In this document: positions 1-64,000 of the stretch, piece by piece
Layout of the letters: each line of letters begins with the position of its first letter
How positions within the stretch are numbered: position 1 is the first letter of the stretch
Origin: Candidatus Uhrbacteria bacterium
GTDB lineage: Bacteria > Patescibacteriota > Patescibacteriia > UBA9934 > GWF2-40-263
DNA: 64,000 nt
Direction: 5' to 3'
NCBI GenBank assembly: GCA_016188425.1
Contig: JACPHX010000020.1
Span: 1,821-65,820, forward strand
Position numbers and translations under genes: made by a program
The notes under the pieces: model-generated
Seen by the model: the letters and a program-made list of their open reading frames with translations, nothing else
What the model was told of the DNA's origin: nothing
Database searches by the model: none

Positions 1-1715
1 GCGAACCGTTCCAAAGACGTGTCGGCATCCGTTTCGCCTGTTTGAAGCGCGTAGAGTTTGCCGTTATAGAGATCCAGGTCAACCCATTTCGTCTGCTCTG
101 GTTGTGAAACGTTGGCGGAGGAAACCGTCCAGGTTTTTGTGTCTAATCGGTTCAATGTCCGGCTCGTCTCATCCAGAATATAGCTTCCGGTTGCCTGCGC
201 CCCCGCAAGGGATGGGGCGCCCAATGTTCCTGTCAGGGTGAGCGGCGTCAGGGTATTCGCGGGGATGTTGTATCGGTACCCGCTGCCATTTTTTCCGATA
301 AGGATCAAGTCGCTTTCGATGGGGAAGAATGCCACGGCCTGTCCGCTGCCGGTTGGGGTCAGGATAGAGGGGTGGCTGATGACGGTTTCGCGTCGCAATC
401 CTTGTTCAAGGGCAGTCATGGTTTCTTGGAATCCGGCAACCGTGTCGGTATCAGCCCCTGTTTGTCCTTGCCAGGCGCTCAGTCGTATTTTTGCTTCCGT
501 GAGCAACTCTCGCGTTCTTGATTCGTTTTTATAAATAAGCGCCGCCTGCGCTTCATCCAGCAATCCTTTTATTTCCCTCCCTTTTGCCGCTTGCGCTTCC
601 ACGGCGGTTTTTTCCTGGTGTCGGTTTCGTACGAGCACGATTCCGCCGCCAAAAAGAAGGAGGCAGAGGATGCCGCACAGGATGAGGATTCGTCCACGGA
701 CGGGTACACCCCGATAGCGACGGCGCCAAGGAAGGATTTTATCCCGAAGCAATGTTCGGGGGGAGTTGCTTGCCGGGTGGGTCTGCTTCTCCTTTTTCCG
801 TTGAGCCACGAAGCTTGATACTGTGGCGGGAATACGGACGATGGTGCGCCGGATGACCGCAAAGACCCCGTGTCCTTCTTGGAGGGTTCGGGCGGGCGAT
901 GAACGTCGCTTCAAACGCGAAAGGAGGCCTTTGAGCGGGGAAGGAGCATGGTCGCCGATCATATCCTCCGTCGTTTCTGAAAGGAGGAGGAGCTCTTGGG
1001 CGGATCGGTCTTTCGTGGTATCAAGTCGGACACGCGGTTCGCGGATCTCGCTGGCTTGGATGAGGACGGCGGCGAGTTCCGCCGCGGCTGGCAGGTATTG
1101 CCGGATGCGTTCCGCCGCCCCTTTGGGCGGGAGGGTCGCGAGCAGAGCGTGGAGTTCCTGGGCGGGGATATCGCGGGGCAAATCGCGGCTGGCGGCGCAC
1201 CAGACATCGCCGGCGTTCAGGCGTCCGTCCAGAAGCACGGCGAAGGGCTTTTCCCAGGAGGGAAGTACTTGTTCCGTCTGTATGCTGCGAGCAAGGTTGA
1301 ACACTTGGTAGCGTCCGTCCTCCGTGCGGTGGAGGAAGAGCACGCACAGGTCTCCGGCTCCCGAGAGGAACATATCTTGCTCGCAGACCACGCAAGCCAC
1401 GGCATGGAACTCTTGGATGGGAATGGAAAGGGCGCCGGTGCGTACTTCATGGGCCAGATGATGGTTGAGCCCGCTTAAAAACTGTTCGAATCGGTGTTCC
1501 GCATTCGATCCTTTCTTGATGCTTTCTGCGAGGCGGTTGAGGTGTTCCCGGAAAAGTTCGTTGACAAGTTGGCCCGCATCTGTTTTTGTTTTGATGGCGC
1601 ACAGGCCAGCCACATATCCGACCCGATCGGTGAGCGGGAACAAAAAGGTCGCCAGGTGCATGCGGCTTTTTGGGGGGAGGGCAAGGATTTCATGGGCTTT
1701 CAACTCAAATGCCAT
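1..1715 (-). CDS. membrane-anchored protein, partial (3' end runs off the window start): ~250-aa cytoplasmic N-terminal domain, single TM helix, extracytoplasmic C-terminal domain
   Basis: The minus frame whose codons end at positions equal to 2 mod 3 has no stop from 1769 down to position 1 (>580 codons). It is absent from the ORF track only because no stop lies in the window. ATG candidates at 1715 and 1661. Hand translation is protein-like: ...RRRYRGVPVRGR-ILILCGILCLLLFGGGIVLV-RNRQPGKTAVEAQAAKGREIKGLLDEAQAALIYKNESRTRELLTEAKIRLSAW... Plus-strand ORFs 996..1478 and 1494..1736 are its codon-aligned antisense shadow. Confidence 0.55.
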   Translation of the reverse strand, partial: MAFELKAHEILALPPKSRMHLATFLFPLTDRVGYVAGLCAIKTKTDAGQLVNELFREHLNRLAESIKKGSNAEHRFEQFLSGLNHHLAHEVRTGALSIPIQEFHAVACVVCEQDMFLSGAGDLCVLFLHRTEDGRYQVFNLARSIQTEQVLPSWEKPFAVLLDGRLNAGDVWCAASRDLPRDIPAQELHALLATLPPKGAAERIRQYLPAAAELAAVLIQASEIREPRVRLDTTKDRSAQELLLLSETTEDMIGDHAPSPLKGLLSRLKRRSSPARTLQEGHGVFAVIRRTIVRIPATVSSFVAQRKKEKQTHPASNSPRTLLRDKILPWRRRYRGVPVRGRILILCGILCLLLFGGGIVLVRNRHQEKTAVEAQAAKGREIKGLLDEAQAALIYKNESRTRELLTEAKIRLSAWQGQTGADTDTVAGFQETMTALEQGLRRETVISHPSILTPTGSGQAVAFFPIESDLILIGKNGSGYRYNIPANTLTPLTLTGTLGAPSLAGAQATGSYILDETSRTLNRLDTKTWTVSSANVSQPEQTKWVDLDLYNGKLYALQTGETDADTSLERF

Positions 1716-1789
1716 GCGGTTGCTCGGGGGGAATAGCTCGGGTACATTATACCCAAGGAGGCAAAGGCATCAATGCGGATTTATTTTTT

Positions 1790-2407
1790 GTGGAATCACT
1801 TCCCATCAAACTAGAACAGTTATTTGGCTCAAAAACCAGGGCGCAGCTTCTCTGGCTCTTTTTAGACCATCCCGAGCAGGCATTTTTTGTCCGGGAACTG
1901 ACCCGGCGCATCCATGCGCAACTCAATTCGGTGCGGCGAGAGCTGAAGAACCTCATCGAGCTCGGCGTGGTCGTCGAACGGCTGGCGGTTCCCAGCGCGG
2001 CGGCGGGAGGTGCAAAGCTTCTGTCCGAAAAGAAACGGTTTTACGCCGCCAATCCCGCCAGCATTCTCTTCGATGACTTGAAAGCGTTGTTCAAAAAAGT
2101 TCGGATCTTATTGCGGCAACATCTGGTCTCCGAAATCGAACAGCATGGCAGCGTCGAGTACGTGGCCTTCATGGGGAAGTTTATCGATGAAACATCGTCG
2201 GCAACGGATCTGATCATCGTCGGTTCGGTCGACCCCGGAAAAGTAAAACAGGTCGTGAAGGTGTTTGAAGACGAGCTTGGTTCGGAGATCAACTACACCT
2301 ACATGCCCAAAGACGAATTCCTGTATCGGCGGCAGGTGACGGACCGATTCCTGTCCTCGCTCCTGGATGCAAAAAAAGTGGTCGTCCTCAATAAGCTCGG
2401 GATTTGA
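1790..2407 (+). CDS. winged-helix (ArsR-like) regulator fused to a minimal nucleotidyltransferase-like domain
   Basis: Inside ORF 1670..2407. HTH segment TRAQLLWLFLDHPEQAFFVRELTRRIHAQLNSVRRELKNLIELGVV. C-terminal GKFIDETSSATDLIIVGSVD fits the NTase-fold G..x(9-13)D.D pattern. GTG start at 1790 gives a natural N-terminus MESLPIKLEQLFG; no in-frame ATG nearby. Confidence 0.55.
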   Translation: MESLPIKLEQLFGSKTRAQLLWLFLDHPEQAFFVRELTRRIHAQLNSVRRELKNLIELGVVVERLAVPSAAAGGAKLLSEKKRFYAANPASILFDDLKALFKKVRILLRQHLVSEIEQHGSVEYVAFMGKFIDETSSATDLIIVGSVDPGKVKQVVKVFEDELGSEINYTYMPKDEFLYRRQVTDRFLSSLLDAKKVVVLNKLGI

Positions 2408-2410
2408 GGT

Positions 2411-2812
2411 ATGGCCGTTTCGCTGCTTATAGATGGGCACGACATTCGGTGGATATTTTTTGCGATCATCGCGGAGGGGGGAGGAGGGAGGGGGGAGGTG
2501 AAGGGGATGCAACAGGTTTTTGCAGAGCCGGAGGGATTCTTGGGCGCGTTGGATGGTTTTTTGAATAGACAGGGGGAAAAGCTTCCGGACGTCGATGCCC
2601 TTTATGCCGTCCCTGGCCCCGGATCATTTACCGCTTGCCGCACATCGATCGCCCTTGTGAATGGCATCGCCTGGACCCGGTCGCTTCCGCTCTTTTCGAT
2701 TCCTCCGCTGTCGGCGCCGACGGTCGAGGATGTGCGCGATGCGCTCGCGCAGGCAAAACCCGTCTTGCTTCCGCTGGCTCCTGCCTACGACCGTCCACCG
2801 ACCATAACCTGA
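2411..2812 (+). CDS. tsaB: TsaB/YeaZ-like (inactive Kae1/TsaD homologue), short form
   Basis: Motif VPGPGSFTACRTSIALVNGIAW matches TsaB GPGSFTG(L/V)R(I)G; ATG at 2411 immediately after the upstream stop. Confidence 0.5.
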   Translation: MAVSLLIDGHDIRWIFFAIIAEGGGGRGEVKGMQQVFAEPEGFLGALDGFLNRQGEKLPDVDALYAVPGPGSFTACRTSIALVNGIAWTRSLPLFSIPPLSAPTVEDVRDALAQAKPVLLPLAPAYDRPPTIT

Positions 2813-2822
2813 TCCTCCCCCT

Positions 2823-4355
2823 GTGTTACTCCATTACCAAGTTGACACGAATACGAAGCAGCAAACGGCGTACCAATATGGGGACAGCCGTTTTTGGGAA
2901 ATGGTTCCGGGGCTGCTCGTGTGGGGCACGCTTCTTTTTGCTCTCGGGCTTTCGGTCTTGCGCCCGCTGTGGGCGATCGTGTTCGTCGTGGTGTTTGATT
3001 TGTATTGGTTGATCCGCGTGTTGTATTTCAGCGTCTTCCTTTGGGTTTCTTATCGACGGTATCGGGAGGCGACAGCGACCCTGTGGGGGGAGAAGTTGCG
3101 GAGTCTTCCGCGGGCGGCGGCGTTGCATCATCTCATTTTCCTTCCCACCGTCGAGGAGGATGTCTCCATCCTGCGGAAGACATTGCGCGCCTTGGCCGCC
3201 TCGAGTTTTCCCGCGAAACGGATGATCGTGGTGCTCGCGGGAGAAGAGAAGTTTCAGACGGAGTTCCGGGCGCGGGCCGATCACATGCAACGAGAATTCG
3301 GATCGCGGTTTGCCGCCGTTCTGGCGACCGTGCACCCGCGCGGGCTTCCGGGGGAGATCCCTGGAAAGGGATCCAATTTACACTGGGTCGGGTTGCAGAT
3401 GGAACAATGGCTTCGTGAGCATCTGCCCACGGTGGCGGATGAAGACCTCATCGTGTCGGCATTCGATGTGGATACCGTCGTGCATCCGGAATATTTTTCG
3501 TATTTGAGCTGGCTGTATGCGACCGCGTCCCGCCCCGAGCGCAGCTCCTACCAGCCGGTGGCTCTCTACGGCAATAACATTTGGACGGCACCCGCGCCTG
3601 TGCGCGTGGCGGCCTTTGGAACCAGTTTCTGGCTGATGGGGGAGATGTCGCGTCCGGAACGGTTGTGGACTTTTTCTTCGCATTCCATGCCCTGGAAGAT
3701 GGTGCGGGACATCCGGTTCTGGCAGAAAGATATCGTGAGCGAAGATTCGCGTATTTTTTTACAAGGGTTCATTCATTATCATGGCGATTTTCGCGTGACG
3801 CCGATGTATTTGCCGGTTTCGATGGATGCCGTAAGCGGCGCGAGTTATACGGATTCGTTGCGTAATCTTTACAAGCAACTGCGCCGGTGGGCGTGGGGGG
3901 TGGAACACCTGCCCGTGATGGTCCGTGAGTTTTCCCGCGATAGGCAGATGCCGTTTTGGAAAAAAATCCGTTCCGTGTTCAACCATATAGAAGGGATGTA
4001 CACCTGGGCCACCGCGCCGATCCTTATCTTCGTTTTGGGGTGGCTTCCGCTTCAACTCGCGGATCCATCGGAGGTGCTTGTGCAAGTGTCTCCGACGACC
4101 TTGGCGATCGTGATGCGCGCCGCGACCGCGGGGATTCTGCTGACGGGGGTGTTGGCGTTCCGGCTTCTTCCTCCGCGTCCCGGCACCGTTCCTCGGCGTA
4201 CGTGGCTCTTTATGGGGCTTCAGTGGCTGATGCTGCCGGTGACATTCGTTGTGTTTGGTTCGCTCCCCGCCATCGATGCGCAGACCCGGTTGATGATCGG
4301 CCGGTACTTGGGGTTCAATGTCACGGAGAAAAAGGCGCTAGGCGCCAGGCGTTAG
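2823..4355 (+). CDS. membrane-embedded family-2 glycosyltransferase (processive, cellulose/chitin-synthase-like)
   Basis: Multiple N- and C-terminal hydrophobic helices, a GT-A core, and YKQLRRWAWG matching the Q(R/Q)xRW motif of processive GT2 synthases. GTG at 2823; alternative ATG at 2901. Confidence 0.7.
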   Translation: MLLHYQVDTNTKQQTAYQYGDSRFWEMVPGLLVWGTLLFALGLSVLRPLWAIVFVVVFDLYWLIRVLYFSVFLWVSYRRYREATATLWGEKLRSLPRAAALHHLIFLPTVEEDVSILRKTLRALAASSFPAKRMIVVLAGEEKFQTEFRARADHMQREFGSRFAAVLATVHPRGLPGEIPGKGSNLHWVGLQMEQWLREHLPTVADEDLIVSAFDVDTVVHPEYFSYLSWLYATASRPERSSYQPVALYGNNIWTAPAPVRVAAFGTSFWLMGEMSRPERLWTFSSHSMPWKMVRDIRFWQKDIVSEDSRIFLQGFIHYHGDFRVTPMYLPVSMDAVSGASYTDSLRNLYKQLRRWAWGVEHLPVMVREFSRDRQMPFWKKIRSVFNHIEGMYTWATAPILIFVLGWLPLQLADPSEVLVQVSPTTLAIVMRAATAGILLTGVLAFRLLPPRPGTVPRRTWLFMGLQWLMLPVTFVVFGSLPAIDAQTRLMIGRYLGFNVTEKKALGARR

Positions 4356-4459
4356 GTATCGAGGAGTTAGGAGCAGTAGAAAACAAGCAAGGAAACAATG
4401 ATCTGGGATCGTCCGTCCGCCCCCCCCTAGCGCCCAACGCCTAGCGTCTCCCCCCCTCT

Positions 4460-5536
4460 ATGACCGAAACCATCTCAATCCATCTGGTCACCTGGAACAG
4501 CGCCCGCCATTTGCCGGCGCTTTTGGAGTCGATCCAAGCGCAGAGCGAGCCGCGTTTCTCGGTGCGCGTGGTGGATAATGCTTCCGAAGACCGGTCGCGA
4601 GAGATTGTGCGGGAGCAATTTCCCAGCGCGCTCCTCATGCGCAATGCGCGTAACAACGGGTTTGCGAGCGCGCATAACCAAGCGATTCGCTACGCGCTCG
4701 ACCATTGGGAGGGAGAAGACCTGTCTGACAAGTATATAGTGCTCATCAATCCGGACATCATCCTGAAACCGACATGCCTAGAGGAATTGCTTCGGGTGGC
4801 GCGGGCGCATCCGTCCGCCTCTTGCGTCGGCGCGAAACTGCTTCGGACATTCACGGAAAGCGGGAGCGATGAGGTGTTGTCGGAAAAGACTCCGTCGGAC
4901 ATCATCGATTCATTGGGACTGCATCCGCATCGGAACCGTTCGATCACGGAGTGGCGCGCGGGCGAGCTTGATCGAGATCCCCATCCCGCCGGGCGGATGC
5001 AAGGCACAGAGGGGGAAGAGGAAGAGGTGTTCGGCATCTCCGGCGCGCTCGCGCTGTATCGGGCCAGCGCCCTGGCGGATGCCTCGGCAGAAGGGGCCGT
5101 ATTCGATCCGTCGTTTTTTTCTTACAAGGAGGATGTGGATTTGGCGTGGCGGCTGCGATGGCTGGGATACGAGGCTTGGTGTGCGCCAAGAGCCGCGGCC
5201 TTCCACGAACGAGGGATGGCCGCGCCGTCTCTGCATGGCTTTTGGGCGCGCGTCTCGCATCGACGACGCCAGCCGGACCGACGAAAATATTATTCGAACC
5301 GCAACCACTGGCTCTTGCTCATCAAGAACGAATCCGCAGGCAGCCTGTTCCTGTCTGCTCCTTGGATCCTCTTGCACGAAGCGAAGCGCGTGCTGTACAC
5401 CCTGTGCATAGAACCGTTGGGGCTTGGAGCATTCGCGTCCGCTTTTCTTGGATTTCCGCGTGCTTGGAAAGCCAGGCGCTTGCTGATATCCCGCCGACGC
5501 GTGAGTCCCAAGGATATGCGGAAATGGTTTGTATGA
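4460..5536 (+). CDS. family-2 glycosyltransferase (rhamnosyl/galactosyl-transferase-like)
   Basis: N-terminal ISIHLVTWNSARHLPALLESIQAQS...VRVVDNASED is a typical GT2 start; ATG at 4460. Confidence 0.75.
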   Translation: MTETISIHLVTWNSARHLPALLESIQAQSEPRFSVRVVDNASEDRSREIVREQFPSALLMRNARNNGFASAHNQAIRYALDHWEGEDLSDKYIVLINPDIILKPTCLEELLRVARAHPSASCVGAKLLRTFTESGSDEVLSEKTPSDIIDSLGLHPHRNRSITEWRAGELDRDPHPAGRMQGTEGEEEEVFGISGALALYRASALADASAEGAVFDPSFFSYKEDVDLAWRLRWLGYEAWCAPRAAAFHERGMAAPSLHGFWARVSHRRRQPDRRKYYSNRNHWLLLIKNESAGSLFLSAPWILLHEAKRVLYTLCIEPLGLGAFASAFLGFPRAWKARRLLISRRRVSPKDMRKWFV

Positions 5537-6396
5537 TTTCCATCCTGATCGTCCACTACAATACGCCTGGTCTCCTGCGGCAAACATTGCGCGGGTTTGA
5601 GCGCTGTCCTCCGACGGTCCCATTTGAGTTGGTGGTGGTGGATAACAATCCCACGCAGCGGGTCGCGAGTTGGGTTGCGGCCGAATTTCCGCAGGTAAAA
5701 CTGGTTGTGTCAGAATACAATCGCGGGTTTGGCGGAGCCATGAACGTGGCGGCCGCCGCGGCCGCGGGCGATTATCTGTTTGTATTCAATCCCGACATCG
5801 CGATTTTTCCAGGCGTATTGGAAGGGCTCACTTCGTTTCTGGACGAGAACCCCGATGTGGGAGTGGTAGGCCCGCAACTGCGCAACGCGGATGGCACGGT
5901 GCAATATAGTTGTTACCGTTTTATGACCCCCGCGATCGTCCTGTACCGGCGCCTGCCTGGGGCCGCGCTGTTTGCAAAGGCTCGCAGCGTTGTTTCCTCC
6001 TATCTCATGGAGGATGCCGACCATTCCAAGGTGCAAGATGTTGATTATCTCCTGGGGGCCTCGTTGTTTATGCGTCGGACGCTGTTTCAAAAATTAGGCG
6101 GGTTCGACCCCAAGTTGTTCATGTATTTTGAGGACCAGGATTTTTGTCGCCGAACCTGGATGTCGGGGTCGAGGGTTGTGTATTATCCCCTGGTCCACCT
6201 GGTTCACTACCATCGACGGGAAACCGCCCACGGAAACGTGCTGCGACAGCTTTTTCAGCGTCTGACGCGTATTCAAATGCGCAGCGCGTGGTATTATTTC
6301 CGTAAATATAAAGGACAGGAGAATCCAAGGAGGGGGGGAGGGTGGAGGGGGGAGGGGGGAGACAGGGAGCGGGGAGCGAATGGACCTGCAAGCTGA
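5533..6396 (+). CDS. family-2 glycosyltransferase; C-terminal tail encoded by a poly-G repeat
   Basis: MISILIVHYNTPGLLRQTL...LVVVDNNPT is a GT2 start. The ATG at 5533 overlaps the upstream stop as ATGA (alternative ATG at 5524). The tail RRGGGWRGEGGDRERGANGPAS is read from the G-rich arm of the repeat at 6338. Confidence 0.7.
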   Translation: MISILIVHYNTPGLLRQTLRGFERCPPTVPFELVVVDNNPTQRVASWVAAEFPQVKLVVSEYNRGFGGAMNVAAAAAAGDYLFVFNPDIAIFPGVLEGLTSFLDENPDVGVVGPQLRNADGTVQYSCYRFMTPAIVLYRRLPGAALFAKARSVVSSYLMEDADHSKVQDVDYLLGASLFMRRTLFQKLGGFDPKLFMYFEDQDFCRRTWMSGSRVVYYPLVHLVHYHRRETAHGNVLRQLFQRLTRIQMRSAWYYFRKYKGQENPRRGGGWRGEGGDRERGANGPAS

Positions 6397-6478
6397 TTTT
6401 GTACCCTTGGTTGTTTCCATTCCTTCCTACCCCTTTTCCCAATCCTCCTCCCTCCCCCCTCCACTCCTCCCACCTCTC
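6338..6478. repeat. poly-G arm (6338..6363) and poly-C arm (6421..6478) forming an inverted homopurine/homopyrimidine element
   Basis: ggagggggggagggtggaggggggaggggggag ... cctcctccctcccccctccactcctcccacctctc. The same architecture occurs in frame inside secA at 62559..62654. Confidence 0.5.
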
Positions 6479-6479
6479 T

Positions 6480-8498
6480 ATGCCTCAACCCCCAACCTTA
6501 CTAACTGCAACCCCCCTCCCACCAAAGAGGAAATCACCTCACCGTGCCGGTCGGCTGATCCTTCTTGGGTTGTTGGTGCTCATTGTGTGGATAAGCACCA
6601 CCCTTGTGTTTGCTTTGCTCGCGGCCCGAGCGGCATTTGCGGGGCGGGATGCGTTATTGGCGGCCCGTGGGGAGATTGAATCCATGCAATTTTCCGCCGC
6701 CGCGGATTCATTGAAGCGTTCCGGAGATCAGTTCCGCGTGGCGCAATCTCGACTTGCCTTTATCACCCCTTGGGATCATCTGCCTTATACCGGCGATCAG
6801 CTCATGGCCATCAAGGGTTTAGTGGAGGGGGGCGTACAGGTGGCAGATGTCCTTTCTTCCCTTGTGGGTTTGGGTGAGGATCTCTTGGCTCTTTCTGACC
6901 TGTCCAAGGAACGACTTCTCGAGCTTCAGCAAGCCGGGGAAATTCCGCATGCCTACGCCACCCTTTCTCTGGATACAAAAGCGGCCTTGTTGCGCCGTCT
7001 CGAAGCCGCTTCGCCCGAATTGTTGCTTCTTTCAACAAAGCTTGATCTTATCGGTCGGTCACTGCAACAACAGGTATCCAACCAAGCGGTCGCCACGTTG
7101 CTTGCGGACGTGCTTCGTCCTGTCCGTGCCCAAGTAGGAGAACTCTCGGAGCGTTTGCGTGGCCTGTCTGCCTTTGCCCGTGTCGTCCCGTCGTTGCTTG
7201 GAACAGACAAAGATTCTCATCTGATGGTCCTTTTTCTTAACAACGATGAGCTGCGGCCTGGGGGTGGATTTTTGGGGACATTCGCCCAGGCCACTTTGCG
7301 GGTCGGGGAGTTGAAAGAGATTGCGGCGCACGACAGCTACTCGCTTGATACGCCTGCCGGCGGCGCTGGGGCAGTGATCCTTCCTCCGCCGGTCCCGTTG
7401 GAGCGGTACAACAATACCCACGGTTGGTTCCTTCGCGATGCGAATTGGTCGCCCGATTTTCCGACGTCCACCCAGCAAGTGCTGCGGCTGTATAAACATG
7501 AACGCGGCCAGCTTCCTCCAGAAGCCCAGGAGGAGTGGCCTTCGGAAGAACCGGATTTTGTTTTCGGCATGACGCCCGATGTCGCTTCCGCCTTGTTGAC
7601 GGCCACCGGGCCGCTTATGATCCGTGACACACGGATCACCTCGGAGAATATTTCGGAGGTGCTCCAGTACGAATCGCAAGTCGGGTTTGCCGATCGCGGG
7701 ATCCCGTTTGAACAACGCAAAACCATCCTGCTGGAATTGGTGCCCAAGATGCTTGAGCGATTGCAGGCGCTGCCGCTTTCCTCCGTTCGGAACGTGCTGT
7801 CGCTGTTGCAGGATCAAGCCGACCATCGGCAGCTGATGGCCTGGGCGCGCCAGCCATCCATTCAAGACACGTTTACGAGGCTTGGATGGGCGGGGGAGAT
7901 GAGCGCGCAAGGGGACGTGCAGATGGTGGTCGACGCCAATTTGGCGAGCTTAAAAACCGACCCTGTAGTTTTGCGGGCGATCCGGTATGAGATCAGCAAG
8001 AACACCGATGGAAAATATGTCGGGCGCACAACCATTCGATATGCGCACACGGGTTCTTTCGATTATAAAACAACCCGTTACCGCACCTACGTGCAGCTCT
8101 ATCTTCCCTCTGGCTCCGAATTGATCCGCGCCACCGGTTTGTTGCGAGACGATAGGATCAACGATCCGGACGGACATCCGGGAGAGGTTGATGTCAAAAC
8201 GGATGGCGGGTTCACCGCGTTGGGCGGCTTCACGTCGATTGAGCCGAGCCAGACCCGCGAGATCACCTTCGATTATTTGCTTGCTCCGTCGGTCGTGTCT
8301 CTGATTGATGCGGGAACCTATCGTCTGAACGTCATAAAGCAGCTGGGCGCGGACGATCGTGCATTGACGCTCCATCTCGATTTTGGTAAGACGCTCACAC
8401 GCGCATCTCCTTCGGAGGAACGGGACCATTGGGGCGACACCATCTACGATTGGTCGGGAGTTCTGGAAGGAAAGAGCGCGTTTGAGGTTGGACTGTAA
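6480..8498 (+). CDS. DUF4012-like membrane-anchored protein (polysaccharide-locus associated)
   Basis: ATG at 6480 (internal M47 of ORF 6342..8498), then TM helix LILLGLLVLIVWISTTLVFALL. Motif LFLNNDELRPGGGFLGTF resembles the conserved RPxGGF(I/L)G core of DUF4012. The DUF number is assigned from memory. Confidence 0.55.
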   Translation: MPQPPTLLTATPLPPKRKSPHRAGRLILLGLLVLIVWISTTLVFALLAARAAFAGRDALLAARGEIESMQFSAAADSLKRSGDQFRVAQSRLAFITPWDHLPYTGDQLMAIKGLVEGGVQVADVLSSLVGLGEDLLALSDLSKERLLELQQAGEIPHAYATLSLDTKAALLRRLEAASPELLLLSTKLDLIGRSLQQQVSNQAVATLLADVLRPVRAQVGELSERLRGLSAFARVVPSLLGTDKDSHLMVLFLNNDELRPGGGFLGTFAQATLRVGELKEIAAHDSYSLDTPAGGAGAVILPPPVPLERYNNTHGWFLRDANWSPDFPTSTQQVLRLYKHERGQLPPEAQEEWPSEEPDFVFGMTPDVASALLTATGPLMIRDTRITSENISEVLQYESQVGFADRGIPFEQRKTILLELVPKMLERLQALPLSSVRNVLSLLQDQADHRQLMAWARQPSIQDTFTRLGWAGEMSAQGDVQMVVDANLASLKTDPVVLRAIRYEISKNTDGKYVGRTTIRYAHTGSFDYKTTRYRTYVQLYLPSGSELIRATGLLRDDRINDPDGHPGEVDVKTDGGFTALGGFTSIEPSQTREITFDYLLAPSVVSLIDAGTYRLNVIKQLGADDRALTLHLDFGKTLTRASPSEERDHWGDTIYDWSGVLEGKSAFEVGL

Positions 8499-8507
8499 TT
8501 TTTTCTT

Positions 8508-9512
8508 GTGTTTCAAAAAAAAATCGGCATAGACCTTGGAACCACGACGGTGCTTGTGTATGCCCCGAAGCGGGGGATCATTATTCATGAACCCTCGGTT
8601 GTTGCTGTTTCGGTCATAGACAATAAGGTGTTGGCGGTGGGGAAGGAAGCCAAGGACATGCTTGGGCGCACCCCAGACACCATCGTCGCCCGCCGCCCGC
8701 TCAAGGACGGCGTGATTGCGGATTATCGCACCACCGAGGCCATGTTGCGGTATTTTATCAACAAAGCCCTGGGAGGATTTCGTCTGTTCCGCCCCGAAGT
8801 CATGGTGGCTGTTCCCGGAGGCATTACTTCTACGGAACGACGCGCGGTTATCGACGCGACCCTCTCTGCGGGCGCCAAGGCGGCCTACGTCATCCCGGAG
8901 CCGATCGTAGCGGCGATAGGGGCAAACATCCCCATCGGCTCGCCCTCGGGGCACATGATTATCGATATCGGGGGCGGTACGGCCGAGATGGCGGTCATTT
9001 CGTTGGGAGGCATCGTTGCCTCGGCTTCTATCCGCATCGGCGGGGTAAAGATCGATGCGGCCATCATGGAATACATCCGCCGCAAATATGGGCTCGCGAT
9101 CGGGGAGCGCACCTCGGAACAAATCAAGATAGACATCGGGGCGGCCATGTATATGCCGGAAAAGCTCACGATGGAGGTGCGCGGGCGCGACATGATCAGC
9201 GGCCTTCCAAAGATCATCACGGTCACAAGCGACGACGTCACCGCCGCGATCCAAAATGAACTTGAGGGCATCATCGCGACGGTCAAAGAAGTGTTGCACA
9301 AAACCCCGCCAGAGCTCGCCGCCGACGTCATGGACAAGGGCATTGTCATGTCCGGCGGTTCCTCCCAATTGCGCATGCTTGATCGTCTTATCGCGGAGGC
9401 CACGGGTGTTCCTACGTTCGTCGCGGAGGATACGCAGCAATGCGTGGTGAAGGGGACGGGGATCGCGCTGGAAAATTTGGAGGCGTATAAGAGGAGTATT
9501 TTTACGAGGTAG
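8508..9512 (+). CDS. mreB: rod-shape-determining protein MreB
   Basis: MFQKKIGIDLGTTTVLVY...DIGGGTAEMAV...MSGGSSQL are actin-fold MreB signatures; GTG start at 8508. Confidence 0.9.
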   Translation: MFQKKIGIDLGTTTVLVYAPKRGIIIHEPSVVAVSVIDNKVLAVGKEAKDMLGRTPDTIVARRPLKDGVIADYRTTEAMLRYFINKALGGFRLFRPEVMVAVPGGITSTERRAVIDATLSAGAKAAYVIPEPIVAAIGANIPIGSPSGHMIIDIGGGTAEMAVISLGGIVASASIRIGGVKIDAAIMEYIRRKYGLAIGERTSEQIKIDIGAAMYMPEKLTMEVRGRDMISGLPKIITVTSDDVTAAIQNELEGIIATVKEVLHKTPPELAADVMDKGIVMSGGSSQLRMLDRLIAEATGVPTFVAEDTQQCVVKGTGIALENLEAYKRSIFTR

Positions 9513-9534
9513 ATGTCGAGTTTGATTAATATAC

Positions 9535-9564
9535 AAAACCTCCAATTTCTTGGAGGTTTTGTTG
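9535..9564 (+). terminator. intrinsic terminator after mreB
   Basis: aaaacctccaa-tttc-ttggaggtttt followed by gttg: an 11-bp perfect stem with a T-rich tail. Confidence 0.7.
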
Positions 9565-9582
9565 ATCTCGGCTAACCCGAGA

Positions 9583-9696
9583 ACTTGGCTTATCATCCGT
9601 GGATACTATACATGAACTTTTGACGGCAGTCAATTTTTTGAATGTGGTGGAGATGCGGGGATTTGCACCCCGGAGATTTTGGATGATAAGCCAAGT
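9583..9696. repeat. 16-bp perfect inverted repeats bracketing an 82-bp segment that carries a tRNA 3'-end fragment
   Basis: ACTTGGCTTATCATCC at 9583..9598 and its exact reverse complement GGATGATAAGCCAAGT at 9681..9696. Confidence 0.7.
9645..9672 (-). other. tRNA 3'-end fragment (T-arm + acceptor 3' strand + CCA); att-site-like remnant
   Basis: The minus strand reads CGGGG-TGCAAAT-CCCCG-CATCTCC-A-CCA. No complementary 5' acceptor strand (GGAGATG) occurs upstream, so this is not a complete tRNA. Confidence 0.5.
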
Positions 9697-9716
9697 CCCG
9701 GACTATAGTCCCCACA

Positions 9717-10355
9717 CTATGAAACAGGACTGAGTCCGAGAATCGTGTAGGGGAATGTTGTTGAGTTGAGAAACATGACGAACTCGTCCGTCGCCGCATC
9801 AATATCATCGATGAAGCGGTTGTGCGTGATTTCTGACCGTCCACGTTTCCAAACATGTTCCTGAGGATTTTCCTCGGGTGCATATTTGGGAAAATGAATC
9901 ACTTCGATGTTGCCATCTTGCTTCACGAACTCCTGAACGACCGATCCTCGGTGCCAGCCAGCGTTGTCCCACAGAAGGACAATTTTTTGTTTTGGGTAGA
10001 TGGAACGAATTTGTTTGAGTGCGTCCGCCGTCACAACCATGTTTTGCTTGAGCGTTTTGATGGCATGTTCCTGTCCGGTCTTCAGATTGAGAAAGCCGTA
10101 GATTTGTATTCTTTGAATGCTTGAATTCGCCACGTCCACACGCACTGTCTCTCCTTGAGGCAGCCAGACTTTCTGCGTGGTCGTCTTGGTGGTGAGGATC
10201 ATCTCATCGGCAGCAAGGATGACGGTTCCTCGATCATCGAAATGCTTTTGAACCAATGGTCTTGTGGCCTTTCTCCATACCCGAACCTCTTTTTCGTTGT
10301 GCTCGTGGTATCGACGCTCTGGTTTGTGATAGCTGAAAGACGCTTTGCGAAACAC
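9717..10355 (-). mobile_element. IS630/Tc1-mariner-family transposase, DDE catalytic domain only (N-terminal HTH part missing)
   Basis: DDE triad contexts ILAADEMIL, LLWDNAGWHRG, HFPKYAPEENPQEHVWK. Only 212 aa where ~340 aa is typical for this family. Its start codon abuts or overlaps the 5' end of the RT reading frame. Confidence 0.75.
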
Positions 10356-11215
10356 AAGATACAGGGACGTTTTGGACTTGTATAAATGCTATTTCATAAT
10401 GTGATCACTATAAACGTCGTTACATCCACAAAGCGGCCGTACGCGACCGTGTCGTGCACCGCGCGATTCACCGAATACTGTACCCGTTCTTTGATCGACT
10501 GTTTATCTCAGACTCTTTCTCTTGCCGTGTCGGCAGGGGGACTCACAAGGCGCTCGATCGTTTTCATGAGTTTTCCTATCAAGCCAGCCGGAATCATCAC
10601 CGAACTTGCTGGGTGCTCAAATGCGATATCCGTCGATTTTTCGATTCGATCGATCACTCCGTACTACTGGATATCTTGAAGATGAGAATATCAGACTAAC
10701 GAATAGTCGATCTCCTGGCGACCATTATCGACAGCTACGAAATTACTCCAGGAAAAGGCCCCCCGCTTGGGAACCTTACAAGCCAGCTCTTTGCCAATGT
10801 CTATCTCAATGAACTCGACCAATTCATGAAGCACCGAATGAAGGCGCAAAAGTACATCCGTTACGCGGATGATTTTGTTATTTTTTCTGCGGAACGGGAT
10901 TATTTGCTTTGCATCTTGCCGCTCATCTCTGATTTTCTACGGAAGCGATTAATACTCGAATTGCATCCCAAGAAAGTATCGATAAACACGAGTGCCTCCG
11001 GCATCGATTTTCTGGGCTGGATCCATTTTCCCGACTATCGCATCCCCCGGCATGCCACCATACGCCGTATGTGGAAGCGCATCATCGACGATTTTTCCAA
11101 GGAAACCTTCGCCTCGTATCGGGGGCTTTTATCTCATGGAAATACCTTTGGCCTGCAAAATGATTTGTCTAATTTTACTTGGTTATTTCACGATACAAGG
11201 AAAAGTATTATTTGA
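10337..11215 (+). pseudogene. diversity-generating-retroelement (DGR)-type reverse transcriptase, N-terminally truncated, with one in-frame TAA
   Basis: A single reading frame (2) is continuous from about 10337 to 11215 except for a TAA at 10697..10699. It encodes RDRVVHRAIHRILYPFFDR, GRGTHKALDR, VLKCDIRRFFDSIDH, PLGNLTSQLFANVYLNELD (the DGR-RT hallmark [I/L]GxxxSQ, close to Bordetella bRT IGSLTSQLFANVY), YIRYADDFVIF (YxDD), LELHPKK and GIDFLGW. About 60 N-terminal residues are missing relative to bRT. Confidence 0.75.
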
Positions 11216-11427
11216 AATTTTGTTGCCGCTGATTTGCTGTAGTACAGGTATTCATTTTTATTTGATATTGAGATTTTGACATTGGACACCCCCCTCTTTC
11301 CTTGACCTTTTCCCCCACCCATGTTGACAACCTTCGTATTTCCTGGCCTTTTCTCTTTATCAATCTGCCGTGCTTGTGCTAGCATGGGGCGGTAGTAACG
11401 TTTACTAATTTTTTCTTGTTTCCTGCT

Positions 11428-11709
11428 ATGGCCAAGATGACCAAAAGCCAGATGATGGCTACCCTCGCTGAAGAGTCGGGGCTCGCTAAGAAAGATGTCG
11501 TCATGCTCCTTGAGAAGATGACGAACATGGCCTATAAGCACGTGAAGTCCGATGGCGAGTTCACGCTCCCAGGCATCGGCAAGCTCGTCAAAAAGCACCG
11601 CGCCGCTCGTGCAGGCCGCAACCCGGCGACGGGTGCGACGATCCAGATCCCTGCCAAGACCGTCGTAAAGTTCCGCGTCGCGAAGGCCGCGAAGGAAGCG
11701 ATCCTTTAA
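11428..11709 (+). CDS. hup: HU/IHF-family DNA-binding protein
   Basis: MAKMTKSQMMATLAEESGLAKKDVVMLLEKMTNMAYKHVKSDGEFTLPGIGKLVKKHRAARAGRNPATGATIQIPAKTVVKFRVAKAAKEA, the beta-arm motif R.GRNP.TG. Confidence 0.8.
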   Translation: MAKMTKSQMMATLAEESGLAKKDVVMLLEKMTNMAYKHVKSDGEFTLPGIGKLVKKHRAARAGRNPATGATIQIPAKTVVKFRVAKAAKEAIL

Positions 11710-11720
11710 GAGGAAGAAGA

Positions 11721-11747
11721 AACAGGCGCTGATCACGCCTGTTTTTT
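11721..11747 (+). terminator. intrinsic terminator after hup
   Basis: aacaggcg-ctgatca-cgcctgtt followed by tttt. Confidence 0.75.
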
Positions 11748-11755
11748 CATAATAT

Positions 11756-11800
11756 GCTAACCCCGAGCGTTAGCAGCCGCTGCCAACGCTCGGGGTTAGC
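11756..11800 (+). promoter_or_regulatory. 16-bp-stem hairpin in the hflX leader
   Basis: gctaaccccgagcgtt-agcagccgctgcc-aacgctcggggttagc, perfect stem, 9 nt before the hflX ATG. Confidence 0.4.
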
Positions 11801-11808
11801 ACTCGCCT

Positions 11809-12912
11809 ATGGAACGAGCCATCCTCATCGATATCATTCCCCCGCGCATGCGGGTCCAAGACAGCCGCGATCGGCTGGATGAATTGGAGTCCTTGGTGCG
11901 CACGTATGGCGGGGTCGTGGTCGTGAAGACGCATCAGCGCCGCGCAACGCCCCATCCTCGGACGTTCATCGGGCCGGGGAAGATCGAGATGATCGCGCAG
12001 GAGGGGAAAGAGCTGAAGGCTACGATGCTCATCATCAACAACCAGCTCAAGCCTCGCCAGACGTACCTTATCGCCGAGGCGCTACGGCCGGCCGGCATCC
12101 GTGTCATGGACCGGGTCGACCTTATCCTCCACATTTTCCGCAAGCACGCCCAGACGGCCGAGGCGAGGTTGGAGATCGAATTGGCGGCGGTACGCCATAT
12201 GGGCCCGCGCATCTTCGGCATGGGCGCGGAGCTGTCTCGCCAAGGCGGGGGCATCGGAACGATGGGGATCGGGGAGACGAACACGGAGCGTATGAAACGC
12301 CACCTCAAGGAGCAGGAGCGGCAGATTCAGAAAGAGTTGGAGAAATACGAGCATGTCCGCGCGAACCATCAGAAGGGGCGCCGGCGTCGAGGATTGAGAA
12401 CAGTCGCGATCGTCGGGTACACGAACGCGGGGAAGACGACGTTACTGAACGCCCTGACTGGTCGGAAAGAATACGCCGCGGACAAACTGTTCGCGACGCT
12501 CGATACGCGCGTCGGGTCTTTGTATATCCCGTCGACGCACGAGACGCTTCTCGTCTCTGACACGATTGGCTTTATCAAAGACCTTCCACCGACATTGATC
12601 AACGCGTTCGCCTCGACCTTGTCGGAAACCGTGCAAGCGGATCTGCTTCTCCAAGTCGTCGACGCCGCGGATCCGCATCTTGCCGACCATCTCAGGGTTG
12701 TCGACGAGATCCTTGAGAAAATCGGCGCGTCTGGCATCCCAAGGTTCGTTGTCTTTAACAAGATGGACGCCGCGGGGAAACGGGTGAAGGCGAAGTTGCG
12801 GCGGCTCATTCCAACGGGAGCCGCCTCTGTGTTCGTGTCGGCAGAGAAGAAAGAAGGGATGGAGGGGTTGGTGGGAGAGATTGAGAGGAAGGTGAGGAGA
12901 GAAGCAAAATAA
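11809..12912 (+). CDS. hflX: GTPase HflX
   Basis: HflX N-domain followed by the G-domain VAIVGYTNAGKTTLLNALTG...DTIGFI...NKMD. Confidence 0.9.
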   Translation: MERAILIDIIPPRMRVQDSRDRLDELESLVRTYGGVVVVKTHQRRATPHPRTFIGPGKIEMIAQEGKELKATMLIINNQLKPRQTYLIAEALRPAGIRVMDRVDLILHIFRKHAQTAEARLEIELAAVRHMGPRIFGMGAELSRQGGGIGTMGIGETNTERMKRHLKEQERQIQKELEKYEHVRANHQKGRRRRGLRTVAIVGYTNAGKTTLLNALTGRKEYAADKLFATLDTRVGSLYIPSTHETLLVSDTIGFIKDLPPTLINAFASTLSETVQADLLLQVVDAADPHLADHLRVVDEILEKIGASGIPRFVVFNKMDAAGKRVKAKLRRLIPTGAASVFVSAEKKEGMEGLVGEIERKVRREAK

Positions 12913-13006
12913 TAATCGTGAATATAGTCAATTATTTATGTATATTCACGATTATCTTGACAATAATCGTGAATATGGCTATGATATAGTAAATATTCAC
13001 GATTAT
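12912..13006 (+). promoter_or_regulatory. fic promoter (TTGACA-17-TATGAT) interleaved with four 14-bp operator half-sites forming two palindromic operators
   Basis: ATAATCGTGAATAT at 12912..12925 and 12963..12976; its inverse ATATTCACGATTAT at 12942..12955 and 12993..13006; 30-bp half-site spacing within each pair. TTGACA at 12957..12962 and TATGAT at 12980..12985, 17-bp spacer. Confidence 0.55.
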
Positions 13007-13007
13007 T

Positions 13008-13895
13008 ATGCCACGCCAAAAAACATTCTATACCAGGATCGAAGCTTTGCGGAAACGCCATTTTTTGGCTTTACCAGGCAAAGAATCGCTTATCAGCCTC
13101 CTCAACGAGGCGGAAGTCTCGGAGCAGGTTTATAACTCGAATGCCATTGAAAACAGCACGCTTTCGCTTGAGGAGACAGAGAAGATTCTTCTCCAGGTAG
13201 ACCTGGACCGATTCATCAATGAACGGGAAATCTTTGAGGCGAAGAACCTTGCACGGGTCATGGAATACATGACGGCAAAAGCAAAGGATAAGGACCTGGA
13301 TAAAGAGACAATCCTGCTTTTGCACAAGATGCTCATCTTGAATATCCGTGACGAGATCGCTGGGCGTTTCCGTCGTGGGAATGAGTGGGTACGTGTTGGG
13401 AGCTATGTCGCCTCAAACCCCGCCGACGTCGAGTCCCTTATTGACCGCATGTTGGCTGACTATCAGGGGAATGCGGACCAGCACATCGTGAAACGCATCG
13501 CTTCGCTTCACCTGACGTTCGAACACATCCATCCCTTCGTGGATGGTAACGGCCGCATCGGTCGTGTGATGAACAACTACGCGCTTGTCCGTGGCGGGTA
13601 TGTCCCGATTACCGTGCGGTATGCGGACCGGGAAAAGTACTACCAAGCGTTCAAGGATTTTGATGCGAAGAATGATACGACGGTCATGGAAGAAATCGTT
13701 GGCACGGCGCTGGTCGAGAGCTACCACAAACGGCTGGCGTACTTGGAGGGGAAGAGCATCGTGCCGCTCATCGAATATTCCAAACGAGAAAAAATTGCTC
13801 TCTCGAACCTACTCAACAAGGCGAAGCGGCAAACGATAGAGGCGTTCCGGGAAAAGGGGGTTTGGAAGATCGGGGTGGGGAAGGAAAAAGAATGA
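13008..13895 (+). CDS. fic: Fic/Doc-family protein (AMPylase-type)
   Basis: Canonical Fic motif HPFVDGNGRIGR; ATG at 13008. Confidence 0.85.
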   Translation: MPRQKTFYTRIEALRKRHFLALPGKESLISLLNEAEVSEQVYNSNAIENSTLSLEETEKILLQVDLDRFINEREIFEAKNLARVMEYMTAKAKDKDLDKETILLLHKMLILNIRDEIAGRFRRGNEWVRVGSYVASNPADVESLIDRMLADYQGNADQHIVKRIASLHLTFEHIHPFVDGNGRIGRVMNNYALVRGGYVPITVRYADREKYYQAFKDFDAKNDTTVMEEIVGTALVESYHKRLAYLEGKSIVPLIEYSKREKIALSNLLNKAKRQTIEAFREKGVWKIGVGKEKE

Positions 13896-13899
13896 GCGT

Positions 13900-14801
13900 A
13901 TGAAAAATGAACGCACAAGTCGGGTGTATGGCTCCGTGGCGGTATTTCTGTCGGCGCTCTTCTTTGGAAGCTACGGCGTATGGTCCCGCCTGATCGGCTC
14001 GGGAATGGGGAATTTTTTCCAAGGGTGGACACGTGCACTCATCATCATCGTTTTGATCCTTCCGTTTGTCCTCTTGCGACGGGAATTCGTCCGGATCGGG
14101 AAACAGGACCGCCCATGGCTGGCGGTGTTCCTTGTGTGCACATCGATGACTCAGGCGCCGCTGTTCTATGCGTACAACCACATGGACATCGGGACCGCCT
14201 CGTTGCTGTTTTTCGTGTCGATGTTCCTCACGATGAACTTCGTCGGCATCGGGTTCTTTCGAGAGAAGATGACCACAGCGAAAGTCGTGGCGATCGGCGG
14301 AGCCATCGTTGGCATGTGCCTCGTGTTCTCATTTTCCACGATTTCGTTTTCGCTTCTGGCGGCGCTCATGGCCCTGGCAAACGGCGTGGCCAGCGGAGGA
14401 GAGATCGCCTTTTCCAAGAAGCTTTCCTCGGGCTATTCACCCCTCTACCTTCACTCCTTAGTTGGATCGTGATCCTTTTTACGAATGCCCTCATTTCGTT
14501 GCTGCTTCATGAGGTGCAAATCCTCCCCAGCTTCTCTGCTGTATGGTTCTGGCAACTCTGTTATAGCGTCGTTTCGCTCTTTGGGTTCTGGCTCGTCATC
14601 GCCGGTTTGAAACGTGTCGATGCTACGATTGGGGCGCTTATCGGCTTGTTGGAGATCGTCTTCGGAGTGGCATTCGGTATCCTCTTTTTTAGAGAGGACC
14701 TGACAGCGAGTGTGGTTGTTGGAGGGTTGCTGATCGTGGGAGCGGCGTCGTTGCCGAATGTGTGGGAAATGATAAAGGAGAAGAGAGTGCTTGAAACATA
14801 A
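13900..14801 (+). pseudogene. EamA/DMT-family transporter with a frameshift (frame 1 to frame 3 near 14440..14470)
   Basis: ORF 13900..14472 encodes the first EamA repeat; ORF 13980..14801 in another frame carries the second (…SLLSWIVILFTNALISLLLHEV…). The junction lies at a CCCC run (cacccctctacc). Confidence 0.6.
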
Positions 14802-14866
14802 AAAAGTTGTCTTTCAAGAACGTTGGTTCATTGACCTGGCTCGATTGAATGTTACTATCAGCATAT

Positions 14867-16060
14867 ATGCGTTTATTCTCCCTTCTCTCCCTTTTCTTTT
14901 TCCTCCCCTCCCTCGCCCAAGCCGCCACGGTTCCCATCGCGCAGCAGATGAAAGGATCCATCCTCCTCTCGGTCGAGCAGCATGGAGAAGCTTGGTATGT
15001 GTCACCCAAAGACGGGGAACGCACCTACCTTCAAGGACCTTTGGTCGCCTACCAGGTGTTGCGCCAGCAGGGAGTCGGCATTACCGATGCCGACTTGGCA
15101 CGCATCCCGCTCGCGGTGCCGCCGCTTGGGTCAGGTTCGGATGTTGATGGAGATGGGTTGGATATTGAATTTGAAAAAGCGGTCGGGCTTGATCCGATGG
15201 TCGCGGACACGGATGGGGACGGGGTGAACGACGGTGTCGAAATCGCCAAAGGGCTGGATCCGCTGCGAGCGAAGATGGCAGCGCCGTCTATTGCCTTTGC
15301 AATGAAGCACAAAGGGAAGATCTTTTTGCAGGTCCAGCATCGAGGAGAAGCGTGGTGGGTCAATCCCAAGGATTTCAAACGATATTATCTGGGGACGCCA
15401 GAGCTGACGTATGCGCTCCTTCGTTCGCAAGGGAAAGGGATCTCCCAGAAAGATTTGAATACGATCCCCGTAACAGGAAACCAAATCGATTGTCTGGGGT
15501 CGATGGATTGTTTCAAGGCGGCCGTCGACAACCGTCAGACAGCCGTGATGGATTACCAGGAATCAAGCCAGGAGAAAGGTGGGTTCGCCTACACGTTTGT
15601 CACATCATTATCTTTCTCGTCGGATGACGCGACCACGATGAGGTTATCGTCCGATGTGAAGGTTTACATCCCGGCGACCGAAGCGGAGATCCGGAAAAAT
15701 GGCGCGTACTCTGATGCGGAAGTAGCGGACACGCTCGCCCGTTTGCAAGCGAAGCGCGTCGTTGTCCTTGGGCGAGGCATGACCTGTACCACCAATCAGA
15801 CCGTGGTCGCACAGGCCATCCTCGACCACACGTATTTCACCCTCCCGCGAGCGATCCCCTATAACCTGCTGTCCTTTTGGTACACCAAGGATGCTGAGGG
15901 AAAAAATGTCGTACATGTATCTCCCGAAATCGACAAGACGAAAGTGAATACCGCCACCTGCCACCTCGTGGAAGATGGGAAGATTATTAAAAGCAAGACG
16001 TACGATGTGAATCGGGACATGGCGGAGTTTGAGGAACAGCAGAGATTATTGCAGCGATAG
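14867..16060 (+). CDS. secreted repeat protein with TSP3-like Ca-binding motifs
   Basis: Signal peptide MRLFSLLSLFFFLPSLAQA; two copies of a ~50-aa module (ILLSVEQHGEAWYVSPKDGERTYL / IFLQVQHRGEAWWVNPKDFKRYYL); DTDGDGVNDGVE motif. Confidence 0.55.
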   Translation: MRLFSLLSLFFFLPSLAQAATVPIAQQMKGSILLSVEQHGEAWYVSPKDGERTYLQGPLVAYQVLRQQGVGITDADLARIPLAVPPLGSGSDVDGDGLDIEFEKAVGLDPMVADTDGDGVNDGVEIAKGLDPLRAKMAAPSIAFAMKHKGKIFLQVQHRGEAWWVNPKDFKRYYLGTPELTYALLRSQGKGISQKDLNTIPVTGNQIDCLGSMDCFKAAVDNRQTAVMDYQESSQEKGGFAYTFVTSLSFSSDDATTMRLSSDVKVYIPATEAEIRKNGAYSDAEVADTLARLQAKRVVVLGRGMTCTTNQTVVAQAILDHTYFTLPRAIPYNLLSFWYTKDAEGKNVVHVSPEIDKTKVNTATCHLVEDGKIIKSKTYDVNRDMAEFEEQQRLLQR

Positions 16061-16182
16061 AAAGTCGTCTGCATGCCTCTCACTTACGTGGCCGTCAGGA
16101 AGTTGAAGAAAGCGGAAAACAAGATTACTACGACCGGCAGACAGATTTCAGCCCGTTCCATTTTTAACAAGGCGATAGGATT

Positions 16183-16824
16183 GTGGGGAAGATTATCGAA
16201 AATAAACCAATCCTCTTCGTCGATTTCAACGGGGTTCTTTCCTATCGCAACTTCTGGTTCTCTTTAGAGGAAGTATCACATCCACTTTCTTCGCTCCTTG
16301 CCCCTATCCAAGAATTGGTCTTTTCCAAAAAGAAAGAACTCTGCAGTGATTGGATGCGGGGAATGTACACGAGTGAGCAGATCCATGAACGGATCGGAAT
16401 CGAACTTGGAATCGATGTAACGGCGCTCTGGGAACAGTTTGTCATTGATTGCAGAAATCTTGACGTTTCTTTATTGCTCTTGGACAAGATCCGACAGCTC
16501 AACGAAAAATACGTGTGTATTTTACGCACGGACAATATGGATACATTGGAACGGTTCACGATACCCGCACATCCTGAAATGAGGGATGCGTTCCATGAGA
16601 TCCACAACTCGTATGCCCTCGGCCAATTGAAGGGGGATGATGGCGGGAGGTATTTTTTGGACATGGTGAGGCGGTATCAGACTAATCTTACTTTTTGTGT
16701 GCTTGTCGATGATTCGGAAACGGTTTGTAGTCTATTTCGTTCGTTAGGAGGGAAAAGTTATTGCGTGACGGGAGAGGATCAGGTTTTTATTGTCTTTGAT
16801 CAATTGCATGGTAAAATTTTGTGA
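16183..16824 (+). CDS. HAD-superfamily hydrolase-like protein in an AT-rich (~43% GC) segment
   Basis: ILFVDFNGVL (HAD motif I, DxDG(T/V) type) and VLVDDSE (motif IV); TTG start. Confidence 0.45.
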   Translation: MGKIIENKPILFVDFNGVLSYRNFWFSLEEVSHPLSSLLAPIQELVFSKKKELCSDWMRGMYTSEQIHERIGIELGIDVTALWEQFVIDCRNLDVSLLLLDKIRQLNEKYVCILRTDNMDTLERFTIPAHPEMRDAFHEIHNSYALGQLKGDDGGRYFLDMVRRYQTNLTFCVLVDDSETVCSLFRSLGGKSYCVTGEDQVFIVFDQLHGKIL

Positions 16825-16833
16825 ACATTTTTT

Positions 16834-17392
16834 ATGATTGAACGGAGAGAAGGGATGATTCCTGAACTGGGCGTCCAAGAAAGATTGAAAGCAGAATTGC
16901 TGGACGGCCGTCTCTCGGCGGCCGATTTTATTGCTAGTCTAATGAAGTTGGATCAGTCGACGCCTTCGAGGGATCAAGCGGAGGGAAACGTGAAGGTCCC
17001 GACAGATCCGTTGGTTTCAGAGGTCTTAGGACGAGATGAGGATGTTGCTTCTGATTTTAACAATTTGCTTTCCCTGTCTTTTTTCCATATTGGTCAAAAG
17101 AAACTTTTTTGAAAAAAACAGGGAAGCAAGGAGTGATTTTGAAAAGGCCTTGAAAGCGGCAGAAAAAGTGAATGATGGTGGATACGAAGAATGGGTATAT
17201 TACATTCGTGCGACAATGGCGTATTTGGACCAGAATGTTTCAGAACTTGAGCAGATGGTCGTGGGGATGGAACCAGGGTCAAATCGAAACATCGTTCTCC
17301 ATATGATCTTTGGACTGAAGACATTCGGGAATGTCGATTACGACCGGGATTACAGGAATACCGATCCTTCGTTAGACACTCCTTCATCCTGA
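16834..17392 (+). pseudogene. hypothetical gene split into two ORFs (16834..17112 and 17036..17392) by a +1 shift at a T6/A7 homopolymer tract
   Basis: aaaagaaacttttttgaaaaaaacagg at about 17095..17121; the two ORFs would fuse to ...SDFNNLLSLSFFHIGQKK-FFEKNREARSDFEKALKAAEK... Confidence 0.3.
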
Positions 17393-17400
17393 GATAAAAA

Positions 17401-17428
17401 AACACCGCCTTCCAGCGGTGTATTTTCA
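17401..17428. terminator. hairpin terminator between convergent genes (before the rpmB 3' end)
   Basis: caccgc-loop-gcggtg followed by tattttcaa. Confidence 0.5.
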
Positions 17429-17432
17429 ATGC

Positions 17433-17663
17433 TTACTTTCCCATCTTGGTCAGATCGTATTTCTTTCCCTCTGCCTGCCATTTTTTGAGTGTGCGCAGTC
17501 CCCGGGTCGAGATGACGACGGTTTCCGTGCGGCCGGTGGCGGGGTTCATGAGCTTGCGCTTCATGAGGTTTGGGTAGAGCTTGCGCAGCGTGTGGCGCTT
17601 GCTATGGCTCACGTTCATGCCCGTGGTGGTTGTTTTTCCTGTAACAATGCAGACTTTTCCCAT
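17433..17663 (-). CDS. rpmB: 50S ribosomal protein L28
   Basis: MGKVCIVTGKTTTTGMNVSHSKRHTLRKLYPNLMKRK aligns with E. coli L28 [21 protein letters not shown]...FLPNL. Confidence 0.85.
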   Translation of the reverse strand: MGKVCIVTGKTTTTGMNVSHSKRHTLRKLYPNLMKRKLMNPATGRTETVVISTRGLRTLKKWQAEGKKYDLTKMGK

Positions 17664-17689
17664 AGGGGTAATATTCAGATCTTTTTGAG

Positions 17690-17815
17690 GTTGCTGGGAG
17701 TGTAGCGGAAGGGTGGGGGGAAGGCAAGGGCGGGGAGGGCCAGGGAGGGCTAGAAAAGGCCAGGAAGGACTGGAAGAGTCGGGAGAGGGGCAAGAGGACT
17801 AAGAAGGACTAGGCG
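17690..17815. repeat. purine-rich low-complexity repeat (ggcaaggg / gccaggga / actaagaagg units)
   Basis: Seen directly: ...gaagggtggggggaaggcaagggcggggagggccagggagggctagaaaaggccaggaaggactggaagagtcgggagaggggcaagaggactaagaaggactaggcgg. Confidence 0.4.
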
Positions 17816-17817
17816 GA

Positions 17818-18375
17818 TTAAAACTCGTACACGTAAAGCGTACGGCCGAATTTGTCTTGATGTTGCAATGGAATAATGCGAACGGGTGTGCGGCCGTGTA
17901 TGGGAAAGTCACCGTCGACCACACGGGTGCCGGGGCGGAGGATGTTCTCAAATCTGGGGAGCAAGATTTGCATCGGTTTGGGGTAGAGGAAAGTGTAGAT
18001 CTGGGTTGCGTCAGAGAGATCCATCGTAAAGATGTTTTCTCGAAGGAAAGTCAAGTTTTTTGTTTTTACGTTCCGCGCGCGCCACCGCGCGAGCCAGACC
18101 GGCACATGGGCCTTATCAACGCCGATGCATCGGGCTCCTGGTTGTGCCTCGGCCGCGGCGCGCACCACCCGGCCGTCGCCGCATCCAAGATCGTAAAAGA
18201 CGGATCCCCCCTTGAGGTCGAGTGCCTTGAGGATTTCAGGGACAGCGCGTGGGTTTATGTTGATGAACGGGGCGCGGGTGATGACGATGGGGAGTATGCA
18301 ATAGAGGAGGAAGAGGAGTGTGGCGCAGAGGAGGAAGAGGATGAGGAGGTAAAAGAGGATCGCGAATGTCTCCAT
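17818..18375 (-). CDS. N-terminally TM-anchored class I SAM-dependent methyltransferase (paralogue of 30172..30672)
   Basis: TM helix FAILFYLLILFLLCATLLFLLYCILPIV, then LDLKGGSVFYDLGCGDGRVV (SAM-binding motif I). Start at internal M58 of ORF 17818..18546. Confidence 0.6.
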   Translation of the reverse strand: METFAILFYLLILFLLCATLLFLLYCILPIVITRAPFININPRAVPEILKALDLKGGSVFYDLGCGDGRVVRAAAEAQPGARCIGVDKAHVPVWLARWRARNVKTKNLTFLRENIFTMDLSDATQIYTFLYPKPMQILLPRFENILRPGTRVVDGDFPIHGRTPVRIIPLQHQDKFGRTLYVYEF

Positions 18376-18376
18376 A

Positions 18377-18919
18377 TCAAAGTCCCAACAGCCGCGCGGC
18401 CTTGAGGATCCCGACACAGCTCGCGCCGTGGGTGATGCGGCCGTCCATGACCATCTCGATGGCTTCTTTGAAGGGGACGGAGATGGTTGTGACAGGTTCG
18501 TTCTGGTCTGGAACATGGTCTGGGTCAAGGTGGATCCCTTTGGCAAGCATCAGGTGGTTTGGAGAGCGGATGACGGTCGTGAACGGGGTTACGGTTTCAA
18601 GGCCGATCCACTCGCTGGCGACCATGCCGGTTTCTTCTTTGAGCTCGCGCGCGGCGGCTTGTTCTATGGATTCACCAGGATCCAGTGCGCCGCTTATGAG
18701 CTCGATGCTTTCTTCCTCGATCGCGTATTTGTATTCGTAGGCAAGCAAGACTTCCATCTTTTTGTTTATCGCGACGACCGAAACGCCGGGGAGCATTTCT
18801 ACGACGCCGAAAATGCCTTGGGAGCCGTCTGGCCGGATTACGGCATCTTCACGGACATTGATCCAGGGATTCTTATATATGGGTGTTGAGGAGAGGATTT
18901 CGAATGGTCCTTTTTTCAT
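18377..18919 (-). CDS. NUDIX hydrolase (ADP-ribose pyrophosphatase-like)
   Basis: Nudix box GALDPGESIEQAAARELKEETG. Confidence 0.75.
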   Translation of the reverse strand: MKKGPFEILSSTPIYKNPWINVREDAVIRPDGSQGIFGVVEMLPGVSVVAINKKMEVLLAYEYKYAIEEESIELISGALDPGESIEQAAARELKEETGMVASEWIGLETVTPFTTVIRSPNHLMLAKGIHLDPDHVPDQNEPVTTISVPFKEAIEMVMDGRITHGASCVGILKAARLLGL

Positions 18920-19151
18920 ATGCGTCCATCATAGGAATCGAGAAAGGTTTTGTCTATGGAAACAGAACGGTCGTGTCAGGTCGATGTACGGTGTCGCTGT
19001 CTGCTATACTACCCCCAATCGGCAGGCACGCTGTCGACGTTCATTTTGCTGCCAGAGGGCCAGGGTTCCATTGTTTTTCTTCCCGTTTATTCCACGCCAA
19101 AGAGCACATGCGTTTCGACACGAGTGTGTCAGGCGGGGGTTTTACCTTGTA

Positions 19152-19596
19152 GGGGTGAACGGATTCGAACCTGTGGCCTCGTAGGACAGGCGTTCAGGGT
19201 CTGGCAGCCCATCGCTGGTATTGCATCGCGGACAAGTGCGAGGAGCACGAGTACGCGCGAGTGGGTCCGCTGTGAAACGCAACTACATCGTCGGGCGTTT
19301 CGCATGGTTCCTCGGACCGGTCCACCCACCCTGGTGTGATCCGGTTTTGTTGCCACGTTCCGTCCCCTTCCGCAGAGAGGGGAGACAGGCTCTGGGCGCA
19401 CGTCGTCACTTCTTCCTGAAGTGTGTGCGCGACAGAACGGACATTGTCTTCGACGAGGACGATGACCGGGCCCCGGAATCAGGGCAGGATGTCGTACCAG
19501 CACCATCGGAGTCGGGAACCGGTGCGAGCGTCATGCTCGCATCGATCGTTCCCGCTCCTGGCCACCTGGCCGCGGGCCCAACTGGGCCCTTTTTTA
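19152..19596 (+). ncRNA. candidate structured RNA (tmRNA-like 5' motif) ending at an intrinsic terminator
   Basis: No credible ORF on either strand between 18920 and 19600. GGGGTGAACGGATTCGAACC at 19152 resembles the tmRNA 5' TLD (GGGGCUGAUUCUGGAUUCGAC). A GGCCTCGTAGGACAGGC segment parallels E. coli GGCCUCGUAAAAAGCC. Terminator GGGCCC-AACT-GGGCCC-TTTTTT at 19574..19596. No matching 3' acceptor (TCACCCC-A-CCA) was found, so the identity is unresolved. Confidence 0.3.
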
Positions 19597-19600
19597 ATTG

Positions 19601-19726
19601 GGGCGCAAGGGGCGCAGGGGGTCCAAGGGGCGCAAGGGGGAAGGCAAGGAACACGGAGTCGGAAGCCCATGCGCGCTTGCGCGCCTATGTTTTTGCGCCT
19701 CTTGGACCCCCTGCGCCCCTTGCGCC
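19601..19726. repeat. CAAGGG-unit structured element, copy B1
   Basis: Left arm of four 9-bp units (CGCAAGGGG CGCAGGGGG TCCAAGGGG CGCAAGGGG), core ...GAACACGGAGTCGGAAGCCCATGCGCGCTTGCGCGCCTATGTT..., right arm the inverted complement (CCCCTTGCGCC). Near-identical to copies at 30671 and 52513. Confidence 0.7.
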
Positions 19727-19750
19727 TGCTCGTGTTACCATGTCCCCACT

Positions 19751-20311
19751 ATGTGGCAATTCTCCGTCGATGGAAAACCAGTCCTCTGCCGGGCGCGGGT
19801 CAGTGCGCGGGCGCGGCATGTGCGCGGGATGGTGCATGCGGACGGGCGGGTGGAGCTTGTGCTTCCAAGGCGGTTTCGGTTGAGCGAGGACGATCTACAC
19901 CGCCTCTTCGCGCAGCATCGGCCGTGGTTTGAGCAGGCCATTCGCCGCTTGCGTCGTGTGCCCAGACAGGCACTGACGCATGGGGAAGAAAGCATGCGGG
20001 TGGTCCGTCAGAGAACGGAGACGATGGTACGCGCGTATCTGGCGGAGCTGGCGCACCGCGTCCGTTTTTCGGTGCATGAGATACGGGTGCGTCCGTACAA
20101 AACCAGGTGGGGATGTTGCCGTTTGGGCGGTCGGCTGTCGTTCCATTATAAATTGTGTCTCCTGCCCCGGCGGTTGGCACAGTATGTCGTCATCCATGAG
20201 GTGTGTCATCTGTTCCATCCCAACCATTCTCCGCGGTTTTGGGCGGAGGTGCGAAAACTGTGTCCAGACGCAGAAGAATGCCGCCGGGCGTTGAGGACGT
20301 ACGTGCCGTAA
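19751..20311 (+). CDS. YgjP/DUF45-like zinc metallopeptidase
   Basis: YVVIHEVCHLFHPNHSPRFW (HExxH...H.xRFW). ATG at 19751 is internal M52 of ORF 19598..20311; the upstream part of that ORF is repeat sequence. Confidence 0.6.
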   Translation: MWQFSVDGKPVLCRARVSARARHVRGMVHADGRVELVLPRRFRLSEDDLHRLFAQHRPWFEQAIRRLRRVPRQALTHGEESMRVVRQRTETMVRAYLAELAHRVRFSVHEIRVRPYKTRWGCCRLGGRLSFHYKLCLLPRRLAQYVVIHEVCHLFHPNHSPRFWAEVRKLCPDAEECRRALRTYVP

Positions 20312-20333
20312 TGTGGTAAACTAGGAATCGATT

Positions 20334-21068
20334 ATGAAACGGAAGGAGGACAAAATACAGGAGACCGTTCTTGGACCCATCTGCCGCATTCCGCTTGCGC
20401 CTGATGAACGCGGCGGAAAACCCGCCCCCGCCCGGATGAACGAAATCACCTGGCGGATTTTTCGTATCATGGCGGAGTTCGTGGAGGGATTCCAGTTCCT
20501 GTCGGAGTTCAGCCGCGAGGTAACCGTTTTCGGTTCGGCGAGGTTTCCGCCAGGCCATCGATGGTATCGCGAAGCGCGCAAGCTGGGCAATCTCCTGGCG
20601 GAAAACGGGTTTACGACCGTGACGGGCGGCGGGCCGGGGATCATGGAGGCGGCAAACCGGGGCGCGTTTGAAAAAGGCGGGGAATCGGTCGGCATCAACA
20701 TTCAGCTTCCGCATGAACAACGGATAAATCCCTACGTCAAAAAAAGCCGGGCATTCTATTATTTTTTCACGCGTAAAGTCATGCTTGCGGCTTCGGCACA
20801 GGCCTATATCTTTTTTCCCGGAGGGTTTGGAACTCTGGATGAGATGTTCGAGATGTTGACCCTGATCCAGACAAAAAAATCGGAAGCAGTCAAGGTGGTG
20901 TTGATAGGATCATCTTTTTGGAACGGTCTTATTGATTGGATGCGCACAAAGCTTGTCGAGGAAGAGCGGACGATCGAGCCGGAAGATTTCGATCTGTTCG
21001 TCGTGGTCGATACGGCGGAAGAGGCGTTGGAGCACATCCGTTATACGGAGGAACGCACGTTTTTTTAA
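20334..21068 (+). CDS. LOG-family protein (cytokinin riboside 5'-monophosphate phosphoribohydrolase-like, TIGR00730)
   Basis: VTGGGPGIMEAANRGA and PGGFGTLDEMFE motifs. Confidence 0.8.
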   Translation: MKRKEDKIQETVLGPICRIPLAPDERGGKPAPARMNEITWRIFRIMAEFVEGFQFLSEFSREVTVFGSARFPPGHRWYREARKLGNLLAENGFTTVTGGGPGIMEAANRGAFEKGGESVGINIQLPHEQRINPYVKKSRAFYYFFTRKVMLAASAQAYIFFPGGFGTLDEMFEMLTLIQTKKSEAVKVVLIGSSFWNGLIDWMRTKLVEEERTIEPEDFDLFVVVDTAEEALEHIRYTEERTFF

Positions 21069-21071
21069 CCT

Positions 21072-22415
21072 ATGCACTCGCACAGCGCAACACAGCGGCG
21101 TGCCTGGGTGGTGGACGTAAACATGGGCTACGGGCATTCACGCCCCGCCCACGCGCTTCGTGACCTCTGCGGTGGAACGGTTTTATCCGCAAACGATTAT
21201 CCGGGAATACCCGATCATGACAAAACGTCGTGGCAACGGAGTCGTCAGCTGTACGAATGGTTCTCGCGCGCCCAGCCGATTCCTTATATTGGCCCCCTGA
21301 TTTTTAAAGCATTGGATCGCTTCCAGCAAATCCCCGCTTTTTATCCAAACCGCGATCTCTCCGCTCCCAACCTGCAAGTGCGGCAAATGTACGCGATGAT
21401 GCGACGAGGGTTCGGGAAACATCTCATTGAAACGCTCCAAAAAGAACCGCTGCCGCTCCTCACTACGTTCTTCCTGCCGGCGTTCATGGCGGAGTATTTC
21501 GATTATCCCGGAGACATCTATTGCCTCACGACCGATGCGGATATCAGCCGGGCCTGGGTGCCGCTGGATCCTGCCCGCAGCCGCATCCGGTATTTTGCCA
21601 GCAATGGCCGCGTCGTCGAACGATTGAAGCTCTACGGGGTGCAAGAGAGCCGCATTTTTCTTACCGGATTTCCGATGCCGAAAGAATTGATCGGCGGGAC
21701 GTCGGCCGAACACCTCAAATCGGTTCTCTCGCGGCGGTTGTGCCAGCTCGATCCCCATGGGTATTTCCACGAGATTTACTTTCGAACCCTCAAAGCGGAA
21801 TTGGGGATCGAACGATGCGCGGTGGTTAAGCAAGATCGTCCGTTGACACTGTTGTATATGGTCGGAGGGGCGGGGGCGCAACGGTCTGTTGGAGTCGAGA
21901 TTCTCTCCTCCTTGAAGGGGCTGCTCAAACGCAAACAGCTTCGGCTGGTTCTGTCGGCGGGATCACGCCACGACATCGCGGATTATTTTGCCTCGGCGGT
22001 ACGCGATCTCGGGCTTCAGAAATTGCTTCCGACCTGGATCGATATCCCTCGCCCTGCATCTCGGCTGGCGTATTTTGAAGAATTTCCCGCCCTGCTCGAG
22101 CAGGCCGATATCCTGTGGACCAAGCCAAGCGAGATGTCCTTTTACACCGGCCTCGGTTTGCCGATCATCCTCACCGATCCGATCGGTTCGCAAGAGGAGT
22201 TCAATCGGACATGGCTCCAGTATGTCGGAGGAGGCACGCCGCAATTCCCCCCGCGGTGGGCGGGCGAATGGCTGATGGACTGGCGGGATTCGGGCGCGCT
22301 GGCCCGCATGGCTTGGAACGGCTATGTCGAAGCGCCAACCCACGGCACGTATCGGATCGAAGATACCATTCTTGGGCGGCCGTGGGATTTGCGGCACTTG
22401 CCCATGATCATCTAG
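21072..22415 (+). CDS. GT28-like (MurG/MGDG-synthase-like) glycosyltransferase
   Basis: N-terminal VVDVNMGYGHSRPAHALRDL (GGGH..A.AL-type motif); C-terminal LLYMVGGAGAQRSVG typical of the GT-B C-domain. Confidence 0.45.
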   Translation: MHSHSATQRRAWVVDVNMGYGHSRPAHALRDLCGGTVLSANDYPGIPDHDKTSWQRSRQLYEWFSRAQPIPYIGPLIFKALDRFQQIPAFYPNRDLSAPNLQVRQMYAMMRRGFGKHLIETLQKEPLPLLTTFFLPAFMAEYFDYPGDIYCLTTDADISRAWVPLDPARSRIRYFASNGRVVERLKLYGVQESRIFLTGFPMPKELIGGTSAEHLKSVLSRRLCQLDPHGYFHEIYFRTLKAELGIERCAVVKQDRPLTLLYMVGGAGAQRSVGVEILSSLKGLLKRKQLRLVLSAGSRHDIADYFASAVRDLGLQKLLPTWIDIPRPASRLAYFEEFPALLEQADILWTKPSEMSFYTGLGLPIILTDPIGSQEEFNRTWLQYVGGGTPQFPPRWAGEWLMDWRDSGALARMAWNGYVEAPTHGTYRIEDTILGRPWDLRHLPMII

Positions 22416-22576
22416 CCACCGTGAGTATATGCGTGCATACTGCTCCCACTGCCGAAAATACCAAAAAATTATGGATAGGCAGGAAGTGCGTGTCCCCTTG
22501 TTTGGGGAGCATTCTTCTCCGGCGATAAAAGGGACCTGTCCCACCTGCGGCGGGCCACTTCTAAAGATATTCACGT

Positions 22577-24154
22577 ATGGAGCGCCTACTCAAACAGCTT
22601 CTTGAAGCCGTTCGCCAGCCGGCGATCCCCGTAGCCCCCGAGGGGGTGCCGGTGTTGCGCGTGAGCGATACCGTTTCCAAAGCGGTTCGTACCTACGAAA
22701 TCGTGCGCAACACGTTGGAATACGACGATGAACACCTGCTGCGCCGGAATGCCATCCGTCGCATTTTGAAGCGCCGGCTCGGGGAGGAGCTTCCCTTGAC
22801 GGAGCGCGCTTCTTCTCTTTTGCGTGAGCTTATTTGGGCACAGTATCTTCCCAACGAGCGCATTCCGGAGACCATGGTCGCCACCATCGAGCGGGTGCTC
22901 GCGAAATACGACAAGCTGGTTTTGAAGGTTCAGGGAATGCCACGAACCGGCGAACGGCTTTCCTGGGTCTTGGATCTGTGGTCCTCTGAAATAGAATATA
23001 CGATAGCTCCGCCGCTCGCAGATGAAGCGCTGGCGAGTTTTGCCTATACATCTCTGCGCTCGCGCGTTTCTTGGAACAGCCGGCTCATTCCGGAAGGGGA
23101 CCGTGACTTGCAGTTGTTCGTTGCCATCCACCGAGCGATGCTCAAGAGCAACGTGGCGACGCTGCGCTATCGCGTTCTCACCCTGTATCACCCAACGTGG
23201 GCCGCGGCCGGCCCGGACGACCCCGTGGTGAGCCACGTCCTGGAACGCCTTGAAGAAACCGCGCATCTGATCGAGAGCCAGCTGCGACATCCCGGGGCGG
23301 AATCGTTATTCCGTCTGGTGCGGCGTACGGCATTTTTGTTCCATGTTCTTCGGGATTTTCTTGCGGATGATGCGCTTTCCGCGGAGCGTCTGTTGGAACA
23401 GGGAGACGTGCCCGTCTTGGACGACGCGTTGTCAAAAACAATGAAACGCCGGTATATCCGGTTCCATGTGCGCCTTCGGCGCGCCGTGCTGCGAGCCGTC
23501 CTCTTTTTGTTCATGACAAAATTCGTGTTTGCGCTCCTGATCGAGCTGCCGTACGAGACGTATATCCTCCACACAAAAGACCGGAATCCGTTGCTCGTGA
23601 ACATTTTATTCCACCCGCTCTTTCTTGGGCTCATCGGCATTACGGTGCGTATTCCGGAGAAACGCAATACCCAGGTTGCCCTTTCGCGCCTGCATGCGAT
23701 TCTCGGGTTTGGGAAGGATGAGTTCGTGCTTTCCTATGAGGCGAAGGCGCGGCGGCATCGGCGGGCCACGATCGCTTTTGACGTGTTGTATATCCTCGCG
23801 TTTGGCATCACGATCGCCCTCATTGTCTATGCGCTTTCCCATCTGCACTTTACGATCGTATCGACCGCGCTGTTCCTCTTTTTCTTGAGCTTGGTGACGT
23901 TCTTTGGCCTCAAGATTCGCCACACCAGGCGCGACCTCTTGGTGGTAGAGTCCTCGGGAGGGCTTCTTGGCTCGCTGATCGACGTCCTTTTCCTCCCCAT
24001 CATCCGATTAGGGCGGTGGATCGCCATGCGCGCGCCGCGCGTGAACATCTTCCTTTTTTTCCTGGATATGTTCATTGAAGCGCCGATCAAATCCGCCAGC
24101 GCGTTGTTTGAGGGGTGGCTCTCGTTCCTCAAGGAAAAGAAAGAAGAAATTTAA
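22577..24154 (+). CDS. hypothetical protein, ~300-aa soluble N-domain plus C-terminal multi-TM bundle
   Basis: Long ORF with protein-like composition; C-terminal hydrophobic helices (LFLFMTKFVFALLIELP, LGLIGITV, IAFDVLYILAFGITIALIVYAL, STALFLFFLSLVTFF). Confidence 0.55.
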   Translation: MERLLKQLLEAVRQPAIPVAPEGVPVLRVSDTVSKAVRTYEIVRNTLEYDDEHLLRRNAIRRILKRRLGEELPLTERASSLLRELIWAQYLPNERIPETMVATIERVLAKYDKLVLKVQGMPRTGERLSWVLDLWSSEIEYTIAPPLADEALASFAYTSLRSRVSWNSRLIPEGDRDLQLFVAIHRAMLKSNVATLRYRVLTLYHPTWAAAGPDDPVVSHVLERLEETAHLIESQLRHPGAESLFRLVRRTAFLFHVLRDFLADDALSAERLLEQGDVPVLDDALSKTMKRRYIRFHVRLRRAVLRAVLFLFMTKFVFALLIELPYETYILHTKDRNPLLVNILFHPLFLGLIGITVRIPEKRNTQVALSRLHAILGFGKDEFVLSYEAKARRHRRATIAFDVLYILAFGITIALIVYALSHLHFTIVSTALFLFFLSLVTFFGLKIRHTRRDLLVVESSGGLLGSLIDVLFLPIIRLGRWIAMRAPRVNIFLFFLDMFIEAPIKSASALFEGWLSFLKEKKEEI

Positions 24155-25200
24155 CCGTCCATGTGGGAGGACGCACGCTTCATTTGTGGCCGCACAAATA
24201 CAGACACCATGTCCGCGCCGGGGCGTTGGCGCTGATCGCTTTTGAATTGCTGGGGGCGGGATTGCTTTTGTGGCGCGTCCGTCACCCGGCTCGACCGATC
24301 CGCCTTGGCGCCACGTTCTCTTGGATGTACGCCCGGGAGTTAGGGCTTTCCTATAAGGAAACCTATACGGCGGTTTTGGATGATCTGGGTGTGCAGAAGC
24401 TCCGGCTACCCTTATATTGGTCCGACATCGAATCGACGCGTGATCGCTACGACTGGTCTGTCCCGGATTGGCTCCTGGATGAAGCGGCACGACATGGGGT
24501 CAAGGTGACGTTGGTCGTGGGAGAGAAAGTGCCTCGGTATCCGGAATGTTTTATCCCTCCTTGGGCGGATGCGCTCTCCCAACAAACAAGAGCAACGGAA
24601 TTGCTTTCCTATGTCGGTGCCGCCGCGACTCGGTATGCCCATCATCCAGCGGTTGTCTCTTGGCAAGTGGAGAATGAACGTTCCTTTGCGTTTGGGGTTT
24701 GTCCTTTGCACGACCCAGATCTTTTTTCCAAAGAGATTGCCCTGGTGCGAGAAACTACCGGAAAACCGATTCAATTGACGGTTTCTGGTGAATTGGAATC
24801 GTGGGCTACGGCCGCGCCGGCGGATGTGATTGGCATTTCCTTGTATCGCGAGACCTACAATCAACGCTTCGGTTCCTTCCTTTATCCATGGTCGCCTCGT
24901 TTTTACGCAGCGCGAGCCGCGGCTGCCCGTCGGCCTGACCAGGGATTGGTCATTTCCGAACTGCAAGGCGAACCTTGGTTCGATGCGCCGATCGGCACAC
25001 GTTCACTTGCTGCATGGGCGGCGCTGTTTGGGGCCGCAGACCTGCGCTCGCAGATACGGTTTGCCTCAAGGACCGGGATCATCGAGGCGGATCTGTGGGG
25101 GGTGGAATGGTGGTATCTGTTGAAGACAAGGGGGTATCCGGAGTTGTGGGAGGCGGGGAGGGAGGAGATGCAGAAATCTGCTACACTGTCCCCACTATGA
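24115..25200 (+). CDS. membrane-anchored TIM-barrel glycoside hydrolase (GH5/GH113-like)
   Basis: TM ALALIAFELLGAGLLLW; VSWQVENE resembles the catalytic NEP strand of clan GH-A hydrolases. The start is uncertain: the ORF overlaps the previous gene by 40 nt. Confidence 0.5.
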   Translation: MALVPQGKERRNLTVHVGGRTLHLWPHKYRHHVRAGALALIAFELLGAGLLLWRVRHPARPIRLGATFSWMYARELGLSYKETYTAVLDDLGVQKLRLPLYWSDIESTRDRYDWSVPDWLLDEAARHGVKVTLVVGEKVPRYPECFIPPWADALSQQTRATELLSYVGAAATRYAHHPAVVSWQVENERSFAFGVCPLHDPDLFSKEIALVRETTGKPIQLTVSGELESWATAAPADVIGISLYRETYNQRFGSFLYPWSPRFYAARAAAARRPDQGLVISELQGEPWFDAPIGTRSLAAWAALFGAADLRSQIRFASRTGIIEADLWGVEWWYLLKTRGYPELWEAGREEMQKSATLSPL

Positions 25201-25775
25201 TTTCAAAAGAAGTCGTTCTTGATATTGAAACATCAAATACGTTCCAGGAAATTGGGGCATACGACCATTCGAAACTGATTATTTCCGTGGTTGGCGTCTA
25301 TTTTTATGAGCAAGACGAGTTTAGAGCGTATGAGGTCGAGGAACTAAAGGAGTTGTGGCCCCGACTGGAAAAGGCGAGCCGCATCATTGGGTACAACTCC
25401 AAGGGGTTCGATATGCCGGTCATGAATAATTATTACCCCGGAGATCTGTTGACCATTCCCCAACTTGATCTATTGGAGCAGATCCATAAAACGCTTGGAT
25501 TTCGGATTAAATTGGATGACGTCGCGCATGCCTGCCTTGGGTCGGGCAAAAGCGGCCATGGGCTGCAGGCGGTGGAATGGTGGCGTCAGGGGGAGAAGCA
25601 AAAAGTGAAGGATTATTGCTTGGACGACGTGCGCGTCACCAAGGCGGTATATGAATACGGCCTGAAATACCAGGCGCTTGCCTACGAAGACCATGGCGGG
25701 ACGCGGAAGTCTATTCCTGTGAATTTTGCGAACCACGCGCCGCGGGCGCCTTTGAATATGACGATGCCGTTTTAG
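25197..25775 (+). CDS. DEDD-type 3'-5' exonuclease (RNase H-like fold)
   Basis: VVLDIETSNTF...YNSKGFDMPVM...H fits the Exo I/II/III DEDDh pattern. ATG at 25197 overlaps the upstream stop as ATGA. Confidence 0.55.
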   Translation: MISKEVVLDIETSNTFQEIGAYDHSKLIISVVGVYFYEQDEFRAYEVEELKELWPRLEKASRIIGYNSKGFDMPVMNNYYPGDLLTIPQLDLLEQIHKTLGFRIKLDDVAHACLGSGKSGHGLQAVEWWRQGEKQKVKDYCLDDVRVTKAVYEYGLKYQALAYEDHGGTRKSIPVNFANHAPRAPLNMTMPF

Positions 25776-25950
25776 GGGGAGGAGGGTAACCAGGGGTGAA
25801 CAGGGGAGAACAAGGGTGAACAAGTGGGGTGGAAGCTGGCATTCATACTGAAAAACAGGGACAATCTTTTGTTGTTAATTGATTAGGTCCCCTTCCATCC
25901 CCCTTGGTCCCTCCTGTTCACTCTTGTTGTCCCTTGGTTCCCGTCTGTTT
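25776..25950. repeat. CAAGGG-family variant (10-bp units TGAACAGGGG / AGAACAAGGG) with inverted right arm
   Basis: ...CCAGGGGTGAACAGGGGAGAACAAGGGTGAACAAGTGGGG... inverted later as ...CCCCTTGGTCCCTCCTGTTCACTCTTGTTGTCCCTTGGTTCCC. Confidence 0.6.
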
Positions 25951-26028
25951 TCCTGTGGACAGTTCCCGTTTTCCAGCCCCTGGTGGTGTATAATATCTGT
26001 GATACACAATATGTAGTGTTTTTCTCCT

Positions 26029-29000
26029 ATGCCGGAACCACAAACATCCTCCGCTCCCTCCACCACCGCCGCCTCGGTCGCGGATACCGTCTGGGCCTAT
26101 GTGGTTTCGATAAAAACCATGCGCAAACGCGATGGCCGCGAAGAGACGTTTGATGCGCAAAAACTCCGGGCATCCATTGAACGTTCCCTCGTCGATGCCG
26201 GCTTGGAGCCGTCCCGCTGGGCAGACCGGGTCACCAGAACCGTCCTCTCCCGCCTGGGTCGCGCGTTCAACGGGCATACCACTCCTACCTCCGTTGAGGT
26301 GAGGGACGTCGTCGGCCTCGCATTCGTCGACCACAACCTGATCCACGCCGCCAAAAGGTACCTTCAGTTTGCCTCCCACCCCCCCAACCCGACCTCTGGC
26401 GGGGGGGGAGTGCAACCGCGGTATGGCCGCGGCATTACGGTGCCGCGGTATTTTACAAAACCAGGCGTGCATCCATATGAACTCCTTGCCTGGGAACGGC
26501 GTGACGCGAGGATCCAGAACGAGAAAGGCAAGATCATCTTTGAGCAGAAAGGCGTTGAAGTCCCGTCGGGATGGTCGCAGACGGCAACCAACGTCGTCGT
26601 CTCAAAATATTTCCGCGGCAAGGTCGGCGATTCCGACCGTGAGACGTCTGTGCAACAGCTGGTCGACCGGGTCGCCAAGACGGTGGCGGATTGGGGGAGA
26701 GCGGATGGATATTTCCAGAGCGCGGAAGATGCGGATGCGTTTGAGATGGAACTGACGCACATCTTGGTCAACCAGATGGCCGCGTTCAACTCGCCCGTCT
26801 GGTTTAATGTCGGCATCGTGTCAACCCCGCAGTGTTCGGCGTGTTTCATTAATTCCGTTCAAGATGACATGCGTTCCATCCTCAATTTGGCGGTCACGGA
26901 GGGGATGCTGTTTAAAGGCGGGTCTGGGACGGGGTCGAATTTTTCGAACTTACGGTCGAGCCGGGAATATTTGGGAGGAAGCAATGGCCGTGCGTCTGGC
27001 CCCATTTCTTTCATGAAGGGTTTGGACGCGTTTGCGGGCGTTATCAAGAGCGGGGGGAAAACGCGCCGGGCGGCCAAGATGGTCATTTTGAATGTCGATC
27101 ATCCGGATATAAAAGAATTCATCTTCTGCAAGGCGGAGGAGGAAAAGAAGGCCTGGGCGCTGATGGATGCCGGGTACGACGGTTCCATGGACGGCCCGGC
27201 CTATTCCTCAATTTTTTTCCAGAATGCGAATAATTCCGTCCGCGTGACAGACGAGTTCATGCGCGCGGTCGAGCGAGATACGCCATGGATAACACGCGAG
27301 GTCACGACAGGAAAGCCGTCGGAGTCGTATCGAGCCCGCGAGCTCATGCGCGCGATCGCGGAGGCCACCTGGCTGTGCGGCGACCCGGGGATGCAATTCG
27401 ATACCACCGTCAACAATTGGCATACGTGCAAAGCGACGGATCGGATCCATGCAAGCAACCCATGCTCCGAATTCATGTTCCTGGATGATACGGCATGCAA
27501 TCTGGCCTCGCTCAACTTGCTCAAGTTCCGCAAGGCCGTCGCGGCCGGCGACGCATTGGCGCTCGACGTCGAGGCCTTCAAGGCCGCCAATGAAATCGTG
27601 ATCACGGCCATGGAAATCATCGTGGGGAACTCGAGCTATCCGACCCCGTCCATCGAGCAGAATAGTTTGGATTATCGTCCGTTGGGGATAGGGTATGCGA
27701 ATTTGGGCGCGCTCCTCATGAGTCGCGGGCTTGCGTACGATTCGGAGGAAGGACGCCACCTGGCTGCCGCGATCACAGCCCTCCAAAGCGGGCATTGCTA
27801 TGCGCAGAGCGCCAAGATCGCGAAAGTGACCGGGCCGTTCGCCGGCTTTGTCCGCAACCGCGACTCGATGCTGGGTGTCATTCGCATGCACCGCGACGCG
27901 GCCTACCAAATCCATCCCGACGGCGTGCCGCAGGATTTGCTCTCGTGTGCCCGCCTCGCTTGGGACGACGCGCTCGCGCTTGGCGCGGTCCATGGGTTTA
28001 GGAATGCGCAAATTTCCGTCATCGCTCCTACGGGGACGATTTCGTTCCTTATGGACTGCGACACGACCGGGATTGAACCCGATATCGCTTTGGTCAAATA
28101 CAAATGGCTCGTCGGTGGCGGCATGATAAAGATCGTGAACCGTACGGTCCCCGAGGCACTGCAGAAGTTGGGGTATACAACAGACGAACAGAAAGCCATC
28201 CTCGCGCACATTGATGAGCATGACACCATCGAAGGCGCGCCGTCGTTGCGGCCGGAACATCTGCCGGTGTTCGATTGCGCGTTCCGCCCCGCCAAAGGCA
28301 AGCGCTCCATCCATTGGAAAGGCCATGTGCGCATGATGGCGGCTACCCAGCCGTTCGTTTCCGGCGCCATATCAAAGACGGTCAATTTGCCCCATGAGGC
28401 AACCCTCGAAGACATCGAAGAAGCCTACACGGACGCTTGGCGGATGGGCCTCAAGGCGATTGCGATTTACCGCGACGGGTCGAAGCGGCAACAGGCACTC
28501 ACAACATCGAAAGAGAAAGATAGTAAGGCAGCAAATGCTGCTCCAGATACTGTGGCCAAGGGACATGCCACTTGGCCACAGACAGCCACACCACAGCCAA
28601 CACAGAATACATCAGCACCAGTCACTGTTCTCTCTCCTGTAGCTCCTATTCCCGACCGTGCTCGCCTCCGCCGCAAGCGCCTCCCCGACGAACGCCGCTC
28701 CTTGACGCACAAGTTCGCCATTGGAAGCCATGAAGGATATATCACCGTCGGGTTGTATGACGATGGCAAGCCGGGCGAGCTGTTCATCATGATGGCCAAG
28801 GAAGGGTCGGTGATCAGCGGCCTGATGAATAGTTTCGCGACCGCGATTTCGATCGGACTTCAGTACGGCGTGCCGCTGGACGTGCTTGTGAACAAATTCG
28901 TCCATACGCGATTCGAACCATCCGGCTTCACAAACAATTCCAATATCCGCATGGCCAAATCGTTGGTGGATTACATCTTCCGTTGGATGGCGCTCAAGTT

Positions 29001-29331
29001 CCTTTCCCGCGAAGTGCAAGAGAGGGTCGGGCTGAACTTGCCTGCCGCCTCCGAAGGCCTTGTCGACGACCGCGACCATCAGGCGGCGCCGGCCTCCGCA
29101 GGAGGCACGCCCGCCGGAGAGATGGGACCGATGCCCGAGTCCCAGCCGACGCTCTTCACCGCCACGCTTCCTCTCCCTCCCAAAGGAAGAACCGAGGGGG
29201 GGGCTGTATCAATGACCACCTTCGACAATCAAAGCGATGCCCCGGCCTGCGATACGTGCGGATCCATGATGGTGCGGAATGCCGCCTGTTATAAGTGCCT
29301 CAACTGCGGAGCGACGAGCGGGTGCAGCTGA
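26029..29331 (+). CDS. nrdJ: class II (adenosylcobalamin-dependent) ribonucleotide reductase with N-terminal ATP-cone
   Basis: ATP-cone MRKRDGREETFDAQKLRASIERSL. Long RNR class II core including CSEFMFLDDTACNLASLNL and CGDPGMQFDTTVN. C-terminal zinc ribbon CDTCGSMMVRNAACYKCLNCG. Confidence 0.9.
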   Translation: MPEPQTSSAPSTTAASVADTVWAYVVSIKTMRKRDGREETFDAQKLRASIERSLVDAGLEPSRWADRVTRTVLSRLGRAFNGHTTPTSVEVRDVVGLAFVDHNLIHAAKRYLQFASHPPNPTSGGGGVQPRYGRGITVPRYFTKPGVHPYELLAWERRDARIQNEKGKIIFEQKGVEVPSGWSQTATNVVVSKYFRGKVGDSDRETSVQQLVDRVAKTVADWGRADGYFQSAEDADAFEMELTHILVNQMAAFNSPVWFNVGIVSTPQCSACFINSVQDDMRSILNLAVTEGMLFKGGSGTGSNFSNLRSSREYLGGSNGRASGPISFMKGLDAFAGVIKSGGKTRRAAKMVILNVDHPDIKEFIFCKAEEEKKAWALMDAGYDGSMDGPAYSSIFFQNANNSVRVTDEFMRAVERDTPWITREVTTGKPSESYRARELMRAIAEATWLCGDPGMQFDTTVNNWHTCKATDRIHASNPCSEFMFLDDTACNLASLNLLKFRKAVAAGDALALDVEAFKAANEIVITAMEIIVGNSSYPTPSIEQNSLDYRPLGIGYANLGALLMSRGLAYDSEEGRHLAAAITALQSGHCYAQSAKIAKVTGPFAGFVRNRDSMLGVIRMHRDAAYQIHPDGVPQDLLSCARLAWDDALALGAVHGFRNAQISVIAPTGTISFLMDCDTTGIEPDIALVKYKWLVGGGMIKIVNRTVPEALQKLGYTTDEQKAILAHIDEHDTIEGAPSLRPEHLPVFDCAFRPAKGKRSIHWKGHVRMMAATQPFVSGAISKTVNLPHEATLEDIEEAYTDAWRMGLKAIAIYRDGSKRQQALTTSKEKDSKAANAAPDTVAKGHATWPQTATPQPTQNTSAPVTVLSPVAPIPDRARLRRKRLPDERRSLTHKFAIGSHEGYITVGLYDDGKPGELFIMMAKEGSVISGLMNSFATAISIGLQYGVPLDVLVNKFVHTRFEPSGFTNNSNIRMAKSLVDYIFRWMALKFLSREVQERVGLNLPAASEGLVDDRDHQAAPASAGGTPAGEMGPMPESQPTLFTATLPLPPKGRTEGGAVSMTTFDNQSDAPACDTCGSMMVRNAACYKCLNCGATSGCS

Positions 29332-29333
29332 TT

Positions 29334-29924
29334 ATGTCCCTCTACACCAAAACCGGCGACCAGGGAGAGACGGGTCTCTACGGCGGGCGTCGCGTGCGCA
29401 AGGATCATGCCCGCGTCTGCGCGTACGGGACGGTCGACGAAGCTGGGAGCGCGATCGGCCTCGCGGCCGCGAGCCCGGGCGTTTCGTCTGCGACGCGCGA
29501 GACCCTGCTCGATATCTTGAGCGATCTGTTCGACCTCGGGGCCGAGCTCGCCGCGCCGTCGGATCACTCGCACGCGGTCGAGTCTTTGTCCGCGCGGCTG
29601 GATTCGCGCGTGAGCGTGGAGCGCGTGGCCGAATTCGAAGCGATCATTGATTATTGGGAAGCGCGACTTCCTCCGCTTACCTCATTCGTATTACCAACCG
29701 GAAGCGAAACGGCCGCTCGTCTCCAGGCGGCGCGCAGTGCCGTCCGCCGCGCCGAACGGGAAGCGGTTTCGCTTGCAGACCAGGGCGAGATGGTGCGCGA
29801 GCAAGTTATTCACTACCTGAACCGCTTGTCCGATCTCCTCTTCATTCTCGCCCGCGCGAGCAATCATGAATCCGGGTACGGGGATTTGGTTTGGAAGGGG
29901 AAGAAAATGGGAAAAACACCTTGA
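29334..29924 (+). CDS. pduO: ATP:cob(I)alamin adenosyltransferase, PduO type
   Basis: MSLYTKTGDQGETGLYGGRRVRKDHARVCAYGTVDE is the PduO/MMAB-type N-terminus; the ATG lies 3 nt after the nrdJ stop. Confidence 0.8.
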   Translation: MSLYTKTGDQGETGLYGGRRVRKDHARVCAYGTVDEAGSAIGLAAASPGVSSATRETLLDILSDLFDLGAELAAPSDHSHAVESLSARLDSRVSVERVAEFEAIIDYWEARLPPLTSFVLPTGSETAARLQAARSAVRRAEREAVSLADQGEMVREQVIHYLNRLSDLLFILARASNHESGYGDLVWKGKKMGKTP

Positions 29925-30009
29925 GGCACGCCGCACAACATATCCCCTCATCACAACGAAATATATTACGCCAGCCGTCGCCTCATCAACGCTGCTGCTG
30001 ATGCGACGG

Positions 30010-30085
<76 letters not shown>

Positions 30086-30171
30086 GATTGTTCTTTCCCC
30101 TTGCAGCATCAAGGTACCCAATCGTCAGACAAACGACAAGATACGTCGAGGATTTGCTATAATCCACCCAT

Positions 30172-30672
30172 GTGTTCTGGATCGAAATCCTCGTCTTCAT
30201 CCTTTTGTGCTCCTTTGCCTACGCCGCCCACCGGGGCGCGCCGTGGGTGCCTACCTGGCGGAGGGATTTTTCAAGGATCAAGCGGCTTCTGGATCTCAAA
30301 GAAGGGGAGACGTTCTTTGAATTGGGCTGCGGCGATGGTCGGGTTGTTTGTGCACTCTCGGACGTCTCGGGAGCAAAGGGGATAGGAGTCGAGCTTTCTT
30401 TCGTCCAATACCTCGTCGCCCGCCTGCGCGCCTGGCGCCGCCCGCTTGTATGCATCGAGCTCAAGGACGCGTTCAATGTCGACCTCTCGGAGGTGGATGC
30501 CGTGTACTTGTTCCTCATGTCCGAAACCTACGGCAAGCTCTGTGAGAAGTTTGAAAAAGAATTGAAGCCAGGATGTCGGGTCGTGACGTATGTCTGGCCG
30601 ATCCCGGGGTGGGTGGCGACGGAGGTAGACAGGAAAGGAGGGAGGCCGCCGGTGTATTTGTATAGGCGATGA
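30172..30672 (+). CDS. N-terminally TM-anchored class I SAM-dependent methyltransferase (paralogue of 17818..18375)
   Basis: MFWIEILVFILLCSFAYAA then LDLKEGETFFELGCGDGRVV. Confidence 0.6.
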   Translation: MFWIEILVFILLCSFAYAAHRGAPWVPTWRRDFSRIKRLLDLKEGETFFELGCGDGRVVCALSDVSGAKGIGVELSFVQYLVARLRAWRRPLVCIELKDAFNVDLSEVDAVYLFLMSETYGKLCEKFEKELKPGCRVVTYVWPIPGWVATEVDRKGGRPPVYLYRR

Positions 30673-30797
30673 AGGGCGCAAAGGGCGCAGGAGGTCCAAG
30701 GGGCGCAGGAACATAGGCGCGCAAGCGCGGATGTGCTTCTTCGTTCCGTGTTCCCGTCTCTCCCCTTGCGCCCCTTGGACCCCTTGCGCCCCTTGCG
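30671..30797. repeat. CAAGGG-unit structured element, copy B2 (inverted relative to B1)
   Basis: Its reverse complement reads GGCGCAAGGGGCGCAAGGGGTCCAAGGGGCGCAAGGGG...GAACACGGA...GCGCGCTTGCGCGCCTATGTTCCTGCGCCCCTTGGACC.... It begins at the methyltransferase stop codon. Confidence 0.7.
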
Positions 30798-30875
30798 CCT
30801 CTGTCCAAAATAAAACACCCCCCGACCAGTTTTCACTAGTCGGGAGGTACGCACCGTGTGTGTTGATTGACCTTG

Positions 30876-32540
30876 TCACATGACGAGGACCGTGAGGTTC
30901 GGGTTTCCGAGAACCTCGCGGACCCCGCGGTCCAGCGTGGCGAAGGGGAGGGGGATCGGATTCCCCTCGATTTCCCTGCGTCCGTCCCGATGCTCCTTGA
31001 TCCGGCCGTTGATGATCATGGAGCCCTTGGTGAAGCAGTACACGTCCGTGCAGCCCACGAGATCGTGTCCACCCTCTTCGGTCATGGACATCTCCTCGAC
31101 CATGGCCACGAAGGCCGCGACCTCTTCTTCGGAAAACCCCTCCTCCGTGAGGATGTTGGCCGCGACCGTCACTGGGTTGATCCTCAACACCTGGATGTTG
31201 GCCATCTGCCGCGAAACGGCTTGGAAGGCCACCATCGCTTTGATGACGGCGGGATCCGTTTCTGCCACTCCCTGACCCAGCAGGTTCTGGCGGAAGAGCT
31301 CCGACGGATCTTCCGGATCCGAAATGGCCTCGCGGAACCGTTCGAGCGCTTGCTCGACGCTCCCCTTGGCCTCCTCCTCCGTTTTTTCCGAAACCGTTTC
31401 CGTCTTCTCGCCTTCGGTCTCGTCTGCCTCGGTCGGCTCCGGCTCCGAGTCCTGCTCCTCCTGCGAGGGTTCGACCGACTCGGTCGTCGACTGACCCTCT
31501 GGTCCCCTTCGCAGCGCGTCCTTGAGTTTTTTCAGGATCCTTTTGAGGGGGCTGAAGGAGTCGATGGCCGCCTGCACGAGCTCCGGAGGCGCCTCTTGGC
31601 GCTCCAGCTCCATGAGGTTGATCTTGAGCGCAAGCTCGTAGATCAGCCTCTTCTTCTTCTGATCGACCGTGAGGTACATGTTCCCCTTTGGGCTGGTCAG
31701 GAGGACGATGTCCACCTGGAACCTGTACCGCAAGTACCGGCCCATCTCGCGGTTCTCGACGCCTTCGATCGCGATGTACCGGTAGGGACGCAGGGTGGCG
31801 GCCCGTTCTCCCAACCGCATGGTCGGGATCCAGAACGTCTCGTCGACGAACTTCCCTTCGCGAGTTTTCTCGGCGATGACCCGTTCGCAATCCATGGCGA
31901 ACATTTTCTGTTGTTCCTCGAACGCGTCGAAGAAAAGGTCGAGCGCCTCGTTCATGCCCTTGGTGTCGCCGTACAAATTGACGGACTTCACGACGTTGGG
32001 AAGGGCCAGCGGATCCAGCTCGCCTCCTTTGGTATCCGCCTCGCGGATGCGCGTGAGCGCGTAGGTGTACTTGAGCTTCTTGTCCGCCTTCACGAACCGC
32101 GCGCACAGGTCGGCGCAGCACACGTCTGGCGTCCGACCATGTTTCTTGTGCTCATCCAGCGTCCCTCCGCCCACGCCCAGGGCGAGGACGTCGGAGCGCA
32201 GGCCATCGGGCCCGTCAGGGTCCCCGAATTTCTGGAAGAGCTCATCCTCGCTGACCTCGACGTCCTCCGGCGGCTCGTTCTCGGGCCACCAGATCACTCC
32301 CGAGTCGATGCCCTCCTTGAGGAGGATACGACGTCCGTATCGCTCGTCGATGTGCCTGCCGTAGTGGCTGGCGAAGATTCGGATTCGGCGCGCTCCCTTG
32401 GGGCACACCGATCGGTCGAATGAGGGGCGACGTTCGGTCGGCTCCTCCTCGGCGGTTTCCTGTTCTCCTTTCGTTTCTGGCTTCACCAAGTGGCTGAAGT
32501 CCAGCTCAATTTTTTCGTTGGTTCCGTCGTTGCTTCCCAT
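30876..32540 (-). CDS. hypothetical protein with an acidic low-complexity segment
   Basis: 554-aa ORF with protein-like sequence. The overlapping plus ORF 30867..32423 and minus ORF 30271..32121 are L/R-rich shadow frames. Confidence 0.5.
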   Translation of the reverse strand: MGSNDGTNEKIELDFSHLVKPETKGEQETAEEEPTERRPSFDRSVCPKGARRIRIFASHYGRHIDERYGRRILLKEGIDSGVIWWPENEPPEDVEVSEDELFQKFGDPDGPDGLRSDVLALGVGGGTLDEHKKHGRTPDVCCADLCARFVKADKKLKYTYALTRIREADTKGGELDPLALPNVVKSVNLYGDTKGMNEALDLFFDAFEEQQKMFAMDCERVIAEKTREGKFVDETFWIPTMRLGERAATLRPYRYIAIEGVENREMGRYLRYRFQVDIVLLTSPKGNMYLTVDQKKKRLIYELALKINLMELERQEAPPELVQAAIDSFSPLKRILKKLKDALRRGPEGQSTTESVEPSQEEQDSEPEPTEADETEGEKTETVSEKTEEEAKGSVEQALERFREAISDPEDPSELFRQNLLGQGVAETDPAVIKAMVAFQAVSRQMANIQVLRINPVTVAANILTEEGFSEEEVAAFVAMVEEMSMTEEGGHDLVGCTDVYCFTKGSMIINGRIKEHRDGRREIEGNPIPLPFATLDRGVREVLGNPNLTVLVM

Positions 32541-32676
32541 CTTGTTTCTCCTTCTGTGTGGGGTTGAGGCAACGCGCCATAGTGGCAGAAAATAGCGCGT
32601 TTGTCAATAGAAAAGGCCGTCCCAGGAAGCGAGTGGGGACGGCCGAGGATGACGGGTCAGGTTGGAGCGGATTCGA

Positions 32677-33210
32677 TTAGCGATCTCCTCGTTTTCCTTG
32701 GGTTTTTGAGCGGGGGTGAGTGGTGGGCGACGGAGACGAACGGTCGCCGAACGCTTCGCCTATGAGTCGGCAGATGCGGGCCGGGTCTTTTGAGAGCTCC
32801 GAGCCGGGTTTCGCCAGGATGACGAAACCCTTTCCAGCTGGGTACCGTTTTACTCCTCTGCGGACTTCCGCATCAGAGCTCGATTCCGGGTTCTTGAGCT
32901 TCCAATGGCTGGGTTCGATTTTTGACAAGGCCGGGAGGAGTCGCAGGTTGAACTCCGGATGGAAGGTCTCCAAAGGGGCCACTCGGAGGATTCCAGCACC
33001 GGTTTTCGGGTCGACTAGATGTAGCGTGTCTCCCCTGCCGATTCCCCTGGCAAAGAGGATGGCCGTGCAGGCAGCGAATTTTTTCTCGTCCGCACGATGG
33101 GTGATGGTCACCCGTTCTTCGCCGTCGAAGAGCCACAGTTCTACGTCGGCACCCTCGACCTCCTCGGCCATGTGGCTCATGAACTCTGGTTTTGATTCTA
33201 TTGACTTCAT
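32677..33210 (-). CDS. hypothetical protein
   Basis: Start at internal M38 (MKSIESKPEF...) of ORF 32677..33321; the plus-strand alternative 32720..33412 is S-rich and not protein-like. Confidence 0.4.
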   Translation of the reverse strand: MKSIESKPEFMSHMAEEVEGADVELWLFDGEERVTITHRADEKKFAACTAILFARGIGRGDTLHLVDPKTGAGILRVAPLETFHPEFNLRLLPALSKIEPSHWKLKNPESSSDAEVRRGVKRYPAGKGFVILAKPGSELSKDPARICRLIGEAFGDRSSPSPTTHPRSKTQGKRGDR

Positions 33211-33332
33211 GTCTTCTCCTTTTCTTTTTTTACTCTTGACATGGATGGAAAAGGTATCAGAAAAAATCGTTCCGGTCAAGTTGGTTGTGTTCTTTCTTCC
33301 TGCTTCGTATAATGCCCACACACTTTTTCCCT

Positions 33333-33779
33333 ATGACACTTCCAGAACTTTTGTCGGTGGCCCCAGGCGCCGACCTGACCGTGGTGAACGAACCGTTCCA
33401 TTGTGCGGGTAAATTAGTCCTCACATTAGAAGGAGGCGAGAGCAGGTCATGGCTCTTCTCCGAAGAAGGCGAGCTGCTCGCCGTTGCCCCCGGGGACGAT
33501 GAAGCGATGTTTTTCCGCCCGACAGGAGAGGAGATAGACGCGAGCGGCGATCAAGTCCTGTTCCAAGGCAAGGATTATGAATCGACCTATGAGGACGGCG
33601 GGAAGATCAGCCAGGTCCAAGGCGACGTGGTAGGCATGGCCGACGACCGGCTGGCTTTTTCGGAATACGAGGCCGACGACGGCGGCCGGGTCCGGGTCAT
33701 CCGCAACGAGAATACGGGCGAGACAAGATCTTATGTCGGCGAGGTGGTCGTGGTTGAAGAAATAATGTCCGTTTCCTAA
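33333..33779 (+). CDS. hypothetical acidic protein
   Basis: MTLPELLSVAPGADLTVVNEPFHCAGKLVLTLEGGESRSWLF...; internal M17 of ORF 33285..33779. Confidence 0.45.
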   Translation: MTLPELLSVAPGADLTVVNEPFHCAGKLVLTLEGGESRSWLFSEEGELLAVAPGDDEAMFFRPTGEEIDASGDQVLFQGKDYESTYEDGGKISQVQGDVVGMADDRLAFSEYEADDGGRVRVIRNENTGETRSYVGEVVVVEEIMSVS

Positions 33780-33784
33780 AACCG

Positions 33785-34891
33785 ATGTCGTGGCGTGCCT
33801 GGTGCCTCATTCTGGCTTTTGCTTTCGCCGCGGTCGTCGGCATTGCCACGGCGGCATTTTGGCCGTTGGATCCCGCGGCCGAGGCAGGTCGGATGCGGCA
33901 GGCCATGTCCTCGTTGTCGGGAGCGCACATGCGGGGGAGTTTCCACCTTCGGGAAGGAGAAGGGTCTTCCTTGCACGTTGAGCGTCTTTTTGTTGATGCG
34001 GACGTTCGTCTTTTAAGCGGAAGCGGTTTTGTTGCCGACGTCTCCCATGTCCAAAGTGCCCCAACGTCGATGTATTCCCAGCAGCAGTTCGTTGAAGCGG
34101 CAGGTGTGCGTTATCGGAGGTTCGACCCAAAGGAGGGATGGCGCGTGCAGGAGAGAACCAATGAAGCGGTATCTTTGGATGGGTTATGGGCATTTTCCCC
34201 TTCATTGTTTCTTGATGTTCCGTGGGAGGATGGGGTTCCGGGCGAGGTGCGTACCGCACTCGCATCCGCGGACATTTTTGCGGTGACAGATGCAGGAACG
34301 CGATGGCAGATTCCGGGAGAACAAGGGAGGGTGATCGAGGCGCGGCTGGTTCCTGACACGGCTCGAAGCTGGTTGGTTGGCTTCCTTACACAAATGAATG
34401 GATCTGTTTCAGATGCAGACCGTCTTTTGATCGAGCGCACTGTGGGGCTCTGGTCGCCCCTTACCTGGCGCTGGTATATTGGGAGCAAGACTCATCGTCT
34501 GTATAGGATCGAAGTCGATGGGGAAGTACCTGTGTTGGGCCGCGCGTCTGCACGAAGTTTTTCTGGTCGGGTCGATTTTAGTAGTTTCAATGAGGTGAAG
34601 CCGATACCAGTGCCAACGCCAGTGGTTCGTATCGGGGCAGATGGGGCCCTCACAGGGATTCCTGCGACGCGAACGCAGAAACACTCGCCGGCGGCAGGTT
34701 CTTTGGGGGCCGCGTCAATCGATGATCCGGATGATGACGGACTCTCCAATACACAGGAAGTTTTTTACGGGACGAATCCCCTTGTTGCTGATACGGATGC
34801 GGACGGGGTGGGGGATGGGGATGAAGTGGACGCAGGTACGAATCCGACCGGGGAGGGACGGTTATTTGGCTTTGGGGTTCTCCATCGATAA
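33785..34891 (+). CDS. signal-anchored extracytoplasmic protein with C-terminal TSP3-like Ca-binding repeats
   Basis: N-terminal WCLILAFAFAAVVGIATAAFW; C-terminal DDPDDDGLSNTQEVFYGTNPLVADTDADGVGDGDEVDAGTNP. Confidence 0.5.
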   Translation: MSWRAWCLILAFAFAAVVGIATAAFWPLDPAAEAGRMRQAMSSLSGAHMRGSFHLREGEGSSLHVERLFVDADVRLLSGSGFVADVSHVQSAPTSMYSQQQFVEAAGVRYRRFDPKEGWRVQERTNEAVSLDGLWAFSPSLFLDVPWEDGVPGEVRTALASADIFAVTDAGTRWQIPGEQGRVIEARLVPDTARSWLVGFLTQMNGSVSDADRLLIERTVGLWSPLTWRWYIGSKTHRLYRIEVDGEVPVLGRASARSFSGRVDFSSFNEVKPIPVPTPVVRIGADGALTGIPATRTQKHSPAAGSLGAASIDDPDDDGLSNTQEVFYGTNPLVADTDADGVGDGDEVDAGTNPTGEGRLFGFGVLHR

Positions 34892-34895
34892 ACGT

Positions 34896-36656
34896 ATGCA
34901 ACGACTTGGTCGTGCCATGCGCCGCCCTGGAAGCGGTGGTGTCGCCTGGCGAACCACATTCTTTTTTGTGTGTGCAGTGGTGCTTGCCATAGGCGCCGCG
35001 TTTCGGTTGTGGGTATTGATGGTGGCAGACCATGCGTCCTACCAGGCCTTGGCGAGCGGGCAGCACGAGATCATCCAAACGCTTTTCCCCAAACGAGGGT
35101 CCATTTATATTCGCGATGTAAAAGGAGCGACGACGGTTCCGCTCGCGACCAACCGCCGGTTGGCGTTTGTCTTTGCCGACCCGCGTCGCATCGAGGATGC
35201 CGCACGGACGACAGGCCTGCTCGCTGAATTATTCGGATACGATGAGGAACAGAAAGAAAAATTACGCGATCGATTAAGCCGGAAGGAAGATCCGTATGAA
35301 CCCGTCGAGCACCATGTCTCCGATGAAACGCTTGCGCGGCTGAAGGAGTTGAATTTGGCTGGCATTTCGACCGTGGATGAAGATTCGCGCTACTATCCCG
35401 AAGCGGCGCTTGGGGGGCATATCGCCGGTTTCTTTGGGATGAACGAGGATGGAACCTCCGCAGGAAAGTACGGCATAGAGGGATTTTTTAATGAACTATT
35501 GGCAGGGAAACCAGGGCTCGTTCGTTCGGAACGGGATATGGCCGGCCGTCTTATTTCCGTGGGGGAACAGGCATTTGTCCCGGCAGAGAACGGGGTTGAT
35601 ATCGTGCTGACCATCGATCAGACGATCCAGTACCGCGTCTGCCATGCTTTGAAGAAGGCGGTCGCCGAGCATCAGGCGGATGGGGGAAGCGTCGTGGTGC
35701 TAGATCCGTCAACCGGAGCGGTGCTCGCCATGTGCGGTTCGCCGGATTTCGACCCGGCGAACTATGGGGCCGTGGAGGGTCTGCACGTGTACAATAACCC
35801 GGCGATATTTTCGGCCTATGAACCGGGGTCGGTGTTTAAACCGATCACGATTTCGGCGGCGATTGATGCGGGGGTCGTGGGGCCCGATACAACCTATGAG
35901 GACACGGGATTGATCGTCATCGACGACCACCCTATTAAAAACTCCGACGGCCTCGCCCATGGGATCCAGACGATGACCCAGGTGCTCGAACGTTCGCTCA
36001 ATACCGGATCCATTTTTGCCATGCGCCAGCTGGGTCCGGACCGCTTCGGGGAGTATGTGCACGCGTTCGGGTTCGGGGAAAAAACGGGGATAGAGCTCAA
36101 GACGGAAGTGGAAGGCGATTTAAAGGCCATGGATACCGGCGAGGAGATTTTTGCGGCGACGGCCTCCTACGGGCAAGGCCTTACCGTGACGCCTCTCCAA
36201 CTCGCGGCCGCGTTTGCGGCTATTGCCAATGGGGGAATATTGCGCCGCCCCTCGATCGTTTCAGAGATGCGTTATCCGGATGGGCGAGTGGAGACGCGGG
36301 AGCCGCAGGACATCCGCCGCGTCGTTTCCGCGCGCGCGGCACGCATGACGACCGCGATGATGGTTTCCGTGGTCGAGAACGGATACGGCAAGAAATCCGG
36401 CGTGCGCGGGTACTACATTGCTGGCAAGACGGGAACCGCCCAGGTGGCCCGCGAAGACGGGCATGTGGGATATCAGGAAGGGAATACCAACACGACGTTT
36501 GCCGGCTTCGGTCCCGTCGAAGACCCAAAGTTCGTCATGGTGACCCGCCTGGACCATCCCCGCGATTCTCAATGGGCCGAAACCACCGCCACTCCGCTAT
36601 TTGGGGAAATCGCCGCGTTCCTGCTAGACTATTTGGAAATACCCCCTACCCGCTGA
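34896..36656 (+). CDS. ftsI: penicillin-binding protein 2 / FtsI-type peptidoglycan D,D-transpeptidase
   Basis: N-terminal TM anchor. SVFKP (SxxK), SLNTG (SxN) and KTGTAQ (KTG) active-site motifs. Confidence 0.85.
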   Translation: MQRLGRAMRRPGSGGVAWRTTFFFVCAVVLAIGAAFRLWVLMVADHASYQALASGQHEIIQTLFPKRGSIYIRDVKGATTVPLATNRRLAFVFADPRRIEDAARTTGLLAELFGYDEEQKEKLRDRLSRKEDPYEPVEHHVSDETLARLKELNLAGISTVDEDSRYYPEAALGGHIAGFFGMNEDGTSAGKYGIEGFFNELLAGKPGLVRSERDMAGRLISVGEQAFVPAENGVDIVLTIDQTIQYRVCHALKKAVAEHQADGGSVVVLDPSTGAVLAMCGSPDFDPANYGAVEGLHVYNNPAIFSAYEPGSVFKPITISAAIDAGVVGPDTTYEDTGLIVIDDHPIKNSDGLAHGIQTMTQVLERSLNTGSIFAMRQLGPDRFGEYVHAFGFGEKTGIELKTEVEGDLKAMDTGEEIFAATASYGQGLTVTPLQLAAAFAAIANGGILRRPSIVSEMRYPDGRVETREPQDIRRVVSARAARMTTAMMVSVVENGYGKKSGVRGYYIAGKTGTAQVAREDGHVGYQEGNTNTTFAGFGPVEDPKFVMVTRLDHPRDSQWAETTATPLFGEIAAFLLDYLEIPPTR

Positions 36657-36659
36657 AGT

Positions 36660-37943
36660 ATGAAAAAGTTCGTCCAGTCCCTGTTGGCTCGCAAGGCCCG
36701 GTCGGTGATCCGACGTTTCCATCCGTCCGTCGTTATCATTACCGGCTCGGTCGGCAAGACCTCCACACGCGCCGCGATCGCCGCCGTGCTTTCGACGAAA
36801 TTTCGCGTCCGCACCAATGCGGAAAATTACAATAACGAGTTCGGCGTGCCGCTTACGATTTTGGGTGAGCCTTCGCCGGGGCGGTCGGCGTTGGGTTGGC
36901 TGCGTATTTTTTTGAAACCTGTAAAGGATTATCCAAACATGCTCGTCCTTGAGTATGGCGCAGACCAGCCGGGCGACTTGGAATATTTGTGCGACATCGC
37001 CGCCCCGGATGTCGCCGTGCTGACGGCGGTCTCTCCCGTGCACGCCGAGCATTTCAAAGACATCGATGAGCTCGCGCAAGAGAAGGCAACCGTCTTGCGT
37101 CGCTGCAACCCCGAGGGATTGTGCATCCTCAATAAGGACGATGAGCGGGTGATGGCCTTGAAAGCGGAAGCAGCGGCACCGGTTCAGACGTATGGGTTCG
37201 ACCAAACGGCGGATACGCACGCGGAGGGGGTCGAGCAGCATATCCGCGAGGACAATTCGTTCGAGCCCCGGGAGGTTTTTTCGACCCTGTCGTTTGACCT
37301 TGTGTACGGGCAGACGCGCATCGCCGCGGATATTCCCAACCGTTTGGGCCGCCCTCCGATTTCCGCGGCGCTGGCTGCGGCCGCCGTCGGTGAACATTTT
37401 GGCGTGGCTCCAGAACAGATGGTAAAACAATTTGCCGACATCCCCATGATCCCAGGGCGGATGAACCCTATCGGCGGCATCAAAGGAAGCTTGCTTCTGG
37501 ATGACAGCTACAATGCCGCCCCCGCCTCCGTTTCCTCGGCGCTTGATGTGCTCGCGGGTTTCCGACCGTTTGAAGGATCGCGCCGCATCGCGGCTTTGGG
37601 GCCCATGGCGGAGCTTGGCGCGTATAGCGAAGAGGAGCACCGCAAGATCGGGGAGAAGGCGGCGCGGCTCGGCATCGATATTTTGGTTACGGTCGGCCCG
37701 GAAACAGCCATGACCGAATTCGCGGCGAAGGAAGCGGGGATGAAGGAAGAACAGACCGCGCATTTCGGAAACGCAAAAGAGGCGGGGCGTTGGCTCGACC
37801 ACGAGGTGAAGAAAGGGGACATAGTCCTCATCAAAGGATCACAAAGCGCCCGTATGGAAAAAGTGGTGCGCGAGCTCATGGCCGAACCGTTGCGCGCGCC
37901 AGACCTGCTGGTGAGGCAATACGGGAAGTGGTTGGACAATTAA
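36660..37943 (+). CDS. murF: Mur ligase family protein, MurF-like but lacking the usual N-terminal domain
   Basis: Begins almost directly at the P-loop VVIITGSVGKTSTRAA (MurF: ITGSnGKTTT). It sits after ftsI in dcw-like order and has Mur ligase central and C domains. Confidence 0.6.
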   Translation: MKKFVQSLLARKARSVIRRFHPSVVIITGSVGKTSTRAAIAAVLSTKFRVRTNAENYNNEFGVPLTILGEPSPGRSALGWLRIFLKPVKDYPNMLVLEYGADQPGDLEYLCDIAAPDVAVLTAVSPVHAEHFKDIDELAQEKATVLRRCNPEGLCILNKDDERVMALKAEAAAPVQTYGFDQTADTHAEGVEQHIREDNSFEPREVFSTLSFDLVYGQTRIAADIPNRLGRPPISAALAAAAVGEHFGVAPEQMVKQFADIPMIPGRMNPIGGIKGSLLLDDSYNAAPASVSSALDVLAGFRPFEGSRRIAALGPMAELGAYSEEEHRKIGEKAARLGIDILVTVGPETAMTEFAAKEAGMKEEQTAHFGNAKEAGRWLDHEVKKGDIVLIKGSQSARMEKVVRELMAEPLRAPDLLVRQYGKWLDN

Positions 37944-38251
37944 AAAGAACGTCGCGTCGGCGATCGTTGTGAGGAGGGGGACATGAGTAGTCTCTCTGTT
38001 CCTTGGATGTCAATGCTTTGAGCAAGAGGGGAAGCTCTGTGAGCGTTTCGAGCACGCCAACGGCGAAAAACGTGACCGGTTCACGCCCGATACGTACGCG
38101 GAAGCATGAGTGTTCGAGAACGGAACCGACGACATTCGACGTGATCTGCTGCGAACCATCGTATCCAACCCTCAGCTGAGGGACAAGACTTTGCTCATCC
38201 AAGCGCAAAAACCGTTCGACGTTTTTATCAAACATCGAACGGTTTCTGCCT

Positions 38252-38326
38252 TGGTGACCCCACCGGGAATCGAACCCGGATCTGCACCGTGAGAGGGTGC
38301 CGTCCTAACCGTTAGACGATGGGGCC
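38252..38326 (-). tRNA. tRNA-Glu (anticodon CTC), CCA encoded
   Basis: Minus strand: GGCCCCA-T-CGTCTAACGGTTAGGACG-GCACC-CTCTCAC-GGTGC-AGATC-CGGGT-TCGATTC-CCGGT-GGGGTC... Acceptor GGCCCCA/TGGGGTC with one G-U pair; anticodon loop CTCTCAC. Confidence 0.85.
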
Positions 38327-38574
38327 GTGTTTTGAGCAATTTTTGCTTTCAACTCCTTTCTTATAATGCCAGATTTTTTTATCTGGATTTCGCGTTTTCG
38401 TGCTTCGGTAACAGTATTGTATGTTTCAATGTGGACGACTTTATACGGCCGGTATCCTTTTGTGGATCTTACATTACCAGAATTATGCTCTTTTAATCGG
38501 GCATCTATATTATGTGTCATCCCAATGTACCAGCGTCCTGTCGGGATTGAAACAAGAATATAGACCAGGTGCAT
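38305..38574 (-). CDS. small GIY-YIG nuclease-family protein
   Basis: MHLVYILVSIPTGRWYIGMTHNIDARLKEHNSG is a canonical GIY-YIG N-terminus. The ORF 3' end reads about 20 nt into the tRNA-Glu 5' region. Confidence 0.75.
   Translation of the reverse strand: MHLVYILVSIPTGRWYIGMTHNIDARLKEHNSGNVRSTKGYRPYKVVHIETYNTVTEARKREIQIKKSGIIRKELKAKIAQNTAPSSNG
38306..38329. repeat. 24-bp direct repeat, copy 1 (covers the tRNA-Glu 5' acceptor and D-arm)
   Basis: TAACCGTTAGACGATGGGGCCGTG, identical to 38626..38649. Confidence 0.8.
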
Positions 38575-38596
38575 ACGTTTACGATAGTGCCGTCCC

Positions 38597-38624
38597 CCGG
38601 CGGAGCCGGGTCCGGCTCCGCCGG
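38597..38624. repeat. 28-bp palindrome family, intergenic copy (central GGG variant)
   Basis: CCGGCGGAGCCGGGTCCGGCTCCGCCGG. Confidence 0.8.
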
Positions 38625-38625
38625 A

Positions 38626-38649
38626 TAACCGTTAGACGATGGGGCCGTG
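38626..38649. repeat. 24-bp direct repeat, copy 2 (duplicate of the tRNA-Glu 5' end)
   Basis: TAACCGTTAGACGATGGGGCCGTG; flanks the GIY-YIG gene plus the 28-bp palindrome. Confidence 0.8.
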
Positions 38650-38704
38650 GATAAATACACGGCGAAGGGTAACAAATCGTCCGCCATGTTACAATACCAT
38701 TACT

Positions 38705-40375
38705 ATGGGGGACTTGTTTCTTGAGATAGGTTCACTCGTTATTTTGGTGGCGGTGATTTCGTTTGTGGTGCAGTGGTTCCGGCAGCCGCTTATTTTGGCG
38801 TATATCATCGCGGGGATTGTGGCGGGGCCCAGTCTTCTGCATCTGGTTCGTTCCCCCGAGGCATTCGACACGTTTGCGAACATGGGGGTGGTTTTTTTGC
38901 TGTTTACGGTTGGCCTGGGCCTCAATTGGCGGAAAGTAAAAGAGGTGGGAGGGCCCTCGACGCTGATGGGGGTCGGGCAAGTGGTGTTTACCTCCCTCGT
39001 CGGATTTTGCCTTGGGAGCGCGCTTGGGTTCGATTGGCTCACCAGCGTCTACTTGGCGGTAGCTTTTTCCTTTTCCAGCACGATTATCATCATCAAGCAT
39101 CTTTCCGACAAGAATGAACTCGATTCCCTCTACGGGCGCATCAGTGTCGGTTTCCTCCTGGTGCAAGATTTCATTGCCGTGATCCTTCTCCTTCTGTTGC
39201 GCACGGTTGAAAAGGGGGCGACGGTTGCGCACATTCTTTCTTCGACCGGAGAAAAACTTCTTTTGTTTTTGGTTGGAGGAGCCCTCGCGCTCCTGATTGC
39301 CCCGCGTATCGTGGCGCGGGCGGCCCGTTCGCAGGAGTTGTTGTTCGTGTTCGCGCTCGCTTGGTGTTTCTTTTTTGTGGCGATGGGCGCGCGGGCGGGG
39401 TTTGGGATGGAGATCGGGGCGCTGGTAGCCGGGGTTTCGCTCTCGGGGACGGTGTATGCCACGGAAATAGCGGCGCGGCTGCGTCCGATCCGCGATTTTT
39501 TTCTCCTGTTGTTTTTTGTGATCTTGGGGACGCATTTGCAGTGGCAGGCGCTTCCAGGGAACTGGGTATCCACGCTCGTCTTTTCCGTGTTCGTCTTGGT
39601 GGGCAATCCGCTGCTGGCGCTCCTCGTTATGCGGCTCTTGGGCTACCATTCAAAAACAGGATGGCGCGCCGGCACCACGGTGGCGCAGATATCCGAGTTT
39701 TCTTTCCTGCTTCTGGCGGTGGGCGTATCGCTTGGGCATATAGATGCCACGAGCGTTGGGGTTGCCACCGGAGTCGCATTGCTGACGATCGGGTTTGGTT
39801 CGTACCTTATCAAATACAACGAGCAGATGTACCGCTGGTTCCGGCCTTTGTTCCATCGTATCCTCCCCTGGCCGGCCTCCCGGTGGCATGGCCGGGCGGG
39901 AAAGACGCCCGAAATATTCCTCTTGGGGTTCCATGGCGTCGGGCAGGTGTTGCTTCAGGGGCTGCATGATTTGCGCCGTTCCTATGTGATTGTAGATTTT
40001 GACCCGCATGTGGTGCGGCGGCTTATGGAACAAGGCGAACCGGTTATGTACGGGGATGCGGGCGATGAAGAATTTTTGCGGGATCAACAGATAAAAAAGG
40101 CCAAGTTCGTCCTCTCTACCATCCCCGAGAAACAGATGAGCATCGATTTGCTCTCGAGTCTTAAAGATATCGGTTTTTCCGGCGGGGTCGTGGTATCGGT
40201 ACCCGAACCAAAAGATGCGGCCGATTGTTATGCGGCGGGCGCGGATTTTGTCATCATTCCAAAGCAATTGGGGGGAGAGAAGGTCAAAGAGATCCTCGAA
40301 CATTCCAAGATTACGGCCCGCTCCTGGCGCTCGCTCGGGAAGGCGGCACAGGCATGCGGAGCCCTTGACGCCTGA
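38705..40375 (+). CDS. CPA2-family cation:proton antiporter (Kef-type) with C-terminal RCK/TrkA-N domain
   Basis: Twelve-helix membrane domain starting MGDLFLEIGSLVILVAVISFVV; C-terminal VIVDFDPHVVRRLMEQGEPVMYGDAGDEEFL (Rossmann, RCK-like). Confidence 0.8.
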   Translation: MGDLFLEIGSLVILVAVISFVVQWFRQPLILAYIIAGIVAGPSLLHLVRSPEAFDTFANMGVVFLLFTVGLGLNWRKVKEVGGPSTLMGVGQVVFTSLVGFCLGSALGFDWLTSVYLAVAFSFSSTIIIIKHLSDKNELDSLYGRISVGFLLVQDFIAVILLLLLRTVEKGATVAHILSSTGEKLLLFLVGGALALLIAPRIVARAARSQELLFVFALAWCFFFVAMGARAGFGMEIGALVAGVSLSGTVYATEIAARLRPIRDFFLLLFFVILGTHLQWQALPGNWVSTLVFSVFVLVGNPLLALLVMRLLGYHSKTGWRAGTTVAQISEFSFLLLAVGVSLGHIDATSVGVATGVALLTIGFGSYLIKYNEQMYRWFRPLFHRILPWPASRWHGRAGKTPEIFLLGFHGVGQVLLQGLHDLRRSYVIVDFDPHVVRRLMEQGEPVMYGDAGDEEFLRDQQIKKAKFVLSTIPEKQMSIDLLSSLKDIGFSGGVVVSVPEPKDAADCYAAGADFVIIPKQLGGEKVKEILEHSKITARSWRSLGKAAQACGALDA

Positions 40376-40453
40376 TCCTATGTCTGTTAGGTTTTTTCGT
40401 CCAGTATGGACTTACCCCCCCCGCAAGGGGGGTGAAGCAGAAAGGAAAAAATA

Positions 40454-41053
40454 ATGCCTACGGTCATTCCATTCCGCCTCCTTCTTCCTTCCGTCCCGCC
40501 CAAGGATTCTCAAGCGGCGGATTCACCGGGGGCAGACGTCATCCAAATGGCGGATCATCTCGGTTCCCGCCGCCGTCCGCAAGACGCGGGAGAGGAAACC
40601 GACCCAGGCGCCGTCTTGGACTTGCGCGCGTGGGCCGCCGCGCAGCAAGCGTGGATCACCGACCACGTCCACAGCGCACGCGTTGACTACTACCAAGCGG
40701 CGGCCCCAGATCACGAATGGGCCATGTACCTCTTCGGGGTATTCCAGAAAGATGACACGTTCCAAGAACGAGTCCAGGAACAGCTGGTCGGATCTAGGAT
40801 GATCCAGGTCCTCATCGATCTCGATGAACTCTCCACGGACATCGTCCTCATCGTCGGAAGCGAACTGCGCCCGAAAGATCTGGCATTCCCTGGCACCAAC
40901 CAGATTCGCATCGACACCCGCTGGGAGGCGCGATACGGGAAGAGCCATGCTCTTTTCTTCATGGAAGAGCACTATCATCTTCCGTTCAAAGCGGGTCTGT
41001 ATCTCTGCAAACCAGGCCTTCCGCCACACTTTCTTCCACCGGCGCGTCCATGA
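40454..41053 (+). CDS. hypothetical protein
   Basis: ATG preceded by AAAGGAAAAAATA; same strand as the flanking genes. The overlapping minus ORF 40523..41062 is codon-aligned antisense and cannot be excluded by composition alone. Confidence 0.45.
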   Translation: MPTVIPFRLLLPSVPPKDSQAADSPGADVIQMADHLGSRRRPQDAGEETDPGAVLDLRAWAAAQQAWITDHVHSARVDYYQAAAPDHEWAMYLFGVFQKDDTFQERVQEQLVGSRMIQVLIDLDELSTDIVLIVGSELRPKDLAFPGTNQIRIDTRWEARYGKSHALFFMEEHYHLPFKAGLYLCKPGLPPHFLPPARP

Positions 41054-41106
41054 AAAACCCACGGCGCGCTTTTTTGTTTGCGGGAAAGGCCGTATAATTT
41101 TGGCGT

Positions 41107-42036
41107 ATGCTAACTATGAATCGAGGCGAGTCTAGTTTTTTTAGAAATAGTACGCATCCTTCTTGGGAAAGCGGAATGGAGCATTCCCTTGAGCAACAGC
41201 CGTCGACGGATTGTGTCCTTCGGTTGCCGAAGGAAGGCTTATTTGGAGTCGCGGACGGGAAAGCGGGAAGCAAGGAAGCGGCGCAGGTGGTGCTCACAGA
41301 AGCGGTGGAAGGATTAGGAAACCGGTTTGACGAGACGCTGAATCGGTTGCGAGCGCGTGGTTTTTCGGACGCGCAAATCGCCGTCAGCGTTTCGATGGCT
41401 ATGAACGGGTTGTTCCAACGCGCGCATGCGGCTTTGCGCGGACAAGCGAGGGATGGGCGGCCAGTGTTGGCCACGGGGACCGTAGCAAAATTGCATGCGT
41501 TTCCAGATGGGACGAAGTATTTGTATCTTGGTCATGTCGGGGATACCCGCGCGTGGCGGTTTGTGCCGGAGGATTCGGGCGGAAGGTTGGAGCGTCTTAC
41601 CACAGACGACTCCCAACTTACGCGGTGGGTGGCGGAAGGGAAAATTACGACCGCGGAGGCGGAATCCGTCGAACAGTACCGTTCAAAAACCGAGTTGAGC
41701 GGTCCGTATGGCGCGGAATTGCCAGCGGCCGCGGGGCGTTTACACAATATCTTGGGGCATGAGCAACCATTCTCCGTGCAATTTTTGGCAGAGCCCCTTT
41801 CAGAAAAAGACATCATCATCCTGACGAATAACCGAGTGCATGGAAACATGACGCCGGATGAAATTCGTCAAATCGCTGCGCTTCCATTGAGCGATGATGC
41901 TGTGGCGAAGCAGCTGCAGAAAACCGCGGAGGAAATCGGTCGTCGAGCCCCGGGCACCCATGGCCGTGACCGGCGGATGGCGGGCGACGCGGCGGCTGTC
42001 GTGGTTCGTGTCGGTGAATGGCGCCCGCGCTCTTGA
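41107..42036 (+). CDS. PP2C-family Ser/Thr protein phosphatase
   Basis: LFGVADGKAGSKEAAQVV (PPM motif 1), LYLGHVGDTRAW, IIILTNNRVHGNM. Confidence 0.65.
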   Translation: MLTMNRGESSFFRNSTHPSWESGMEHSLEQQPSTDCVLRLPKEGLFGVADGKAGSKEAAQVVLTEAVEGLGNRFDETLNRLRARGFSDAQIAVSVSMAMNGLFQRAHAALRGQARDGRPVLATGTVAKLHAFPDGTKYLYLGHVGDTRAWRFVPEDSGGRLERLTTDDSQLTRWVAEGKITTAEAESVEQYRSKTELSGPYGAELPAAAGRLHNILGHEQPFSVQFLAEPLSEKDIIILTNNRVHGNMTPDEIRQIAALPLSDDAVAKQLQKTAEEIGRRAPGTHGRDRRMAGDAAAVVVRVGEWRPRS

Positions 42037-42046
42037 CTACCTGTAG

Positions 42047-42073
42047 TTAGCACTCTAAAATTGCGAGTGCTAA
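42047..42073 (+). promoter_or_regulatory. CIRCE operator (HrcA binding site) overlapping the TTGACT-17-TAAAAT promoter
   Basis: TTAGCACTC-taaaattgc-GAGTGCTAA perfect inverted repeat, 2 nt before the hrcA ATG. -35 TTGACT at about 42033..42038; -10 TAAAAT at 42056..42061. Confidence 0.85.
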
Positions 42074-42074
42074 T

Positions 42075-42785
42075 ATGCAGACCCAAGACAGACAATCAAA
42101 AGTCCTTCAGCACCTGGTTGAGCTCTATATAGAGGAAGCGGAACCCGTGGGCTCCCATACCCTCGTGGATCGGTTTGCGCTCCCTGTCTCTTCGGCCACC
42201 ATCCGCAACGACATGGCTTTGTTAGAGCGCGACGGCTTTATTACTCATCCGCATACGTCTTCTGGACGCATTCCGACCGCCAAAGGGTACCGCGCGTATC
42301 TCGCCCAAGGCGTCCGTCCTTCGAAACAAGGAAAGGCGAAGGCGGCATTTGAAGCCGTTGTTTGCGCGACCGAGGAAGAGGAAGCGGTGCTCAAAGGGCT
42401 CGCAAAAGCCCTTGCGGCGCTCTCGGGAGAGACCGTGCTGGTTGCCTTCGACCAACATTCGAGTTATTACACCGGGGTCTCCTACTTGTTGCGCAAGCCG
42501 GATTTTGCGGATATGCCTTCGCTCTATGGCATTGGCGACCTTGTCGACCAGTTCGATGAAGTAATCCCCTCGGTCTTCTCTGACGTGTCTGATGAAGTGA
42601 TGATCCGGGTCGGCGAAGAAAATCCGTTCGGGGAAGGCATGAGCACCTTGCTTGTCCGCTACTCGTTCCATGGAGTTCCGCACGGCCTCCTTGGTCTCTT
42701 GGGCCCGATGCGGATGGATTATGCGCGCAACCTGGGGCTCATGCAGGCCGCGACCGAGTCCCTTTCTTTCTTTTCGTATGACTGA
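42075..42785 (+). CDS. hrcA: heat-inducible transcription repressor HrcA (short form)
   Basis: N-terminal wHTH: QSKVLQHLVELYIEEAEPVGSHTLVDRFALPVSSATIRNDMALLERDGFITHPHTSSGRIPT. Confidence 0.9.
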   Translation: MQTQDRQSKVLQHLVELYIEEAEPVGSHTLVDRFALPVSSATIRNDMALLERDGFITHPHTSSGRIPTAKGYRAYLAQGVRPSKQGKAKAAFEAVVCATEEEEAVLKGLAKALAALSGETVLVAFDQHSSYYTGVSYLLRKPDFADMPSLYGIGDLVDQFDEVIPSVFSDVSDEVMIRVGEENPFGEGMSTLLVRYSFHGVPHGLLGLLGPMRMDYARNLGLMQAATESLSFFSYD

Positions 42786-43263
42786 AGAACAACAACCAGA
42801 GGAAACAGCATCGACGGACGCTGCCAAGTGCGAGGAGTACAAGGCAGGATGGAAACGTGCGCTCGCGGATTACGACAACTTGCGTAAAGACCTCGCGCGC
42901 GAGCGGATGGTGATCCGCGAGCAGACGACGTCCCGACTGTGCGAATCTTTCCTCTCCGTTCTTGAACATTTCGACCAGGCATTGTCGCATCAGCCCAAGG
43001 ACATGCCGGCTGTGGCGTCAGGGTGGGCGCAAGGCGTCCTGCATGTGCGTATAGAACTCGAGAATGCGCTCCGAGAGCTCGGCGTCGAGCCGTTTGGAAC
43101 GGTCGGGGAAGCGTTTGATCCGCGTCGACATGAAGCGGTTTCGGAACGGGTTGAGGGGGAAAAAGAAAACAACACGGTTATTGAAGTGATCGGAAGGGGA
43201 TTTGCCCTCGGAGAACGGGTGTTGCGCCCGGCGCGCGTCATCGTTTCGAAACGCGCGGAGTAA
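42778..43263 (+). CDS. grpE: nucleotide exchange factor GrpE
   Basis: The ATG overlaps the hrcA stop. EYKAGWKRALADYDNLRKDLARERM...VIEVIGRGFALGERVLRPARV is a GrpE signature. Confidence 0.85.
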   Translation: MTEEQQPEETASTDAAKCEEYKAGWKRALADYDNLRKDLARERMVIREQTTSRLCESFLSVLEHFDQALSHQPKDMPAVASGWAQGVLHVRIELENALRELGVEPFGTVGEAFDPRRHEAVSERVEGEKENNTVIEVIGRGFALGERVLRPARVIVSKRAE

Positions 43264-43287
43264 AGAACGAATTTTACAAAAAATACT

Positions 43288-45207
43288 ATGGCAAAAATTC
43301 TTGGGATCGATTTGGGAACGACGAATTCTTGTGTCGCGATCATTGAAGGAGGGAAACCAAAAGTGCTTGATAACAGCGAAGGGTATCGCACCACACCTTC
43401 GATCATTGCGACGTCCAAGACAGGCGAGCGTTTGGTTGGGCTTCCTGCCAAACGCCAGTCGGTGACGAATCCGACGAACACCTTGTACTCTATCAAGCGC
43501 CTGATAGGCCGCCGCTTTACCGATGCCGAAGTGCAGCGTGATTTGGCGGTGTTCCCGTTTAAGATCCAGAAGCGCGGTGAAGGCGTCGAAGTACTCATGG
43601 GAGGAAAGGCATACACGCCGGAGGAAATTTCTGCGATGGTTTTGCAAAAGATCAAGAGTGATGCGGAAGCGCGTTTGGGCGAGTCGGTGACGGAAGCGGT
43701 CATCACCGTCCCTGCGTATTTCGACGACGCGCAGCGCCAGGCCACGAAGGTTGCAGGCGAGATCGCTGGCCTCACTGTGAAGCGCATCATCAACGAGCCG
43801 ACGGCGGCGGCGCTGGCGTATGGGTTTGACCAGAAGAAAGGCCAGCAAGTGCTCGTCTACGATTTGGGGGGCGGGACGTTCGACGTCTCTGTCCTCGATT
43901 TGTCCGCGGATACCGTTGAGGTGAAAGCCACCAACGGCGACACGCATTTGGGCGGCGACGATTTCGACCGCGTCGTCATCGACTGGATCGTCACCGAGTT
44001 CAAGAAAGCGGAAGGAATCGATCTTTCGAAAGATCCGCTCGCGATGCAGCGCATCAAAGACGCCGCCGAAAAGGCGAAGATCGAACTCTCCACCGCCGCC
44101 CAGACCGAAATCAACCAGCCCTTCATCACTTCCGATGCCAACGGCCCGAAGCACCTCGTCGTCCCTTTCACGCGTTCCCAGCTCGAATCATTGTGCCTTC
44201 CCCTCGCGGAGCGGACGATGGAGCCCGTGCGCCAAGCGCTCGCGGACGCGAAGATGGAGAAAAACGCCATCCACGAAATCATCATGGTCGGCGGCATGAC
44301 GCGCATGCCTCTCGTGCAGAAGAAGGTTGAGGAATTCTTCGGAAAGAAACCCAACCTATCGATCAATCCCGACGAAGTCGTTGCCCTGGGCGCCGCGGTA
44401 CAAGCCGGCGTCCTCCAAGGAGAGGTGAAAGACGTCCTCCTTTTGGATGTCACGCCTTTGTCGCTGGGCATCGAAACGTTGGGCGGAGTGATGACCGCGC
44501 TCATCGAACGCAACACGACGATTCCGACTTCCAAAGGCCAGACTTTCTCGACCGCCGCGGACAACCAGAATACGGTGGAGATCCACGTCCTCCAAGGCGA
44601 GCGGCCGATGGCCGCGGATAACAAGACTTTGGGACGCTTCGCGCTCTCGGGCATCCCCCCGGCTCCTCGCGGCGTTCCGCAAGTCGAGGTAAAATTCGAC
44701 ATCGACGCCAATGGGATCCTGAACGTCTCGGCCACCGACAAAGCATCGGGCCAGGCGCAGAGCATCCAGATCAAAGCGTCCACAGGTCTCTCCAAGGAAG
44801 ACATCGAGCGGATGAAAATGGAAGCGGAGCAACACGCGACGGAGGATACGAAGAAGCGTGAGCTTATCGAAGCACGCAACCTGGCGGAGCAGATGGTGTA
44901 CACCTCCGAGAAGATGCTCAAGGACAATGAGGCGAAGGTTTCGGCGGAAGATAAGAAGGCCGTGGAAGAGAAGATTGCCGCGATGCGCTCGGTCAAAGAT
45001 GCGGATGATCTGGACGCGATCAAGAAGGCGGGAGACGAGCTGACGGATATCGCGCAGAAGGTGGGGGGCAAGCTCTATCAATCGGGGCAGGCGCAAGGGG
45101 CGCAGGGGGCGTCCGGCGAAGCCGGATCCGGCTTCGCCGGACAAGGGGGAGGCGACGAACCGAAGACGGAGGGGGCACAGGATGCGAATTTTACGGAGAA
45201 GAAGTAA
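43288..45207 (+). CDS. dnaK: molecular chaperone DnaK (Hsp70); C-terminal tail contains a 28-bp palindrome copy
   Basis: [17 protein letters not shown]...[10 protein letters not shown]... full Hsp70. The tail ...[18 protein letters not shown] is read from the palindrome at 45113..45140. Confidence 0.95.
45113..45140. repeat. 28-bp palindrome family, copy in the dnaK tail (GAAGCC variant)
   Basis: CCGGCGAAGCCGGATCCGGCTTCGCCGG, in frame, encoding [10 protein letters not shown]. Confidence 0.7.
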
Positions 45208-45210
45208 GCA

Positions 45211-45306
45211 CGGGGCGGTTAAGAGGGGTTAAGGGTGATTAGGGGCGGTTTTCGGACCGTCCAGAATAGTCCTCTTAACCCCACCTAACCCCCCTTAACC
45301 GCCCCT
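45211..45306. repeat. structured inverted element, GTTAAGGG-unit variant
   Basis: GGGGCGGTTAAGAGGGGTTAAGGGTGATTAGGGGCGG ... CCTCTTAACCCCACCTAACCCCCCTTAACCGCCCC. Confidence 0.6.
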
Positions 45307-45320
45307 TTGTTCCATTTCAT

Positions 45321-45554
45321 ATGAATACTCCTCACGCCGCACAATCTCTGGAAGACACGCTGACCGTCTGGCTCGGGGAGCATGAGGGGTGTATTAAGGT
45401 TGGAACATTGAAGCCGTTGCCCCCGCCCAAGGAATGCTCTGGTTTTGTGCACAATGCCTATTTGATCGGTCAGCTTCACATCATCACCGTGGTTATCATT
45501 ATAGGTTTTCTCCTCCTTATGGCGGGCATTATCGCCAATGCTTTGAAACGGTAA
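45321..45554 (+). CDS. small hypothetical membrane protein
   Basis: 77-aa ORF with a C-terminal hydrophobic helix IITVVIIIGFLLLMAGIIANAL, between dnaK and dnaJ. Confidence 0.25.
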   Translation: MNTPHAAQSLEDTLTVWLGEHEGCIKVGTLKPLPPPKECSGFVHNAYLIGQLHIITVVIIIGFLLLMAGIIANALKR

Positions 45555-45558
45555 CGCT

Positions 45559-46632
45559 ATGGCAGGAAAAGATTATTATCACATTCTTGGGGTGGGGAAG
45601 CAGGCGAGCGCGGAGGAGATCAAGAAGGCGTTTCGCACGCTGGCGCACCAATTCCATCCGGACAAACCAGGCGGCAATGCGGATAAGTTCAAGGAGATAA
45701 ACGCGGCGTACCAAGTGCTGTCGGATCCGGACAAGCGCGCGAAGTACGACCAGTTTGGCCCTGGCTTCGAGCAGATGAACGGTGGTGATGCCGGCGGGTT
45801 TGGCGGTTTTCAAAATGGGTTCAATGGGATGGAGTTTGATCTGGGGGATTTAGGATCGATGTTTGGGCAAGCGTTTGGGTTTGGAGGGGGGAGGAGGGGG
45901 GAGGGAGGAGGGAGGAAGCAGGGGAGACCTATGGAGGTGGCGCTTTCACTTACGTTCTCGGAAGCCATCTTTGGAGTGGAAAAAGAAATCATTTTACAGA
46001 CGTCGGTGGCGTGTGAACGCTGTGGGGGCGTCGGGGCCGAACCTGGGACGAAAAAGAAGACGTGTACCGATTGCGGCGGCACGGGGACGCGGGTGCGGGC
46101 GCAACGGACGATTTTGGGGACGATACAGATGCAGACGACGTGCGACACCTGTCAAGGGGAGGGCGAGATCATCGAGACGCCCTGCGCGTCTTGCCGTGGG
46201 GAAGGGATGAAACGGGGGAAGAAACAACTCTCCATCGAGATACCGGCGGGGGTGGAAGACGGGGCAGTCCTTCGATTGCGAGGGCAGGGGGAGGCGATCA
46301 AGGGCGGGGAGGCGGGAGACGTGTATGTGCGTCTGCGCGTGACGCCGGACGCACGCTTTGAACGTGACGGGGACAAAATTTATTCTGGCCTCTCCATCGG
46401 GTTCACCCAGGCAGCGCTTGGAGACAAGGTGATCGTGGAGACGGTCGACGGCGACGCGGAGCTGACGATCCCGGCCGGGATCCAATCGGGAACGGAACTT
46501 CGGTTGAAAGGAAAAGGCGTGCCGCAGGGTCGGGGACGTGGCGACCACATGGTGGTCGTGACCGTTGTGACGCCGACGAAACTTTCTCGTGAGCAAAAAG
46601 AATTGTTTGAAACATTGAACTTGCGGGATTAA
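45559..46632 (+). CDS. dnaJ: co-chaperone DnaJ
   Basis: J-domain DYYHILGV...HPDKP, a G/F-rich region, and four CxxCxGxG zinc-finger repeats. Confidence 0.9.
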   Translation: MAGKDYYHILGVGKQASAEEIKKAFRTLAHQFHPDKPGGNADKFKEINAAYQVLSDPDKRAKYDQFGPGFEQMNGGDAGGFGGFQNGFNGMEFDLGDLGSMFGQAFGFGGGRRGEGGGRKQGRPMEVALSLTFSEAIFGVEKEIILQTSVACERCGGVGAEPGTKKKTCTDCGGTGTRVRAQRTILGTIQMQTTCDTCQGEGEIIETPCASCRGEGMKRGKKQLSIEIPAGVEDGAVLRLRGQGEAIKGGEAGDVYVRLRVTPDARFERDGDKIYSGLSIGFTQAALGDKVIVETVDGDAELTIPAGIQSGTELRLKGKGVPQGRGRGDHMVVVTVVTPTKLSREQKELFETLNLRD

Positions 46633-46667
46633 AAAAGACGCGGCTGCTCGTGTAAAGCAGAACGCGT

Positions 46668-47228
46668 TTAGTCGTCCATGGATGGACAGTCTTCGTAGTG
46701 ATCCTCATCCCAGAAACCCGTCCAGTATTGCTTGGGGTGGTTGGTTCTCTGGGGATCGATCTCGCCCAGGTCGTCTCCGGCTTCCTGGGACGGAGGATGG
46801 GAGGGGGTGAGATGGTACTCGATGAGATCCTGTGTCTCGATCGGTGTTTTCTCGGCCGCGCCTTCCGCGTTGCTCATTCCAAACAGGGTACAGATAAGCC
46901 CGATGACCTGTCTTCGGGCTTCGCGTCCAGCTTCGTCGTGTTTCCCTGTGAGCTTTGGAAAGCGAAAGGGAGCTTTGCCTGATTCGATTGGGAGGTTGGC
47001 GCTTGTCGTAAAGAGCAAGGAGATGAAGGAGCCGTCCGAAGTATAGCGGATGACGGCGTAGGTTCCGTCGCGGTAGACGCGTAACCGGTCGTCGGGTCGT
47101 ACCCTGGTTCGAGCCCCGACTTTTTTTCCTTTCCGTCCTTCTTCTGGGGTTGGGGGGAGGGCAAGATACACAGATGTCACCTCCGTAGTATTGCAGGCGG
47201 GGGGGAGAACTTCAAAGGGGTTGTGCAC
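46668..47228 (-). CDS. hypothetical protein
   Basis: 186-aa ORF; plus-strand alternatives are short and not protein-like. Confidence 0.4.
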   Translation of the reverse strand: MHNPFEVLPPACNTTEVTSVYLALPPTPEEGRKGKKVGARTRVRPDDRLRVYRDGTYAVIRYTSDGSFISLLFTTSANLPIESGKAPFRFPKLTGKHDEAGREARRQVIGLICTLFGMSNAEGAAEKTPIETQDLIEYHLTPSHPPSQEAGDDLGEIDPQRTNHPKQYWTGFWDEDHYEDCPSMDD

Positions 47229-47235
47229 AGATGGG

Positions 47236-49604
<2,369 letters not shown>

Positions 49605-49640
49605 GCAATTTTTGGAATTGCTGTGCCTGTATTGTAATTC

Positions 49641-49678
49641 ATACTGTGGCCAAGGGGCATGCCCCTTGGCCACAGTAT
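49641..49678. terminator. 38-bp perfect palindrome (hairpin) containing the CCAAGGGG core
   Basis: ATACTGTGGCCAAGGGGCATGCCCCTTGGCCACAGTAT. Confidence 0.6.
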
Positions 49679-49700
49679 GTGCATAGGATTAGGATATAGA

Positions 49701-49729
49701 TTGTATTGCAAAAGCAATACAAATTTTTT
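49701..49729 (+). terminator. intrinsic terminator
   Basis: ttgtattgc-aaaa-gcaatacaa followed by attttttat. Confidence 0.5.
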
Positions 49730-49735
49730 ATAGAT

Positions 49736-50218
49736 ATGAGAAAAATTATCATCATTGTTTTCATCATCCTCTTTCTCATCCTCACCGGTATTCTTTTCTT
49801 CCACAAAGACGGTAGTGTTCCTCACACTGTCCGCCACGATGCCGTTGTCCGTTTTGCAAACGGTACCGAGGCGACCGTTGAGATCGCGGACGAAGAGAAG
49901 GAACGGGAACGCGGTTTTTCTTTCCGCGAACGTCCGGCGGACCAGGAAGGAATCTTGTTCGTTTTCGACCGACCCGACCGCTATTCGTTTTGGATGTACG
50001 GCATGAAGTTCCCGCTCGACTTCCTCTGGATCGAGGGAGGGAAGGTCGTGGACTTGACGCCTAACGTGATCCCAGACGTTCCCCCAACAAAAACCTACCG
50101 CCCCGCCGTTCCTGTTTCGAGGATGCTCGAGATGCCGGCGGGCTTCATTGAAAAATCCGGGACATCGGTCGGTGATGAAGTCGAGATCGTTCATCTTCAA
50201 CGCGGCCGGGTTTTTTGA
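49736..50218 (+). CDS. DUF192-domain protein (COG1430)
   Basis: Signal anchor MRKIIIIVFIILFLILTGILFF; EKERERGFSFRERPADQEGILFVF...MYGMKFPLDFLWIEGGKVVDL fits the DUF192 pattern. The DUF number is assigned from memory. Confidence 0.6.
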   Translation: MRKIIIIVFIILFLILTGILFFHKDGSVPHTVRHDAVVRFANGTEATVEIADEEKERERGFSFRERPADQEGILFVFDRPDRYSFWMYGMKFPLDFLWIEGGKVVDLTPNVIPDVPPTKTYRPAVPVSRMLEMPAGFIEKSGTSVGDEVEIVHLQRGRVF

Positions 50219-50259
50219 CACGTCCCCGGCGGGTGGTAGTGTGGATGTTGGAGGTGCGC

Positions 50260-50814
50260 ATGAGTCGCGCGTTTTCATTCTGGGTACAGATCCGTCAGGC
50301 CCTGTACGACCTTGGATGGTGGCTGTCGCAAAAGAGCGACGGCTACAAACTGGGAATCCTCACAGAAGTTCTGGACTCGCTCCAAGACAGCGAGACGTTC
50401 TGCCGGATCCGCGAGCCGCGGCCGTCGGGAGCCAAGAGGAAACAGGCATTCCGCACCATCGAGGGGGCGGCGTACGAAATTGATTTCGTCCGCGGCACAG
50501 AAGATGGCGAGCAGACTGAAACGCTCTTTGTTCATCCGGCCACGGGGGTGGGGTATAGGTTCTGGATCAACTTCCGCGGGCCAGATATCGAGCGGTGGAA
50601 GGTGAATGGGGAGGCTATGCCCGACCCCGAAGGCGAACTCCTGGACGCACTGCGCGACATCCGGCTTTTCGTGGACCGCGTCGTCTGCCAGGAAGAGGAA
50701 ATCGCCCGTGACATGCGCCAAGACGAGGAGAACGGAATGCTGATCTCCCCGCAGATCCCGTCTTGGACGGGGAAGATCGTCGACCCAGCCGAGGAGCCGA
50801 ACAAAGCGTCGTGA
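50260..50814 (+). CDS. hypothetical protein
   Basis: ORF 50215..50814; start at internal M16 (MSRAFSFWVQIRQALYDLGWW...). Confidence 0.4.
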   Translation: MSRAFSFWVQIRQALYDLGWWLSQKSDGYKLGILTEVLDSLQDSETFCRIREPRPSGAKRKQAFRTIEGAAYEIDFVRGTEDGEQTETLFVHPATGVGYRFWINFRGPDIERWKVNGEAMPDPEGELLDALRDIRLFVDRVVCQEEEIARDMRQDEENGMLISPQIPSWTGKIVDPAEEPNKAS

Positions 50815-51145
50815 GGAGTTCCTTGTGGGCTCCTTTTAATTTTGTATGAGATGTTGCTGTTTGAAATAGAATACAGGGGCGGCGGGTTGACAATCCCCCC
50901 TCCTTTTCGCTATCCTTCCCACACTTATTCCTGAACAGATCGCTGGCAATAGGCCCTCGACCCACGTTCATCCTTCTCTTCCGTCCAGTTCGGCGCCTTT
51001 CGGCCTGCAAACGTTTCAGGGTTCCTCGAAATACTTCCGTGTATTCCTCGTCACCCTTCAATGTTTTCGGCTCGAAAGTCGCTCGAACTGTCCAGGAAGA
51101 TAAGGATGAACGGGGGTCTTGGGAGCCGAGGCCGCGAGAGCATCT

Positions 51146-51454
51146 ATGAAAGCAGTCATTACTACAGGCGGGAAGCAATATCTCGTCAAAGAAGGGCAGA
51201 CGATTACGGTCGAGAAGCTGGAGACGGAAGTGGGCAAGCCATTAGTCTTTGAAGCGCTCATGACCGTGAGCGATACAGACGAAGTCACGCTGGGTACCCC
51301 GGTCGTGAAGTCGGTCAAAGTCACTGCCGAAGTGAAAGAGCATGGCCGCGGGGACAAGATCCTGATCGTCAAATACAAACCAAAAGTCCGCTACCGCCGC
51401 CACATCGGCCACCGCCAGCCGTTTACGAAGTTGCTGATTACGAAGATAGCGTAG
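51146..51454 (+). CDS. rplU: 50S ribosomal protein L21
   Basis: MKAVITTGGKQYLVKEGQTITVEKL...HGRGDKILIVKYKPKVRYRRHIGHRQPFTKL, against E. coli L21 MYAVFQSGGKQHRV...[29 protein letters not shown]. Confidence 0.85.
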   Translation: MKAVITTGGKQYLVKEGQTITVEKLETEVGKPLVFEALMTVSDTDEVTLGTPVVKSVKVTAEVKEHGRGDKILIVKYKPKVRYRRHIGHRQPFTKLLITKIA

Positions 51455-51558
51455 GGGAGAGGGCGGGAGGCGGGGGAACGGGAGGGCAAAAAAAGAACGG
51501 TGTTCCGTTCTTTTTTGTTCCTTGTTTTTGTTTTCCTGCCTCCCGTCCTTCGCCTTTC

Positions 51559-52203
51559 TCACGCCGACCGGCGTCCTCGGAGCGCATCTCCAAGCGTCAC
51601 TTCATCCGCATACTCGATCGAGGCGCCAATCGGCAGGCCTCGCGCGAGGCGGGTGACGCGGCGGCCGAGGGGTTGTCCGGCGGAGCCGGATCCGGCTCCG
51701 CCGGACAGGCGGCGGGCGAGGTAGAGCATCGTTGTTTCGCCCGAGGCTGTGGGGGAGAGGGCGAGGATGACTTCCTCAATGGCCGGTTCGGCCTTGAGAC
51801 GGTCTTCCAGGTCGCGCACATGGAGGACGTCGGGGGTGATGCCTTCGATGGGATTCAGCGTCCCTCCCAGGACAAGATAGTAGCCCTTGAAGACGCCGGT
51901 ATCTTCAAACGTAGCGATGTCACGCGATTCTTCGACTACGCACAATAGTCCTGGAACACGGTTTGGATCGCGACAGATGTCGCAGGGGATAGATTGCGAA
52001 AAAGAAAAACAACGCGGACAAATTTTGATGAGTTCCGCGAGCGACAGGAGGTGGCGCGCGATGCGTTCCGTTTCTTGCCGGGGCTGTTTCAGCAAATGAT
52101 AGACGTACCGCAAGGCAGTCTTGGGGCCAACACCGGGAAGTTGGCCTAAAGCCGAAACCACGTTTTGGATTGGTTCAGGAAAACGTCGCACATCACATGC
52201 CAA
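51559..52203 (-). CDS. recR: recombination protein RecR with an in-frame palindrome insertion
   Basis: PEPIQNVVSALGQLPGVGPKTALRYVYHLL (HhH), C4 zinc finger CPRCFSFSQSIPCDIC, Toprim domain. Insertion SGGAGSGSAGQ near the C-terminus. Confidence 0.85.
   Translation of the reverse strand: MACDVRRFPEPIQNVVSALGQLPGVGPKTALRYVYHLLKQPRQETERIARHLLSLAELIKICPRCFSFSQSIPCDICRDPNRVPGLLCVVEESRDIATFEDTGVFKGYYLVLGGTLNPIEGITPDVLHVRDLEDRLKAEPAIEEVILALSPTASGETTMLYLARRLSGGAGSGSAGQPLGRRVTRLARGLPIGASIEYADEVTLGDALRGRRSA
51677..51704. repeat. 28-bp palindrome family, copy in recR
   Basis: CCGGCGGAGCCGGATCCGGCTCCGCCGG. Confidence 0.8.
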
Positions 52204-52495
52204 GATTCTTTAGCATCTCCTGCATTTTCCCGTTGTTCTTCATGTGTTCGGCTATCTTTTTCTGGATGCCTTTGAGGGATTCGCTGATGGCGTCCTTGAC
52301 GCCCGCGGTGAGTTTGTTTTTGTCGTTCATCAAATCGTCCGCGATCTCGACGGAGACGACGTGCATGTTGCCGTTCATGGTGATCTGGACGCGGCCGCCG
52401 GCGCCGGAACCTGTTTCGCTGATTTGTTCCATGGTGCTTTGCATCTGCTTGGCTTGGGAGCGAAGGTCTTTGATGGCTTTGAGTTTGGAGAACAT
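52193..52495 (-). CDS. ybaB: nucleoid-associated protein YbaB/EbfC
   Basis: MFSKLKAIKDLRSQAKQMQSTMEQ...GGRVQITMNGNMHVVSVEIADDLM; start at internal M19 of ORF 52193..52549. Confidence 0.8.
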   Translation of the reverse strand: MFSKLKAIKDLRSQAKQMQSTMEQISETGSGAGGRVQITMNGNMHVVSVEIADDLMNDKNKLTAGVKDAISESLKGIQKKIAEHMKNNGKMQEMLKNLGM

Positions 52496-52512
52496 AGGAG
52501 AGTTAGTTGTTA

Positions 52513-52628
52513 GGGGGCGCAAGGGGAGCAAGTGGTCCAAGGGGCGCAAGGGGAGGAGCAGGGAAAGTCGACGCGCTTACGTGTCTATGTTCTCTGCGCC
52601 CCTTGGACCACTTGCGCCCCTTGCGCCT
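52513..52628. repeat. CAAGGG-unit structured element, copy B3
   Basis: GGGGGCGCAAGGGGAGCAAGTGGTCCAAGGGGCGCAAGGGG...GTCGACGCGCTTACGTGTCTATGTTCTCTGCGCCCCTTGGACCACTTGCGCCCCTTGCGCC. Lies between the dnaB stop and the ybaB start. Confidence 0.7.
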
Positions 52629-52631
52629 GTT

Positions 52632-54116
52632 TTATACTCCGCCCATGAATCGCGTATCCACGGGCGGGGGTGCCATGTCTGCCGGGGCGCCGCCCATGAC
52701 GGGGGCCATTTCGTAGCCGCCGCCCTCCCCTCCATTGCCGTGCATGGCTTCGGGGGGTGGGGCGCCGGCGCGGCGGTCGAGGTTTCTAAAGGACGTGAGG
52801 CGGCTGTCGAAGAAGAGGCGCACCATGCCGGTGGGGCCGTTTCGGTGCTTGGCGATGTGGATTTCGGCCAGAGCCTTTTCTTCGGGGGCGAGGTCTTCGA
52901 GCTGGTAATTGCGGTCCGCGGCTTTGCGATAGATGAATAATACGACATCGGCGTCTTGTTCAATAGAGCCGGAGTCGCGCAAGTGGGACAAACGCGGAAT
53001 GGCGGGCTTGTTCAGTTCGACCGCGCGCGCGAGCTGGGCCAAGGCGAGGACGGGTACTTGGAGTTCGCGCGCGATCTGTTTGAGACCGCGGGAAATCTCG
53101 GATACCTCTTGCACGCGGTTCTCGCTGGACGCTTTCGAGCGGCCTTCCATGAGCTGCAAGTAGTCGACGACGACCAGGCCGAGCCCGTGCTCGGATTGGA
53201 GACGGCGGAGCTTCGTCCGCAACTCCATGACGCCCAAGCTCGCGGAGTCGTCTATGAATATCGGTGCCTCGGAGAGGACGCCCAATGCGTGGCCGATCCT
53301 GGGGAAATCGTCCTCGCGATCCGAGAGACGCCCTGTGCGCATCTTCCACAAGTCGACGCCTGCCTCCGCACAGATCATGCGGTCGACAAGCTGTTCTTTG
53401 GACATTTCCAAAGAAAAGACGGCGACCGGCGTCTTGCCCTTGATCGCGACATGCCGCGCAAGATCCATCGCGAGCGACGTCTTTCCGACGGAAGGACGCG
53501 CGGCGAGGATGAGGAGATCCGACTTTTGCATGCCTCCCAATAGGTTATCCAACTCGGTGTATCCCGTCGCGACTCCGCGCAACATCCCGCGGTTGCGATG
53601 CAGCTCGTCGATGCGCTCAAACGCGCCCGCAAGCACGTCGCGGATATTGATGAAGGTGTTTTTGAGGAAGTTCTGCGACACTTGGAAGAGCGTGCGCTCG
53701 GCATGGTCGAGCACGAGCTCCACGTCCTCTTCTTCCTTGAACCCCAGTTCGCTGATTTCCGCCGCGGCATTGAGCAAGCGCCGGAACGTTGCTTTTTTTT
53801 GGACGATGGCCGAGTAGTTGCCGATATGGGCCGCGGTCGCCACGCTGTTTGCGGTCTCGACGAGATACGCCCGCCCGCCGACGCGTTGCAGGAGGTTCTT
53901 CTCTTCGAGGCGGTTCCCCAGCGTCAGGATGTCCACCGGCTCATGTCGGTTGATGAGGTCCAGGATCGTCTCGTAGATGATGCGATGCGACTCCTTATAA
54001 AAATCTTCCGGGCGCAACGAATCGCCCACCCTGAGAAAGGCGTCCTTTTCCAGGAGCAAACAGCCCAGGATGGACTGCTCGGCCTCGATATTCTGCGGAG
54101 GAATTTTGTCGCGCAT
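52632..54116 (-). CDS. dnaB: replicative DNA helicase DnaB with a Gly/Pro/Ala/Met-rich C-terminal extension
   Basis: MRDKIPPQNIEAEQSILGCLLL..., Walker A GKTSLAMD, ...VVLFIYR.... Tail GAPPPEAMHGNGGEGGGYEMAPVMGGAPADMAPPPVDTRFMGGV. Confidence 0.9.
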   Translation of the reverse strand: MRDKIPPQNIEAEQSILGCLLLEKDAFLRVGDSLRPEDFYKESHRIIYETILDLINRHEPVDILTLGNRLEEKNLLQRVGGRAYLVETANSVATAAHIGNYSAIVQKKATFRRLLNAAAEISELGFKEEEDVELVLDHAERTLFQVSQNFLKNTFINIRDVLAGAFERIDELHRNRGMLRGVATGYTELDNLLGGMQKSDLLILAARPSVGKTSLAMDLARHVAIKGKTPVAVFSLEMSKEQLVDRMICAEAGVDLWKMRTGRLSDREDDFPRIGHALGVLSEAPIFIDDSASLGVMELRTKLRRLQSEHGLGLVVVDYLQLMEGRSKASSENRVQEVSEISRGLKQIARELQVPVLALAQLARAVELNKPAIPRLSHLRDSGSIEQDADVVLFIYRKAADRNYQLEDLAPEEKALAEIHIAKHRNGPTGMVRLFFDSRLTSFRNLDRRAGAPPPEAMHGNGGEGGGYEMAPVMGGAPADMAPPPVDTRFMGGV

Positions 54117-54187
54117 AGCTCCGCCATCTTAGCATCATCCCCCAACCGCGCCAGTGGAAAAGCTGTGTGCTATAATTTACATAATCT

Positions 54188-55351
54188 ATGCAAAGAAAAA
54201 TAGGAGGAGGGACGTTTTGGCGCGCGGTGGCGGCCATGATGGGCGGGGTGGTGGGCGTGGGGGTTTTCGGGCTCCCGTATGCGTTTCTGCAAAGCGGCTG
54301 GGTGGTCGGCACCATCTTATTGGTCGCGATCGGCTTTGCGATGTATCTCATGCAACTGATGGTCGCGGAATTGTGCGAGCACACGCCTGGCGAACATCGC
54401 ATCGTCGGGTTCATCCAACGGTACCTGGGGCCGTGGGCCGGGTATGCGGCGGTCGTGTTGTTTGCCTTGTCCGCGTGGGGAGCGATGAGCGCGTACATAC
54501 AGGTCGGGGGCGTGTTCTGGCAGACGCTGTTCTCGCCGTTTGTGGGCGGATCGGCCGTGGCGTACCAGCTCCTGGTGTGGGGCGCTGCCGCCGCGCTCAT
54601 CTTTCAAGGCCTGCGGTTTGCGACGCGATTCGAACCTGCCGTGGTGGGAGCATTCATTTTGCTTTTCGTTCTTTTCATCATCCGCGCGGCCGCCTCATTT
54701 TCCGCTGGCCGCCTTCCTGTTACCGATTGGACGGCCTGGCAAGTTCCCTATGGCGTAGTGCTGTTTGCGGTTTCCGGGTTGGCCGTCGTGCCAGAGATGT
54801 ACGCCATCCTTGGGGCGCAAAAACGCAAACGGCTTCCCGTCGCCCTGGCCGTCGGTGCCGCGCTGATCCTTTTTCTGTACTTCGCGTTCGCGGTTTCGGT
54901 TCTTGGCGCGACCGGATCGCACACCACTCCTATCGCCTTCGCTGGGCTTTCGACGCTCTTCAGCCCATGGTTCATTTTCGTTGGCTCCGCGATCGGCGGG
55001 CTTGCGACGTTTTCGATTTTTTGGATGGTCGGGTTGGAGCTGCAGAACACGCTGCGCATCGATTATAAAATATCCCGGCGCGTGGCCTGGATATATACCG
55101 TCGTCCCGCCGCTCCTCTTTGTTTTCCGATCCTCCTCGGGTTTCATCCAGACCCTCACCTTCGTCGGGGGCATCCTCATTGCCCTCTTCTCCGTTCTGCT
55201 CATCTGGGCGCACCTGCGGATGCGTGATACGGGCACCTGCCGTGTTTATGGCTGCTCGCGCATCCCCGCTTGGGTTTCCTATCTCTTGATGGCTGTTCTG
55301 CTCGTGGGAGCGGTGATCGAGCTACGTCCGTATCTCGCGGGACTTCTGTAA
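54188..55351 (+). CDS. amino-acid permease-like membrane transporter (APC/AAAP-type)
   Basis: Eleven to twelve predicted TM helices; N-terminal VGVFGLPYAFLQSGWVVGT is typical of amino-acid/auxin permease-family transporters. Confidence 0.6.
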   Translation: MQRKIGGGTFWRAVAAMMGGVVGVGVFGLPYAFLQSGWVVGTILLVAIGFAMYLMQLMVAELCEHTPGEHRIVGFIQRYLGPWAGYAAVVLFALSAWGAMSAYIQVGGVFWQTLFSPFVGGSAVAYQLLVWGAAAALIFQGLRFATRFEPAVVGAFILLFVLFIIRAAASFSAGRLPVTDWTAWQVPYGVVLFAVSGLAVVPEMYAILGAQKRKRLPVALAVGAALILFLYFAFAVSVLGATGSHTTPIAFAGLSTLFSPWFIFVGSAIGGLATFSIFWMVGLELQNTLRIDYKISRRVAWIYTVVPPLLFVFRSSSGFIQTLTFVGGILIALFSVLLIWAHLRMRDTGTCRVYGCSRIPAWVSYLLMAVLLVGAVIELRPYLAGLL

Positions 55352-56164
55352 TTGGTGCGCCCTCAGGATATTCATGAGGAGGCAAGCGACCGTCATGGGG
55401 CCGACGCCACCGGGGACAGGGGTGATGGCGCCCGCGAGGGGGGAGACGGTCTGAAAATCTACGTCACCGACGATCTTCCCATCCACCTTTGTCGTGCCCA
55501 CGTCGATGACGATGGCGCCGGGTTTGACCATGGAAGAAGAGATCAGATTCGGCTGTCCCACCGCGACGATGAGCACATCGGCCGTTTTTGTTTTCTCCGC
55601 GAGAGACGGGTCGGTCGGAGAGAGGACGGCGGGGACGATCGACCGCTCGCGCAAGAGGGGAGTCAGAGAACGCGCGAAAAGTCTGGAACCTATAATCACG
55701 GTTTTCCCAGCATTCTGCGCGCCAGATTCAACGAATAGTTTCATGATTCCGAGTCCCAATGCAGAGGCAATCCCCGGCCTCCCTTCTTCTAGCGCCGCGA
55801 GGTTCTCGGGATGGAATCCATCGACATCTTTCCATGGGTCGATCGCGCCAATGATCGCGTCCGTGTCTTGGGAAGGAAGGGGGAGCTGTACCAAGATGCC
55901 AGTAATCTCCCCCCTCCCATTCCACTCGTTTATCTTTTCAATGATGTCCCCATCCGACGCATCTCCAAGAAAAACCTTCTTCTCAAACCGAATCCCCGCC
56001 TCTTCACACGCTTTTTGTTTCAAAGAGACGTATAGATGCGACGCCGGATCGTCACCGACTAAAATGACGCCAAGGCCAACATTCAGTTGCTGGTCGGCGA
56101 TGCGCTGTTTGATTTTTTCACGGATGCGCTGCGCCATCGCGCGGCCGTCCAGGAGGTGGGGCAT
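55322..56164 (-). CDS. folD: bifunctional methylenetetrahydrofolate dehydrogenase/cyclohydrolase FolD
   Basis: AQRIREKIKQRIADQ...VILVGDDPASHLYV...GIMKLF...GAGKTVIIGSRLF...PVPGGVGPMTVACLL; start at internal M16 (MPHLLDG). Confidence 0.85.
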   Translation of the reverse strand: MPHLLDGRAMAQRIREKIKQRIADQQLNVGLGVILVGDDPASHLYVSLKQKACEEAGIRFEKKVFLGDASDGDIIEKINEWNGRGEITGILVQLPLPSQDTDAIIGAIDPWKDVDGFHPENLAALEEGRPGIASALGLGIMKLFVESGAQNAGKTVIIGSRLFARSLTPLLRERSIVPAVLSPTDPSLAEKTKTADVLIVAVGQPNLISSSMVKPGAIVIDVGTTKVDGKIVGDVDFQTVSPLAGAITPVPGGVGPMTVACLLMNILRAHQLQKSREIRT

Positions 56165-56217
56165 AGATGGTGGAAGGATAACAGGACATTCAGCCGACTG
56201 TCGATGCAAGCTGCGGG

Positions 56218-57462
56218 TTAGTACATCAGGTTCGGATACAAGGGAAATCTTCCCGTCATCCCTTTTACCTCTTCCCGTATTTGTCTCAGTTTCGTCGCAT
56301 CCGACGCGTTCATAATTGCCTCATCAATCCATCCCGCAATCTTCTTCATCTCCTCCTCTTCCATCCCCCGCGTCGTGATTGCCGGCGTCCCCAACCGAAT
56401 CCCCGACGGATCCATCGGCGAGCGCGGGTCGTCTGGGATCATGTTCTTGTTGACGGTGATGCCTGCGAGATCGAGCGCCTTCTCGGCCTGTGCTCCTGTG
56501 ACTCCCTTGGGCGTCACGTCGATCAAAAGGAGGTGGTTGTCGGTTCCACCGAACATCAAACGATAGCCACGAGAGGCCAATTCTTTTTCCAAGATCTTCG
56601 CATTGGCTTTGATTTGTTTTGCATACTCCTTGAACGACGGCTCGAGTGCTTCTTTGAAGGCGACGGCTTTGGCGGCAATGACGTTTTCGTGCGGCCCTCC
56701 TTGGAGTCCAGGAAAGACGGCCTTGTCGATGGCTTTTTTGTGGATCTCTTTGCATATGATCATTCCCCCTCGTGGACCGCGCAGCGTTTTGTGCGTCGTG
56801 GTCGTGACGACATCGAAGAGCGGGACAGGATTATGCATCTCCCCGGCGGCGATGAGGCCGGCGATGTGGGCGATGTCGGCCATGGTGATCGCCCCGACTT
56901 CGTCGGCGATCGCTTTGACCTTCTCGTACTCGATTTCGCGCGAGTACGCGCTGTAGCCCGCGAGGATCATCTTGGGTTTGTGCTCGATTGCCATCGCGTG
57001 CAGATTGTCGTAATCGATGCGGCCGTCGGTGGTTGTTTTGTATCGGATGAAGTCGTAGATCTTCGCCATGTACGTCACGGGATGGCCATGCGTCAGATGC
57101 CCGCCGTGGGAGAGATCCATTCCGAGGATCTTGTCTCCAGGAGAGAGAAGCGCCGAGTAGACGGCGACGTTGGCGGGGGCGCCAGAGAGTGGTTGGACAT
57201 TGATGTGTTCTGCTCCAAAAAGTTGCTTCGCGCGCGCGATCGCCAATGATTCGATCTCGTCGATGAACTCACAGCCACCATAATACCTTTTTCCAGGATA
57301 CCCTTCTGAATATTTGTTCGTCGCGATCGAGCCAAGGGCTTCCAGGACGGCCTCGGAGACGAAGTTTTCCGAGGGGATCATCTCCAGCCCTTCGCGTTGG
57401 CGGGTAAGCTCGCGGGCGAGTGAAGCGGCGGTGGCTGGGTCGAACGCGGAGAGGTTTGTCAT
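56218..57462 (-). CDS. glyA: serine hydroxymethyltransferase
   Basis: ...TTTTHKTLRGPRGGMI... PLP-lysine region; full-length SHMT; start at internal M15 (MTNLSAFDP). Confidence 0.9.
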   Translation of the reverse strand: MTNLSAFDPATAASLARELTRQREGLEMIPSENFVSEAVLEALGSIATNKYSEGYPGKRYYGGCEFIDEIESLAIARAKQLFGAEHINVQPLSGAPANVAVYSALLSPGDKILGMDLSHGGHLTHGHPVTYMAKIYDFIRYKTTTDGRIDYDNLHAMAIEHKPKMILAGYSAYSREIEYEKVKAIADEVGAITMADIAHIAGLIAAGEMHNPVPLFDVVTTTTHKTLRGPRGGMIICKEIHKKAIDKAVFPGLQGGPHENVIAAKAVAFKEALEPSFKEYAKQIKANAKILEKELASRGYRLMFGGTDNHLLLIDVTPKGVTGAQAEKALDLAGITVNKNMIPDDPRSPMDPSGIRLGTPAITTRGMEEEEMKKIAGWIDEAIMNASDATKLRQIREEVKGMTGRFPLYPNLMY

Positions 57463-57559
57463 AGTGACGCCAGTGTACGCCAAGCTTGACAATAGGAAAA
57501 ACAATGAATAGAGTGTACACTCTTCGTGGTTGCACGAACGAGAAAGGAAGGAGGTTCAG

Positions 57560-58819
57560 ATGAGCACCTTGCAAACCTCTTCATCGGCGCCGTCCTCCCG
57601 GCGCGGGTGGACGATGCATAAGGATATGATGGAGCGCCTTCCTTCCGGAGGCGCGATCGTCACGGCAAAAGAATGGAGACAAAAATGGGATGACCAGCAG
57701 CTGTTCTCGCCGCCCGGCGGGTCGATCGTCGTTGAGGCGATTCCGTCCTGGAACAGCCGCGGCCTCCTGCGCCATTCGCGCGTGGGGAACACGGAGCTTC
57801 CGGCTGGGGGGATCAAGATCGTCTACGCCGATGAGGAACACTCCGTCGTGTGGATGGGGTCGTTTGGCGGCAAGCCAGCGGGTCTGTATCGGGTCGAACG
57901 AGGGTCGGTCTATTTCTTGGTGGCGATGCCGACGCTGCAACGTTCGATCGCGCTGTCTTCAGAGGCGGGCGGATGGGCGGCGGCCGGGTCGGTTCCAAAA
58001 GAGCCGCACCTGATCCAATTCGTTTCCGCCTACCACGCCCTCCTTTTTCCTCGCCGTCCGTTGCAGCAGACTCCCGTCTTTCGTGATGGCCGCCTGCTTC
58101 ATTTTCAGAAGGAAGCGGACGGGAACACGTACCTGCGGACGGTATTGCTTGGGAATGCAAAACGGTGGGAAGGACGGACGGGGGAAGCGAAGGTGGCGAA
58201 AGAGATAGCGGACAGCCCCCTTTTTCCGCTGGCGTTTTACGATGATACGTACGTCGCGGTGGCGGACCTGGGAGTGGAGGCCCGCTATTTCAAAGAGGCG
58301 GCTGCGGCGCGGATCCCCGGGAAACTGCAGGTGATCCGACGTTCCCCTATGGGAGTGTCCCATGCCCTGGTCACCTGCATGGAGGACGACATGCACGGAA
58401 CACGGACGTGCGTGCGCTTGAATGTGGAGAAGGATCCCATTCTTTCCGGACGCATTTTCCAGAAGACGGTTCTCGTCGCGTGGAGCCCCAACGAGCAGCA
58501 GGCCGCCATCGCGTACGAAGCGCGGACGGCCAAAGGCGTCCGGCAGTTCTTCAAGACCCCGCATGACGGCGTGGAGGAGATTCCAGAGGGCGTGAAGCTC
58601 ATCTCGTTCTTGCTGGGGGATAACGGCCAGGCGCACTCGCGGGTGTTCATTGATGCAGGCCATTTCTACGTGGAATTGCTTGGACACATTGTCGGCCCCT
58701 TCGATGACGCGCGGGATTTGCGCCATGAGCCCTTGGGTTCCAGCGTAAGAGTCTACGAGGAAGGAGCCCAGCGCGCCTATCGGATCCGCGCCGCAAAAGA
58801 CGATTCGCCTCCTAACTGA
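57560..58819 (+). CDS. hypothetical protein
   Basis: ORF 57530..58819 with protein-like composition; start at M11 (MSTLQTSSS...). No recognisable motif. Confidence 0.45.
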   Translation: MSTLQTSSSAPSSRRGWTMHKDMMERLPSGGAIVTAKEWRQKWDDQQLFSPPGGSIVVEAIPSWNSRGLLRHSRVGNTELPAGGIKIVYADEEHSVVWMGSFGGKPAGLYRVERGSVYFLVAMPTLQRSIALSSEAGGWAAAGSVPKEPHLIQFVSAYHALLFPRRPLQQTPVFRDGRLLHFQKEADGNTYLRTVLLGNAKRWEGRTGEAKVAKEIADSPLFPLAFYDDTYVAVADLGVEARYFKEAAAARIPGKLQVIRRSPMGVSHALVTCMEDDMHGTRTCVRLNVEKDPILSGRIFQKTVLVAWSPNEQQAAIAYEARTAKGVRQFFKTPHDGVEEIPEGVKLISFLLGDNGQAHSRVFIDAGHFYVELLGHIVGPFDDARDLRHEPLGSSVRVYEEGAQRAYRIRAAKDDSPPN

Positions 58820-58879
58820 TTGATCGGTTGGGGGGTATTTTTATGGCAATCGGTACGGATTACCCGCCGTCGCCCGGGC

Positions 58880-58990
58880 GGCTAAGGCGGGCAGGCGGAA
58901 GCATACGGAATTACGGAAGTACGGAAGGACGAATTCGGTTCCGAACGTACTACCCCCTTTTGAAGGGGGAAAGGGGGTTACCGTTCGTTT
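58880..58990. repeat. structured repeat with TACGGAA tandem units and a CCCCTT-TTG-AAGGGG hairpin
   Basis: GTACGGAATTACGGAAGTACGGAAGGACGAATTCGGTTCCGAACGTAC...CCCCTTTTGAAGGGGG. The hairpin motif recurs at 60450..60466 and 60510..60526, flanking murC. Confidence 0.4.
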
Positions 58991-59053
58991 TGTGATTAGC
59001 GGGTGTTCCATGGTCTTTGACCTTAGCGTTTTTCCCTTCTACCATATTCCTAT

Positions 59054-60463
59054 ATGTTTACCTCGGTAAAACACGTCCATCTGATCGGCGCGGGAGGAAT
59101 TGGCGTCTCGGCGCTTGGGAAGTGGTTTTTGCGCCGCGGGGTGCTTGTCAGCGGGCAGGACCGCGTGGCGTCGGCCGTGCTTGATGATTTGGTAAAACTA
59201 GGAGGGGTCATGGCGGTCGCCGACGACTCGGGTCTGGAGAAGGATGTCGACTTGGTCATTTATTCCCCCGCCGTCACCCCGGAGCATCCGACACGTAAGG
59301 AAGCGGACGCGCGTGGCGTCCGATCGCTTTCTTATCCAGAGGCGCTCGGGGAATTAACGCGCGGCCATAAGACGATTGCGGTTACAGGGACCAACGGCAA
59401 GAGTACGACGACGTCGATGATCGGATTGATGCTCGAGGCGGCCGGGTTGGATCCGACTGTCGTCGTCGGCTCGCTCGTCCCCGGGTTTGTCGATGGGAAT
59501 TTGCGGAGCGGAAATGGCTCATGGTTTGTTGTCGAGGCCTGCGAGTACCGCGAGCACATGCTCCTCCAACACCCAACGATCGGGGTTATCACTAACATTG
59601 AGGAAGATCATTTGGATTATTACCGTGACATCAACCACATCCACGAAGCGATGCAAAAATTCGCAAACCAGTCGGAGGTACTCGTGTGGAATGCGGATGA
59701 TGAGATGTCGGGGAGGTTGGAGGGAGGAGGTTGGAGGGAGGAGGTTGGAGGGAGGAGGTTGGAGGGAGGAGGGGGGAGGATTTCATGCGGAATAGAGACG
59801 GGTGAGATACGGGCGGTTGACCGTCGCGTTGGCGCTGGTGAACAATCATTCGTCTGTCTGGACGGCACGGATCGTCTTGGTGAGATCCATCTGCAGATCC
59901 CCGGAGTCTACAATGTTCAAAACGCGCTCGCGGCCATTGCGGCGGCGAGCAAGGCAGGAGTGCCGTTTGAGGTGTGCCAGAAGGTGCTGGCGGACTATCG
60001 CGGCATCTGGCGCCGGTTCGAACGGGTCGGGACCTTTAAAGGAGCGCCGATCATCTCAGACTACGGTCATCATCCGACGGCCGTGAAAGGGGTCGTCGAT
60101 GCAGCGCGCGAGTTTTTTCCAGGACGGCGGATCGTGTTGTGCTTCCAGCCCCATCAGCATTCGCGGACGAAGGAGTTGCGTCCGCAATTCGCGGAAGCGC
60201 TGCGCGCCGCGGATATTGTCATCGTGCCAGAGATTTACAAGGTGGCAGGGCGTACCGAGAAGGAAGAACGTGAGATATCGAGCGTGGATCTGGTCGACGA
60301 CGTGCGTGCACTCGATGAGAACAAGAACATCCGCGTCGCCTCCGACCTCGCGCGCGCCGAGCGCATGCTCCGCGACCTCGTCACGGAGGGGGACGTCGTG
60401 ATTGCGCAAGGCGCGGGGGATATCGATACAGTCGCAAGGAATTTAGTAACTTCCTCCTTTTGA
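59054..60463 (+). CDS. murC: UDP-N-acetylmuramate--L-alanine ligase with an in-frame tandem-repeat insertion
   Basis: MFTSVKHVHLIGAGGIGVSALGKWF...VTGTNGKSTTTSMIG...; insertion MSGRLEGGGWREEVGGRRLEGGGGR. Confidence 0.9.
   Translation: MFTSVKHVHLIGAGGIGVSALGKWFLRRGVLVSGQDRVASAVLDDLVKLGGVMAVADDSGLEKDVDLVIYSPAVTPEHPTRKEADARGVRSLSYPEALGELTRGHKTIAVTGTNGKSTTTSMIGLMLEAAGLDPTVVVGSLVPGFVDGNLRSGNGSWFVVEACEYREHMLLQHPTIGVITNIEEDHLDYYRDINHIHEAMQKFANQSEVLVWNADDEMSGRLEGGGWREEVGGRRLEGGGGRISCGIETGEIRAVDRRVGAGEQSFVCLDGTDRLGEIHLQIPGVYNVQNALAAIAAASKAGVPFEVCQKVLADYRGIWRRFERVGTFKGAPIISDYGHHPTAVKGVVDAAREFFPGRRIVLCFQPHQHSRTKELRPQFAEALRAADIVIVPEIYKVAGRTEKEEREISSVDLVDDVRALDENKNIRVASDLARAERMLRDLVTEGDVVIAQGAGDIDTVARNLVTSSF
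59712..59785. repeat. 15-bp tandem repeat GGAGGTTGGAGGGAG x4 plus a partial unit, in frame in murC
   Basis: ggaggttggagggag repeated 4 times (59712..59771), followed by gaggggggagga. Confidence 0.75.
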
Positions 60464-60526
60464 AGGATGGATGGGGAGGTTGCCGTTCTGTTTGAGTCTT
60501 AACGCATCCCCCTTTTGAAGGGGATT
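60448..60526. repeat. two CC(T/C)CCTTTTGAAGG(A/G) hairpin motifs downstream of murC
   Basis: tcctccttttgaaggatgg and atcccccttttgaaggggattg. Confidence 0.4.
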
Positions 60527-60555
60527 GCGTCGGAAAATGTGGATAGTTTGAAACT

Positions 60556-61539
60556 ATGAATGACATTACATCCTCGCTTCTTTCTAGGTTCGGGACGCGA
60601 TTGAAACAAAACGAGCTTCTCTCCAAACACACCAACTTTCGCATCGGCGGTCCTGCTCGTTGGTACCTTGAAGCCAAGACGGAGGCGGATGTGATGGATG
60701 CTTGGAAGATCGCGCACGAGAATAGTGTGCCTGTATTTGTGTTGGGTGGAGGATCGAATACGCTCGCCCCCGACGAAGGATATCCTGGTCTCGTGATCCA
60801 GATCGCGATGCGTGATATCTCGATCGACGGCCAAGACGTCGTCGCGGACGCTGGCGCCTTGTCTGTTGCGGTCGCTCGGCAAACTGGGAAGGCGGGGCTT
60901 TCTGGGATGGAGTGGGCGATTTCGCTTCCGGGGACGATCGGGGGAGCGGTGCGCGGGAATGCGGGATGCTTTGGAGGGGAGACGAAGGATCGTCTCGTGT
61001 CCGCACGGGTGCTTCGTGAGGGCAAGGTGGTTGAGATGAGCAAGAAGGATCTCGATTTCCACTACCGCCACAGTTCCATCAAAGGAACGAACGACATAGT
61101 ATTGTCAGCGAAGTTTCATTTGGAAAAAGGGGATGCGGATGAGCTGCAAAAAAAGATGGAGGAGATTTTGGGGAAGAGGAAGGCTTCGCAGCCGATGTCG
61201 GCTGGGTCGGCGGGGTGTATGTTTAAGAATTGTGAGCTGGCAGCTGGCAGCTCGAAGCTGGCAGCGATGATCGAAAAAAAAATACCGTTACCAAACAACT
61301 GCCCGCTGCCCGCTGCCCGCTGCCAGCTTCCCGCCGGCTGGCTCATCGACCAAGCAGGCCTCAAGGGCCTCCGCATCGGCGATGCCCAGATAAGCGACGT
61401 GCATGGGAATTTCGTCGTAAACCTCGGAAAAGCCACGGCAGAAGATGTGATGGCCGTCGTCCACAAGGCCAAGGAGACCGTGAAGGAGAAGTTTGGTATA
61501 GAATTGGAGGAGGAAGTGCAGTTAATTGCCCAAGGGTGA
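60556..61539 (+). CDS. murB: UDP-N-acetylenolpyruvoylglucosamine reductase with an in-frame ~30-codon palindromic insertion
   Basis: FRIGGPARWYLEAKTEADVMDAWKIAHENSVPVFVLGGGSNTL... (FAD-binding) ...SAGWLIDQAGLKGLRIGDAQISDVH. Insertion CELAAGSSKLAAMIEKKIPLPNNCPLPAARCQLP. Confidence 0.9.
   Translation: MNDITSSLLSRFGTRLKQNELLSKHTNFRIGGPARWYLEAKTEADVMDAWKIAHENSVPVFVLGGGSNTLAPDEGYPGLVIQIAMRDISIDGQDVVADAGALSVAVARQTGKAGLSGMEWAISLPGTIGGAVRGNAGCFGGETKDRLVSARVLREGKVVEMSKKDLDFHYRHSSIKGTNDIVLSAKFHLEKGDADELQKKMEEILGKRKASQPMSAGSAGCMFKNCELAAGSSKLAAMIEKKIPLPNNCPLPAARCQLPAGWLIDQAGLKGLRIGDAQISDVHGNFVVNLGKATAEDVMAVVHKAKETVKEKFGIELEEEVQLIAQG
61233..61322. repeat. GCTGGCAGC-armed palindromic element inside murB
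   Basis: GAGCTGGCAGCTGGCAGCTCGAAGCTGGCAGC ... GCTGCCCGCTGCCCGCTGCCAGCTTC; 90 bp, in frame. Confidence 0.7.
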
Positions 61540-61620
61540 CAAGGGTCGCAAGTGTTTCAAGGGCACACGGAAACGATTACCCTTGAAACCCTTGCGACCC
61601 TTGCCGCTCTTGAAACCCTT
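61529..61620. repeat. CAAGGG-unit structured element, variant; the murB stop codon lies in the first unit
   Basis: CCAAGGGTGACAAGGGTCGCAAGTGTTTCAAGGGC ... CCCTTGAAACCCTTGCGACCCTTGCCGCTCTTGAAACCC. Confidence 0.6.
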
Positions 61621-61632
61621 AACCCCCTCCCT

Positions 61633-61977
61633 ATGACTATCGCCTCGATCAAGAGTACGAACATGGACATGACGGATGCTATCCGTGGCTACGTAGAGAA
61701 ACGTCTGGCGTCGCTCGACAAAATCGCCGCTTCCTATGGGCCGGCGGTGGAGGTGCGGGTAGAAGTTGGGAAGACCACCCGGCATCATGCCAAAGGGCCG
61801 TACATGAAAGCTGAATTCACCATGGATATTCCTGGAGCTGTCTTGCGCGTGGAGCGGGAACATGAAGATTTGTACGCCGCCATCGACGAGGCGGCAGAGG
61901 AACTGAAACGCCAGCTCGTGGACCAAAAAGAAAAACGGGACGATCGCCATATGGGGGCCAGGCCGGACAAGGAATAG
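61633..61977 (+). CDS. hpf: ribosome hibernation-promoting factor / RaiA family
   Basis: MTIASIKSTNMDMTDAIRGYVEKRLASLDKI...AEFTMDIPGAVLRVEREHEDLYAAIDEAAEELKRQL. Confidence 0.8.
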   Translation: MTIASIKSTNMDMTDAIRGYVEKRLASLDKIAASYGPAVEVRVEVGKTTRHHAKGPYMKAEFTMDIPGAVLRVEREHEDLYAAIDEAAEELKRQLVDQKEKRDDRHMGARPDKE

Positions 61978-62049
61978 GATATACAGGGAGGCCAGTTGCC
62001 TCCCTTTTTTCTTTCCGTTCTTCGTGTACAATCTTCCCACAAACCACCT

Positions 62050-64000
62050 ATGTCGATTTTGAATGCCATTTTTGGCGATCCCAACAAGAAAGTTCTCAAA
62101 AAGATGGAGAAAGATGTCGCGCAGATCAATGCGTTGGAAGCGTCGGTCCAGGGGCTTTCGGATGAACAATTGAAGGGGAAGACGGTGGAATTCCGGGAGC
62201 GTCTCGCCAAAGGGGAGGCGTTGGATTCGTTGTTGCCCGAGGCATTCGCCACGGTCCGCGAGGCGGCGAAACGAACGCTCTCGCAACGGCATTTCGACGT
62301 GCAGCTCATGGGCGGGCTCGCGCTTTATCATGGCAGTATCGCCGAGATGCGCACGGGGGAAGGAAAGACATTGACCGCGACCACTGCTTTGTACGCGCGG
62401 GCGCTTGAAGGGAAAGGAGCACACCTCGTGACTGTCAACGATTACCTCGCGCGCCGCGATGCGGTGTGGATGGGACAGATCTTCCATGCGCTGGGGATGA
62501 CCATTGGGTGTATCCAGCATGCGGGCGGGTTTAGGTATGATCCGGAGTTTGTGTCGAAAGAGGAGGGGGGAGGGGGAAGGGGGGAGGGTGGAGAACAGGG
62601 GGGGCAAAACGCAGATGGCAGAACGGTCTCCGCCACCTCCCACCTCCCACCTCCTATCGCTTCCTTCAAGGTGGATCAGGAATATTTGCGGCCGGTGGCG
62701 CGGGTGGAGGCGTATAGCGCGGATATCACCTATGGCACGAACAATGAGTTCGGGTTCGACTACTTGCGTGACAACATGGCCGGCCGTCTCAAAGACCAAG
62801 TCATGCGCGGGTTGCATTACGCGATCGTCGACGAGGTCGACTCCATTTTGATCGACGAAGCGCGCACGCCGCTCATCATCTCGGCCCCATCGGCCGCGGT
62901 GAACGAGATGTATGTCCGTATCTCCCCGATCATCCGCGGCCTCATTGAAAAGGAGGACTTCCATGTCGATGAGAAACTGCATGCAGCGACGTTCACCGAG
63001 CAGGGCATCACGAAAGTGGAGCAAGCGCTTGGCCTTGCGAACCTTTATGACGCCGGGCACAACGTCCACTACTACGCGGATGTAACGTTGCGTGCGTACG
63101 CGTTGTATCGACGCGACGTGCAATACGTCGTTCGCGAAGGCGAGGTCGTTATTGTCGACGAGTTCACGGGACGCCTTATGCCAGGACGTCGGTTCTCGGA
63201 AGGCATTCATCAGGCCATCGAAGCCAAGGAAGGAGTGCCGATCCAGAAGGAAAGTCTCACCCTGGCGACGATTACGTTCCAGAATTATTTCCGTATCTAC
63301 AGACATCTTGGGGGGATGACGGGAACCGCCGCGACCGAAGCGGAGGAGTTTTCCAAGATTTATAATCTCGAGGTCACGCAGATCCCGACGCATCGAGCGA
63401 ATGCGCGCAAGGATCAGACGGATCGCGTCTACAAAAATGCAAAGGGAAAATTCGATGCGGTCGTCGCGGAAGTGAAACGCCTCCATGAGGCGGGCGAGCC
63501 GGTGCTGGTCGGTACCGTCTCCATCGAGAAGAACGAATTGCTCGGCGCGCTTCTCGCGCAGGCGGGGGTGCCGCATGAGATTTTGAATGCGAAGAATCAT
63601 GAACGCGAGGCAGAGATCATCGCGCAAGCAGGACGCCCAGGCGCGGTTACGATTGCGACGAACATGGCGGGGCGAGGTGTGGACATCATGCTTGGTGGCA
63701 ACCCACCTGATCCGACGAATTTTGAGAAGGTCAAAGAGCTGGGCGGGCTGTGCGTCATCGGCACGGAGCGCCACGAAAGCCGTCGCATCGACAACCAGTT
63801 GCGTGGACGCTCTGGTCGCCAAGGAGACCCAGGCGTCACCCAGTTTTATCTTTCCCTGGAAGACGACCTGATGCGCATCTTCGGCTCCGACCGCACGAAG
63901 TCCATGATGGACCGACTTGGGGTTCCGGATGACGTGCCGATCGAGAACCGCATGGTCACAGGCGCCATCGAGCGCGCGCAGAAGCGTGTGGAGGCACATC
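62050..64000 (+). CDS. secA: preprotein translocase ATPase SecA, 5' partial (runs off the window end) with an in-frame poly-G/poly-C insertion
   Basis: [19 protein letters not shown]...[20 protein letters not shown]...[20 protein letters not shown]...[11 protein letters not shown].... No stop before 64000; the long minus ORF 61522..63999 is its antisense shadow. Confidence 0.9.
62559..62654. repeat. poly-G / poly-C inverted element in frame in secA
   Basis: gaggaggggggagggggaaggggggagggtggag...ccgccacctcccacctcccacctcc, encoding [35 protein letters not shown]. Confidence 0.55.

Follow-up and report, generated by a model that had tools for sequence, protein, structure and literature searches.

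The question raised by this locus is whether a frame resembling the reverse transcriptase (RT) of a diversity-generating retroelement (DGR), found in a Candidatus Uhrbacteria genome with an in-frame TAA and with no evident template repeat (TR) or variable repeat (VR), is what is left of a decayed element, or belongs to a working one whose cassette lies elsewhere and whose stop is a sequencing error. Both readings were offered when the frame was first noticed. Here we consider the frame within the whole 64,000-nucleotide stretch of DNA that was analysed, referred to as the window, and compare it with related loci from other genomes and metagenomes. The reading that we favour, and to which we would give a probability of roughly 85%, is that the locus preserves a remnant, no longer functional, of a CPR-type DGR with the layout target/VR, TR, avd on the reverse strand and then RT, which has suffered a deletion or rearrangement associated with an insertion element as well as a nonsense mutation.

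The sequence with homology to RTs occupies 10412..11215 on the forward strand, where an RVT_1 match, tblastn and a match in the PDB agree in identifying a DGR-type RT pseudogene. The frame matches Pfam RVT_1 with E=7e-25, and full-length relatives align to the window by tblastn with E values of about 1e-106 over 10412-11194. What is present is the 3' ~79% of a gene, about 266 codons and the stop codon, extending from motif 1 (KRRYIHKAAVRDRVVH) to the thumb and having no start codon. Motif 2 reads KCDIRRFFDSIDH, motif 4 is LGNLTSQLFANVYL (10766..10807), which has the DGR-type form [I/L/V]GxxxSQ, motif 5 with the catalytic YxDD is YIRYADDFVIF (10853..10885), and GIDFLGW follows at 11000..11020, all on the forward strand. 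These last three stretches and the TAA at 10697..10699 had been read correctly in the original prediction, as translation and the RVT_1 match confirm. The extent given there, 10337-11215, needs to be revised: the frame is as described, but RT homology starts only at 10412, and 10337-10410 is sequence of an IS630-type element which carries a further in-frame stop at 10397-10399.

This boundary is sharp. Six out of six full-length relatives align by tblastn from their own residue 61-72 with an abrupt onset at 10412, which amounts to a loss of 60-71 N-terminal residues relative to these proteins, to a median of 72 residues when 101 homologs are considered and to 75 relative to bRT, the RT of Bordetella phage BPP-1. 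The earlier estimate that some 60 residues are missing was thus right as to the loss itself, with its size now corrected to 60-72 (75 against bRT). The N-termini of the six full-length relatives have no tblastn match elsewhere in the 64 kb.

Thousands of RTs were retrieved when 5.8 billion proteins were searched, and of these the best 120 are 57-66% identical to the fragment and mostly 282-379 residues in length, their named sources being Patescibacteria/Paceibacterota; among the matches listed, no relative above 66% identity was found. A degenerate 25-codon RT pattern gave 0 matches in metagenome contigs, and the search of metagenomes for related loci reached an RT identity of 63% at most. 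Among solved structures the best match is 8ub7_A (E=4e-27), the aligned part of which was found by tblastn against phage records to be 100% identical to BPP-1 brt, with group II RTs following at 3e-19. The likeness to bRT is a distant one (residues 76-319 of 328 aligned, 98.5 bits), and what the two have in common is motif 4 of the form xGxLTSQLFANVY, the YxDD and the thumb. At motif 4 the fragment has PLGNLTSQLFANVY and bRT has PIGSLTSQLFANVY, while a group II RT in the same structure search has QGGPLSPLLAN. On these sequence features, the LGNLTSQ motif and a closest resemblance to DGR RTs, the fragment is classed as a DGR-clade reverse transcriptase.

A competing view derives such a fragment from a group II intron maturase, a retron RT or a defence RT (DRT/Abi); we regard this as very improbable. 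It takes its appeal from NCBIfam, where the top match is TIGR04416 (group II intron RT/maturase) at 136.8 bits and no model of a DGR RT matched; this score falls well short of the cut-off of 300 set for the model, and scores with the DRT and retron models are much lower again. Group II intron RT/maturases belong to the same fold family of RT fingers, palm and thumb as the window RT, but they are characterised by QGxxxSP and by intron RNA domains, neither of which is present at the window RT. The fragment has SQ and not SP, its best PDB match is bRT, and Rfam gave no match at the gathering threshold in the window and none at E<=1 in 9400-11900. The company kept by related RTs, described below, bears on the same point.

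Immediately to the left of the RT fragment is a non-autonomous IS630-family element of 705 bp (9706..10410, reverse strand), identified from its terminal inverted repeats (9706-9727 and 10389-10410, with the terminus sequence TATAGTGATCACATTATGAAATAG) and a transposase remnant. The original prediction had not noticed this element as the site of truncation. Each end is flanked by a TA, at 9704..9705 on the left and at 10411..10412 on the right, and 19 of 24 positions are complementary between 9704-9727 and 10389-10412, counting the TA at both outer ends. The transposase remnant, an open reading frame at 9717-10355 on the reverse strand, matches DDE_3 (PF13358, 1.4e-24) and scores 130.6 bits with NF033545, the cut-off of which is 100; the DDE_3 transposase, together with inverted repeats flanked by TA, places the element in the IS630 family. 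Transposase homology covers 9720-10382 and corresponds to residues 111-331 of relatives of 331 amino acids. Alignment of the DNA with two related copies (L090 and L091) locates an internal deletion of about 410 bp at the junction 10382|10383, beyond which only the terminal 28 nt (10383-10410) follow. Lost from this copy are the 5' UTR and codons 1-110, that is, the HTH domains, so it does not encode a full-length transposase with an N-terminal HTH and is non-autonomous; by its sequence, it could be mobile only with transposase supplied in trans.

Full-length relatives are elements of about 1.12 kb which encode transposases of 331-347 amino acids, 80-87% identical to that in the window, and which share with it the terminal consensus TATAG..ATCACA..TGAAA. 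The copy at L091 likewise has TA flanks of the IS630 type, as does a MITE of 120 bp that shares these ends and lies at 13553-13672 of L015, a close relative. Within the 64-kb window there is neither a second copy of the element nor a transposase N-terminus. Since RT homology starts at the second base of the right-hand TA, the arrangement fits insertion of the element at a TA in RT codon ~71/72. A simple insertion, with the 5' end of the RT gene lying across the element, was considered and rejected: the open reading frame at 9599-9733 is too short and in the wrong frame. Nor was any tblastn match to the RT 5' end found to the left of the element, in 9513-9705.

What a complete element of this type looks like can be read from related loci, in which a target gene of ~200-300 amino acids with its VR is followed after ~340 bp by the TR, a reverse-strand avd and the RT. 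In five loci with TR/VR pairs, mismatches fall on adenines of the TR in 14 of 14 cases in L001, 20 of 22 in L003, 15 of 15 in L053 and 17 of 18 in both L042 and L082, and a reverse-strand avd lies between TR and RT in all seven loci inspected for it. A survey of metagenomes yielded 80 loci with RTs 54-63% identical to that in the window, and those with at least 1.8 kb of sequence upstream of the RT start, 37 in number, were counted. Every one of the 37 has a reverse-strand avd and 34 have a TR/VR pair with adenine-biased mismatches, which again speaks against a non-DGR origin of the fragment. Between the end of the TR and the RT start there are 351-468 bp, and in 33 of 34 loci the VR precedes the TR by 266-482 bp; in the remaining one, L136, the VR is found 2.2 kb downstream of the RT. 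All parts of these DGRs other than the RT therefore lie in the ~1.2 kb that precede the RT start codon. The arrangement corresponds to architecture B3, TR-(avd)-RT, which is found in 90% of CPR DGRs (Wu et al. 2018, PMC5758913), and a cellular DGR clade restricted to Patescibacteria has been described as 'DGR clade 2' (Roux et al. 2021, PMC8144416). BPP-1 differs in being a phage element with all components intact and functional, whereas the window RT is a chromosomal remnant, and its layout is of the avd-TR-RT and not the TR-(avd)-RT type in the classification of Wu et al. (PMC5758913). A phage origin for the window RT was also considered and is unsupported, as the viral contigs of IMG/VR contain only relatives of 31% identity.

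None of the upstream parts was found in the window. The adenine-mismatch repeat search that had been proposed as a check, performed by self-BLAST and with a repeat finder, turned up no pair in the 64 kb whose mismatches are biased towards adenines, and the same method recovered TR/VR pairs in relatives. Four target proteins and two Avds had no tblastn match in the 64 kb, the best E value for a target being 0.076. Profiles gave the same answer: a TR DNA profile from five relatives reached a best window E value of 0.92, which is chance level (2e-13 for the control L005), an Avd profile, derived from the avd ORFs recovered in seven related loci, reached 1.3, likewise chance level, and profiles of the target C-terminus reached 1.0 (37 sequences) and 0.087 (5 sequences), again at chance level, where the positive control L005 gave 1e-7 and 2e-5. 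The observation that no TR/VR pair or avd could be recognised within about 2 kb thus extends to the whole 64 kb, in which a TR, a VR with its target gene and an avd, the parts that a functional DGR would have beside its RT, are all lacking.

Set against CPR/Patescibacteria DGRs, whose RTs are 54-66% identical to that in the window and with which it shares the host lineage Candidatus Uhrbacteria, the window retains only RT codons ~72 to the end, with a nonsense codon, and has no TR, VR, target or avd; the position of their upstream cassette is taken here by the IS630-type element and mreB. Because the target/VR, TR and avd of relatives sit directly upstream of the RT start, both the truncation of the RT and the absence of the cassette can be attributed to the IS630-type element.

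The TAA at 10697..10699 (forward strand), seen on translation and again in a contig of a second assembly, falls between motif 2 (KCDIRRFFDSIDH) and the LGNLTSQLF of motif 4. At the same column the 101 homologs carry K, R, E or Q, so that one base change is enough to produce the stop. The neighbouring HU gene also ends in TAA, which indicates that TAA is a true stop in the host genome. Apart from this codon the fragment is well preserved: it has no frameshift and matches 86 of the 89 columns that are at least 95% conserved among the 101 homologs, the three deviations being an R/K exchange, a Y/F exchange and the first residue at the junction, while homologs deviate at 1.1 of the 89 on average and at 3 at most. 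On the timescale of the RT family, this degree of conservation indicates that inactivation was evolutionarily recent.

Good preservation is also the one feature that would favour a functional RT, one in which the TAA either reflects a sequencing error or undergoes readthrough and an alternative start is used for translation. This we consider almost certainly wrong. The TAA is reproduced in the second assembly and serves as the stop of the adjacent HU gene; upstream of the RT homology there is the in-frame stop at 10397-10399, and the next start, GTG at 10454, gives only 81 amino acids. The region of about 70 N-terminal residues present in all 101 homologs is absent, and the window supplies no template or target. 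The largest open reading frames left, one of 81 amino acids (GTG 10454 to the TAA) and one of 129 (10826-11215), each lack a whole catalytic core, and the gene as a complete translatable unit is gone, its start and first 60-72 codons being absent and a TAA standing at 10697. From its sequence, the remnant is predicted to be incapable of cDNA synthesis. The alternative put forward at the outset, of an intact cassette elsewhere with the stop as a sequencing error, is therefore unsupported, given that the TAA recurs in the second assembly and that the start and ~70 codons are absent regardless; the reading as a decayed DGR stands, with an RT of the DGR clade that is truncated at its 5' end, interrupted by a nonsense codon and without TR, VR, target or avd.

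The second assembly is that of Logan for run SRR12113421, the contigs of which were reached by exact-protein look-ups. Three of them cover the locus at 100% identity: L006 corresponds to window 1-10411, L007 to 10383-11783 and L008 to 11772-19621. L007, which is recorded in two samples, carries the TAA and joins the terminus of the IS630-type element directly to RT codon ~72, and both junctions of the element are present in L006 and L007 taken together. There is no branch in L007 at 10411/10412, and the Logan assembly would appear to hold no sign of an uninterrupted RT allele. L006 and L007 overlap by the 29 nt of 10383-10411, the terminus of the element, which behaves like a repeat at k=31; the contig break coincides with the internal-deletion junction 10382|10383. 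A k=31 graph breaks where a terminus of ~29-30 nt has several contexts, for example those of other IS or MITE copies.

It follows that the adjacency of mreB and RT could be false. If two IS630-type copies, one after mreB and one inside an RT gene elsewhere, had been collapsed during assembly, the contig would be a chimera, and the Logan contigs do break on either side of 10383-10411, at 10382|10383, such that the join between the mreB side of the element and its RT-side terminus rests on a 29-nt, repeat-like overlap. We consider this unlikely. Any assembler with k above 31, or a single read, can resolve a repeat of 29-30 nt; in the deposited NCBI contig (66,980 bp) the two sides of the element are joined, and mreB and the transposase have the consecutive accessions MBI2551521.1 and MBI2551522.1. 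Even were the copies collapsed and the mreB adjacency artefactual, L007 ties the terminus of the element to RT codon ~72, and the RT would still be interrupted.

The surroundings indicate where the DGR may once have lain. On the left, the block GT2-DUF4012-mreB, with mreB at 8508-9512, is collinear with that of ~80 relatives, the closest of which are Uhrbacteria with mreB 88-90% identical. Downstream of mreB, the relatives examined carry genes for a GT4 glycosyltransferase and a TrmB-like protein and, a few kb farther along, one resembling holB; the 64-kb window has none of the three. A DGR downstream of mreB is found in only two of the ~80 mreB-anchored relatives, L005 and L053, which are more distant and have the order mreB-GT4-...-target/VR-TR-(avd)-RT; the RT of L005 is 61% identical to that in the window and that of L053 66% over the 89 residues before the end of its contig. 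In two others, L042 and L082, the DGR lies shortly before the GT2-DUF4012-mreB block.

The locus fits a history in which the original DGR lay a few kb downstream of mreB and an IS-mediated deletion took out all that lay between the mreB spacer and RT codon ~72. An IS630 copy would have inserted at the TA in RT codon ~71/72, and an event associated with the element would then have removed or relocated the RT 5' end, avd, TR, target/VR and the GT4 and TrmB genes, the simplest such event being recombination between two copies that leads to a deletion. The change of AAA, GAA or CAA to TAA would be an additional hit, which may have come before or after. Two observations complicate this history. The ancestral position is uncertain, as a DGR follows mreB in only the two relatives just named, and the absence from the window of holB, presumably an essential gene and located downstream of mreB in relatives, speaks against a simple deletion of large extent, provided that the ancestor shared this gene order.

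These observations give some room to a different outcome of the same insertion, namely that the DGR was broken in two, by a translocation or by recombination between two IS630 copies in inverted orientation, and that the cassette survives elsewhere in the genome, with the RT still dead and the locus rearranged. We regard this as a serious, though less probable, alternative; in such a case the target/VR, TR, avd and RT residues 1-71 would be expected beside a further IS copy, as would the GT4-TrmB-holB genes. The position of these three genes after mreB in all close relatives examined and their absence from the window are what would be expected of it, the repeat-like behaviour of the IS terminus in the assembly graph of the sample fits more than one copy, and the right flank is an unusual neighbourhood for a DGR, in that HU or HflX adjoins the RT in none of 91 RT-bearing loci. 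Against it, neither another IS copy nor an RT N-terminus, avd, TR or target is present in the 64 kb, and four other lineages (L005, L053, L042 and L082) have DGRs close to the DUF4012-mreB block, as would fit a DGR first placed on the mreB side. Viewed from the 64-kb window, deletion and inversion or translocation are indistinguishable. A more far-reaching version, in which the target/VR, TR and avd persist beside a second IS630 copy and are active through an RT acting in trans, or in which intact and IS-disrupted alleles coexist, seems to us improbable; if true, it would mean that the hypermutation cassettes of CPR bacteria are switched or erased by IS630-type elements and their MITEs.

Under the favoured reading of a DGR remnant, what is new is one further defective member of a known DGR family and an illustration of IS-associated DGR loss. 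On its own the locus has little significance and is an ordinary, explicable feature, although the remnant offers a clean, datable case of the death of a CPR DGR, in which an IS630-type element inserted at a TA in the RT gene, the upstream cassette was lost or relocated and a nonsense mutation arose. It also carries two cautions for annotation, the first being that an 'SQ' motif of the DGR type in an RT match does not make a DGR, and the second that NCBIfam draws RT fragments of this kind towards 'group II intron RT'. Lastly, it is a small data point for IS630/MITE activity and instability of gene order downstream of mreB in Uhrbacteria.

The spacers on either side of the remnant have features of their own. 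Neither 9513-9705 nor 11216-11415 was found to be similar to any related locus, and GC skew near the IS630-type element carries no usable signal of an inversion. The spacer between mreB and the element (9513..9703, ~190 bp) is without RT 5' sequence and contains a terminator-like hairpin after mreB (9533-9562) as well as an element of 114 nt (9583-9696) with perfect inverted repeats of 16 nt at its ends. This spacer, the IS630-type element, the RT remnant and the spacer between RT and HU together form a stretch of low GC content (9513..11415), at 0.42-0.49 against 0.55-0.63 in the flanks.

DGR cassettes recur beside GT2–DUF4012–mreB, a conserved block of envelope genes, in several distinct lineages of Patescibacteria; the apparent enrichment over chance is modest. 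The four related loci in which a cassette lies within a few kilobases of the block are L005 and L053, where the DGR is downstream, and L042 and L082, where it is upstream; the window counterpart with which they were compared spans 5146-9512. The locus of the best homolog of the window reverse transcriptase (RT), L005 6403-8972, comprises a target-like gene, the accessory gene avd and a sequence resembling a template repeat (TR) at 7448-7545 (nhmmer E=2e-13), and the same cassette is carried by L004. Self-BLAST of L005 gave no variable repeat (VR) partner for this TR-like sequence, and the cassette may represent a further DGR whose VR has diverged or been lost. A different arrangement is found in the related locus L136 (TR 3249-3376, VR 6001-6129), where 25 of the 26 TR/VR mismatches fall at TR adenines. 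Alone among the related DGRs, L136 has its VR downstream of the RT, at a distance of 2.2 kb, instead of on the upstream side of the TR. It is a remote-target variant of an otherwise uniform DGR layout.

Among the closest relatives, L015 carries, 2.6 kb downstream of mreB, a 120-bp MITE (13553-13672) flanked by TA and bounded by the same IS630-type terminal repeats (TAGCCATCACATTATAAAAT...) as the IS630-family element of the window, and the family of this element therefore spawns non-autonomous derivatives in Uhrbacteria. In the window itself, a 114-nt element with perfect 16-nt inverted repeats at its bounds (ACTTGGCTTATCATCC / GGATGATAAGCCAAGT) is placed at 9583-9696, with the mreB terminator hairpin on one side and the IS630-family element on the other. 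It has a fold z-score of -5.7, with no match in Rfam and no similarity in the relatives; candidate identities are a small MITE and a structured RNA.

A family of very long GC-rich hairpins of ~115-130 nt occurs at 19600-19727, 30675-30800 and 52514-52628, with a related pair at 47233-47345 and 61528-61635. Their arms have a 9-nt period with a GGGGCGCAA-like unit, their predicted free energies are -88 to -101 kcal/mol, and the z-scores relative to shuffled sequences range from -8 to -11. No match was found in Rfam and no counterpart among ~170 related loci, and they may constitute a genome-specific REP-like element; the Logan contig L008 (run SRR12113421) ends within the hairpin at 19600-19727. 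Four copies of a shorter GC-rich palindrome of 31-34 nt, GTCCGGCGGAGCCGGATCCGGCTCCGCCGGAC (38597-38630, 45111-45144, 49324-49358 and 51671-51706), resemble repeated hairpins of a terminator-like or REP-like kind. The perfect 40-nt palindrome ATACTGTGGCCAAGGGGCATGCCCCTTGGCCACAGTAT at 49640-49679 has a second copy, 92-94% similar, 21 kb away at 28544-28581.

The segment 12909-13009, directly 5' of the gene with the Fic domain (13008-13895), contains AT-rich inverted repeats that are nested and include four half-sites of the TTCACGATTAT type. Its fold z-score is -6.8, and the arrangement resembles an operator or terminator. Finally, purine-rich tracts of the GGAGG(G) type are present in five places (2463-2517, 6334-6378, 45872-45937, 59709-59788 and 62559-62603), and a C-rich complement is found at 6421-6479.

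Follow-up and report, generated by a model that had tools for sequence, protein, structure and literature searches.

A class II fic gene of Candidatus Uhrbacteria with operator-like half-sites in its promoter and a predicted winged helix-turn-helix at its C-terminus

The fic gene and the half-sites in its promoter

The window (the whole stretch of DNA that was analysed, 64 kb) comes from Uhrbacteria, which are members of the Candidate Phyla Radiation (CPR). It contains a fic gene placed between hflX, which ends at 12912, and an EamA-family gene that begins 5 nt after fic. We found no ORF between hflX and fic, and no adjacent antitoxin gene, in agreement with an earlier note on this DNA that had seen no separate regulator ORF beside fic. 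The features discussed below are the following (positions are those of the window).

12912 to 12925, + strand: half-site L, an exact copy of ATAATCGTGAATAT, with its core CGTGAA at 12917-12922
12942 to 12955, - strand: half-site R, an inverted copy, with its core TTCACG at 12945-12950, ending 1 nt short of the -35 hexamer
12957 to 12962, + strand: -35 hexamer TTGACA, from the promoter scan
12963 to 12976, + strand: half-site S, with its core CGTGAA at 12968-12973, filling the 17-nt spacer between -35 and -10
12980 to 12985, + strand: -10 hexamer TATGAT, from the promoter scan
12993 to 13006, - strand: fourth half-site, an exact copy, with its core TTCACG at 12996-13001
13008 to 13895, + strand: fic, encoding a class II Fic protein of 295 aa (Pfam Fic, PF02661, 4e-21)
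13137 to 13154, + strand: inhibitory-helix motif S44-N-A-I-E48-N49 (SNAIEN), from the translation, fitting (S/T)xxxE(G/N)
13530 to 13565, + strand: catalytic Fic motif H175-PFVDGNGRIG-R186 (HPFVDGNGRIGR), from the translation, fitting HxFx(D/E)GNGRxxR
13755 to 13877, + strand: predicted C-terminal winged helix-turn-helix (HTH), residues 250-290, AlphaFold2 pLDDT around 90
13800 to 13826, + strand: predicted recognition helix, residues 265-273, from the predicted structure
13803 to 13805, + strand: S266, the specificity-linked residue that covaries with the half-site core

Positions 12912-13006, directly 5' of the fic ATG, contain ATAATCGTGAATAT in four perfect copies that alternate in orientation. 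They form two 44-bp palindromes with 14-bp arms and 16 bp between them, just as the earlier note had described. An exact 14-mer is expected around 5e-4 times in the 128 kb of both strands; hence, four copies within 95 bp are not the product of chance. There are no further copies with up to 2 mismatches in the 64-kb window, and at 3 mismatches we found three other matches, against a chance mean of 3.1. The promoter scan identified TTGACA-17-TATGAT, matching 11 of the 12 consensus positions. This bears out the claim that the half-sites are interleaved with a sigma70-like promoter, with S in the spacer and the fourth over +1. Half-site L is centred at about -73 relative to the predicted +1 and overlaps the final base of the hflX stop codon (12910-12912). 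At the other end, the fourth half-site spans the predicted +1 (around 12992) and the 5'UTR of about 15 nt, ends 1 nt 5' of the fic ATG, and makes with S the second palindrome, which lies across the -10 and the +1.

The protein itself is 100% identical to the NCBI entry 'Fic family protein [Candidatus Uhrbacteria bacterium]' and matches the Pfam profile PF02661 with 76 bits, for a cutoff of 24. Its closest solved structures are those of human FICD (2e-26 by sequence profile; Foldseek probability 1.0, TM 0.5-0.6). In an alignment of 28 homologues, the H, F, D, G, N, G, R, G, and R of the Fic motif are invariant. So is the S44-NAI-E48-N49 motif, which lies N-terminal to the Fic motif on the same chain; the earlier note had proposed looking for such an inhibitory (S/T)xxxE(G/N) helix. 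The full-length AlphaFold2 model has low confidence at residues 35-76, the inhibitory helix included. Judging from these motifs, the best explanation is that the catalytic site would be restrained by the protein's own N-terminal inhibitory glutamate, E48. As the inhibitory helix is inside Fic (class II), an antitoxin gene would be unnecessary. Among defence-system models, PADLOC reported PDC-S04 (3.6e-35) and SoFic (1.7e-28), both covering the Fic domain only. The NCBIfam SoFic equivalog scores 39 bits for a cutoff of 550; hence, this Fic is not a SoFic member.

A predicted DNA-binding domain and its covariation with the half-sites

Apart from the catalytic parts, conservation in the alignment of 28 homologues is highest in the C-terminal 45 aa. 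The secondary structure assigned by DSSP is that of a winged HTH: E250-253, H254-261, H265-273, E279-282, and E285-290. Foldseek searches with the full-length model were dominated by the Fic domain and mute on the C-terminus; residues 247-295 were therefore modelled alone. The AlphaFold2 model of the isolated domain has the same strand-helix-helix-hairpin topology, of about 45 aa. Its top Foldseek matches are BldC-DNA complexes (TM 0.64-0.68, rmsd 1.6-2.2 Å, probability 0.93-0.99), and these are weak in E-value (0.13, for a very short domain) and identity (11-12%). DNA-bound BldC and RacA are the best structural matches to the domain. Pfam searches with the C-terminal 54 aa and with a consensus 42-mer, at E-values up to 10, gave no match. 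Taken as a predicted fold, the C-terminus of Fic resembles a MerR/excisionase-like (BldC-like) winged HTH. This domain was absent from the earlier note.

A profile of the C-terminal domain, searched against 1.84 billion representatives, matched about 219 cluster representatives. The best 150 of these are all at most 308 aa long and have the domain at their C-terminal end, and among them we found no fusion of the domain to other enzymes. By sequence, the best 150 are consistent with being members or fragments of the same Fic family of around 290 aa.

The arrangement of the promoter is recurrent in this family. The order L, 28-29 bp, R, -35, S, -10 is kept in 102 of 115 non-identical homologous loci. 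Half-site S is found 22-23 bp downstream of R family-wide, and in most loci the R core ends 6 nt upstream of the -35 TTG; the stretches between the half-sites vary. The -35 is TTGACA in 58 of the 102 promoters, the -10 consensus is TATAAT or TATACT, and the spacer has the optimal length of 16-17 nt. The fourth half-site, with its 28-bp spacing, is kept in the subclade of the window (L081, L082, L083, and L085; 72-80% protein identity). Outside it, one other subclade has a degenerate copy; most of the family is leaderless, lacks the fourth half-site, and has three.

To quantify the association with fic, we used the flanking DNA of 80 of the at least 588 genome loci. Within 200 bp 5' of fic, the CGTGAA/TTCACG core has a density of 13.0 per kb, against 0.36 per kb elsewhere, a 36-fold enrichment over the remainder of the 465 kb of flanking DNA. 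Paired sites are essentially confined to the regions upstream of fic in these loci. The neighbouring genes are not shared: those upstream vary in what they encode, in how far they lie from fic, and in orientation, and no Pfam family was found in more than 4 of 70 upstream or 2 of 75 downstream neighbours of the 80 loci. Since the flanking genes are unrelated among loci, no gene other than fic accompanies the half-sites. The hosts include the CPR, Nitrospira, Planctomycetota, Spirochaetes, Proteobacteria, and Bacteroidota, with some contigs of up to 2.4 Mb. From sequence comparison, this is most likely a one-gene self-regulating module, present in more than 100 related loci of many bacterial phyla.

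We also considered a type I restriction-modification context, as an HsdS-like gene seemed to end just 5' of fic in several loci; it was rejected as a general feature, given that no neighbouring Pfam family exceeds the 4 in 70 mentioned above. A few loci adjoin genes for a methylase, Shedu, RhuM, or PIF1; most do not. The searches for carriage by phages and plasmids retrieved distant relatives only: at most 35% identity and no C-terminal HTH among the viral contigs of IMG/VR, and less than 36% identity in PLSDB.

If the C-terminal domain reads the half-sites, changes in one might be accompanied by changes in the other. Four loci found by protein similarity have altered cores: three of them (L027, L038, L070) have CGTTAA in all half-sites and one (L037) has CGTGAC in four of six. 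The S-H-S-N motif that opens the recognition helix is altered in all four. A DNA-only metagenome search for operators, which covered the G-to-T core variant (CGTTAA) alone, gave 98 matches, and an ORF with the Fic motif lies directly downstream in 48 of the 95 analysed. When the family and metagenome sets are put together, 70 of the 74 proteins with the CGTGAA core have Ser266, and 30 of the 37 with the CGTTAA core have another residue (Ala in 24 of these 30). The proteins of L128 and L169 are natural examples with S-H-A-N. The association between core and residue 266 is strong (Fisher 3e-16 for both sets, counting proteins as independent and ignoring kinship). In a tree inferred from the protein without its HTH, the combination of CGTTAA and Ala266 arises in at least 4-5 separate lineages. 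Furthermore, when proteins at least 75% identical are compared in pairs, a difference at residue 266 is seen in 2% of the pairs with the same core and in 73% of those with different cores. Seven CGTTAA-type loci retain Ser266; hence, specificity is not set by residue 266 alone.

Comparison with known Fic proteins and regulators

The closest parallel is CccR of Yersinia pseudotuberculosis, a class II Fic protein with a C-terminal HTH that forms a dimer and represses its own promoter. Its operator, AGATAATCAT-N26-ATGATAATCT, is near the -35 and the -10, and autorepression was established by EMSA, footprinting, ITC, and reporter assays (PMC9755527). The structure of CccR is probably PDB 7xux. Like the Fic studied here, CccR lacks an antitoxin gene and has a widely spaced inverted repeat over its own -35/-10. 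The two differ in several respects. CccR has 380 aa and a SoFic-type HTH of about 100 aa, whereas the present protein has 295 aa and a BldC/excisionase-like winged HTH of about 45 aa. The CccR operator is one palindrome with 10-bp arms and N26, in contrast to the 14-bp arms, N16, and 3-4 half-sites in promoter register found here. Finally, CccR is an effector of the T6SS that targets FtsZ, while the protein of the window is not known to have a secretion context or a target. In the PDB profile search, homology to 7xux, 3eqx, and 8cil beyond the Fic domain was not found, and 7xux aligns over query residues 77-220 only. On sequence grounds, we regard the family as CccR-like in kind, with a predicted DNA-binding domain and an operator layout that differ from those of CccR.

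Proteins of the CbFic2/SoFic type (PDB 8cil, 3eqx) are likewise class II and have a DNA-binding or regulatory domain at their C-terminus, but are around 370 aa long, with an N-terminal DUF4172/Fic_N region and another C-terminal domain. Binding to DNA governs both the dimerisation of CbFic2 and its enzyme activity; the interaction with DNA is largely nonspecific and no operator was described (PMC10628234). EcSofic has a small antitoxin gene, AS1, downstream (PMC12249575), and fic has no such gene here. Human FICD/HYPE and CdFic, class II enzymes with the nearest catalytic domains of solved structure, share the inhibitory glutamate and the Fic motif with our protein. In FICD, the place of the predicted DNA-binding domain is taken by a membrane anchor and TPR repeats, and there is neither an operator nor autoregulation through DNA. 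Two-gene modules such as VbhT-VbhA, FicT-FicA, and Phd-Doc are similar in that an inhibitory helix silences an enzyme of the Fic fold. They are autorepressed at palindromic operators overlapping the promoter, as is predicted here, with the difference that the silencing helix and the part that binds DNA both belong to their antitoxin. [quoted passage not shown]

For the C-terminal domain, the relevant comparison is with BldC (6ama, 6amk) and RacA (5i44), which have a similar strand-helix-helix-hairpin of about 45-55 residues and one half-site per domain. BldC is a stand-alone protein that binds direct repeats head-to-tail, whereas the domain described here forms part of an enzyme, and its presumed sites are inverted and spaced by 28 bp.

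Proposed autoregulation by Fic and alternative explanations

We propose that positions 12912-13006 combine operator and promoter in an autoregulatory module that is self-contained and consists of one gene, with the winged HTH of Fic as the predicted reader, and give this reading a probability of roughly 0.75. The half-sites are there, they hold a fixed register with the promoter across loci, they are linked exclusively to fic, and their core covaries with residue 266; the fold that would bind them is a prediction. The earlier suggestion that the regulator might be Fic itself is thus strongly supported in silico, by the winged HTH, the recurrent layout, the linkage, and the covariation. We infer the rest of the scheme, namely that Fic would bind as a dimer, that binding would repress rather than activate, and that DNA binding and enzyme activity may be coupled. 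As other class II Fic proteins suggest, Fic would be a dimer whose two HTH domains contact two inverted CGTGAA half-sites with centres 28 bp apart. The upstream palindrome, centred at about -59, would abut the -35, and the second, centred at about -8, would lie across the spacer, the -10, and the +1. Two dimers would then cover the region from about -80 to +15 and shut RNA polymerase out of a promoter that would otherwise be near-consensus and constitutive. The outcome would be a negative autoregulation holding Fic at a low and constant level. A centre-to-centre distance of 28 bp corresponds to around 2.7 helical turns and some 95 Å, and this scheme would therefore require well-separated HTH domains or DNA bending. 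As most members of the family have three half-sites, a model with one dimer per palindrome leaves S unpaired.

One may ask whether the sites serve the enzyme instead of, or besides, transcription. Fic might bind them mainly for allosteric control, with operator-bound dimers being inactive or deAMPylating and free monomers AMPylating, such that its own DNA acts as 'antitoxin' or sensor. There is precedent for this: CbFic2 of Coxiella AMPylates as a monomer and, once it binds DNA via its C-terminal HTH, turns into a dimer that deAMPylates, CccR was reinterpreted likewise by the same authors, and FICD, the closest solved relative of the catalytic domain studied here, is described by them as alternating between two states, a monomer that AMPylates and a dimer that deAMPylates (PMC10628234). 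The lack of an antitoxin gene in the module goes in the same direction. Yet one to two operators per chromosome could titrate few protein molecules only, and the half-sites are exactly on promoter elements (the -35 flank, the spacer, and the +1), as transcriptional control predicts, which makes a mainly allosteric role unlikely in our opinion. If Fic does act on transcription, the position of the upstream palindrome, at about -59, is compatible with an activator and the DNA-binding domain is MerR-like; MerR-family regulators bind within the promoter spacer. However, the promoter is near-consensus and has an optimal spacer of 16-17 nt family-wide, so that neither an activator nor a MerR-type untwisting is needed. 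Sites in the spacer and at the +1 are classical positions for repressors, and CccR, the sole characterised analogue, is a repressor. We thus see only a slight chance that Fic activates its promoter.

The remaining explanations dispense with Fic as the reader. Many promoters answer to regulators encoded elsewhere, and a separate transcription factor of the host could recognise the half-sites. Such a factor would have to account for half-sites that stay with fic across unrelated phyla with no conserved neighbour gene, for the absence of further sites in the 64-kb window or the flanks of the 80 loci, and for a core that covaries, in several independent lineages, with a residue in the predicted recognition helix of Fic; we consider it very improbable. 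The palindromes could also be RNA hairpins (a terminator or stability element of hflX, or a structure of the 5'UTR) or generic repeat or mobile-element DNA. The region does fold strongly (-37 kcal/mol, z = -6.8) and its first arm extends to the hflX stop codon. But strong folding is trivial, and hence uninformative, given four identical arms; at minimum energy, L is paired with the fourth half-site and R with S. Three of the four arms are upstream of the predicted transcription start, neither hairpin is followed by a T-run, and the terminator scan calls none there. In the family, S is usually without a downstream partner and the upstream genes vary. As for generic repeats, which the earlier note had named as what would undo its interpretation, the sites are unique in the window and the core is concentrated upstream of fic. 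The explanation by hairpins or repeats is effectively refuted.

The autoregulatory reading can be extended to a more speculative one, which we hold to be doubtful: a horizontally mobile cassette that unites toxin, antitoxin, repressor, and operator in one gene, with operator DNA as the inhibitory ligand. If this were true, Fic dimers parked at the promoter would be transcriptionally silent and enzymatically off or deAMPylating. The loss, damage, or dilution of operator DNA would free AMPylation-competent monomers, and so would a trigger that dissociates the dimers, e.g., phage attack or a new host. The change from Ser266/G to Ala266/T would then be a simple portable code allowing paralogous cassettes to coexist without cross-talk.

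Fic enzymes, which AMPylate proteins, are widespread, and how the class II forms that lack an antitoxin are restrained and switched on is poorly understood. CccR is the one autorepressing Fic-HTH protein characterised so far. The present family is large, very uniform, and cross-phylum, with promoter, operator, enzyme, and predicted DNA-binding domain as a single portable unit. It also offers a recognition rule of one residue and one base, Ser266 with G and Ala266 with T, that is directly testable. Given the sigma70-consensus promoter and the small size of the protein, the whole module should be testable in E. coli. It would thus be a tractable model for the coupling of DNA binding, dimerisation, and AMPylation in a catalytic domain close to that of human FICD.

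Half-sites and promoter at the fic gene

The earlier note had described four operator half-sites interleaved with the promoter of a fic gene. A pattern search of the 64-kb window found an exact 14-mer four times and no further copies with fewer than three mismatches. A repeat finder returned two perfect palindromes matching these four 14-mers, and a promoter scan identified a TTGACA and a TATGAT separated by a 17-nt spacer (11/12 match). The description of the half-sites and promoter is therefore accurate, in fact exact to the base. The interval 12900-13010 reads ...AAAATA-ATAATCGTGAATAT-agtcaattatttatgt-ATATTCACGATTAT-c-TTGACA-ATAATCGTGAATAT-ggc-TATGAT-atagtaa-ATATTCACGATTAT-t-ATG. One pair of half-sites (L and R) lies 5' of the -35 box and abuts it, the third (S) occupies the spacer, and the fourth covers the expected +1 and the short 5'UTR. 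The latter is about 15 nt long and has no Shine-Dalgarno-like sequence (ATATTCACGATTATT-ATG).

Features around the fic module (window coordinates; strand where assigned)
9717-10355 (-), ORF with a DDE_3 (IS630/Tc1-like) transposase domain (1.4e-24)
10454-10699 and 10826-11215 (+), ORFs in different frames matching the N-terminal and C-terminal parts of RVT_1
11809-12912, HflX-type GTPase gene, the last base of its stop codon overlapped by the first half-site
12912 (+), 12942 (-), 12963 (+) and 12993 (-), half-sites L, R, S and fourth
12957, start of the -35 TTGACA; 12985, end of the -10 TATGAT
13008-13895, fic ORF, 295 aa, Pfam Fic domain
13900-14472, ORF holding an EamA domain
13980-14801 (+), ORF in another frame that overlaps the previous one and continues with an apparent second membrane repeat
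14849-16060 (+), 403-aa protein that begins with a hydrophobic, signal-like segment and contains a bacterial TSP3 (thrombospondin type 3) repeat

The Fic protein has the canonical HPFVDGNGRIGR motif, and its residues 44-49 form a SNAIEN inhibitory motif. It therefore belongs to class II, with the inhibitory helix on its own chain. It is identical to an annotated protein of a Candidatus Uhrbacteria genome (Candidate Phyla Radiation, CPR). Among solved structures, it is closest to human FICD, C. elegans Fic-1, CdFic, and BtFic. As the earlier note had remarked, no separate regulator ORF lies beside fic: the HflX-type gene ends at 12912 and the EamA-family gene begins 5 nt past fic, so tight against the module that a second regulatory gene has no room.

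The EamA-family transporter gene seems split (13900-14801 (+)); it could be frameshifted, misassembled, or a pseudogene. The two RVT_1 ORFs appear to represent a reverse-transcriptase gene (group II intron or retron type) that has decayed or undergone a frameshift, and the DDE_3 ORF may mark an insertion sequence about 2.5 kb 5' of the fic module. A TSP_3/PKD protein is also encoded upstream of fic, past a MurJ gene, in the homologous locus L081.

The repeats could also be read as an RNA hairpin, a terminator, or generic repeat DNA. The strong RNA fold of the region arises because the four arms are identical. These readings were rejected: three arms lie 5' of the predicted transcription start, neither hairpin is followed by a T-run, and the 64-kb window has no other copies.

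The putative operator across the Fic family

A genome scan using one genome per species returned at least 588 relatives, of which we sampled the best 80 (60-66% identity). Their hosts include many CPR lineages, Nitrospira, Planctomycetota, Spirochaetes, Proteobacteria, Bacteroidota, and Omnitrophota, and some of the contigs that carry the loci are 0.4 to 2.4 Mb long. Neither IMG/VR nor PLSDB contained the family. In nearly all 80 loci, fic is preceded by aaaaCCGTGAAAA-N~16-TTTTCACGattat-gTTGACA-aaaCCGTGAAaa-n-TATAAT. Over the 200 bp 5' of fic, the core hexamer of the half-site (CGTGAA, or TTCACG when inverted) reaches a density of 13.0 per kb, vs 0.36 per kb in the other 465 kb. Generic repeats at unrelated loci, the outcome that the earlier note had named as contrary to its reading, were not what we found, inverted core pairs being practically confined to the 200 bp upstream of fic.

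The full layout is present in the loci of 102 of the 115 non-identical proteins. Its spacing is very rigid, with 28-29 bp from L to R and 22-23 bp from R to S in these 102 loci. Of their promoters, 58 have TTGACA as the -35 and 64 have TATAAT or TATACT as the -10, with spacers of 16-17 nt. The ATG lies 6-9 nt past the -10 in 71 of the 102 loci, and hence their fic mRNAs are probably leaderless. The flanking genes are diverse: the most frequent Pfam family accounts for 4 of 70 upstream neighbors (Fic itself, i.e., another Fic-domain gene precedes fic in four loci) and 2 of 75 downstream neighbors. Judging from these sequences, fic is the sole gene traveling with the half-sites.

The closest relatives of the window Fic (72-80% identity) are encoded at loci L081, L082, L083, and L085, in differing genomic contexts, with neighbors that include MurJ/AlaRS, DUF2914/TrmB, DUF2200/hemerythrin, and DUF3592/adenosine deaminase. 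All four keep a 5'UTR of about 15 nt, in which the fourth half-site lies exactly 28 bp past S and which ends in ATTATT-ATG. In one other subclade, with long 5'UTRs (L028, L057, L065, L072), a degenerate TTCACT lies equally far from S. The spacing from S to the fourth half-site equals that from L to R, so the predicted binding unit is a convergent palindrome with core starts 28-29 bp apart. A second such putative unit, over the -10 and +1, is completed in the window's subclade and degenerate in one other.

The 16-nt L-R spacer has a T or A run of at least 4 in 77 of the 102 loci, and at least 5 T in 45; that of the window is AT-rich and has no long T-tract. The runs suggest that the spacers are intrinsically bent or readily bent. 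Between five and nine half-sites occur in some loci (L027, L037, L061, L013, L025, L004/L005), where the operator or the promoter-operator unit has apparently been duplicated in tandem.

The C-terminal domain of Fic and its covariation with the half-site core

The earlier note had considered Fic itself as a candidate regulator. This is strengthened by a predicted C-terminal DNA-binding fold that it had missed. When 28 homologues are aligned, conservation over the last ~45 residues is nearly that of the active site (...L.EY.K..K.S-H-S-N-L-I-N-K-A-x-R-Q-T-I-E-A-F-x-E-K-G-x-W-K-I-G). Pfam did not recognize this domain. AlphaFold2 models of the isolated domain and of the full-length protein concur on a strand (250-253), two helices (254-261 and 265-273), and a beta-hairpin (279-290), with pLDDT ~90. 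The Foldseek neighbors are DNA-bound BldC (TM 0.64-0.68, rmsd 1.6-2.2 A, probability up to 0.99) and RacA, which are minimal MerR/excisionase-type winged HTH domains. A profile of the domain matched only ~219 clusters among 1.84 billion representatives. The best 150 are all of at most 308 aa with the domain at the C-terminal end, and look like members or fragments of the same ~290-aa family. Hence, the domain appears specific to this Fic family.

Four loci of the protein-similarity set have a variant core. It is CGTTAA in every half-site of L027, L038, and L070, while the half-sites of L037 comprise four CGTGAC and two CGTGAA. The proteins encoded at all four loci are altered in S264-H265-S266-N267, at the start of the predicted recognition helix. 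A DNA-only metagenome search for the architecture with one core variant, CGTTAA, gave 98 matches. An ORF with the Fic motif begins just downstream in 48 of the 95 analyzed, and about a dozen others are the same promoter interrupted by a contig end. With both sets pooled, CGTGAA cores go with Ser266 in 70 cases and another residue in 4, and CGTTAA cores with Ser266 in 7 and another residue in 30 (24 Ala). Applied to these pooled counts without formal correction for phylogeny, Fisher's exact test gives 3e-16.

In a neighbor-joining tree of the non-HTH part of the protein only, the combination of CGTTAA with Ala has at least four to five separate occurrences: a large SHAN clade, a VHAN clade next to L075, L128 next to L059/L066, L105, and L156. 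Single switches are found in L070, L118, and L037, each with an SHSN/CGTGAA sister. When proteins of at least 75% identity are paired, residue 266 differs in 73% of the pairs whose cores differ vs 2% of those whose cores are the same. A change from Ser to Ala together with G to T would fit a recognition helix whose first turn reads the bases directly.

Proposed autoregulation and relation to other Fic proteins

Taking as established the register of sites and promoter, their exclusive linkage to fic, the predicted DNA-binding fold, and the covariation, we propose that a Fic dimer binds each 44-bp palindrome with one winged HTH per half-site. Two dimers on the window operator would occupy about -80 to +15 and keep RNA polymerase off an otherwise strong promoter, resulting in tight negative autoregulation of fic. 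The T/A runs of the L-R spacer hint at DNA bending. In the three-site majority, where S is an orphan, it could be held by one subunit of a second dimer stabilized by the first.

A separate regulator might act on these sites instead of Fic. This is very unlikely, because across the family the sites are accompanied only by fic, and because their core covaries with Fic's own predicted recognition helix. Fic could also activate the promoter rather than repress it, but this is unlikely for a promoter that is already consensus and whose spacer is optimal. The data are also compatible with a possible allosteric control of the enzyme through operator DNA. Such a role of DNA has a precedent in CbFic2, switched from AMPylase to deAMPylase through DNA binding by its C-terminal HTH (PMC10628234).

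CccR, a dimerizing class II Fic of Y. pseudotuberculosis with an HTH at the C terminus, represses its own promoter via AGATAATCAT-N26-ATGATAATCT near the -35 and -10 (PMC9755527). The present family is predicted to work alike, yet it lies outside the CccR lineage. Its DNA-binding domain is of a different, much smaller type without sequence match, the three or four half-sites of its operator are tied to the promoter elements, and it lacks a secretion or antitoxin context.

The best PADLOC match of the Fic domain is the phage-defense candidate PDC-S04 (3.6e-35). It also matched SoFic, an anti-phage Fic that in E. coli comes with a small antitoxin (PMC12249575). A minority of loci adjoin genes for DNA methylases, a Shedu SduA_C protein, RhuM, GIY-YIG, or PIF1 helicase, which hints at an association with defense islands in some hosts. 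The occurrence of the family in distant phyla at 60-66% identity, with unrelated neighbors and a co-carried promoter, implies frequent horizontal transfer of a one-gene cassette.

Follow-up and report, generated by a model that had tools for sequence, protein, structure and literature searches.

The tRNA-Glu(CTC) gene of a Candidatus Uhrbacteria bacterium (GCA_016188425.1, contig JACPHX010000020.1) raises the question of how a tRNA gene came to lie next to an exact second copy of its own 5' end, with a small GIY-YIG gene between the two. The locus was analysed within a stretch of 64,000 nt, termed the window, and its features are all on the minus strand. The tRNA gene (38252..38326) is intact, as originally predicted, and encodes its CCA end; it was identified both by ARAGORN and by the Rfam tRNA model (61.9 bits). 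The original prediction also described an 89-residue GIY-YIG ORF running about 20 nt into the tRNA. This ORF (38305..38574; Pfam GIY-YIG E-value of 2.4e-13), which belongs to the minimal nucleases of the Slx1/UPF0213 type, overlaps the tRNA by 22 nt and has no stop codon of its own, its last seven codons and the stop being encoded by tRNA-Glu nucleotides 1-21, with the TAG at nucleotides 19-21 in the D-loop. A tRNA-Pro gene located in the same window carries no cassette.

Exactly two copies of the 24-mer TAACCGTTAGACGATGGGGCCGTG are present, at 38306-38329 and 38626-38649, and none is expected in shuffled sequence, even with three mismatches allowed. The duplicate is thus as exact as had been claimed, but it does not represent the first 24 nucleotides of the tRNA; it comprises CAC plus tRNA-Glu nucleotides 1-21, and constitutes the 5'-side part of a tRNA remnant (38626..38649). 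The 28-bp palindrome that had been noticed beside the repeat (38597-38624) is present but not incidental, forming part of a conserved 30-bp double-hairpin element within the remnant (38596..38625; TCCGGC-GGA-GCCGGA followed by CCCGGC-TCC-GCCGGG), in which a T and a G flank the palindrome and complete the 30-nt insert. Since tRNA nucleotides 22-30 resume beyond the palindrome (GGACGGCAC, 38587..38595, corresponding to the 3' strand of the D-stem and the start of the anticodon stem), the latter constitutes a double hairpin inserted at position 21/22 of a tRNA leftover. The duplicated piece therefore spans tRNA-Glu -3 to 30, broken between nucleotides 21 and 22. A 12-nt spacer (TATCGTAAACGT, 38575..38586), which contains no Shine-Dalgarno motif, is too short for a promoter and has diverged in sequence among relatives (alignment columns 60-72), connects the remnant to the ATG. 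The sole coding content of the 296 bp between the 24-mer repeats is the 270-bp (89-residue) ORF. The duplication survives re-assembly, as the independent Logan assembly SRR12113421 (contig L111) reproduces the palindrome, the 24-mer and the Kef-side flank and so confirms the remnant/hairpin junction; this contig ends inside the palindrome.

The same element is found at the same position in L002, L003, L006, L026 and L028, with 30 of 30 nucleotides identical between the window and L002. A two-hairpin model fits these relatives with 100% paired cells and two compensatory pairs, against 94.9% for one long palindrome, and the single 28-bp palindrome was rejected as the conserved structure. Within the group of cassettes linked to tRNA-Glu (the Glu clade), the stem sequences are conserved and the loops vary, suggesting that hairpin and remnant are under constraint. 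In L004 the element occupies another tRNA position in the opposite orientation, which indicates that it moves independently. Hairpins either lie at the edges of the D-loop (12/13, 21/22) or replace whole arms (nucleotides 10/11 to 25-27; 27/28 to 43-45). GC-rich YCC...GGR hairpins lie within 100 nt of cassette ORFs in 85 of 161 cases, and the motif family TCC...GGA or YCCSG...CSGGR clusters at cassettes in several phyla. The window contains four copies of the element, with none expected, three of which are in frame inside coding genes: in the C-terminal tail of dnaK (45112..45141), in a glycosyltransferase family 4 (MraY/WecA-like) gene (49329..49358) and in recR, between the Toprim and C-terminal domains (51676..51705), the last two being read as 10 residues each. 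A further dispersed copy is located in tsaD of L003, and no copies were found in the 42 kb examined from cassette-free Uhrbacteria relatives. The GIY-YIG ORF is the only gene found to be linked to the hairpins.

The 89-residue protein matches profile PF01541 over residues 1-67 with 50.6 bits against a cut-off of 22.6 (E-value of 2.4e-13) and is made up of the GIY-YIG domain and a short, basic C-terminal tail, with no separate DNA-binding module. Residues of catalytic type, comprising Y5 (VYI), Y16-x-G18 (WYIG), R26, H30 and E62, show no variation across 16 relatives with identities as low as 38%. A profile search of the PDB revealed that the closest solved relatives are 1zg2 (E-value of 3.5e-11), 1ywl (1.4e-9) and the SLX1 chains (5e-4 to 3e-3), with no I-TevI or UvrC chain at E≤0.01. 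Relatives are mostly 79-110 residues long, and the family comprises 3,326 clusters at 50% identity (E≤1e-10); a first broad protein alignment was discarded because its diversity made it unsuitable for scanning loci. Purifying selection acts on the ORFs, with dN/dS values of 0.10-0.19 in four less diverged pairs. Nearest protein neighbours share the identity of the associated tRNA in 55 cases versus 15, and protein lineages thus track tRNA identity. An exact-protein lookup of the window ORF returned no match. A known defence system was rejected, as PADLOC gave only marginal matches (E-value of about 3e-3) and NCBIfam only a sub-threshold match to a group I intron endonuclease. Phage origin was likewise rejected, since no relatives were present in the viral contigs scanned; the best match in a phage library is a homing endonuclease family. 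No function is assigned to bacterial standalone members of the family in the literature found. COG4123 proteins are currently viewed as tRNA m6A37 methyltransferases. Slx1-like standalone GIY-YIG domains occur in fusions or operons with TrmH tRNA methyltransferase and COG4123 methyltransferases (PMC1564403).

The arrangement observed in the window is general. In 100 non-redundant loci, fetched by protein similarity only, a co-oriented tRNA lies within 200 nt of the ORF in 83, and 10 of the remaining 17 have too little flanking sequence to judge. Nearby tRNAs share the orientation of the ORF in 97 of 98 instances, and tRNAs occur at a density of 2.45 per kb close to the ORF versus 0.077 per kb further away. 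The cassette-linked tRNAs represent about 15 amino-acid identities, the hosts include Patescibacteria, Bacteroidota, Omnitrophota, Acidobacteria and other phyla, and the layout recurs in more than 60 unrelated contigs. Most loci display a hairpin-interrupted partial copy of the same tRNA across the ORF from the intact one. Where the tRNA lies downstream, a partial copy is found upstream of the ORF in 50 of 62 loci (beginning at tRNA nucleotide 1 in 38 of the 50), and the ORF stop codon falls inside the tRNA in 44 of 62. The C-terminal sequences APSSNG* and GPIV*, found in homologues with 59-72% identity, are translations of the tRNA-Glu 5' end in two different frames. Where the layout is mirrored and the tRNA lies upstream, a partial copy is present downstream in 24 of 32 loci, ending at the tRNA 3' end in 20 of the 24; the 5'-end targeting originally proposed thus holds for the Glu clade, but relatives also duplicate the 3' part. 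In control comparisons, a match was obtained with the tRNA of the same locus in 51 of 63 loci, with a tRNA of other identity in about 10 of 63 and, when a distant stretch was examined instead, in 3 of 51. Insertion places differ within a Thr-Tyr tRNA cluster (L036 versus L038 and L044), tandem arrays occur in L061 (five units) and L038, and truncated copies are found among relatives. L037 and L040 each carry, on one contig, several divergent paralogues beside different tRNAs. The window cassette belongs to a large family of mini GIY-YIG cassettes, each flanked by an intact tRNA gene on one side and by a partial copy of that tRNA, riddled with hairpins, on the other. A discrete cassette bracketed by tRNA-derived direct repeats, recurring at many tRNA genes and neighbourhoods in several phyla, bears out part of the mobile insertion that had been suspected; its mobility is inferred.

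An unoccupied counterpart is found in a related Uhrbacterium (L108), where tRNA-Glu(CTC) has its promoter directly upstream and carries no cassette. The comparison of occupied with empty sites, which the original prediction had proposed, thus yielded an empty tRNA gene, but it is limited to distant relatives, the flanking proteins being 52-59% identical, L108 not strictly syntenic and no isogenic pair found. On the Kef side (52-57% identity), riboflavin genes rather than a tRNA lie next to kef in relatives, and in L108 the unoccupied tRNA-Glu(CTC) is 2.3 kb away. On the MurF side (57-59% identity), relatives have no tRNA, and L114 keeps a 17-nt remnant of a tRNA-Glu 3' end. In another Uhrbacterium (L001) the ORF and tRNA are present with no upstream remnant. 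The Glu clade retains the order of remnant, double hairpin, ORF and tRNA even though synonymous sites of the ORF are saturated, which argues that the insertion is old and that remnant and hairpin are constrained or repeatedly renewed. A recent, simple target-site duplication, as originally envisaged, was consequently abandoned, given saturated divergence of the ORF and conservation of the remnant and hairpin. Such persistence in the Glu clade is more in keeping with long residence, or even a host function, than with frequent jumping.

Relatives suggest that remnant, ORF and tRNA form a single transcription unit. In L006, L028 and L009 a sigma-70-like promoter precedes the remnant and a terminator follows the tRNA, in agreement with the expectation that the tRNA promoter now lies upstream of the cassette, but a scan of the window found no consensus promoter. 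Just 3' of the window tRNA, a terminator-like hairpin, AAACCGTTCGA ... TCGAACGGTTT followed by TTTT, was read directly from the sequence (38207..38245); it was missed by the scan because its loop is 15 nt long. Equivalent terminators follow the tRNA in L006 and L009, and this hairpin is likely to be the end of the transcription unit.

Taken together, we consider it somewhat more likely than not that the interval is the core of a selfish cassette of ~400 bp, SegB-like but minimal (Slx1/UPF0213 type), that is co-transcribed with the tRNA gene it splits. From 5' to 3' on the minus strand the unit would comprise the tRNA leftover (nucleotides -3 to 30, with the hairpin at 21/22), the spacer, the ORF, the complete tRNA-Glu and the terminator. 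The nuclease would break tRNA-gene DNA, as phage SegB does, and recombinational repair would copy the nuclease gene together with a duplicated tRNA segment into the tRNA gene, regenerating one functional tRNA and leaving the displaced part as the remnant. Apparently lacking a promoter of its own, the cassette would ride on the tRNA promoter in a single transcript. RNase P, cutting that transcript at the tRNA 5' end, would separate the ORF and its stop codon, which would keep nuclease levels intrinsically low and tie them to tRNA processing. The GC-rich hairpins would most likely disable the remnant, such that it yields no tRNA-like product, does not recombine efficiently with the intact copy and is not cleaved again, thereby stabilising the cassette. 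Several observations sit less well with the selfish cassette. The search for an isogenic occupied/empty pair, for a consensus promoter in the window and for relatives in viral contigs gave negative results, and the layout has persisted in the Glu clade. The intact tRNA copy keeps any tRNA-internal target, leaving self-immunity unaccounted for. The catalytic domain of 80-90 residues has no evident DNA-binding module, yet its lineages track tRNA identity. Finally, disabling of the remnant explains neither the conservation of the stems at the nucleotide level nor the hairpins in coding genes.

A different and less likely proposal starts from the hairpins themselves, in which the mini GIY-YIG nuclease has them as its cognate nucleic-acid ligands or substrates and mobilises or installs them, by analogy with REP elements and their RAYT transposase. 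One activity would then have produced both the tRNA copy broken by hairpins and the in-frame insertions found in dnaK, recR and the glycosyltransferase gene. This proposal overlaps with the selfish cassette and does not exclude it. It is consistent with the clustering of one motif family at cassettes in several phyla, with stems that are conserved and loops that vary while synonymous sites of the ORF are saturated, with the other position and orientation of the element in L004, with insertion at D-loop edges or replacement of whole arms, and with copies dispersed among coding genes, both of the window and of L003 (tsaD), that are absent from 42 kb of cassette-free Uhrbacteria. Slx1-type GIY-YIG enzymes are, moreover, structure-specific nucleases. 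The link between nuclease and hairpin is, however, one of proximity, the dispersed copies were inspected in one complete window, and the hairpin insertion sites display no target duplication or other signature of transposition. The type of hairpin also varies with host taxonomy, itself confounded with protein phylogeny, and GIY-YIG enzymes are not known to act as transposases. It is rather doubtful that a structure-specific nuclease and GC-rich hairpins of 15-30 bp make up an unrecognised two-component system, in which the nuclease recognises the hairpins as DNA or in the transcribed leader, remodels tRNA-gene copies by placing hairpins at loop edges or exchanging entire arms, and seeds in-frame 30-bp insertions in housekeeping genes. 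Such a system, if real, would be the GIY-YIG counterpart of REP/RAYT, and its RNA version would be a guide- or decoy-assisted nuclease.

The strong purifying selection on the ORF and the longevity of the layout could also reflect a resident host function, in which the protein is a tRNA-linked housekeeping or regulatory factor, acting for example on tRNA precursors or on DNA structures of tRNA genes, co-transcribed with the tRNA, and the partial copies are by-products of local tandem duplication. Protein lineages that follow tRNA identity, the single transcription unit suggested in relatives and the published fusions and operons of Slx1-like GIY-YIG domains with TrmH and COG4123 (PMC1564403) point the same way, as does a pairing predicted, for the full transcript, between the 5' strand of the leader and the tRNA 3' end. 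Such a role is nevertheless improbable for a gene that is patchily distributed, is missing from tRNA-Glu(CTC) in a relative and from the window tRNA-Pro, occurs in tandem arrays and truncated copies, and inserts at varying positions within conserved tRNA clusters. Divergent paralogues beside different tRNAs on one contig (L037, L040), and a top phage-library match to a homing endonuclease family, argue in the same direction.

It is very unlikely that the transcribed remnant and hairpins operate as an RNA-level device, either a guide or scaffold directing the nuclease to tRNA genes or a tRNA-mimicking, antitoxin-like decoy for a tRNA-directed nuclease. The remnant does track the local tRNA variant, with T4 in both copies and A69 in the intact tRNA of L006 and L026 (a compensated acceptor-stem change), but this identity could also result from gene conversion or re-duplication. 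The adjoining spacer is fully diverged, hairpin stems display structure-preserving changes and the gap between remnant and ORF is too short for a promoter, all of which speak for an RNA device. The position of the remnant either 5' or 3' of the ORF, with hairpins in either orientation, fits a feature of the DNA better. Furthermore, at some loci the tRNA segments are in pieces of 7-12 nt, at others (L001) the remnant is absent, and no RNA family other than tRNA was matched (Rfam at E≤1 on the region, and at the gathering threshold on 12 loci). An integrase-type island scar, a group I intron or an assembly artefact is scarcely credible: direct repeats of tRNA parts around foreign DNA are the classic signature of integrase islands, but here the repeat covers the tRNA 5' end and the 296 bp between repeats encode no tyrosine or serine recombinase; group I introns, those of tRNA genes included, often carry GIY-YIG genes, but Rfam finds only tRNAs and the tRNA-Glu is uninterrupted; and palindromes and repeats can cause misassembly, but L111 has the same junction and more than 60 unrelated contigs share the layout.

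tRNA genes are viewed as compact and untouchable, with 3' ends that serve as landing pads for integrase-bearing islands. In the present cassettes, a 270-bp nuclease gene without a recombinase splits tRNA genes of many identities, borrowing a tRNA-encoded stop codon and, it would seem, the tRNA promoter. As in islands and prophages residing in tRNA genes, a direct repeat of part of the tRNA brackets foreign DNA and an intact tRNA is regenerated; the cassette differs in having no integrase, in its size of about 0.3 kb, in duplication of the 5' part (in the Glu clade) and in the hairpins interrupting the repeat. Short dispersed palindromic repeats are shared with REP/RAYT and Rickettsia palindromic elements (RPE), the latter also resembling the present element in having in-frame copies in housekeeping genes (here dnaK, recR and the glycosyltransferase gene, and tsaD in L003), and a linked, dedicated nuclease gene would be a likeness to REP/RAYT. 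The putatively linked enzyme is, in contrast, a GIY-YIG nuclease instead of an HUH Y1 transposase, and the elements, of 15-30 bp, are concentrated in tRNA remnants. Proteins of uncultured bacteria that carry short palindromic insertions in frame may owe them to such cassettes, which are also a practical problem for metagenome assembly, breaking contigs and leading to mis-called ORFs around tRNA loci.

Paquin et al., in 1994 and 2000, reportedly described free-standing GIY-YIG ORFs of fungal mitochondria with a duplicated gene end, and double-hairpin elements in Allomyces. Insertion of such a nuclease ORF likewise regenerates a functional gene copy and leaves a displaced fragment, and the Allomyces elements, two adjacent GC-rich stem-loops near such insertions with signs of mobility, resemble the present hairpins in form only. 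The fungal systems are organellar, involve protein-coding genes and encode larger endonucleases, whereas the present cassettes occupy a tRNA gene and have their hairpins within the displaced fragment, at boundaries of tRNA loops and arms. Mobility of double-hairpin elements is cited in PMC3787672. Profile searches place the present protein in the same minimal GIY-YIG domain family as UPF0213 (PDB codes 1zg2 and 1ywl) and eukaryotic Slx1. Slx1 carries a RING domain and acts together with Slx4. Further UPF0213 proteins are YhbQ of E. coli and YazA of Bacillus, whose single-copy genes are not known to lie next to split tRNA genes. The cassettes provide a testable context, tRNA-gene DNA and GC-rich hairpins, for an ancestral-looking Slx1-type domain; a standalone catalytic domain is a further shared feature (PMC1564403).

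Full-text literature searches turned up no account of split tRNA genes that harbour small bacterial GIY-YIG genes. SegB, one of the closest parallels, has about 220 residues and includes a DNA-binding part. The present protein is chromosomal instead of phage-encoded and comprises only a catalytic domain of 80-90 residues, with UPF0213/Slx1 as nearest solved relatives. The SegB of phages T4 and T6 is encoded within the tRNA gene cluster as a free-standing homing endonuclease of the GIY-YIG type (PMC2330249, PMC13096335). Its cuts fall within tRNA genes, its association with tRNAs extends across phages, and it drives the joint duplication of tRNA and segB (PMC13096335). The two systems share a GIY-YIG gene among tRNA genes of many isotypes, and the nuclease- and recombination-dependent segmental duplication of SegB resembles the tandem units of L061 and L038. 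Unlike SegB, the cassette ORF is fused to the tRNA 5' end, and conserved GC-rich hairpins systematically interrupt one of the tRNA copies. The cassettes would extend SegB-type, nuclease-driven duplication of tRNA genes from phages to cellular chromosomes.

The tRNA-Glu(CTC) gene of the window lies at 38252-38326 on the minus strand (ARAGORN; Rfam, 61.9 bits), and the 24-mer TAACCGTTAGACGATGGGGCCGTG is present in two exact copies, at 38306-38329 and 38626-38649, where chance predicts none. Between these copies lies an 89-aa GIY-YIG ORF (38305-38574, minus strand; Pfam GIY-YIG E 2.4e-13), whose product has a 100% identical match among NCBI proteins of Candidatus Uhrbacteria, the Patescibacteria group to which the contig of the window belongs. 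The perfect 24-bp duplication of the original prediction is thus confirmed, as is an ORF reaching about 20 nt into the tRNA, tRNA nt 1-21 encoding its final seven codons and TAG stop. The duplication had been read as the first 24 nt of the tRNA; its origin in the tRNA 5′ end holds, but on the minus strand the upstream copy comprises CAC plus tRNA nt 1-21 and continues to nt 30 beyond an insert. This 30-nt insert (38596-38625), which follows the upstream copy in the minus-strand reading, consists of T, a 28-bp palindrome and G, and is directly followed by GGACGGCAC (38587-38595), corresponding to tRNA nt 22-30, and then by a 12-nt spacer leading to the ATG of the ORF. The insert falls between tRNA nt 21 and 22; the duplicated unit therefore spans tRNA positions -3 to 30, and the palindrome was inserted into a leftover 5′ part of the tRNA, termed the remnant, at D-loop position 21/22. 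Remnant, hairpin element, ORF and intact tRNA are collectively termed the cassette. A Logan assembly made independently from another run (contig L111) carries the palindrome, 24-mer and Kef-side sequence exactly and stops inside the palindrome; the duplication is thus seen on re-assembly and the structure is not one assembly's artefact.

The longest ORF of the adjacent Kef-type antiporter begins inside the remnant (38639-38704; MGPWINT...). Translation probably begins instead at the ATG at 38705 (MGDLF...), in agreement with database protein P0031, and cassette remnants can create such spurious N-terminal extensions of neighbouring genes. The other tRNA gene of the window, tRNA-Pro(CGG) at 30011-30086, has neither GIY-YIG ORF nor remnant, although tRNA-Pro genes often host cassettes in other phyla.

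Contigs fetched by protein similarity only provided 22 loci (one genome per species) and 80 metagenome loci, and recurrence was counted over 100 non-redundant loci. In homologues sharing 59-72% identity the C-terminus reads APSSNG* or GPIV*, both of which are the tRNA-Glu 5′ end translated in two different frames. A tRNA lies within 200 nt of the ORF in 83/100 loci, and 10 of the remaining 17 have too little flank to judge; 97 of 98 nearby tRNAs share the orientation of the ORF, and tRNA density is 2.45 per kb near the ORF versus 0.077 per kb farther off. Where the tRNA is downstream, a partial tRNA copy occupies the upstream side of the ORF in 50/62 loci, beginning at tRNA nt 1 in 38 of the 50, and the tRNA contains the ORF stop codon in 44/62. 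Where the tRNA is upstream, the partial copy is on the downstream side (24/32) and finishes at the tRNA 3′ end in 20 of these 24. In a control, the tRNA of the locus itself was matched in 51/63 cases, a tRNA of other identity in ~10/63 and a distant stretch in 3/51. These loci show that the combination of ORF, tRNA and partial tRNA copy is a general rule. It involves tRNAs for Glu, Ser, Pro, Arg, Tyr, Ala, Val, Cys, Asp, Met, Thr, Ile, Leu, Asn and Lys, and named hosts in the one-genome-per-species set include Uhrbacteria, Kaiserbacteria, Saccharibacteria, Omnitrophota, Bacteroidota, Acidobacteria and Desantisbacteria.

Both copies of tRNA-Pro are nearly full in five loci (L012, L068, L077, L092 and L100). 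Locus L061 (2891-4704) contains an intact tRNA-Ser(TGA) followed by five tandem units of 376 bp, each comprising a GIY-YIG ORF, a hairpin-broken tRNA-Ser 3′ part and an identical 21-nt flank, which looks like segmental amplification; locus L038 has one unit and then a second, truncated ORF. Family proteins P0271, P0272, P0278 and P0290, 160-215 aa long, have two GIY-YIG stretches and are probably tandem cassettes translated through as a single ORF. Metagenome contigs L001, L002, L027, L057, L065 and L111 end at the tRNA or within a hairpin, and cassettes appear to be a recurring source of assembly breaks.

GC-rich hairpins of one motif family interrupt nearly all partial tRNA copies (for example TCC...GGA, TCCCGCC-N4-GGCGGGA, CCTGCCTGCCGGCAGGCAGG and TCCGGCC-TGAA-GGCCGGA), and 85 of the 161 such hairpins in the 375 kb of loci scanned lie within 100 nt of an ORF. 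They are inserted at the D-loop edges, 12/13 and 21/22, or substitute entire tRNA arms (nt 10/11 to 25-27, or 27/28 to 43-45). A 30-bp element at 21/22 is common to a clade of six cassettes at tRNA-Glu (the window, L002, L003, L006, L026 and L028; the Glu clade), with constant stems and variable loops. The conserved structure is a pair of adjacent 6-bp hairpins, a model with 100% paired cells, a single long palindrome fitting more poorly (94.9%); the perfect 28-mer of the window is a special case in which the loops happen to complement each other. In locus L004 the element sits at 12/13 in reversed orientation and thus also moves independently. In L012 (3234-3309), and also in L092 and L100, the ORF is followed by another copy of tRNA-Pro in which the perfect palindrome TCCCGCCATGGCGGGA takes the place of the entire D-arm; ARAGORN and Rfam (50 bits) nevertheless recognise this copy as a tRNA.

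Three further copies of the 30-bp double hairpin, which is stop-free in every reading frame, lie in frame within genes of the window: in the C-terminal tail of dnaK (45112-45141), in a glycosyltransferase family 4 gene (49329-49358) and in recR (51676-51705), the latter two each adding ten residues. Another cassette-carrying genome at tRNA-Glu, L003, has a second copy in frame in tsaD (5249-5278), read as PAKPDPALP. A search of 42 kb from Uhrbacteria relatives lacking the cassette (L106-L110) gave no copy.

Related loci show putative gain, loss and rearrangement of cassettes. In the related Uhrbacteria contig L108, as in the window, tRNA-Glu(CTC) sits upstream of kef and on the other strand; TTGCAA-17-TATTAT comes immediately before the tRNA, and neither GIY-YIG ORF nor remnant was found at this locus. 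This tRNA gene of a relative is unoccupied, but an isogenic empty/occupied pair was not found, the best relatives being only 57% (Kef) and 59% (MurF) identical in flanking proteins. Another Uhrbacterium, L001, has the ORF and tRNA-Glu(CTC) without a remnant. A conserved Thr-Tyr tRNA cluster holds the ORF between its two tRNAs in L036 and after tRNA-Tyr in L038 and L044. Two Omnitrophota genomes (L008 2648-3201; L009 2870-3631) have cassettes that encode 90% identical proteins and share a tRNA-Asp remnant, but the cassettes are inverted between the two genomes with respect to an adjacent tRNA-Val. About 200 nt past the 3′ end of the unoccupied tRNA of L108 begins a gene for a large serine recombinase (Resolvase/Recombinase/Zn_ribbon_recom; L108 115-1667), which may represent an integrated element using the opposite end of the same tRNA-Glu(CTC). 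In contig L114, a 17-nt tRNA-Glu 3′ end, TCCCGGTAGGGTCACCA (4837-4853, minus), with a terminator and convergent to murF, occupies the position of the full tRNA of the window; the remaining tRNA is missing, and the fragment marks a recombination breakpoint at this end of the tRNA.

Low dN/dS in four less diverged cassette pairs (0.10-0.19; the value is 0.56 in a fifth, very close pair, L009/L008) and invariant GIY, YIG, Arg, His and Glu positions argue that the cassette protein is functional. Synonymous differences among the six cassettes of the Glu clade have reached saturation (proportion 0.75-0.84) and the spacer beside the remnant is unalignable, yet the five loci with the TCCGGC form of the hairpin element are identical at 27-30 of its 30 positions; L028, with the two compensatory pairs in its first hairpin, is identical at 24/30. 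Remnant nt 1-21 match the local tRNA at each variable site: L006 and L026 have T4 in both, with a compensating A69 in the intact tRNA, and T5 is shared in L002. Either selection or constant regeneration therefore maintains remnant and hairpin, and the proposed target-site duplication is not a recent one-off event. Protein lineages track tRNA amino-acid identity, the nearest other-locus neighbour sharing it 55 versus 15 times, and cross isoacceptors, the CTC-associated protein of the window being nearest to a TTC-associated one.

The spacer between remnant and ORF, at 12 nt, is too short to hold a promoter. L006, L028 and L009 have a sigma-70-like promoter (10/12) 10-22 nt ahead of the remnant, and a terminator follows the tRNA in L006 and L009. 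The proposed displacement of the tRNA promoter upstream of the cassette agrees with these relatives. In the window a promoter scan found no consensus promoter, and a terminator-like hairpin is read after its tRNA (38207-38245). The missing spacer promoter and the signals of the relatives suggest that remnant, hairpins, ORF and tRNA likely form one transcript. RNase P, by cutting at the 5′ end of the tRNA, would then detach the ORF from its stop codon, and this could act as a built-in brake on nuclease synthesis. Folding prediction for the 398-nt transcript (z = -4.0) pairs the 5′ strand of the remnant with the tRNA 3′ end, such that the two tRNA copies could compete.

Profile matches in the PDB (1zg2, 1ywl, SLX1) place the protein, on sequence grounds, among the minimal, standalone GIY-YIG nucleases of the Slx1/UPF0213 branch (PMC1564403), a family of 17,479 clusters at 50% identity (E<=1e-3) or 3,326 (E<=1e-10). 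The mobile nuclease insertion originally proposed survives, with moderate confidence, as the best-supported reading: a selfish cassette inside a partly duplicated tRNA gene, riding on the tRNA promoter. This reading leaves the sequence-level conservation of the hairpin stems, the tRNA-type specificity of an 85-aa domain and the escape of the intact tRNA copy from cleavage unexplained, and three alternatives consequently stay alive. A two-component system of nuclease plus hairpin, which overlaps the selfish cassette, is less likely than that reading; a resident, tRNA-linked host function of the nuclease gene is unlikely, and an RNA-level guide or decoy very improbable. An integrase scar was ruled out by the ORF search, which placed just the 89-aa ORF and no integrase between the repeats, a group I intron by an Rfam search of the region, and misassembly by the junction in L111. 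Rfam returned no family matching the leader, and a full-text literature search, its coverage short of all journals, found no description of the architecture.

The selfish cassette would be a free-standing GIY-YIG homing-type element, with the conserved hairpins as an unexplained and possibly new component. The double-hairpin copies of the window resemble Rickettsia palindromic elements, which are likewise short palindromic insertions in coding genes. The nearest functional precedent for the cassette nuclease is SegB, a phage GIY-YIG homing endonuclease within tRNA clusters that cuts inside tRNA genes and drives recombination-dependent duplication of tRNA plus segB (PMC2330249; PMC13096335); the selfish cassette would be SegB-like but minimal.

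Follow-up and report, generated by a model that had tools for sequence, protein, structure and literature searches.

The murC locus analysed here raises the question of how a tandem repeat of non-triplet unit length could expand inside an essential gene without lethal intermediates. The locus lies in a 64-kb window (the whole stretch of DNA that was analysed), and the identity of the host gene as murC, which the original prediction had proposed, was borne out by domain content, structural matches and fold superposition. The product is identical to NCBI MBI2551573.1 (Candidatus Uhrbacteria, CPR MAG) and carries the Pfam domains Mur_ligase (PF01225, residues 7-105), Mur_ligase_M (PF08245, residues 110-298) and Mur_ligase_C (PF02875, residues 320-455), in this order and all above their cut-offs. 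Its top match in the PDB was the MurC structure 9ir5 (E=3e-75), and MurC chains scored between 1e-47 and 3e-75 compared to 1e-19 for MurD. The AlphaFold (AF2) model of the protein (pLDDT 90.8, pTM 0.90) superposed on the substrate-bound H. influenzae MurC 1p3d with a TM score of 0.90 and an rmsd of 2.4 A. All 43 columns found invariant across 120 MurC sequences are kept, including the P-loop GTNGKS (G112, T113, G115, K116, S117). Judged by sequence and model, the ORF encodes MurC, and ligase activity with L-alanine is predicted for its product.

A strong tandem repeat had been predicted at this place in the gene, and this was confirmed. TRF reported a period of 14 with 4.4 copies, 100% matches and a score of 122 at 59712-59772, and direct autocorrelation together with an exact-run check gave a 14-bp unit, GGAGGTTGGAGGGA, present 4.36 times in a 61-bp perfect run. 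The repeat unit itself had been described as 15 bp or five codons long, which is ruled out by an identity over the array of 87% at a lag of 14 compared to 41% at a lag of 15. The 15-mer proposed as the unit, GGAGGTTGGAGGGAG, does occur four times, but its copies are spaced 14 bp apart and share one base. Each unit is composed of two GGAGGNN heptamers, the word GGAGG occurs 14 times in 74 nt of the array region, and the TRF rows of period 28 and period 7 reach further, to 59779. The degenerate fifth unit that follows the perfect run (GGAGGGGGGAGGAT; Table 1) is probably a portion of an older native G-rich tract. With 4.36 head-to-tail copies at 100% identity, the array exceeds both the two near-identical copies that make a tandem repeat and what is expected by chance, as the longest perfect run in 50 shuffles of the local composition was 17 bp. 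It is also the sole perfect tandem run of such size in the window. Four identical units within a perfect run of 61 bp argue that the array is young.

The repeat sits in the ORF without breaking it, and the intact 469-residue MurC aligns with its homologues from end to end. Each 14-nt unit shifts the reading frame relative to the one before, so that all three frames are used before the peptide recurs after 42 nt. The amino-acid period is accordingly 14 residues (three DNA units) and not the five residues proposed earlier; the in-frame translation that had been given for the segment, MSGRLEGGGWREEVGGRRLEGGGGR, was correct. The unit contains no stop codon in any of the six frames. In an in-silico copy-number series, the ORF stayed open at 1, 4 or 7 full units only, while any change by one or two units led to a stop codon 6-10 codons past the array. 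Slippage by one or two units would thus truncate MurC by frameshift and not, as the original prediction had implied, alter the length of a loop. When three units (42 nt) were deleted in silico, the resulting segment, DEMSGRLEGGGGRISCG, fitted the consensus of the orthologues, D-P-x-S-x-x-L...V-x-Y-G, apart from a surplus Gly, and was one residue longer than its counterparts in the orthologues.

A comparison with the MurC alignment, which had been recommended as a check, came out in favour of the original prediction and placed the segment outside what orthologues carry. In an alignment of the 120 best sequences, exactly 14 residues separate the equivalents of D216 and G246 in all 119 homologues, compared to 29 residues in this MurC, a surplus of about 14-15 residues relative to every one of them. 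The nearest other MurC found in a search among 5.8 billion proteins shared 57% identity, and no truncated MurC fragments of this organism were among the top matches of that search. The rarity anticipated for the repeat was likewise supported, as neither 185,579 representative genomes nor the JGI metagenome contigs contained the two-unit pattern. A possible alternative allele, represented by the flank plus 1.36 units, had no match in the JGI metagenome contigs either, the exact MurC protein had no entry in the gene-position index, and no proto-repeat was seen at the insert site in the DNA of relatives. Among the sequences compared, the 14-15-residue loop is confined to this genome, with no counterpart in any of the 119 homologues.

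The insert had been placed between the nucleotide-binding and central domains, but it lies inside the central ATP-binding domain (Mur_ligase_M), directly after the NADD strand. In the AF2 model the loop emerges between strands 209-213 and 242-246. Confidence drops nowhere else in the central domain, the pLDDT being 66 and 50 for residues 221-240 and falling under 50 for residues 234-239. The insert is modelled as a Gly/Arg/Glu-rich and probably disordered loop within an otherwise confident MurC fold. At the codon level, all five Arg codons of the segment are AGG, a codon that makes up 6% of Arg codons across 17 genes of the window. This exclusive use of AGG argues that the DNA of the segment was not shaped by translation, and the codon pattern points to a young product of a process acting on the DNA. 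The codon of Leu222 falls within the first repeat unit (Table 1), and the repeat therefore derives from native murC and not from foreign DNA.

Table 1 Coordinates of the murC repeat, of its host gene and of the read-derived contigs that end within it.
Feature	Source run	Position in window	Strand	Details
murC ORF, 469 aa, UDP-N-acetylmuramate--L-alanine ligase		59054..60463	+	Pfam, PDB match, AF2 model
Perfect tandem run, unit GGAGGTTGGAGGGA		59712..59772	+	4 full units (59712, 59726, 59740, 59754) and a 5-nt partial unit
Degenerate fifth unit GGAGGGGGGAGGAT		59768..59781	+	10/14 positions equal the unit; sequence read directly
Repeat-encoded loop codons, residues G220-R242 (GRLEGGGWREEVGGRRLEGGGGR)		59711..59779	+	alignments, low pLDDT
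Leu222 TTG codon, within the first repeat unit		59717..59719	+	conserved in at least 90% of 120 MurC sequences
Putative 42-nt (three-unit) gain		59726..59767	+	one placement among those possible; in-silico copy-number series
Logan contig L008	SRR12113421	53389-59741		end lies 30 nt inside the run
Logan contig L006	SRR12113421	59743-63888		start lies 30 nt ahead of the run's end
Logan contig L007	SRR12113422	59743-62754		start lies 30 nt ahead of the run's end

The presence of the expansion in sequencing reads was assessed with contigs of independent Logan assemblies, which are constructed from a k=31 graph (PMC12424806) in which each 31-mer occurs once. Three such contigs from two runs end within the array (Table 1), and they match the window with 0 mismatches over 6,353 (L008), 4,146 (L006) and 3,012 nt (L007). 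In simulations, contigs with one or two units were read through without a break, while a repeated 30-mer, and hence a break at the points observed, needed at least three full units (a run of at least 47 nt). The breakpoints located 30 nt into the run therefore indicate that at least three units are present in the reads and that the expansion is not an artefact of MAG assembly; k=31 graphs do not separate 3, 4 or 5 units. A branch for a one-unit allele, expected about 11 nt earlier in the left contig (L008), was not found; graph cleaning may hide a minor allele, and alleles of 2 to 5 units are invisible to the k=31 graph.

The array has no Watson-Crick structure as RNA or DNA (MFE -3.2 kcal/mol, z +0.3), and no inverted partner or hairpin arm was found for it. 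A hairpin or inverted-repeat element of the type seen in murB, tgt and secA (see below) is ruled out by the missing inverted arm and by this z value. Each unit forms a GG-N-GG-NN-GG-N-GG motif, and in the G-quadruplex model of ViennaRNA a 91-nt region reached -55.4 kcal/mol, compared to -3.2 kcal/mol otherwise, its tandem G4s following the register of the units. The same grammar, GG runs parted by A or by short loops, is found in the GGAGG/GGA quadruplexes (R12 aptamer, r(GGAGGUUUUGGAGG); PMC2764455), where r(GGAGGAGGAGGA) and r(GGAGGUUUUGGAGG) make tetrad/hexad quadruplexes in vitro and where one solved RNA is, like the murC unit, 14 nt long. Those systems are in-vitro oligonucleotides, whereas the likeness of the murC array comes from its sequence and a folding model. 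Quadruplexes, if the array formed them, could promote polymerase stalling and slippage in a 14-nt register. No known RNA family was found at the array, the only Rfam matches in the window being two tRNAs. Internal Shine-Dalgarno (SD) pausing or re-initiation was also considered and set aside as weak, since most of 25 genes, murC included, have no upstream SD; the ATG downstream of the array lies in another frame and starts an ORF of 6 codons only.

Overall, the array probably originated, on balance, when G-rich codons native to murC were recently expanded in place by strand slippage, reached a frame-preserving copy number and gave rise to a tolerated, probably disordered surface loop. We infer a slippage mechanism, an ancestral state with one unit, and tolerance or neutrality of the loop. 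The ancestral segment would have read approximately ...TCG GGG AGG TTG GAG GGA GGA GGG GGG AGG ATT..., with GGAGG words 7 and 14 nt apart, and units would have been gained from it through misalignment in a 14-nt register. The allele observed would result from the net addition of three units, amounting to 42 nt and 14 residues, and only such a net gain leaves MurC readable because 14 is not divisible by three. As the surplus amounts to 15 and not 14 residues, the expansion also requires one or more additional 3-nt changes. The enzyme would tolerate the product, a loop that protrudes between two beta-strands of the central domain. A counterpoint is that stepwise growth from one to four units passes, in the in-silico series, through two frameshifted and truncated murC alleles. 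Such intermediates fit poorly with an essential gene, except if several units came in a single event or truncation was briefly tolerated. The strict length of the site in the 119 homologues suggests constraint, so that neutrality of the loop is not assured.

An alternative explanation is that the array is a contingency (phase-variation) locus, in which gain or loss of a single unit would reversibly toggle murC between ON and an OFF state in which MurC is truncated after about residue 230-260, with a subpopulation of arrested peptidoglycan synthesis as a corollary. Frame-switching SSRs are defined by this very architecture, a repeat within an ORF whose unit length three does not divide, and in murC every change by one or two units brings the early stop described above; the units of the array are also perfectly identical, as in active SSRs. 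The phase-variable SSRs of Haemophilus, Neisseria and Mycoplasma share with the array a non-triplet intragenic unit in which single-unit slippage shifts the frame, and in H. influenzae non-triplet SSRs, among them heptanucleotide repeats within ORFs, are recognised candidates for mediating phase variation (PMC2651432). Reversible frameshifts are also reported for a core metabolic gene, glpK of M. tuberculosis. However, the murC array has about four copies of a long unit (14 nt), compared to the many copies of 1-8-nt units that are usual in such loci. MurC is, moreover, a single-copy core cytoplasmic enzyme and an essential cell-wall ligase, whose loss should be lethal and not adaptive, in contrast to the dispensable or environment-facing products of surface, LPS or restriction-modification genes. 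Neither a truncated MurC among the top matches in the protein search nor a one-unit branch in the left Logan contig was found, 2-5-unit alleles being invisible at k=31. We consider a contingency locus unlikely. An assembly or sequencing artefact, with fewer true units and an assembler looping through the repeat, would be in line with the origin of the sequence from a single metagenome-assembled contig and with the assembly errors that tandem repeats are known to cause (PMC9879509). Against this, the Logan contigs of both runs break where at least three units force a break, which rules out an assembly artefact, and their junctions match the window without mismatch. In addition, the assembled copy number is among the one-in-three values that keep the ORF open, and the 61-bp array is shorter than a typical read. 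We consider an artefact extremely unlikely.

Two further readings concern what the array does and where it came from. The array could have been selected for a function, either as a new flexible, charged loop of MurC or by folding, as mRNA or as the non-template strand of the DNA, into two-tier quadruplexes of the GGAGG type that modulate murC expression. The large energy gain in the G-quadruplex model with G4s registered to the units, the quadruplexes made by the related RNAs in vitro and the density of GGAGG words are in favour of this reading. Two-tier G4s, however, are marginal in vivo, the rare codons and the perfect identity of the units point to a young, unselected sequence, and an internal Shine-Dalgarno effect is unlikely where most genes have no SD motif. 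Conservation, for its part, cannot be shown for an array unique to one genome, and a selected function seems rather improbable. As to origin, the seed of the array could be a copy of a dispersed G-rich or palindromic element that was expanded by slippage only later. A palindrome in recR that recurs in two other genes and an excess of near-copies of the array core in the window (see below) would fit such a seed, but aligned codons of native murC, that of Leu222 among them, fall within the first unit, and the array has no inverted arm. A search of the genome for the unit, another of the recommended checks, was carried through for the 64-kb window, where a self-BLAST matched the array to itself alone and revealed no dispersed copy at BLAST level. 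We regard an element-derived seed as very unlikely. That the array as such is a copy of a dispersed element was rejected on the basis of this self-match within the window and of the absence of the two-unit pattern from both the representative genomes and the JGI metagenome contigs.

As a probable slipped-strand expansion of native codons, the murC array belongs to the coding tandem-repeat expansions, which are an already known kind. With Borg aaTRs (PMC9879509) and with bacterial coding VNTRs it shares perfect head-to-tail nucleotide copies that are lineage-specific and recent, and like them it lies within an intact ORF, to which it adds a stretch of low complexity that is probably disordered. 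For coding tandem repeats such as Borg aaTRs, the mechanism usually proposed is replication slippage, and in Borgs all intra-ORF tandem repeat units are divisible by three (PMC9879509). The murC array differs in its 14-nt unit, which keeps the frame at every third copy number only, and in its host, a core cytoplasmic enzyme, where it occupies a site of constant length in the 119 homologues. As an expansion it is unusually clean in combining a non-triplet unit, an essential enzyme, a length-invariant site and a frame rescued by a net three-unit gain only, and it offers a natural experiment on how much loop insertion a core enzyme can bear. Should reads show a variable copy number, the locus would stand as a rare example of a core cell-wall gene that switches frame.

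Rickettsia palindromic elements (RPEs) are selfish repeats placed in-frame in housekeeping genes. The murC insert resembles them in adding an in-frame peptide to a conserved enzyme while leaving the fold intact (as predicted for MurC), and RPE-like in-frame palindromes are found in recR, dnaK, a GT4-family gene, tgt and murB of the same genome. The murC array, unlike RPEs, is a direct tandem repeat, is non-palindromic and not dispersed in the 64-kb window, and would have grown from native codons; membership in an RPE-like class was rejected. A broader proposal joins an active frame-toggling switch in murC to a lineage-specific process that writes in-frame repeats and palindromes into housekeeping genes (murC, murB, secA, tgt, recR and dnaK), as a CPR counterpart of RPEs. 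If it were true, single-unit slippage would continually yield murC-OFF cells in a CPR bacterium; we consider this combination doubtful at best.

The surroundings of murC are themselves repeat-rich. The window abounds in short periodic repeats (periods 7 and 9) that are not multiples of three and in long hairpins, and the syntenic loci of relatives are not comparably rich in either. Low-complexity expansions with a period of 7 nt were found in murB, secA, tgt and dnaJ and are absent from the syntenic loci of relatives, which suggests a lineage-wide tendency toward low-complexity expansions. The G-rich array in dnaJ (45883) was rejected as an insertion, as it corresponds to the normal Gly-rich linker region of DnaJ. 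In recR, a perfect palindrome of 30 nt forms a clean in-frame insertion that adds exactly 10 residues compared to two relatives; the same palindrome was found again in the tail of dnaK and in the GT4-family gene. The murB gene carries a hairpin with heptamer-periodic arms that adds 7 residues compared to relatives, and similar hairpins were found in secA (about 20 extra residues compared to relatives) and in tgt (13 residues more than in solved TGT structures, at a loop in which orthologues are hypervariable). The right arms of the tgt and murB hairpins are 90% identical over 31 nt, and the dispersed hairpin family had no match in the GTDB representatives. The lineage appears to accumulate in-frame insertions of such kinds, and the in-frame palindromes and periodic repeats across housekeeping genes may be a more interesting lead than the murC array alone. 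The murC array differs from these other insertions of the window in being a direct, perfect repeat that lacks both a partner arm and dispersed copies, and in occupying a site that is otherwise length-invariant. Its 12-nt core, GGAGGTTGGAGG, was found with at most one mismatch at 5 other sites in the window compared to 0.41 expected. Four of these near-copies (6337, 49365, 62636 and 62643) are located within or beside other repeat or palindrome segments, and the fifth is at 50243.

A perfect 30-nt palindrome, TCCGGCGGAGCCGGATCCGGCTCCGCCGGA, and close variants of it were found as four dispersed copies in the window, three of which lie in-frame within genes and encode the peptide SG(G/E)AGSG(S/F)AG. 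In RecR, the palindrome accounts for a clean 10-residue insertion, and two relatives do not carry those residues. The element is similar in kind to the Rickettsia palindromic elements, selfish repeats that sit in-frame in housekeeping genes, but is far smaller than these. Two of its copies coincide with the ends of L005, one of the Logan contigs (independent k=31 assemblies of SRA runs).

In-frame hairpins were also found within murB and tgt, with arms made up of AGCTGGC / CTGCCCG heptamers and right arms that share 90% identity across 31 nt. The predicted RNA minimum free energies were -53 kcal/mol (z -5.3) for murB and -58 kcal/mol (z -8.6) for tgt, and Logan contigs bear out both hairpins. 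At these sites, MurB has 7 more residues than its relatives. TGT exceeds the solved TGTs by 13 residues, which fall in a hypervariable loop (30-69 residues across the orthologues). Two further loci carry arrays of GGAGGGG-like heptamers, each paired with an inverted C-rich arm; the array in secA gives approximately 20 additional residues in a variable loop of SecA, while the hairpin at 6330 (-100 kcal/mol) overlaps the ends of two ORFs.

Repeat elements and ORFs discussed in this part (window coordinates)
Feature	Position	Location
30-nt palindrome	51676-51705	recR, minus strand
30-nt palindrome	45111-45140	dnaK C-terminal tail
30-nt palindrome	49328-49357	GT4-family gene 48399-49604
30-nt palindrome	38597-38626	intergenic
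Hairpin	61235-61334	murB, in-frame
Hairpin	47892-47963	tgt, in-frame
G-rich heptamer array, inverted C-rich arm	62555-62660	secA
G-rich heptamer array, inverted C-rich arm	6329-6480	GT2 / DUF4012 gene junction
~125-nt palindromic element	19602-19726	
~125-nt palindromic element	30675-30799	
~125-nt palindromic element	52516-52627	
CAAGGGNNN-type hairpin	47236-47331	intergenic
CAAGGGNNN-type hairpin	61531-61620	intergenic
CAAGGGNNN-type hairpin	45212-45305	intergenic
CAAGGGNNN-type hairpin	25783-25934	intergenic
47-nt AT-rich inverted repeat, 77% complementary	12909-13009	between two plus-strand genes
ORF, 825 aa	61522-63999	minus strand, antisense to hpf and secA
Gene for 419-429-aa protein	57530-58819	plus strand, upstream of murC

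The dispersed palindromic element of ~125 nt has 33-nt arms with 9-nt periods (GGGGCGCAA), an arm complementarity of 91-97% and a folding energy of about -100 kcal/mol. The copies at 19602 and 30675 are 87% identical over 127 nt, including the loop, whereas the loop of the copy at 52516 is unlike theirs. The element matched no Rfam family, and its family was not found in 185,579 representative genomes. Further hairpins, all of them intergenic and with arms of 9-10-nt periodicity (CAAGGGNNN), directly follow gene ends (between the murB stop and the hpf start, upstream of tgt and in the dnaK-dnaJ gap) and may represent lineage-specific terminators or REP-like elements. The AT-rich inverted repeat contrasts with the other, G-rich families of the window.

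An upstream Shine-Dalgarno motif was absent from most of the 25 gene starts sampled in the window. GGAGG is nevertheless common on the coding strand, at a density of 3.0 per kb; the opposite strand has 1.6 per kb, and the relatives have 1.3-2.2 per kb.

SecA, with strong Pfam matches, is encoded on the plus strand opposite the 825-aa antisense ORF, which can therefore almost certainly be dismissed as spurious. The protein encoded upstream of murC had no Pfam match; in two relatives, this position is occupied by a gene for just 232-234 aa.
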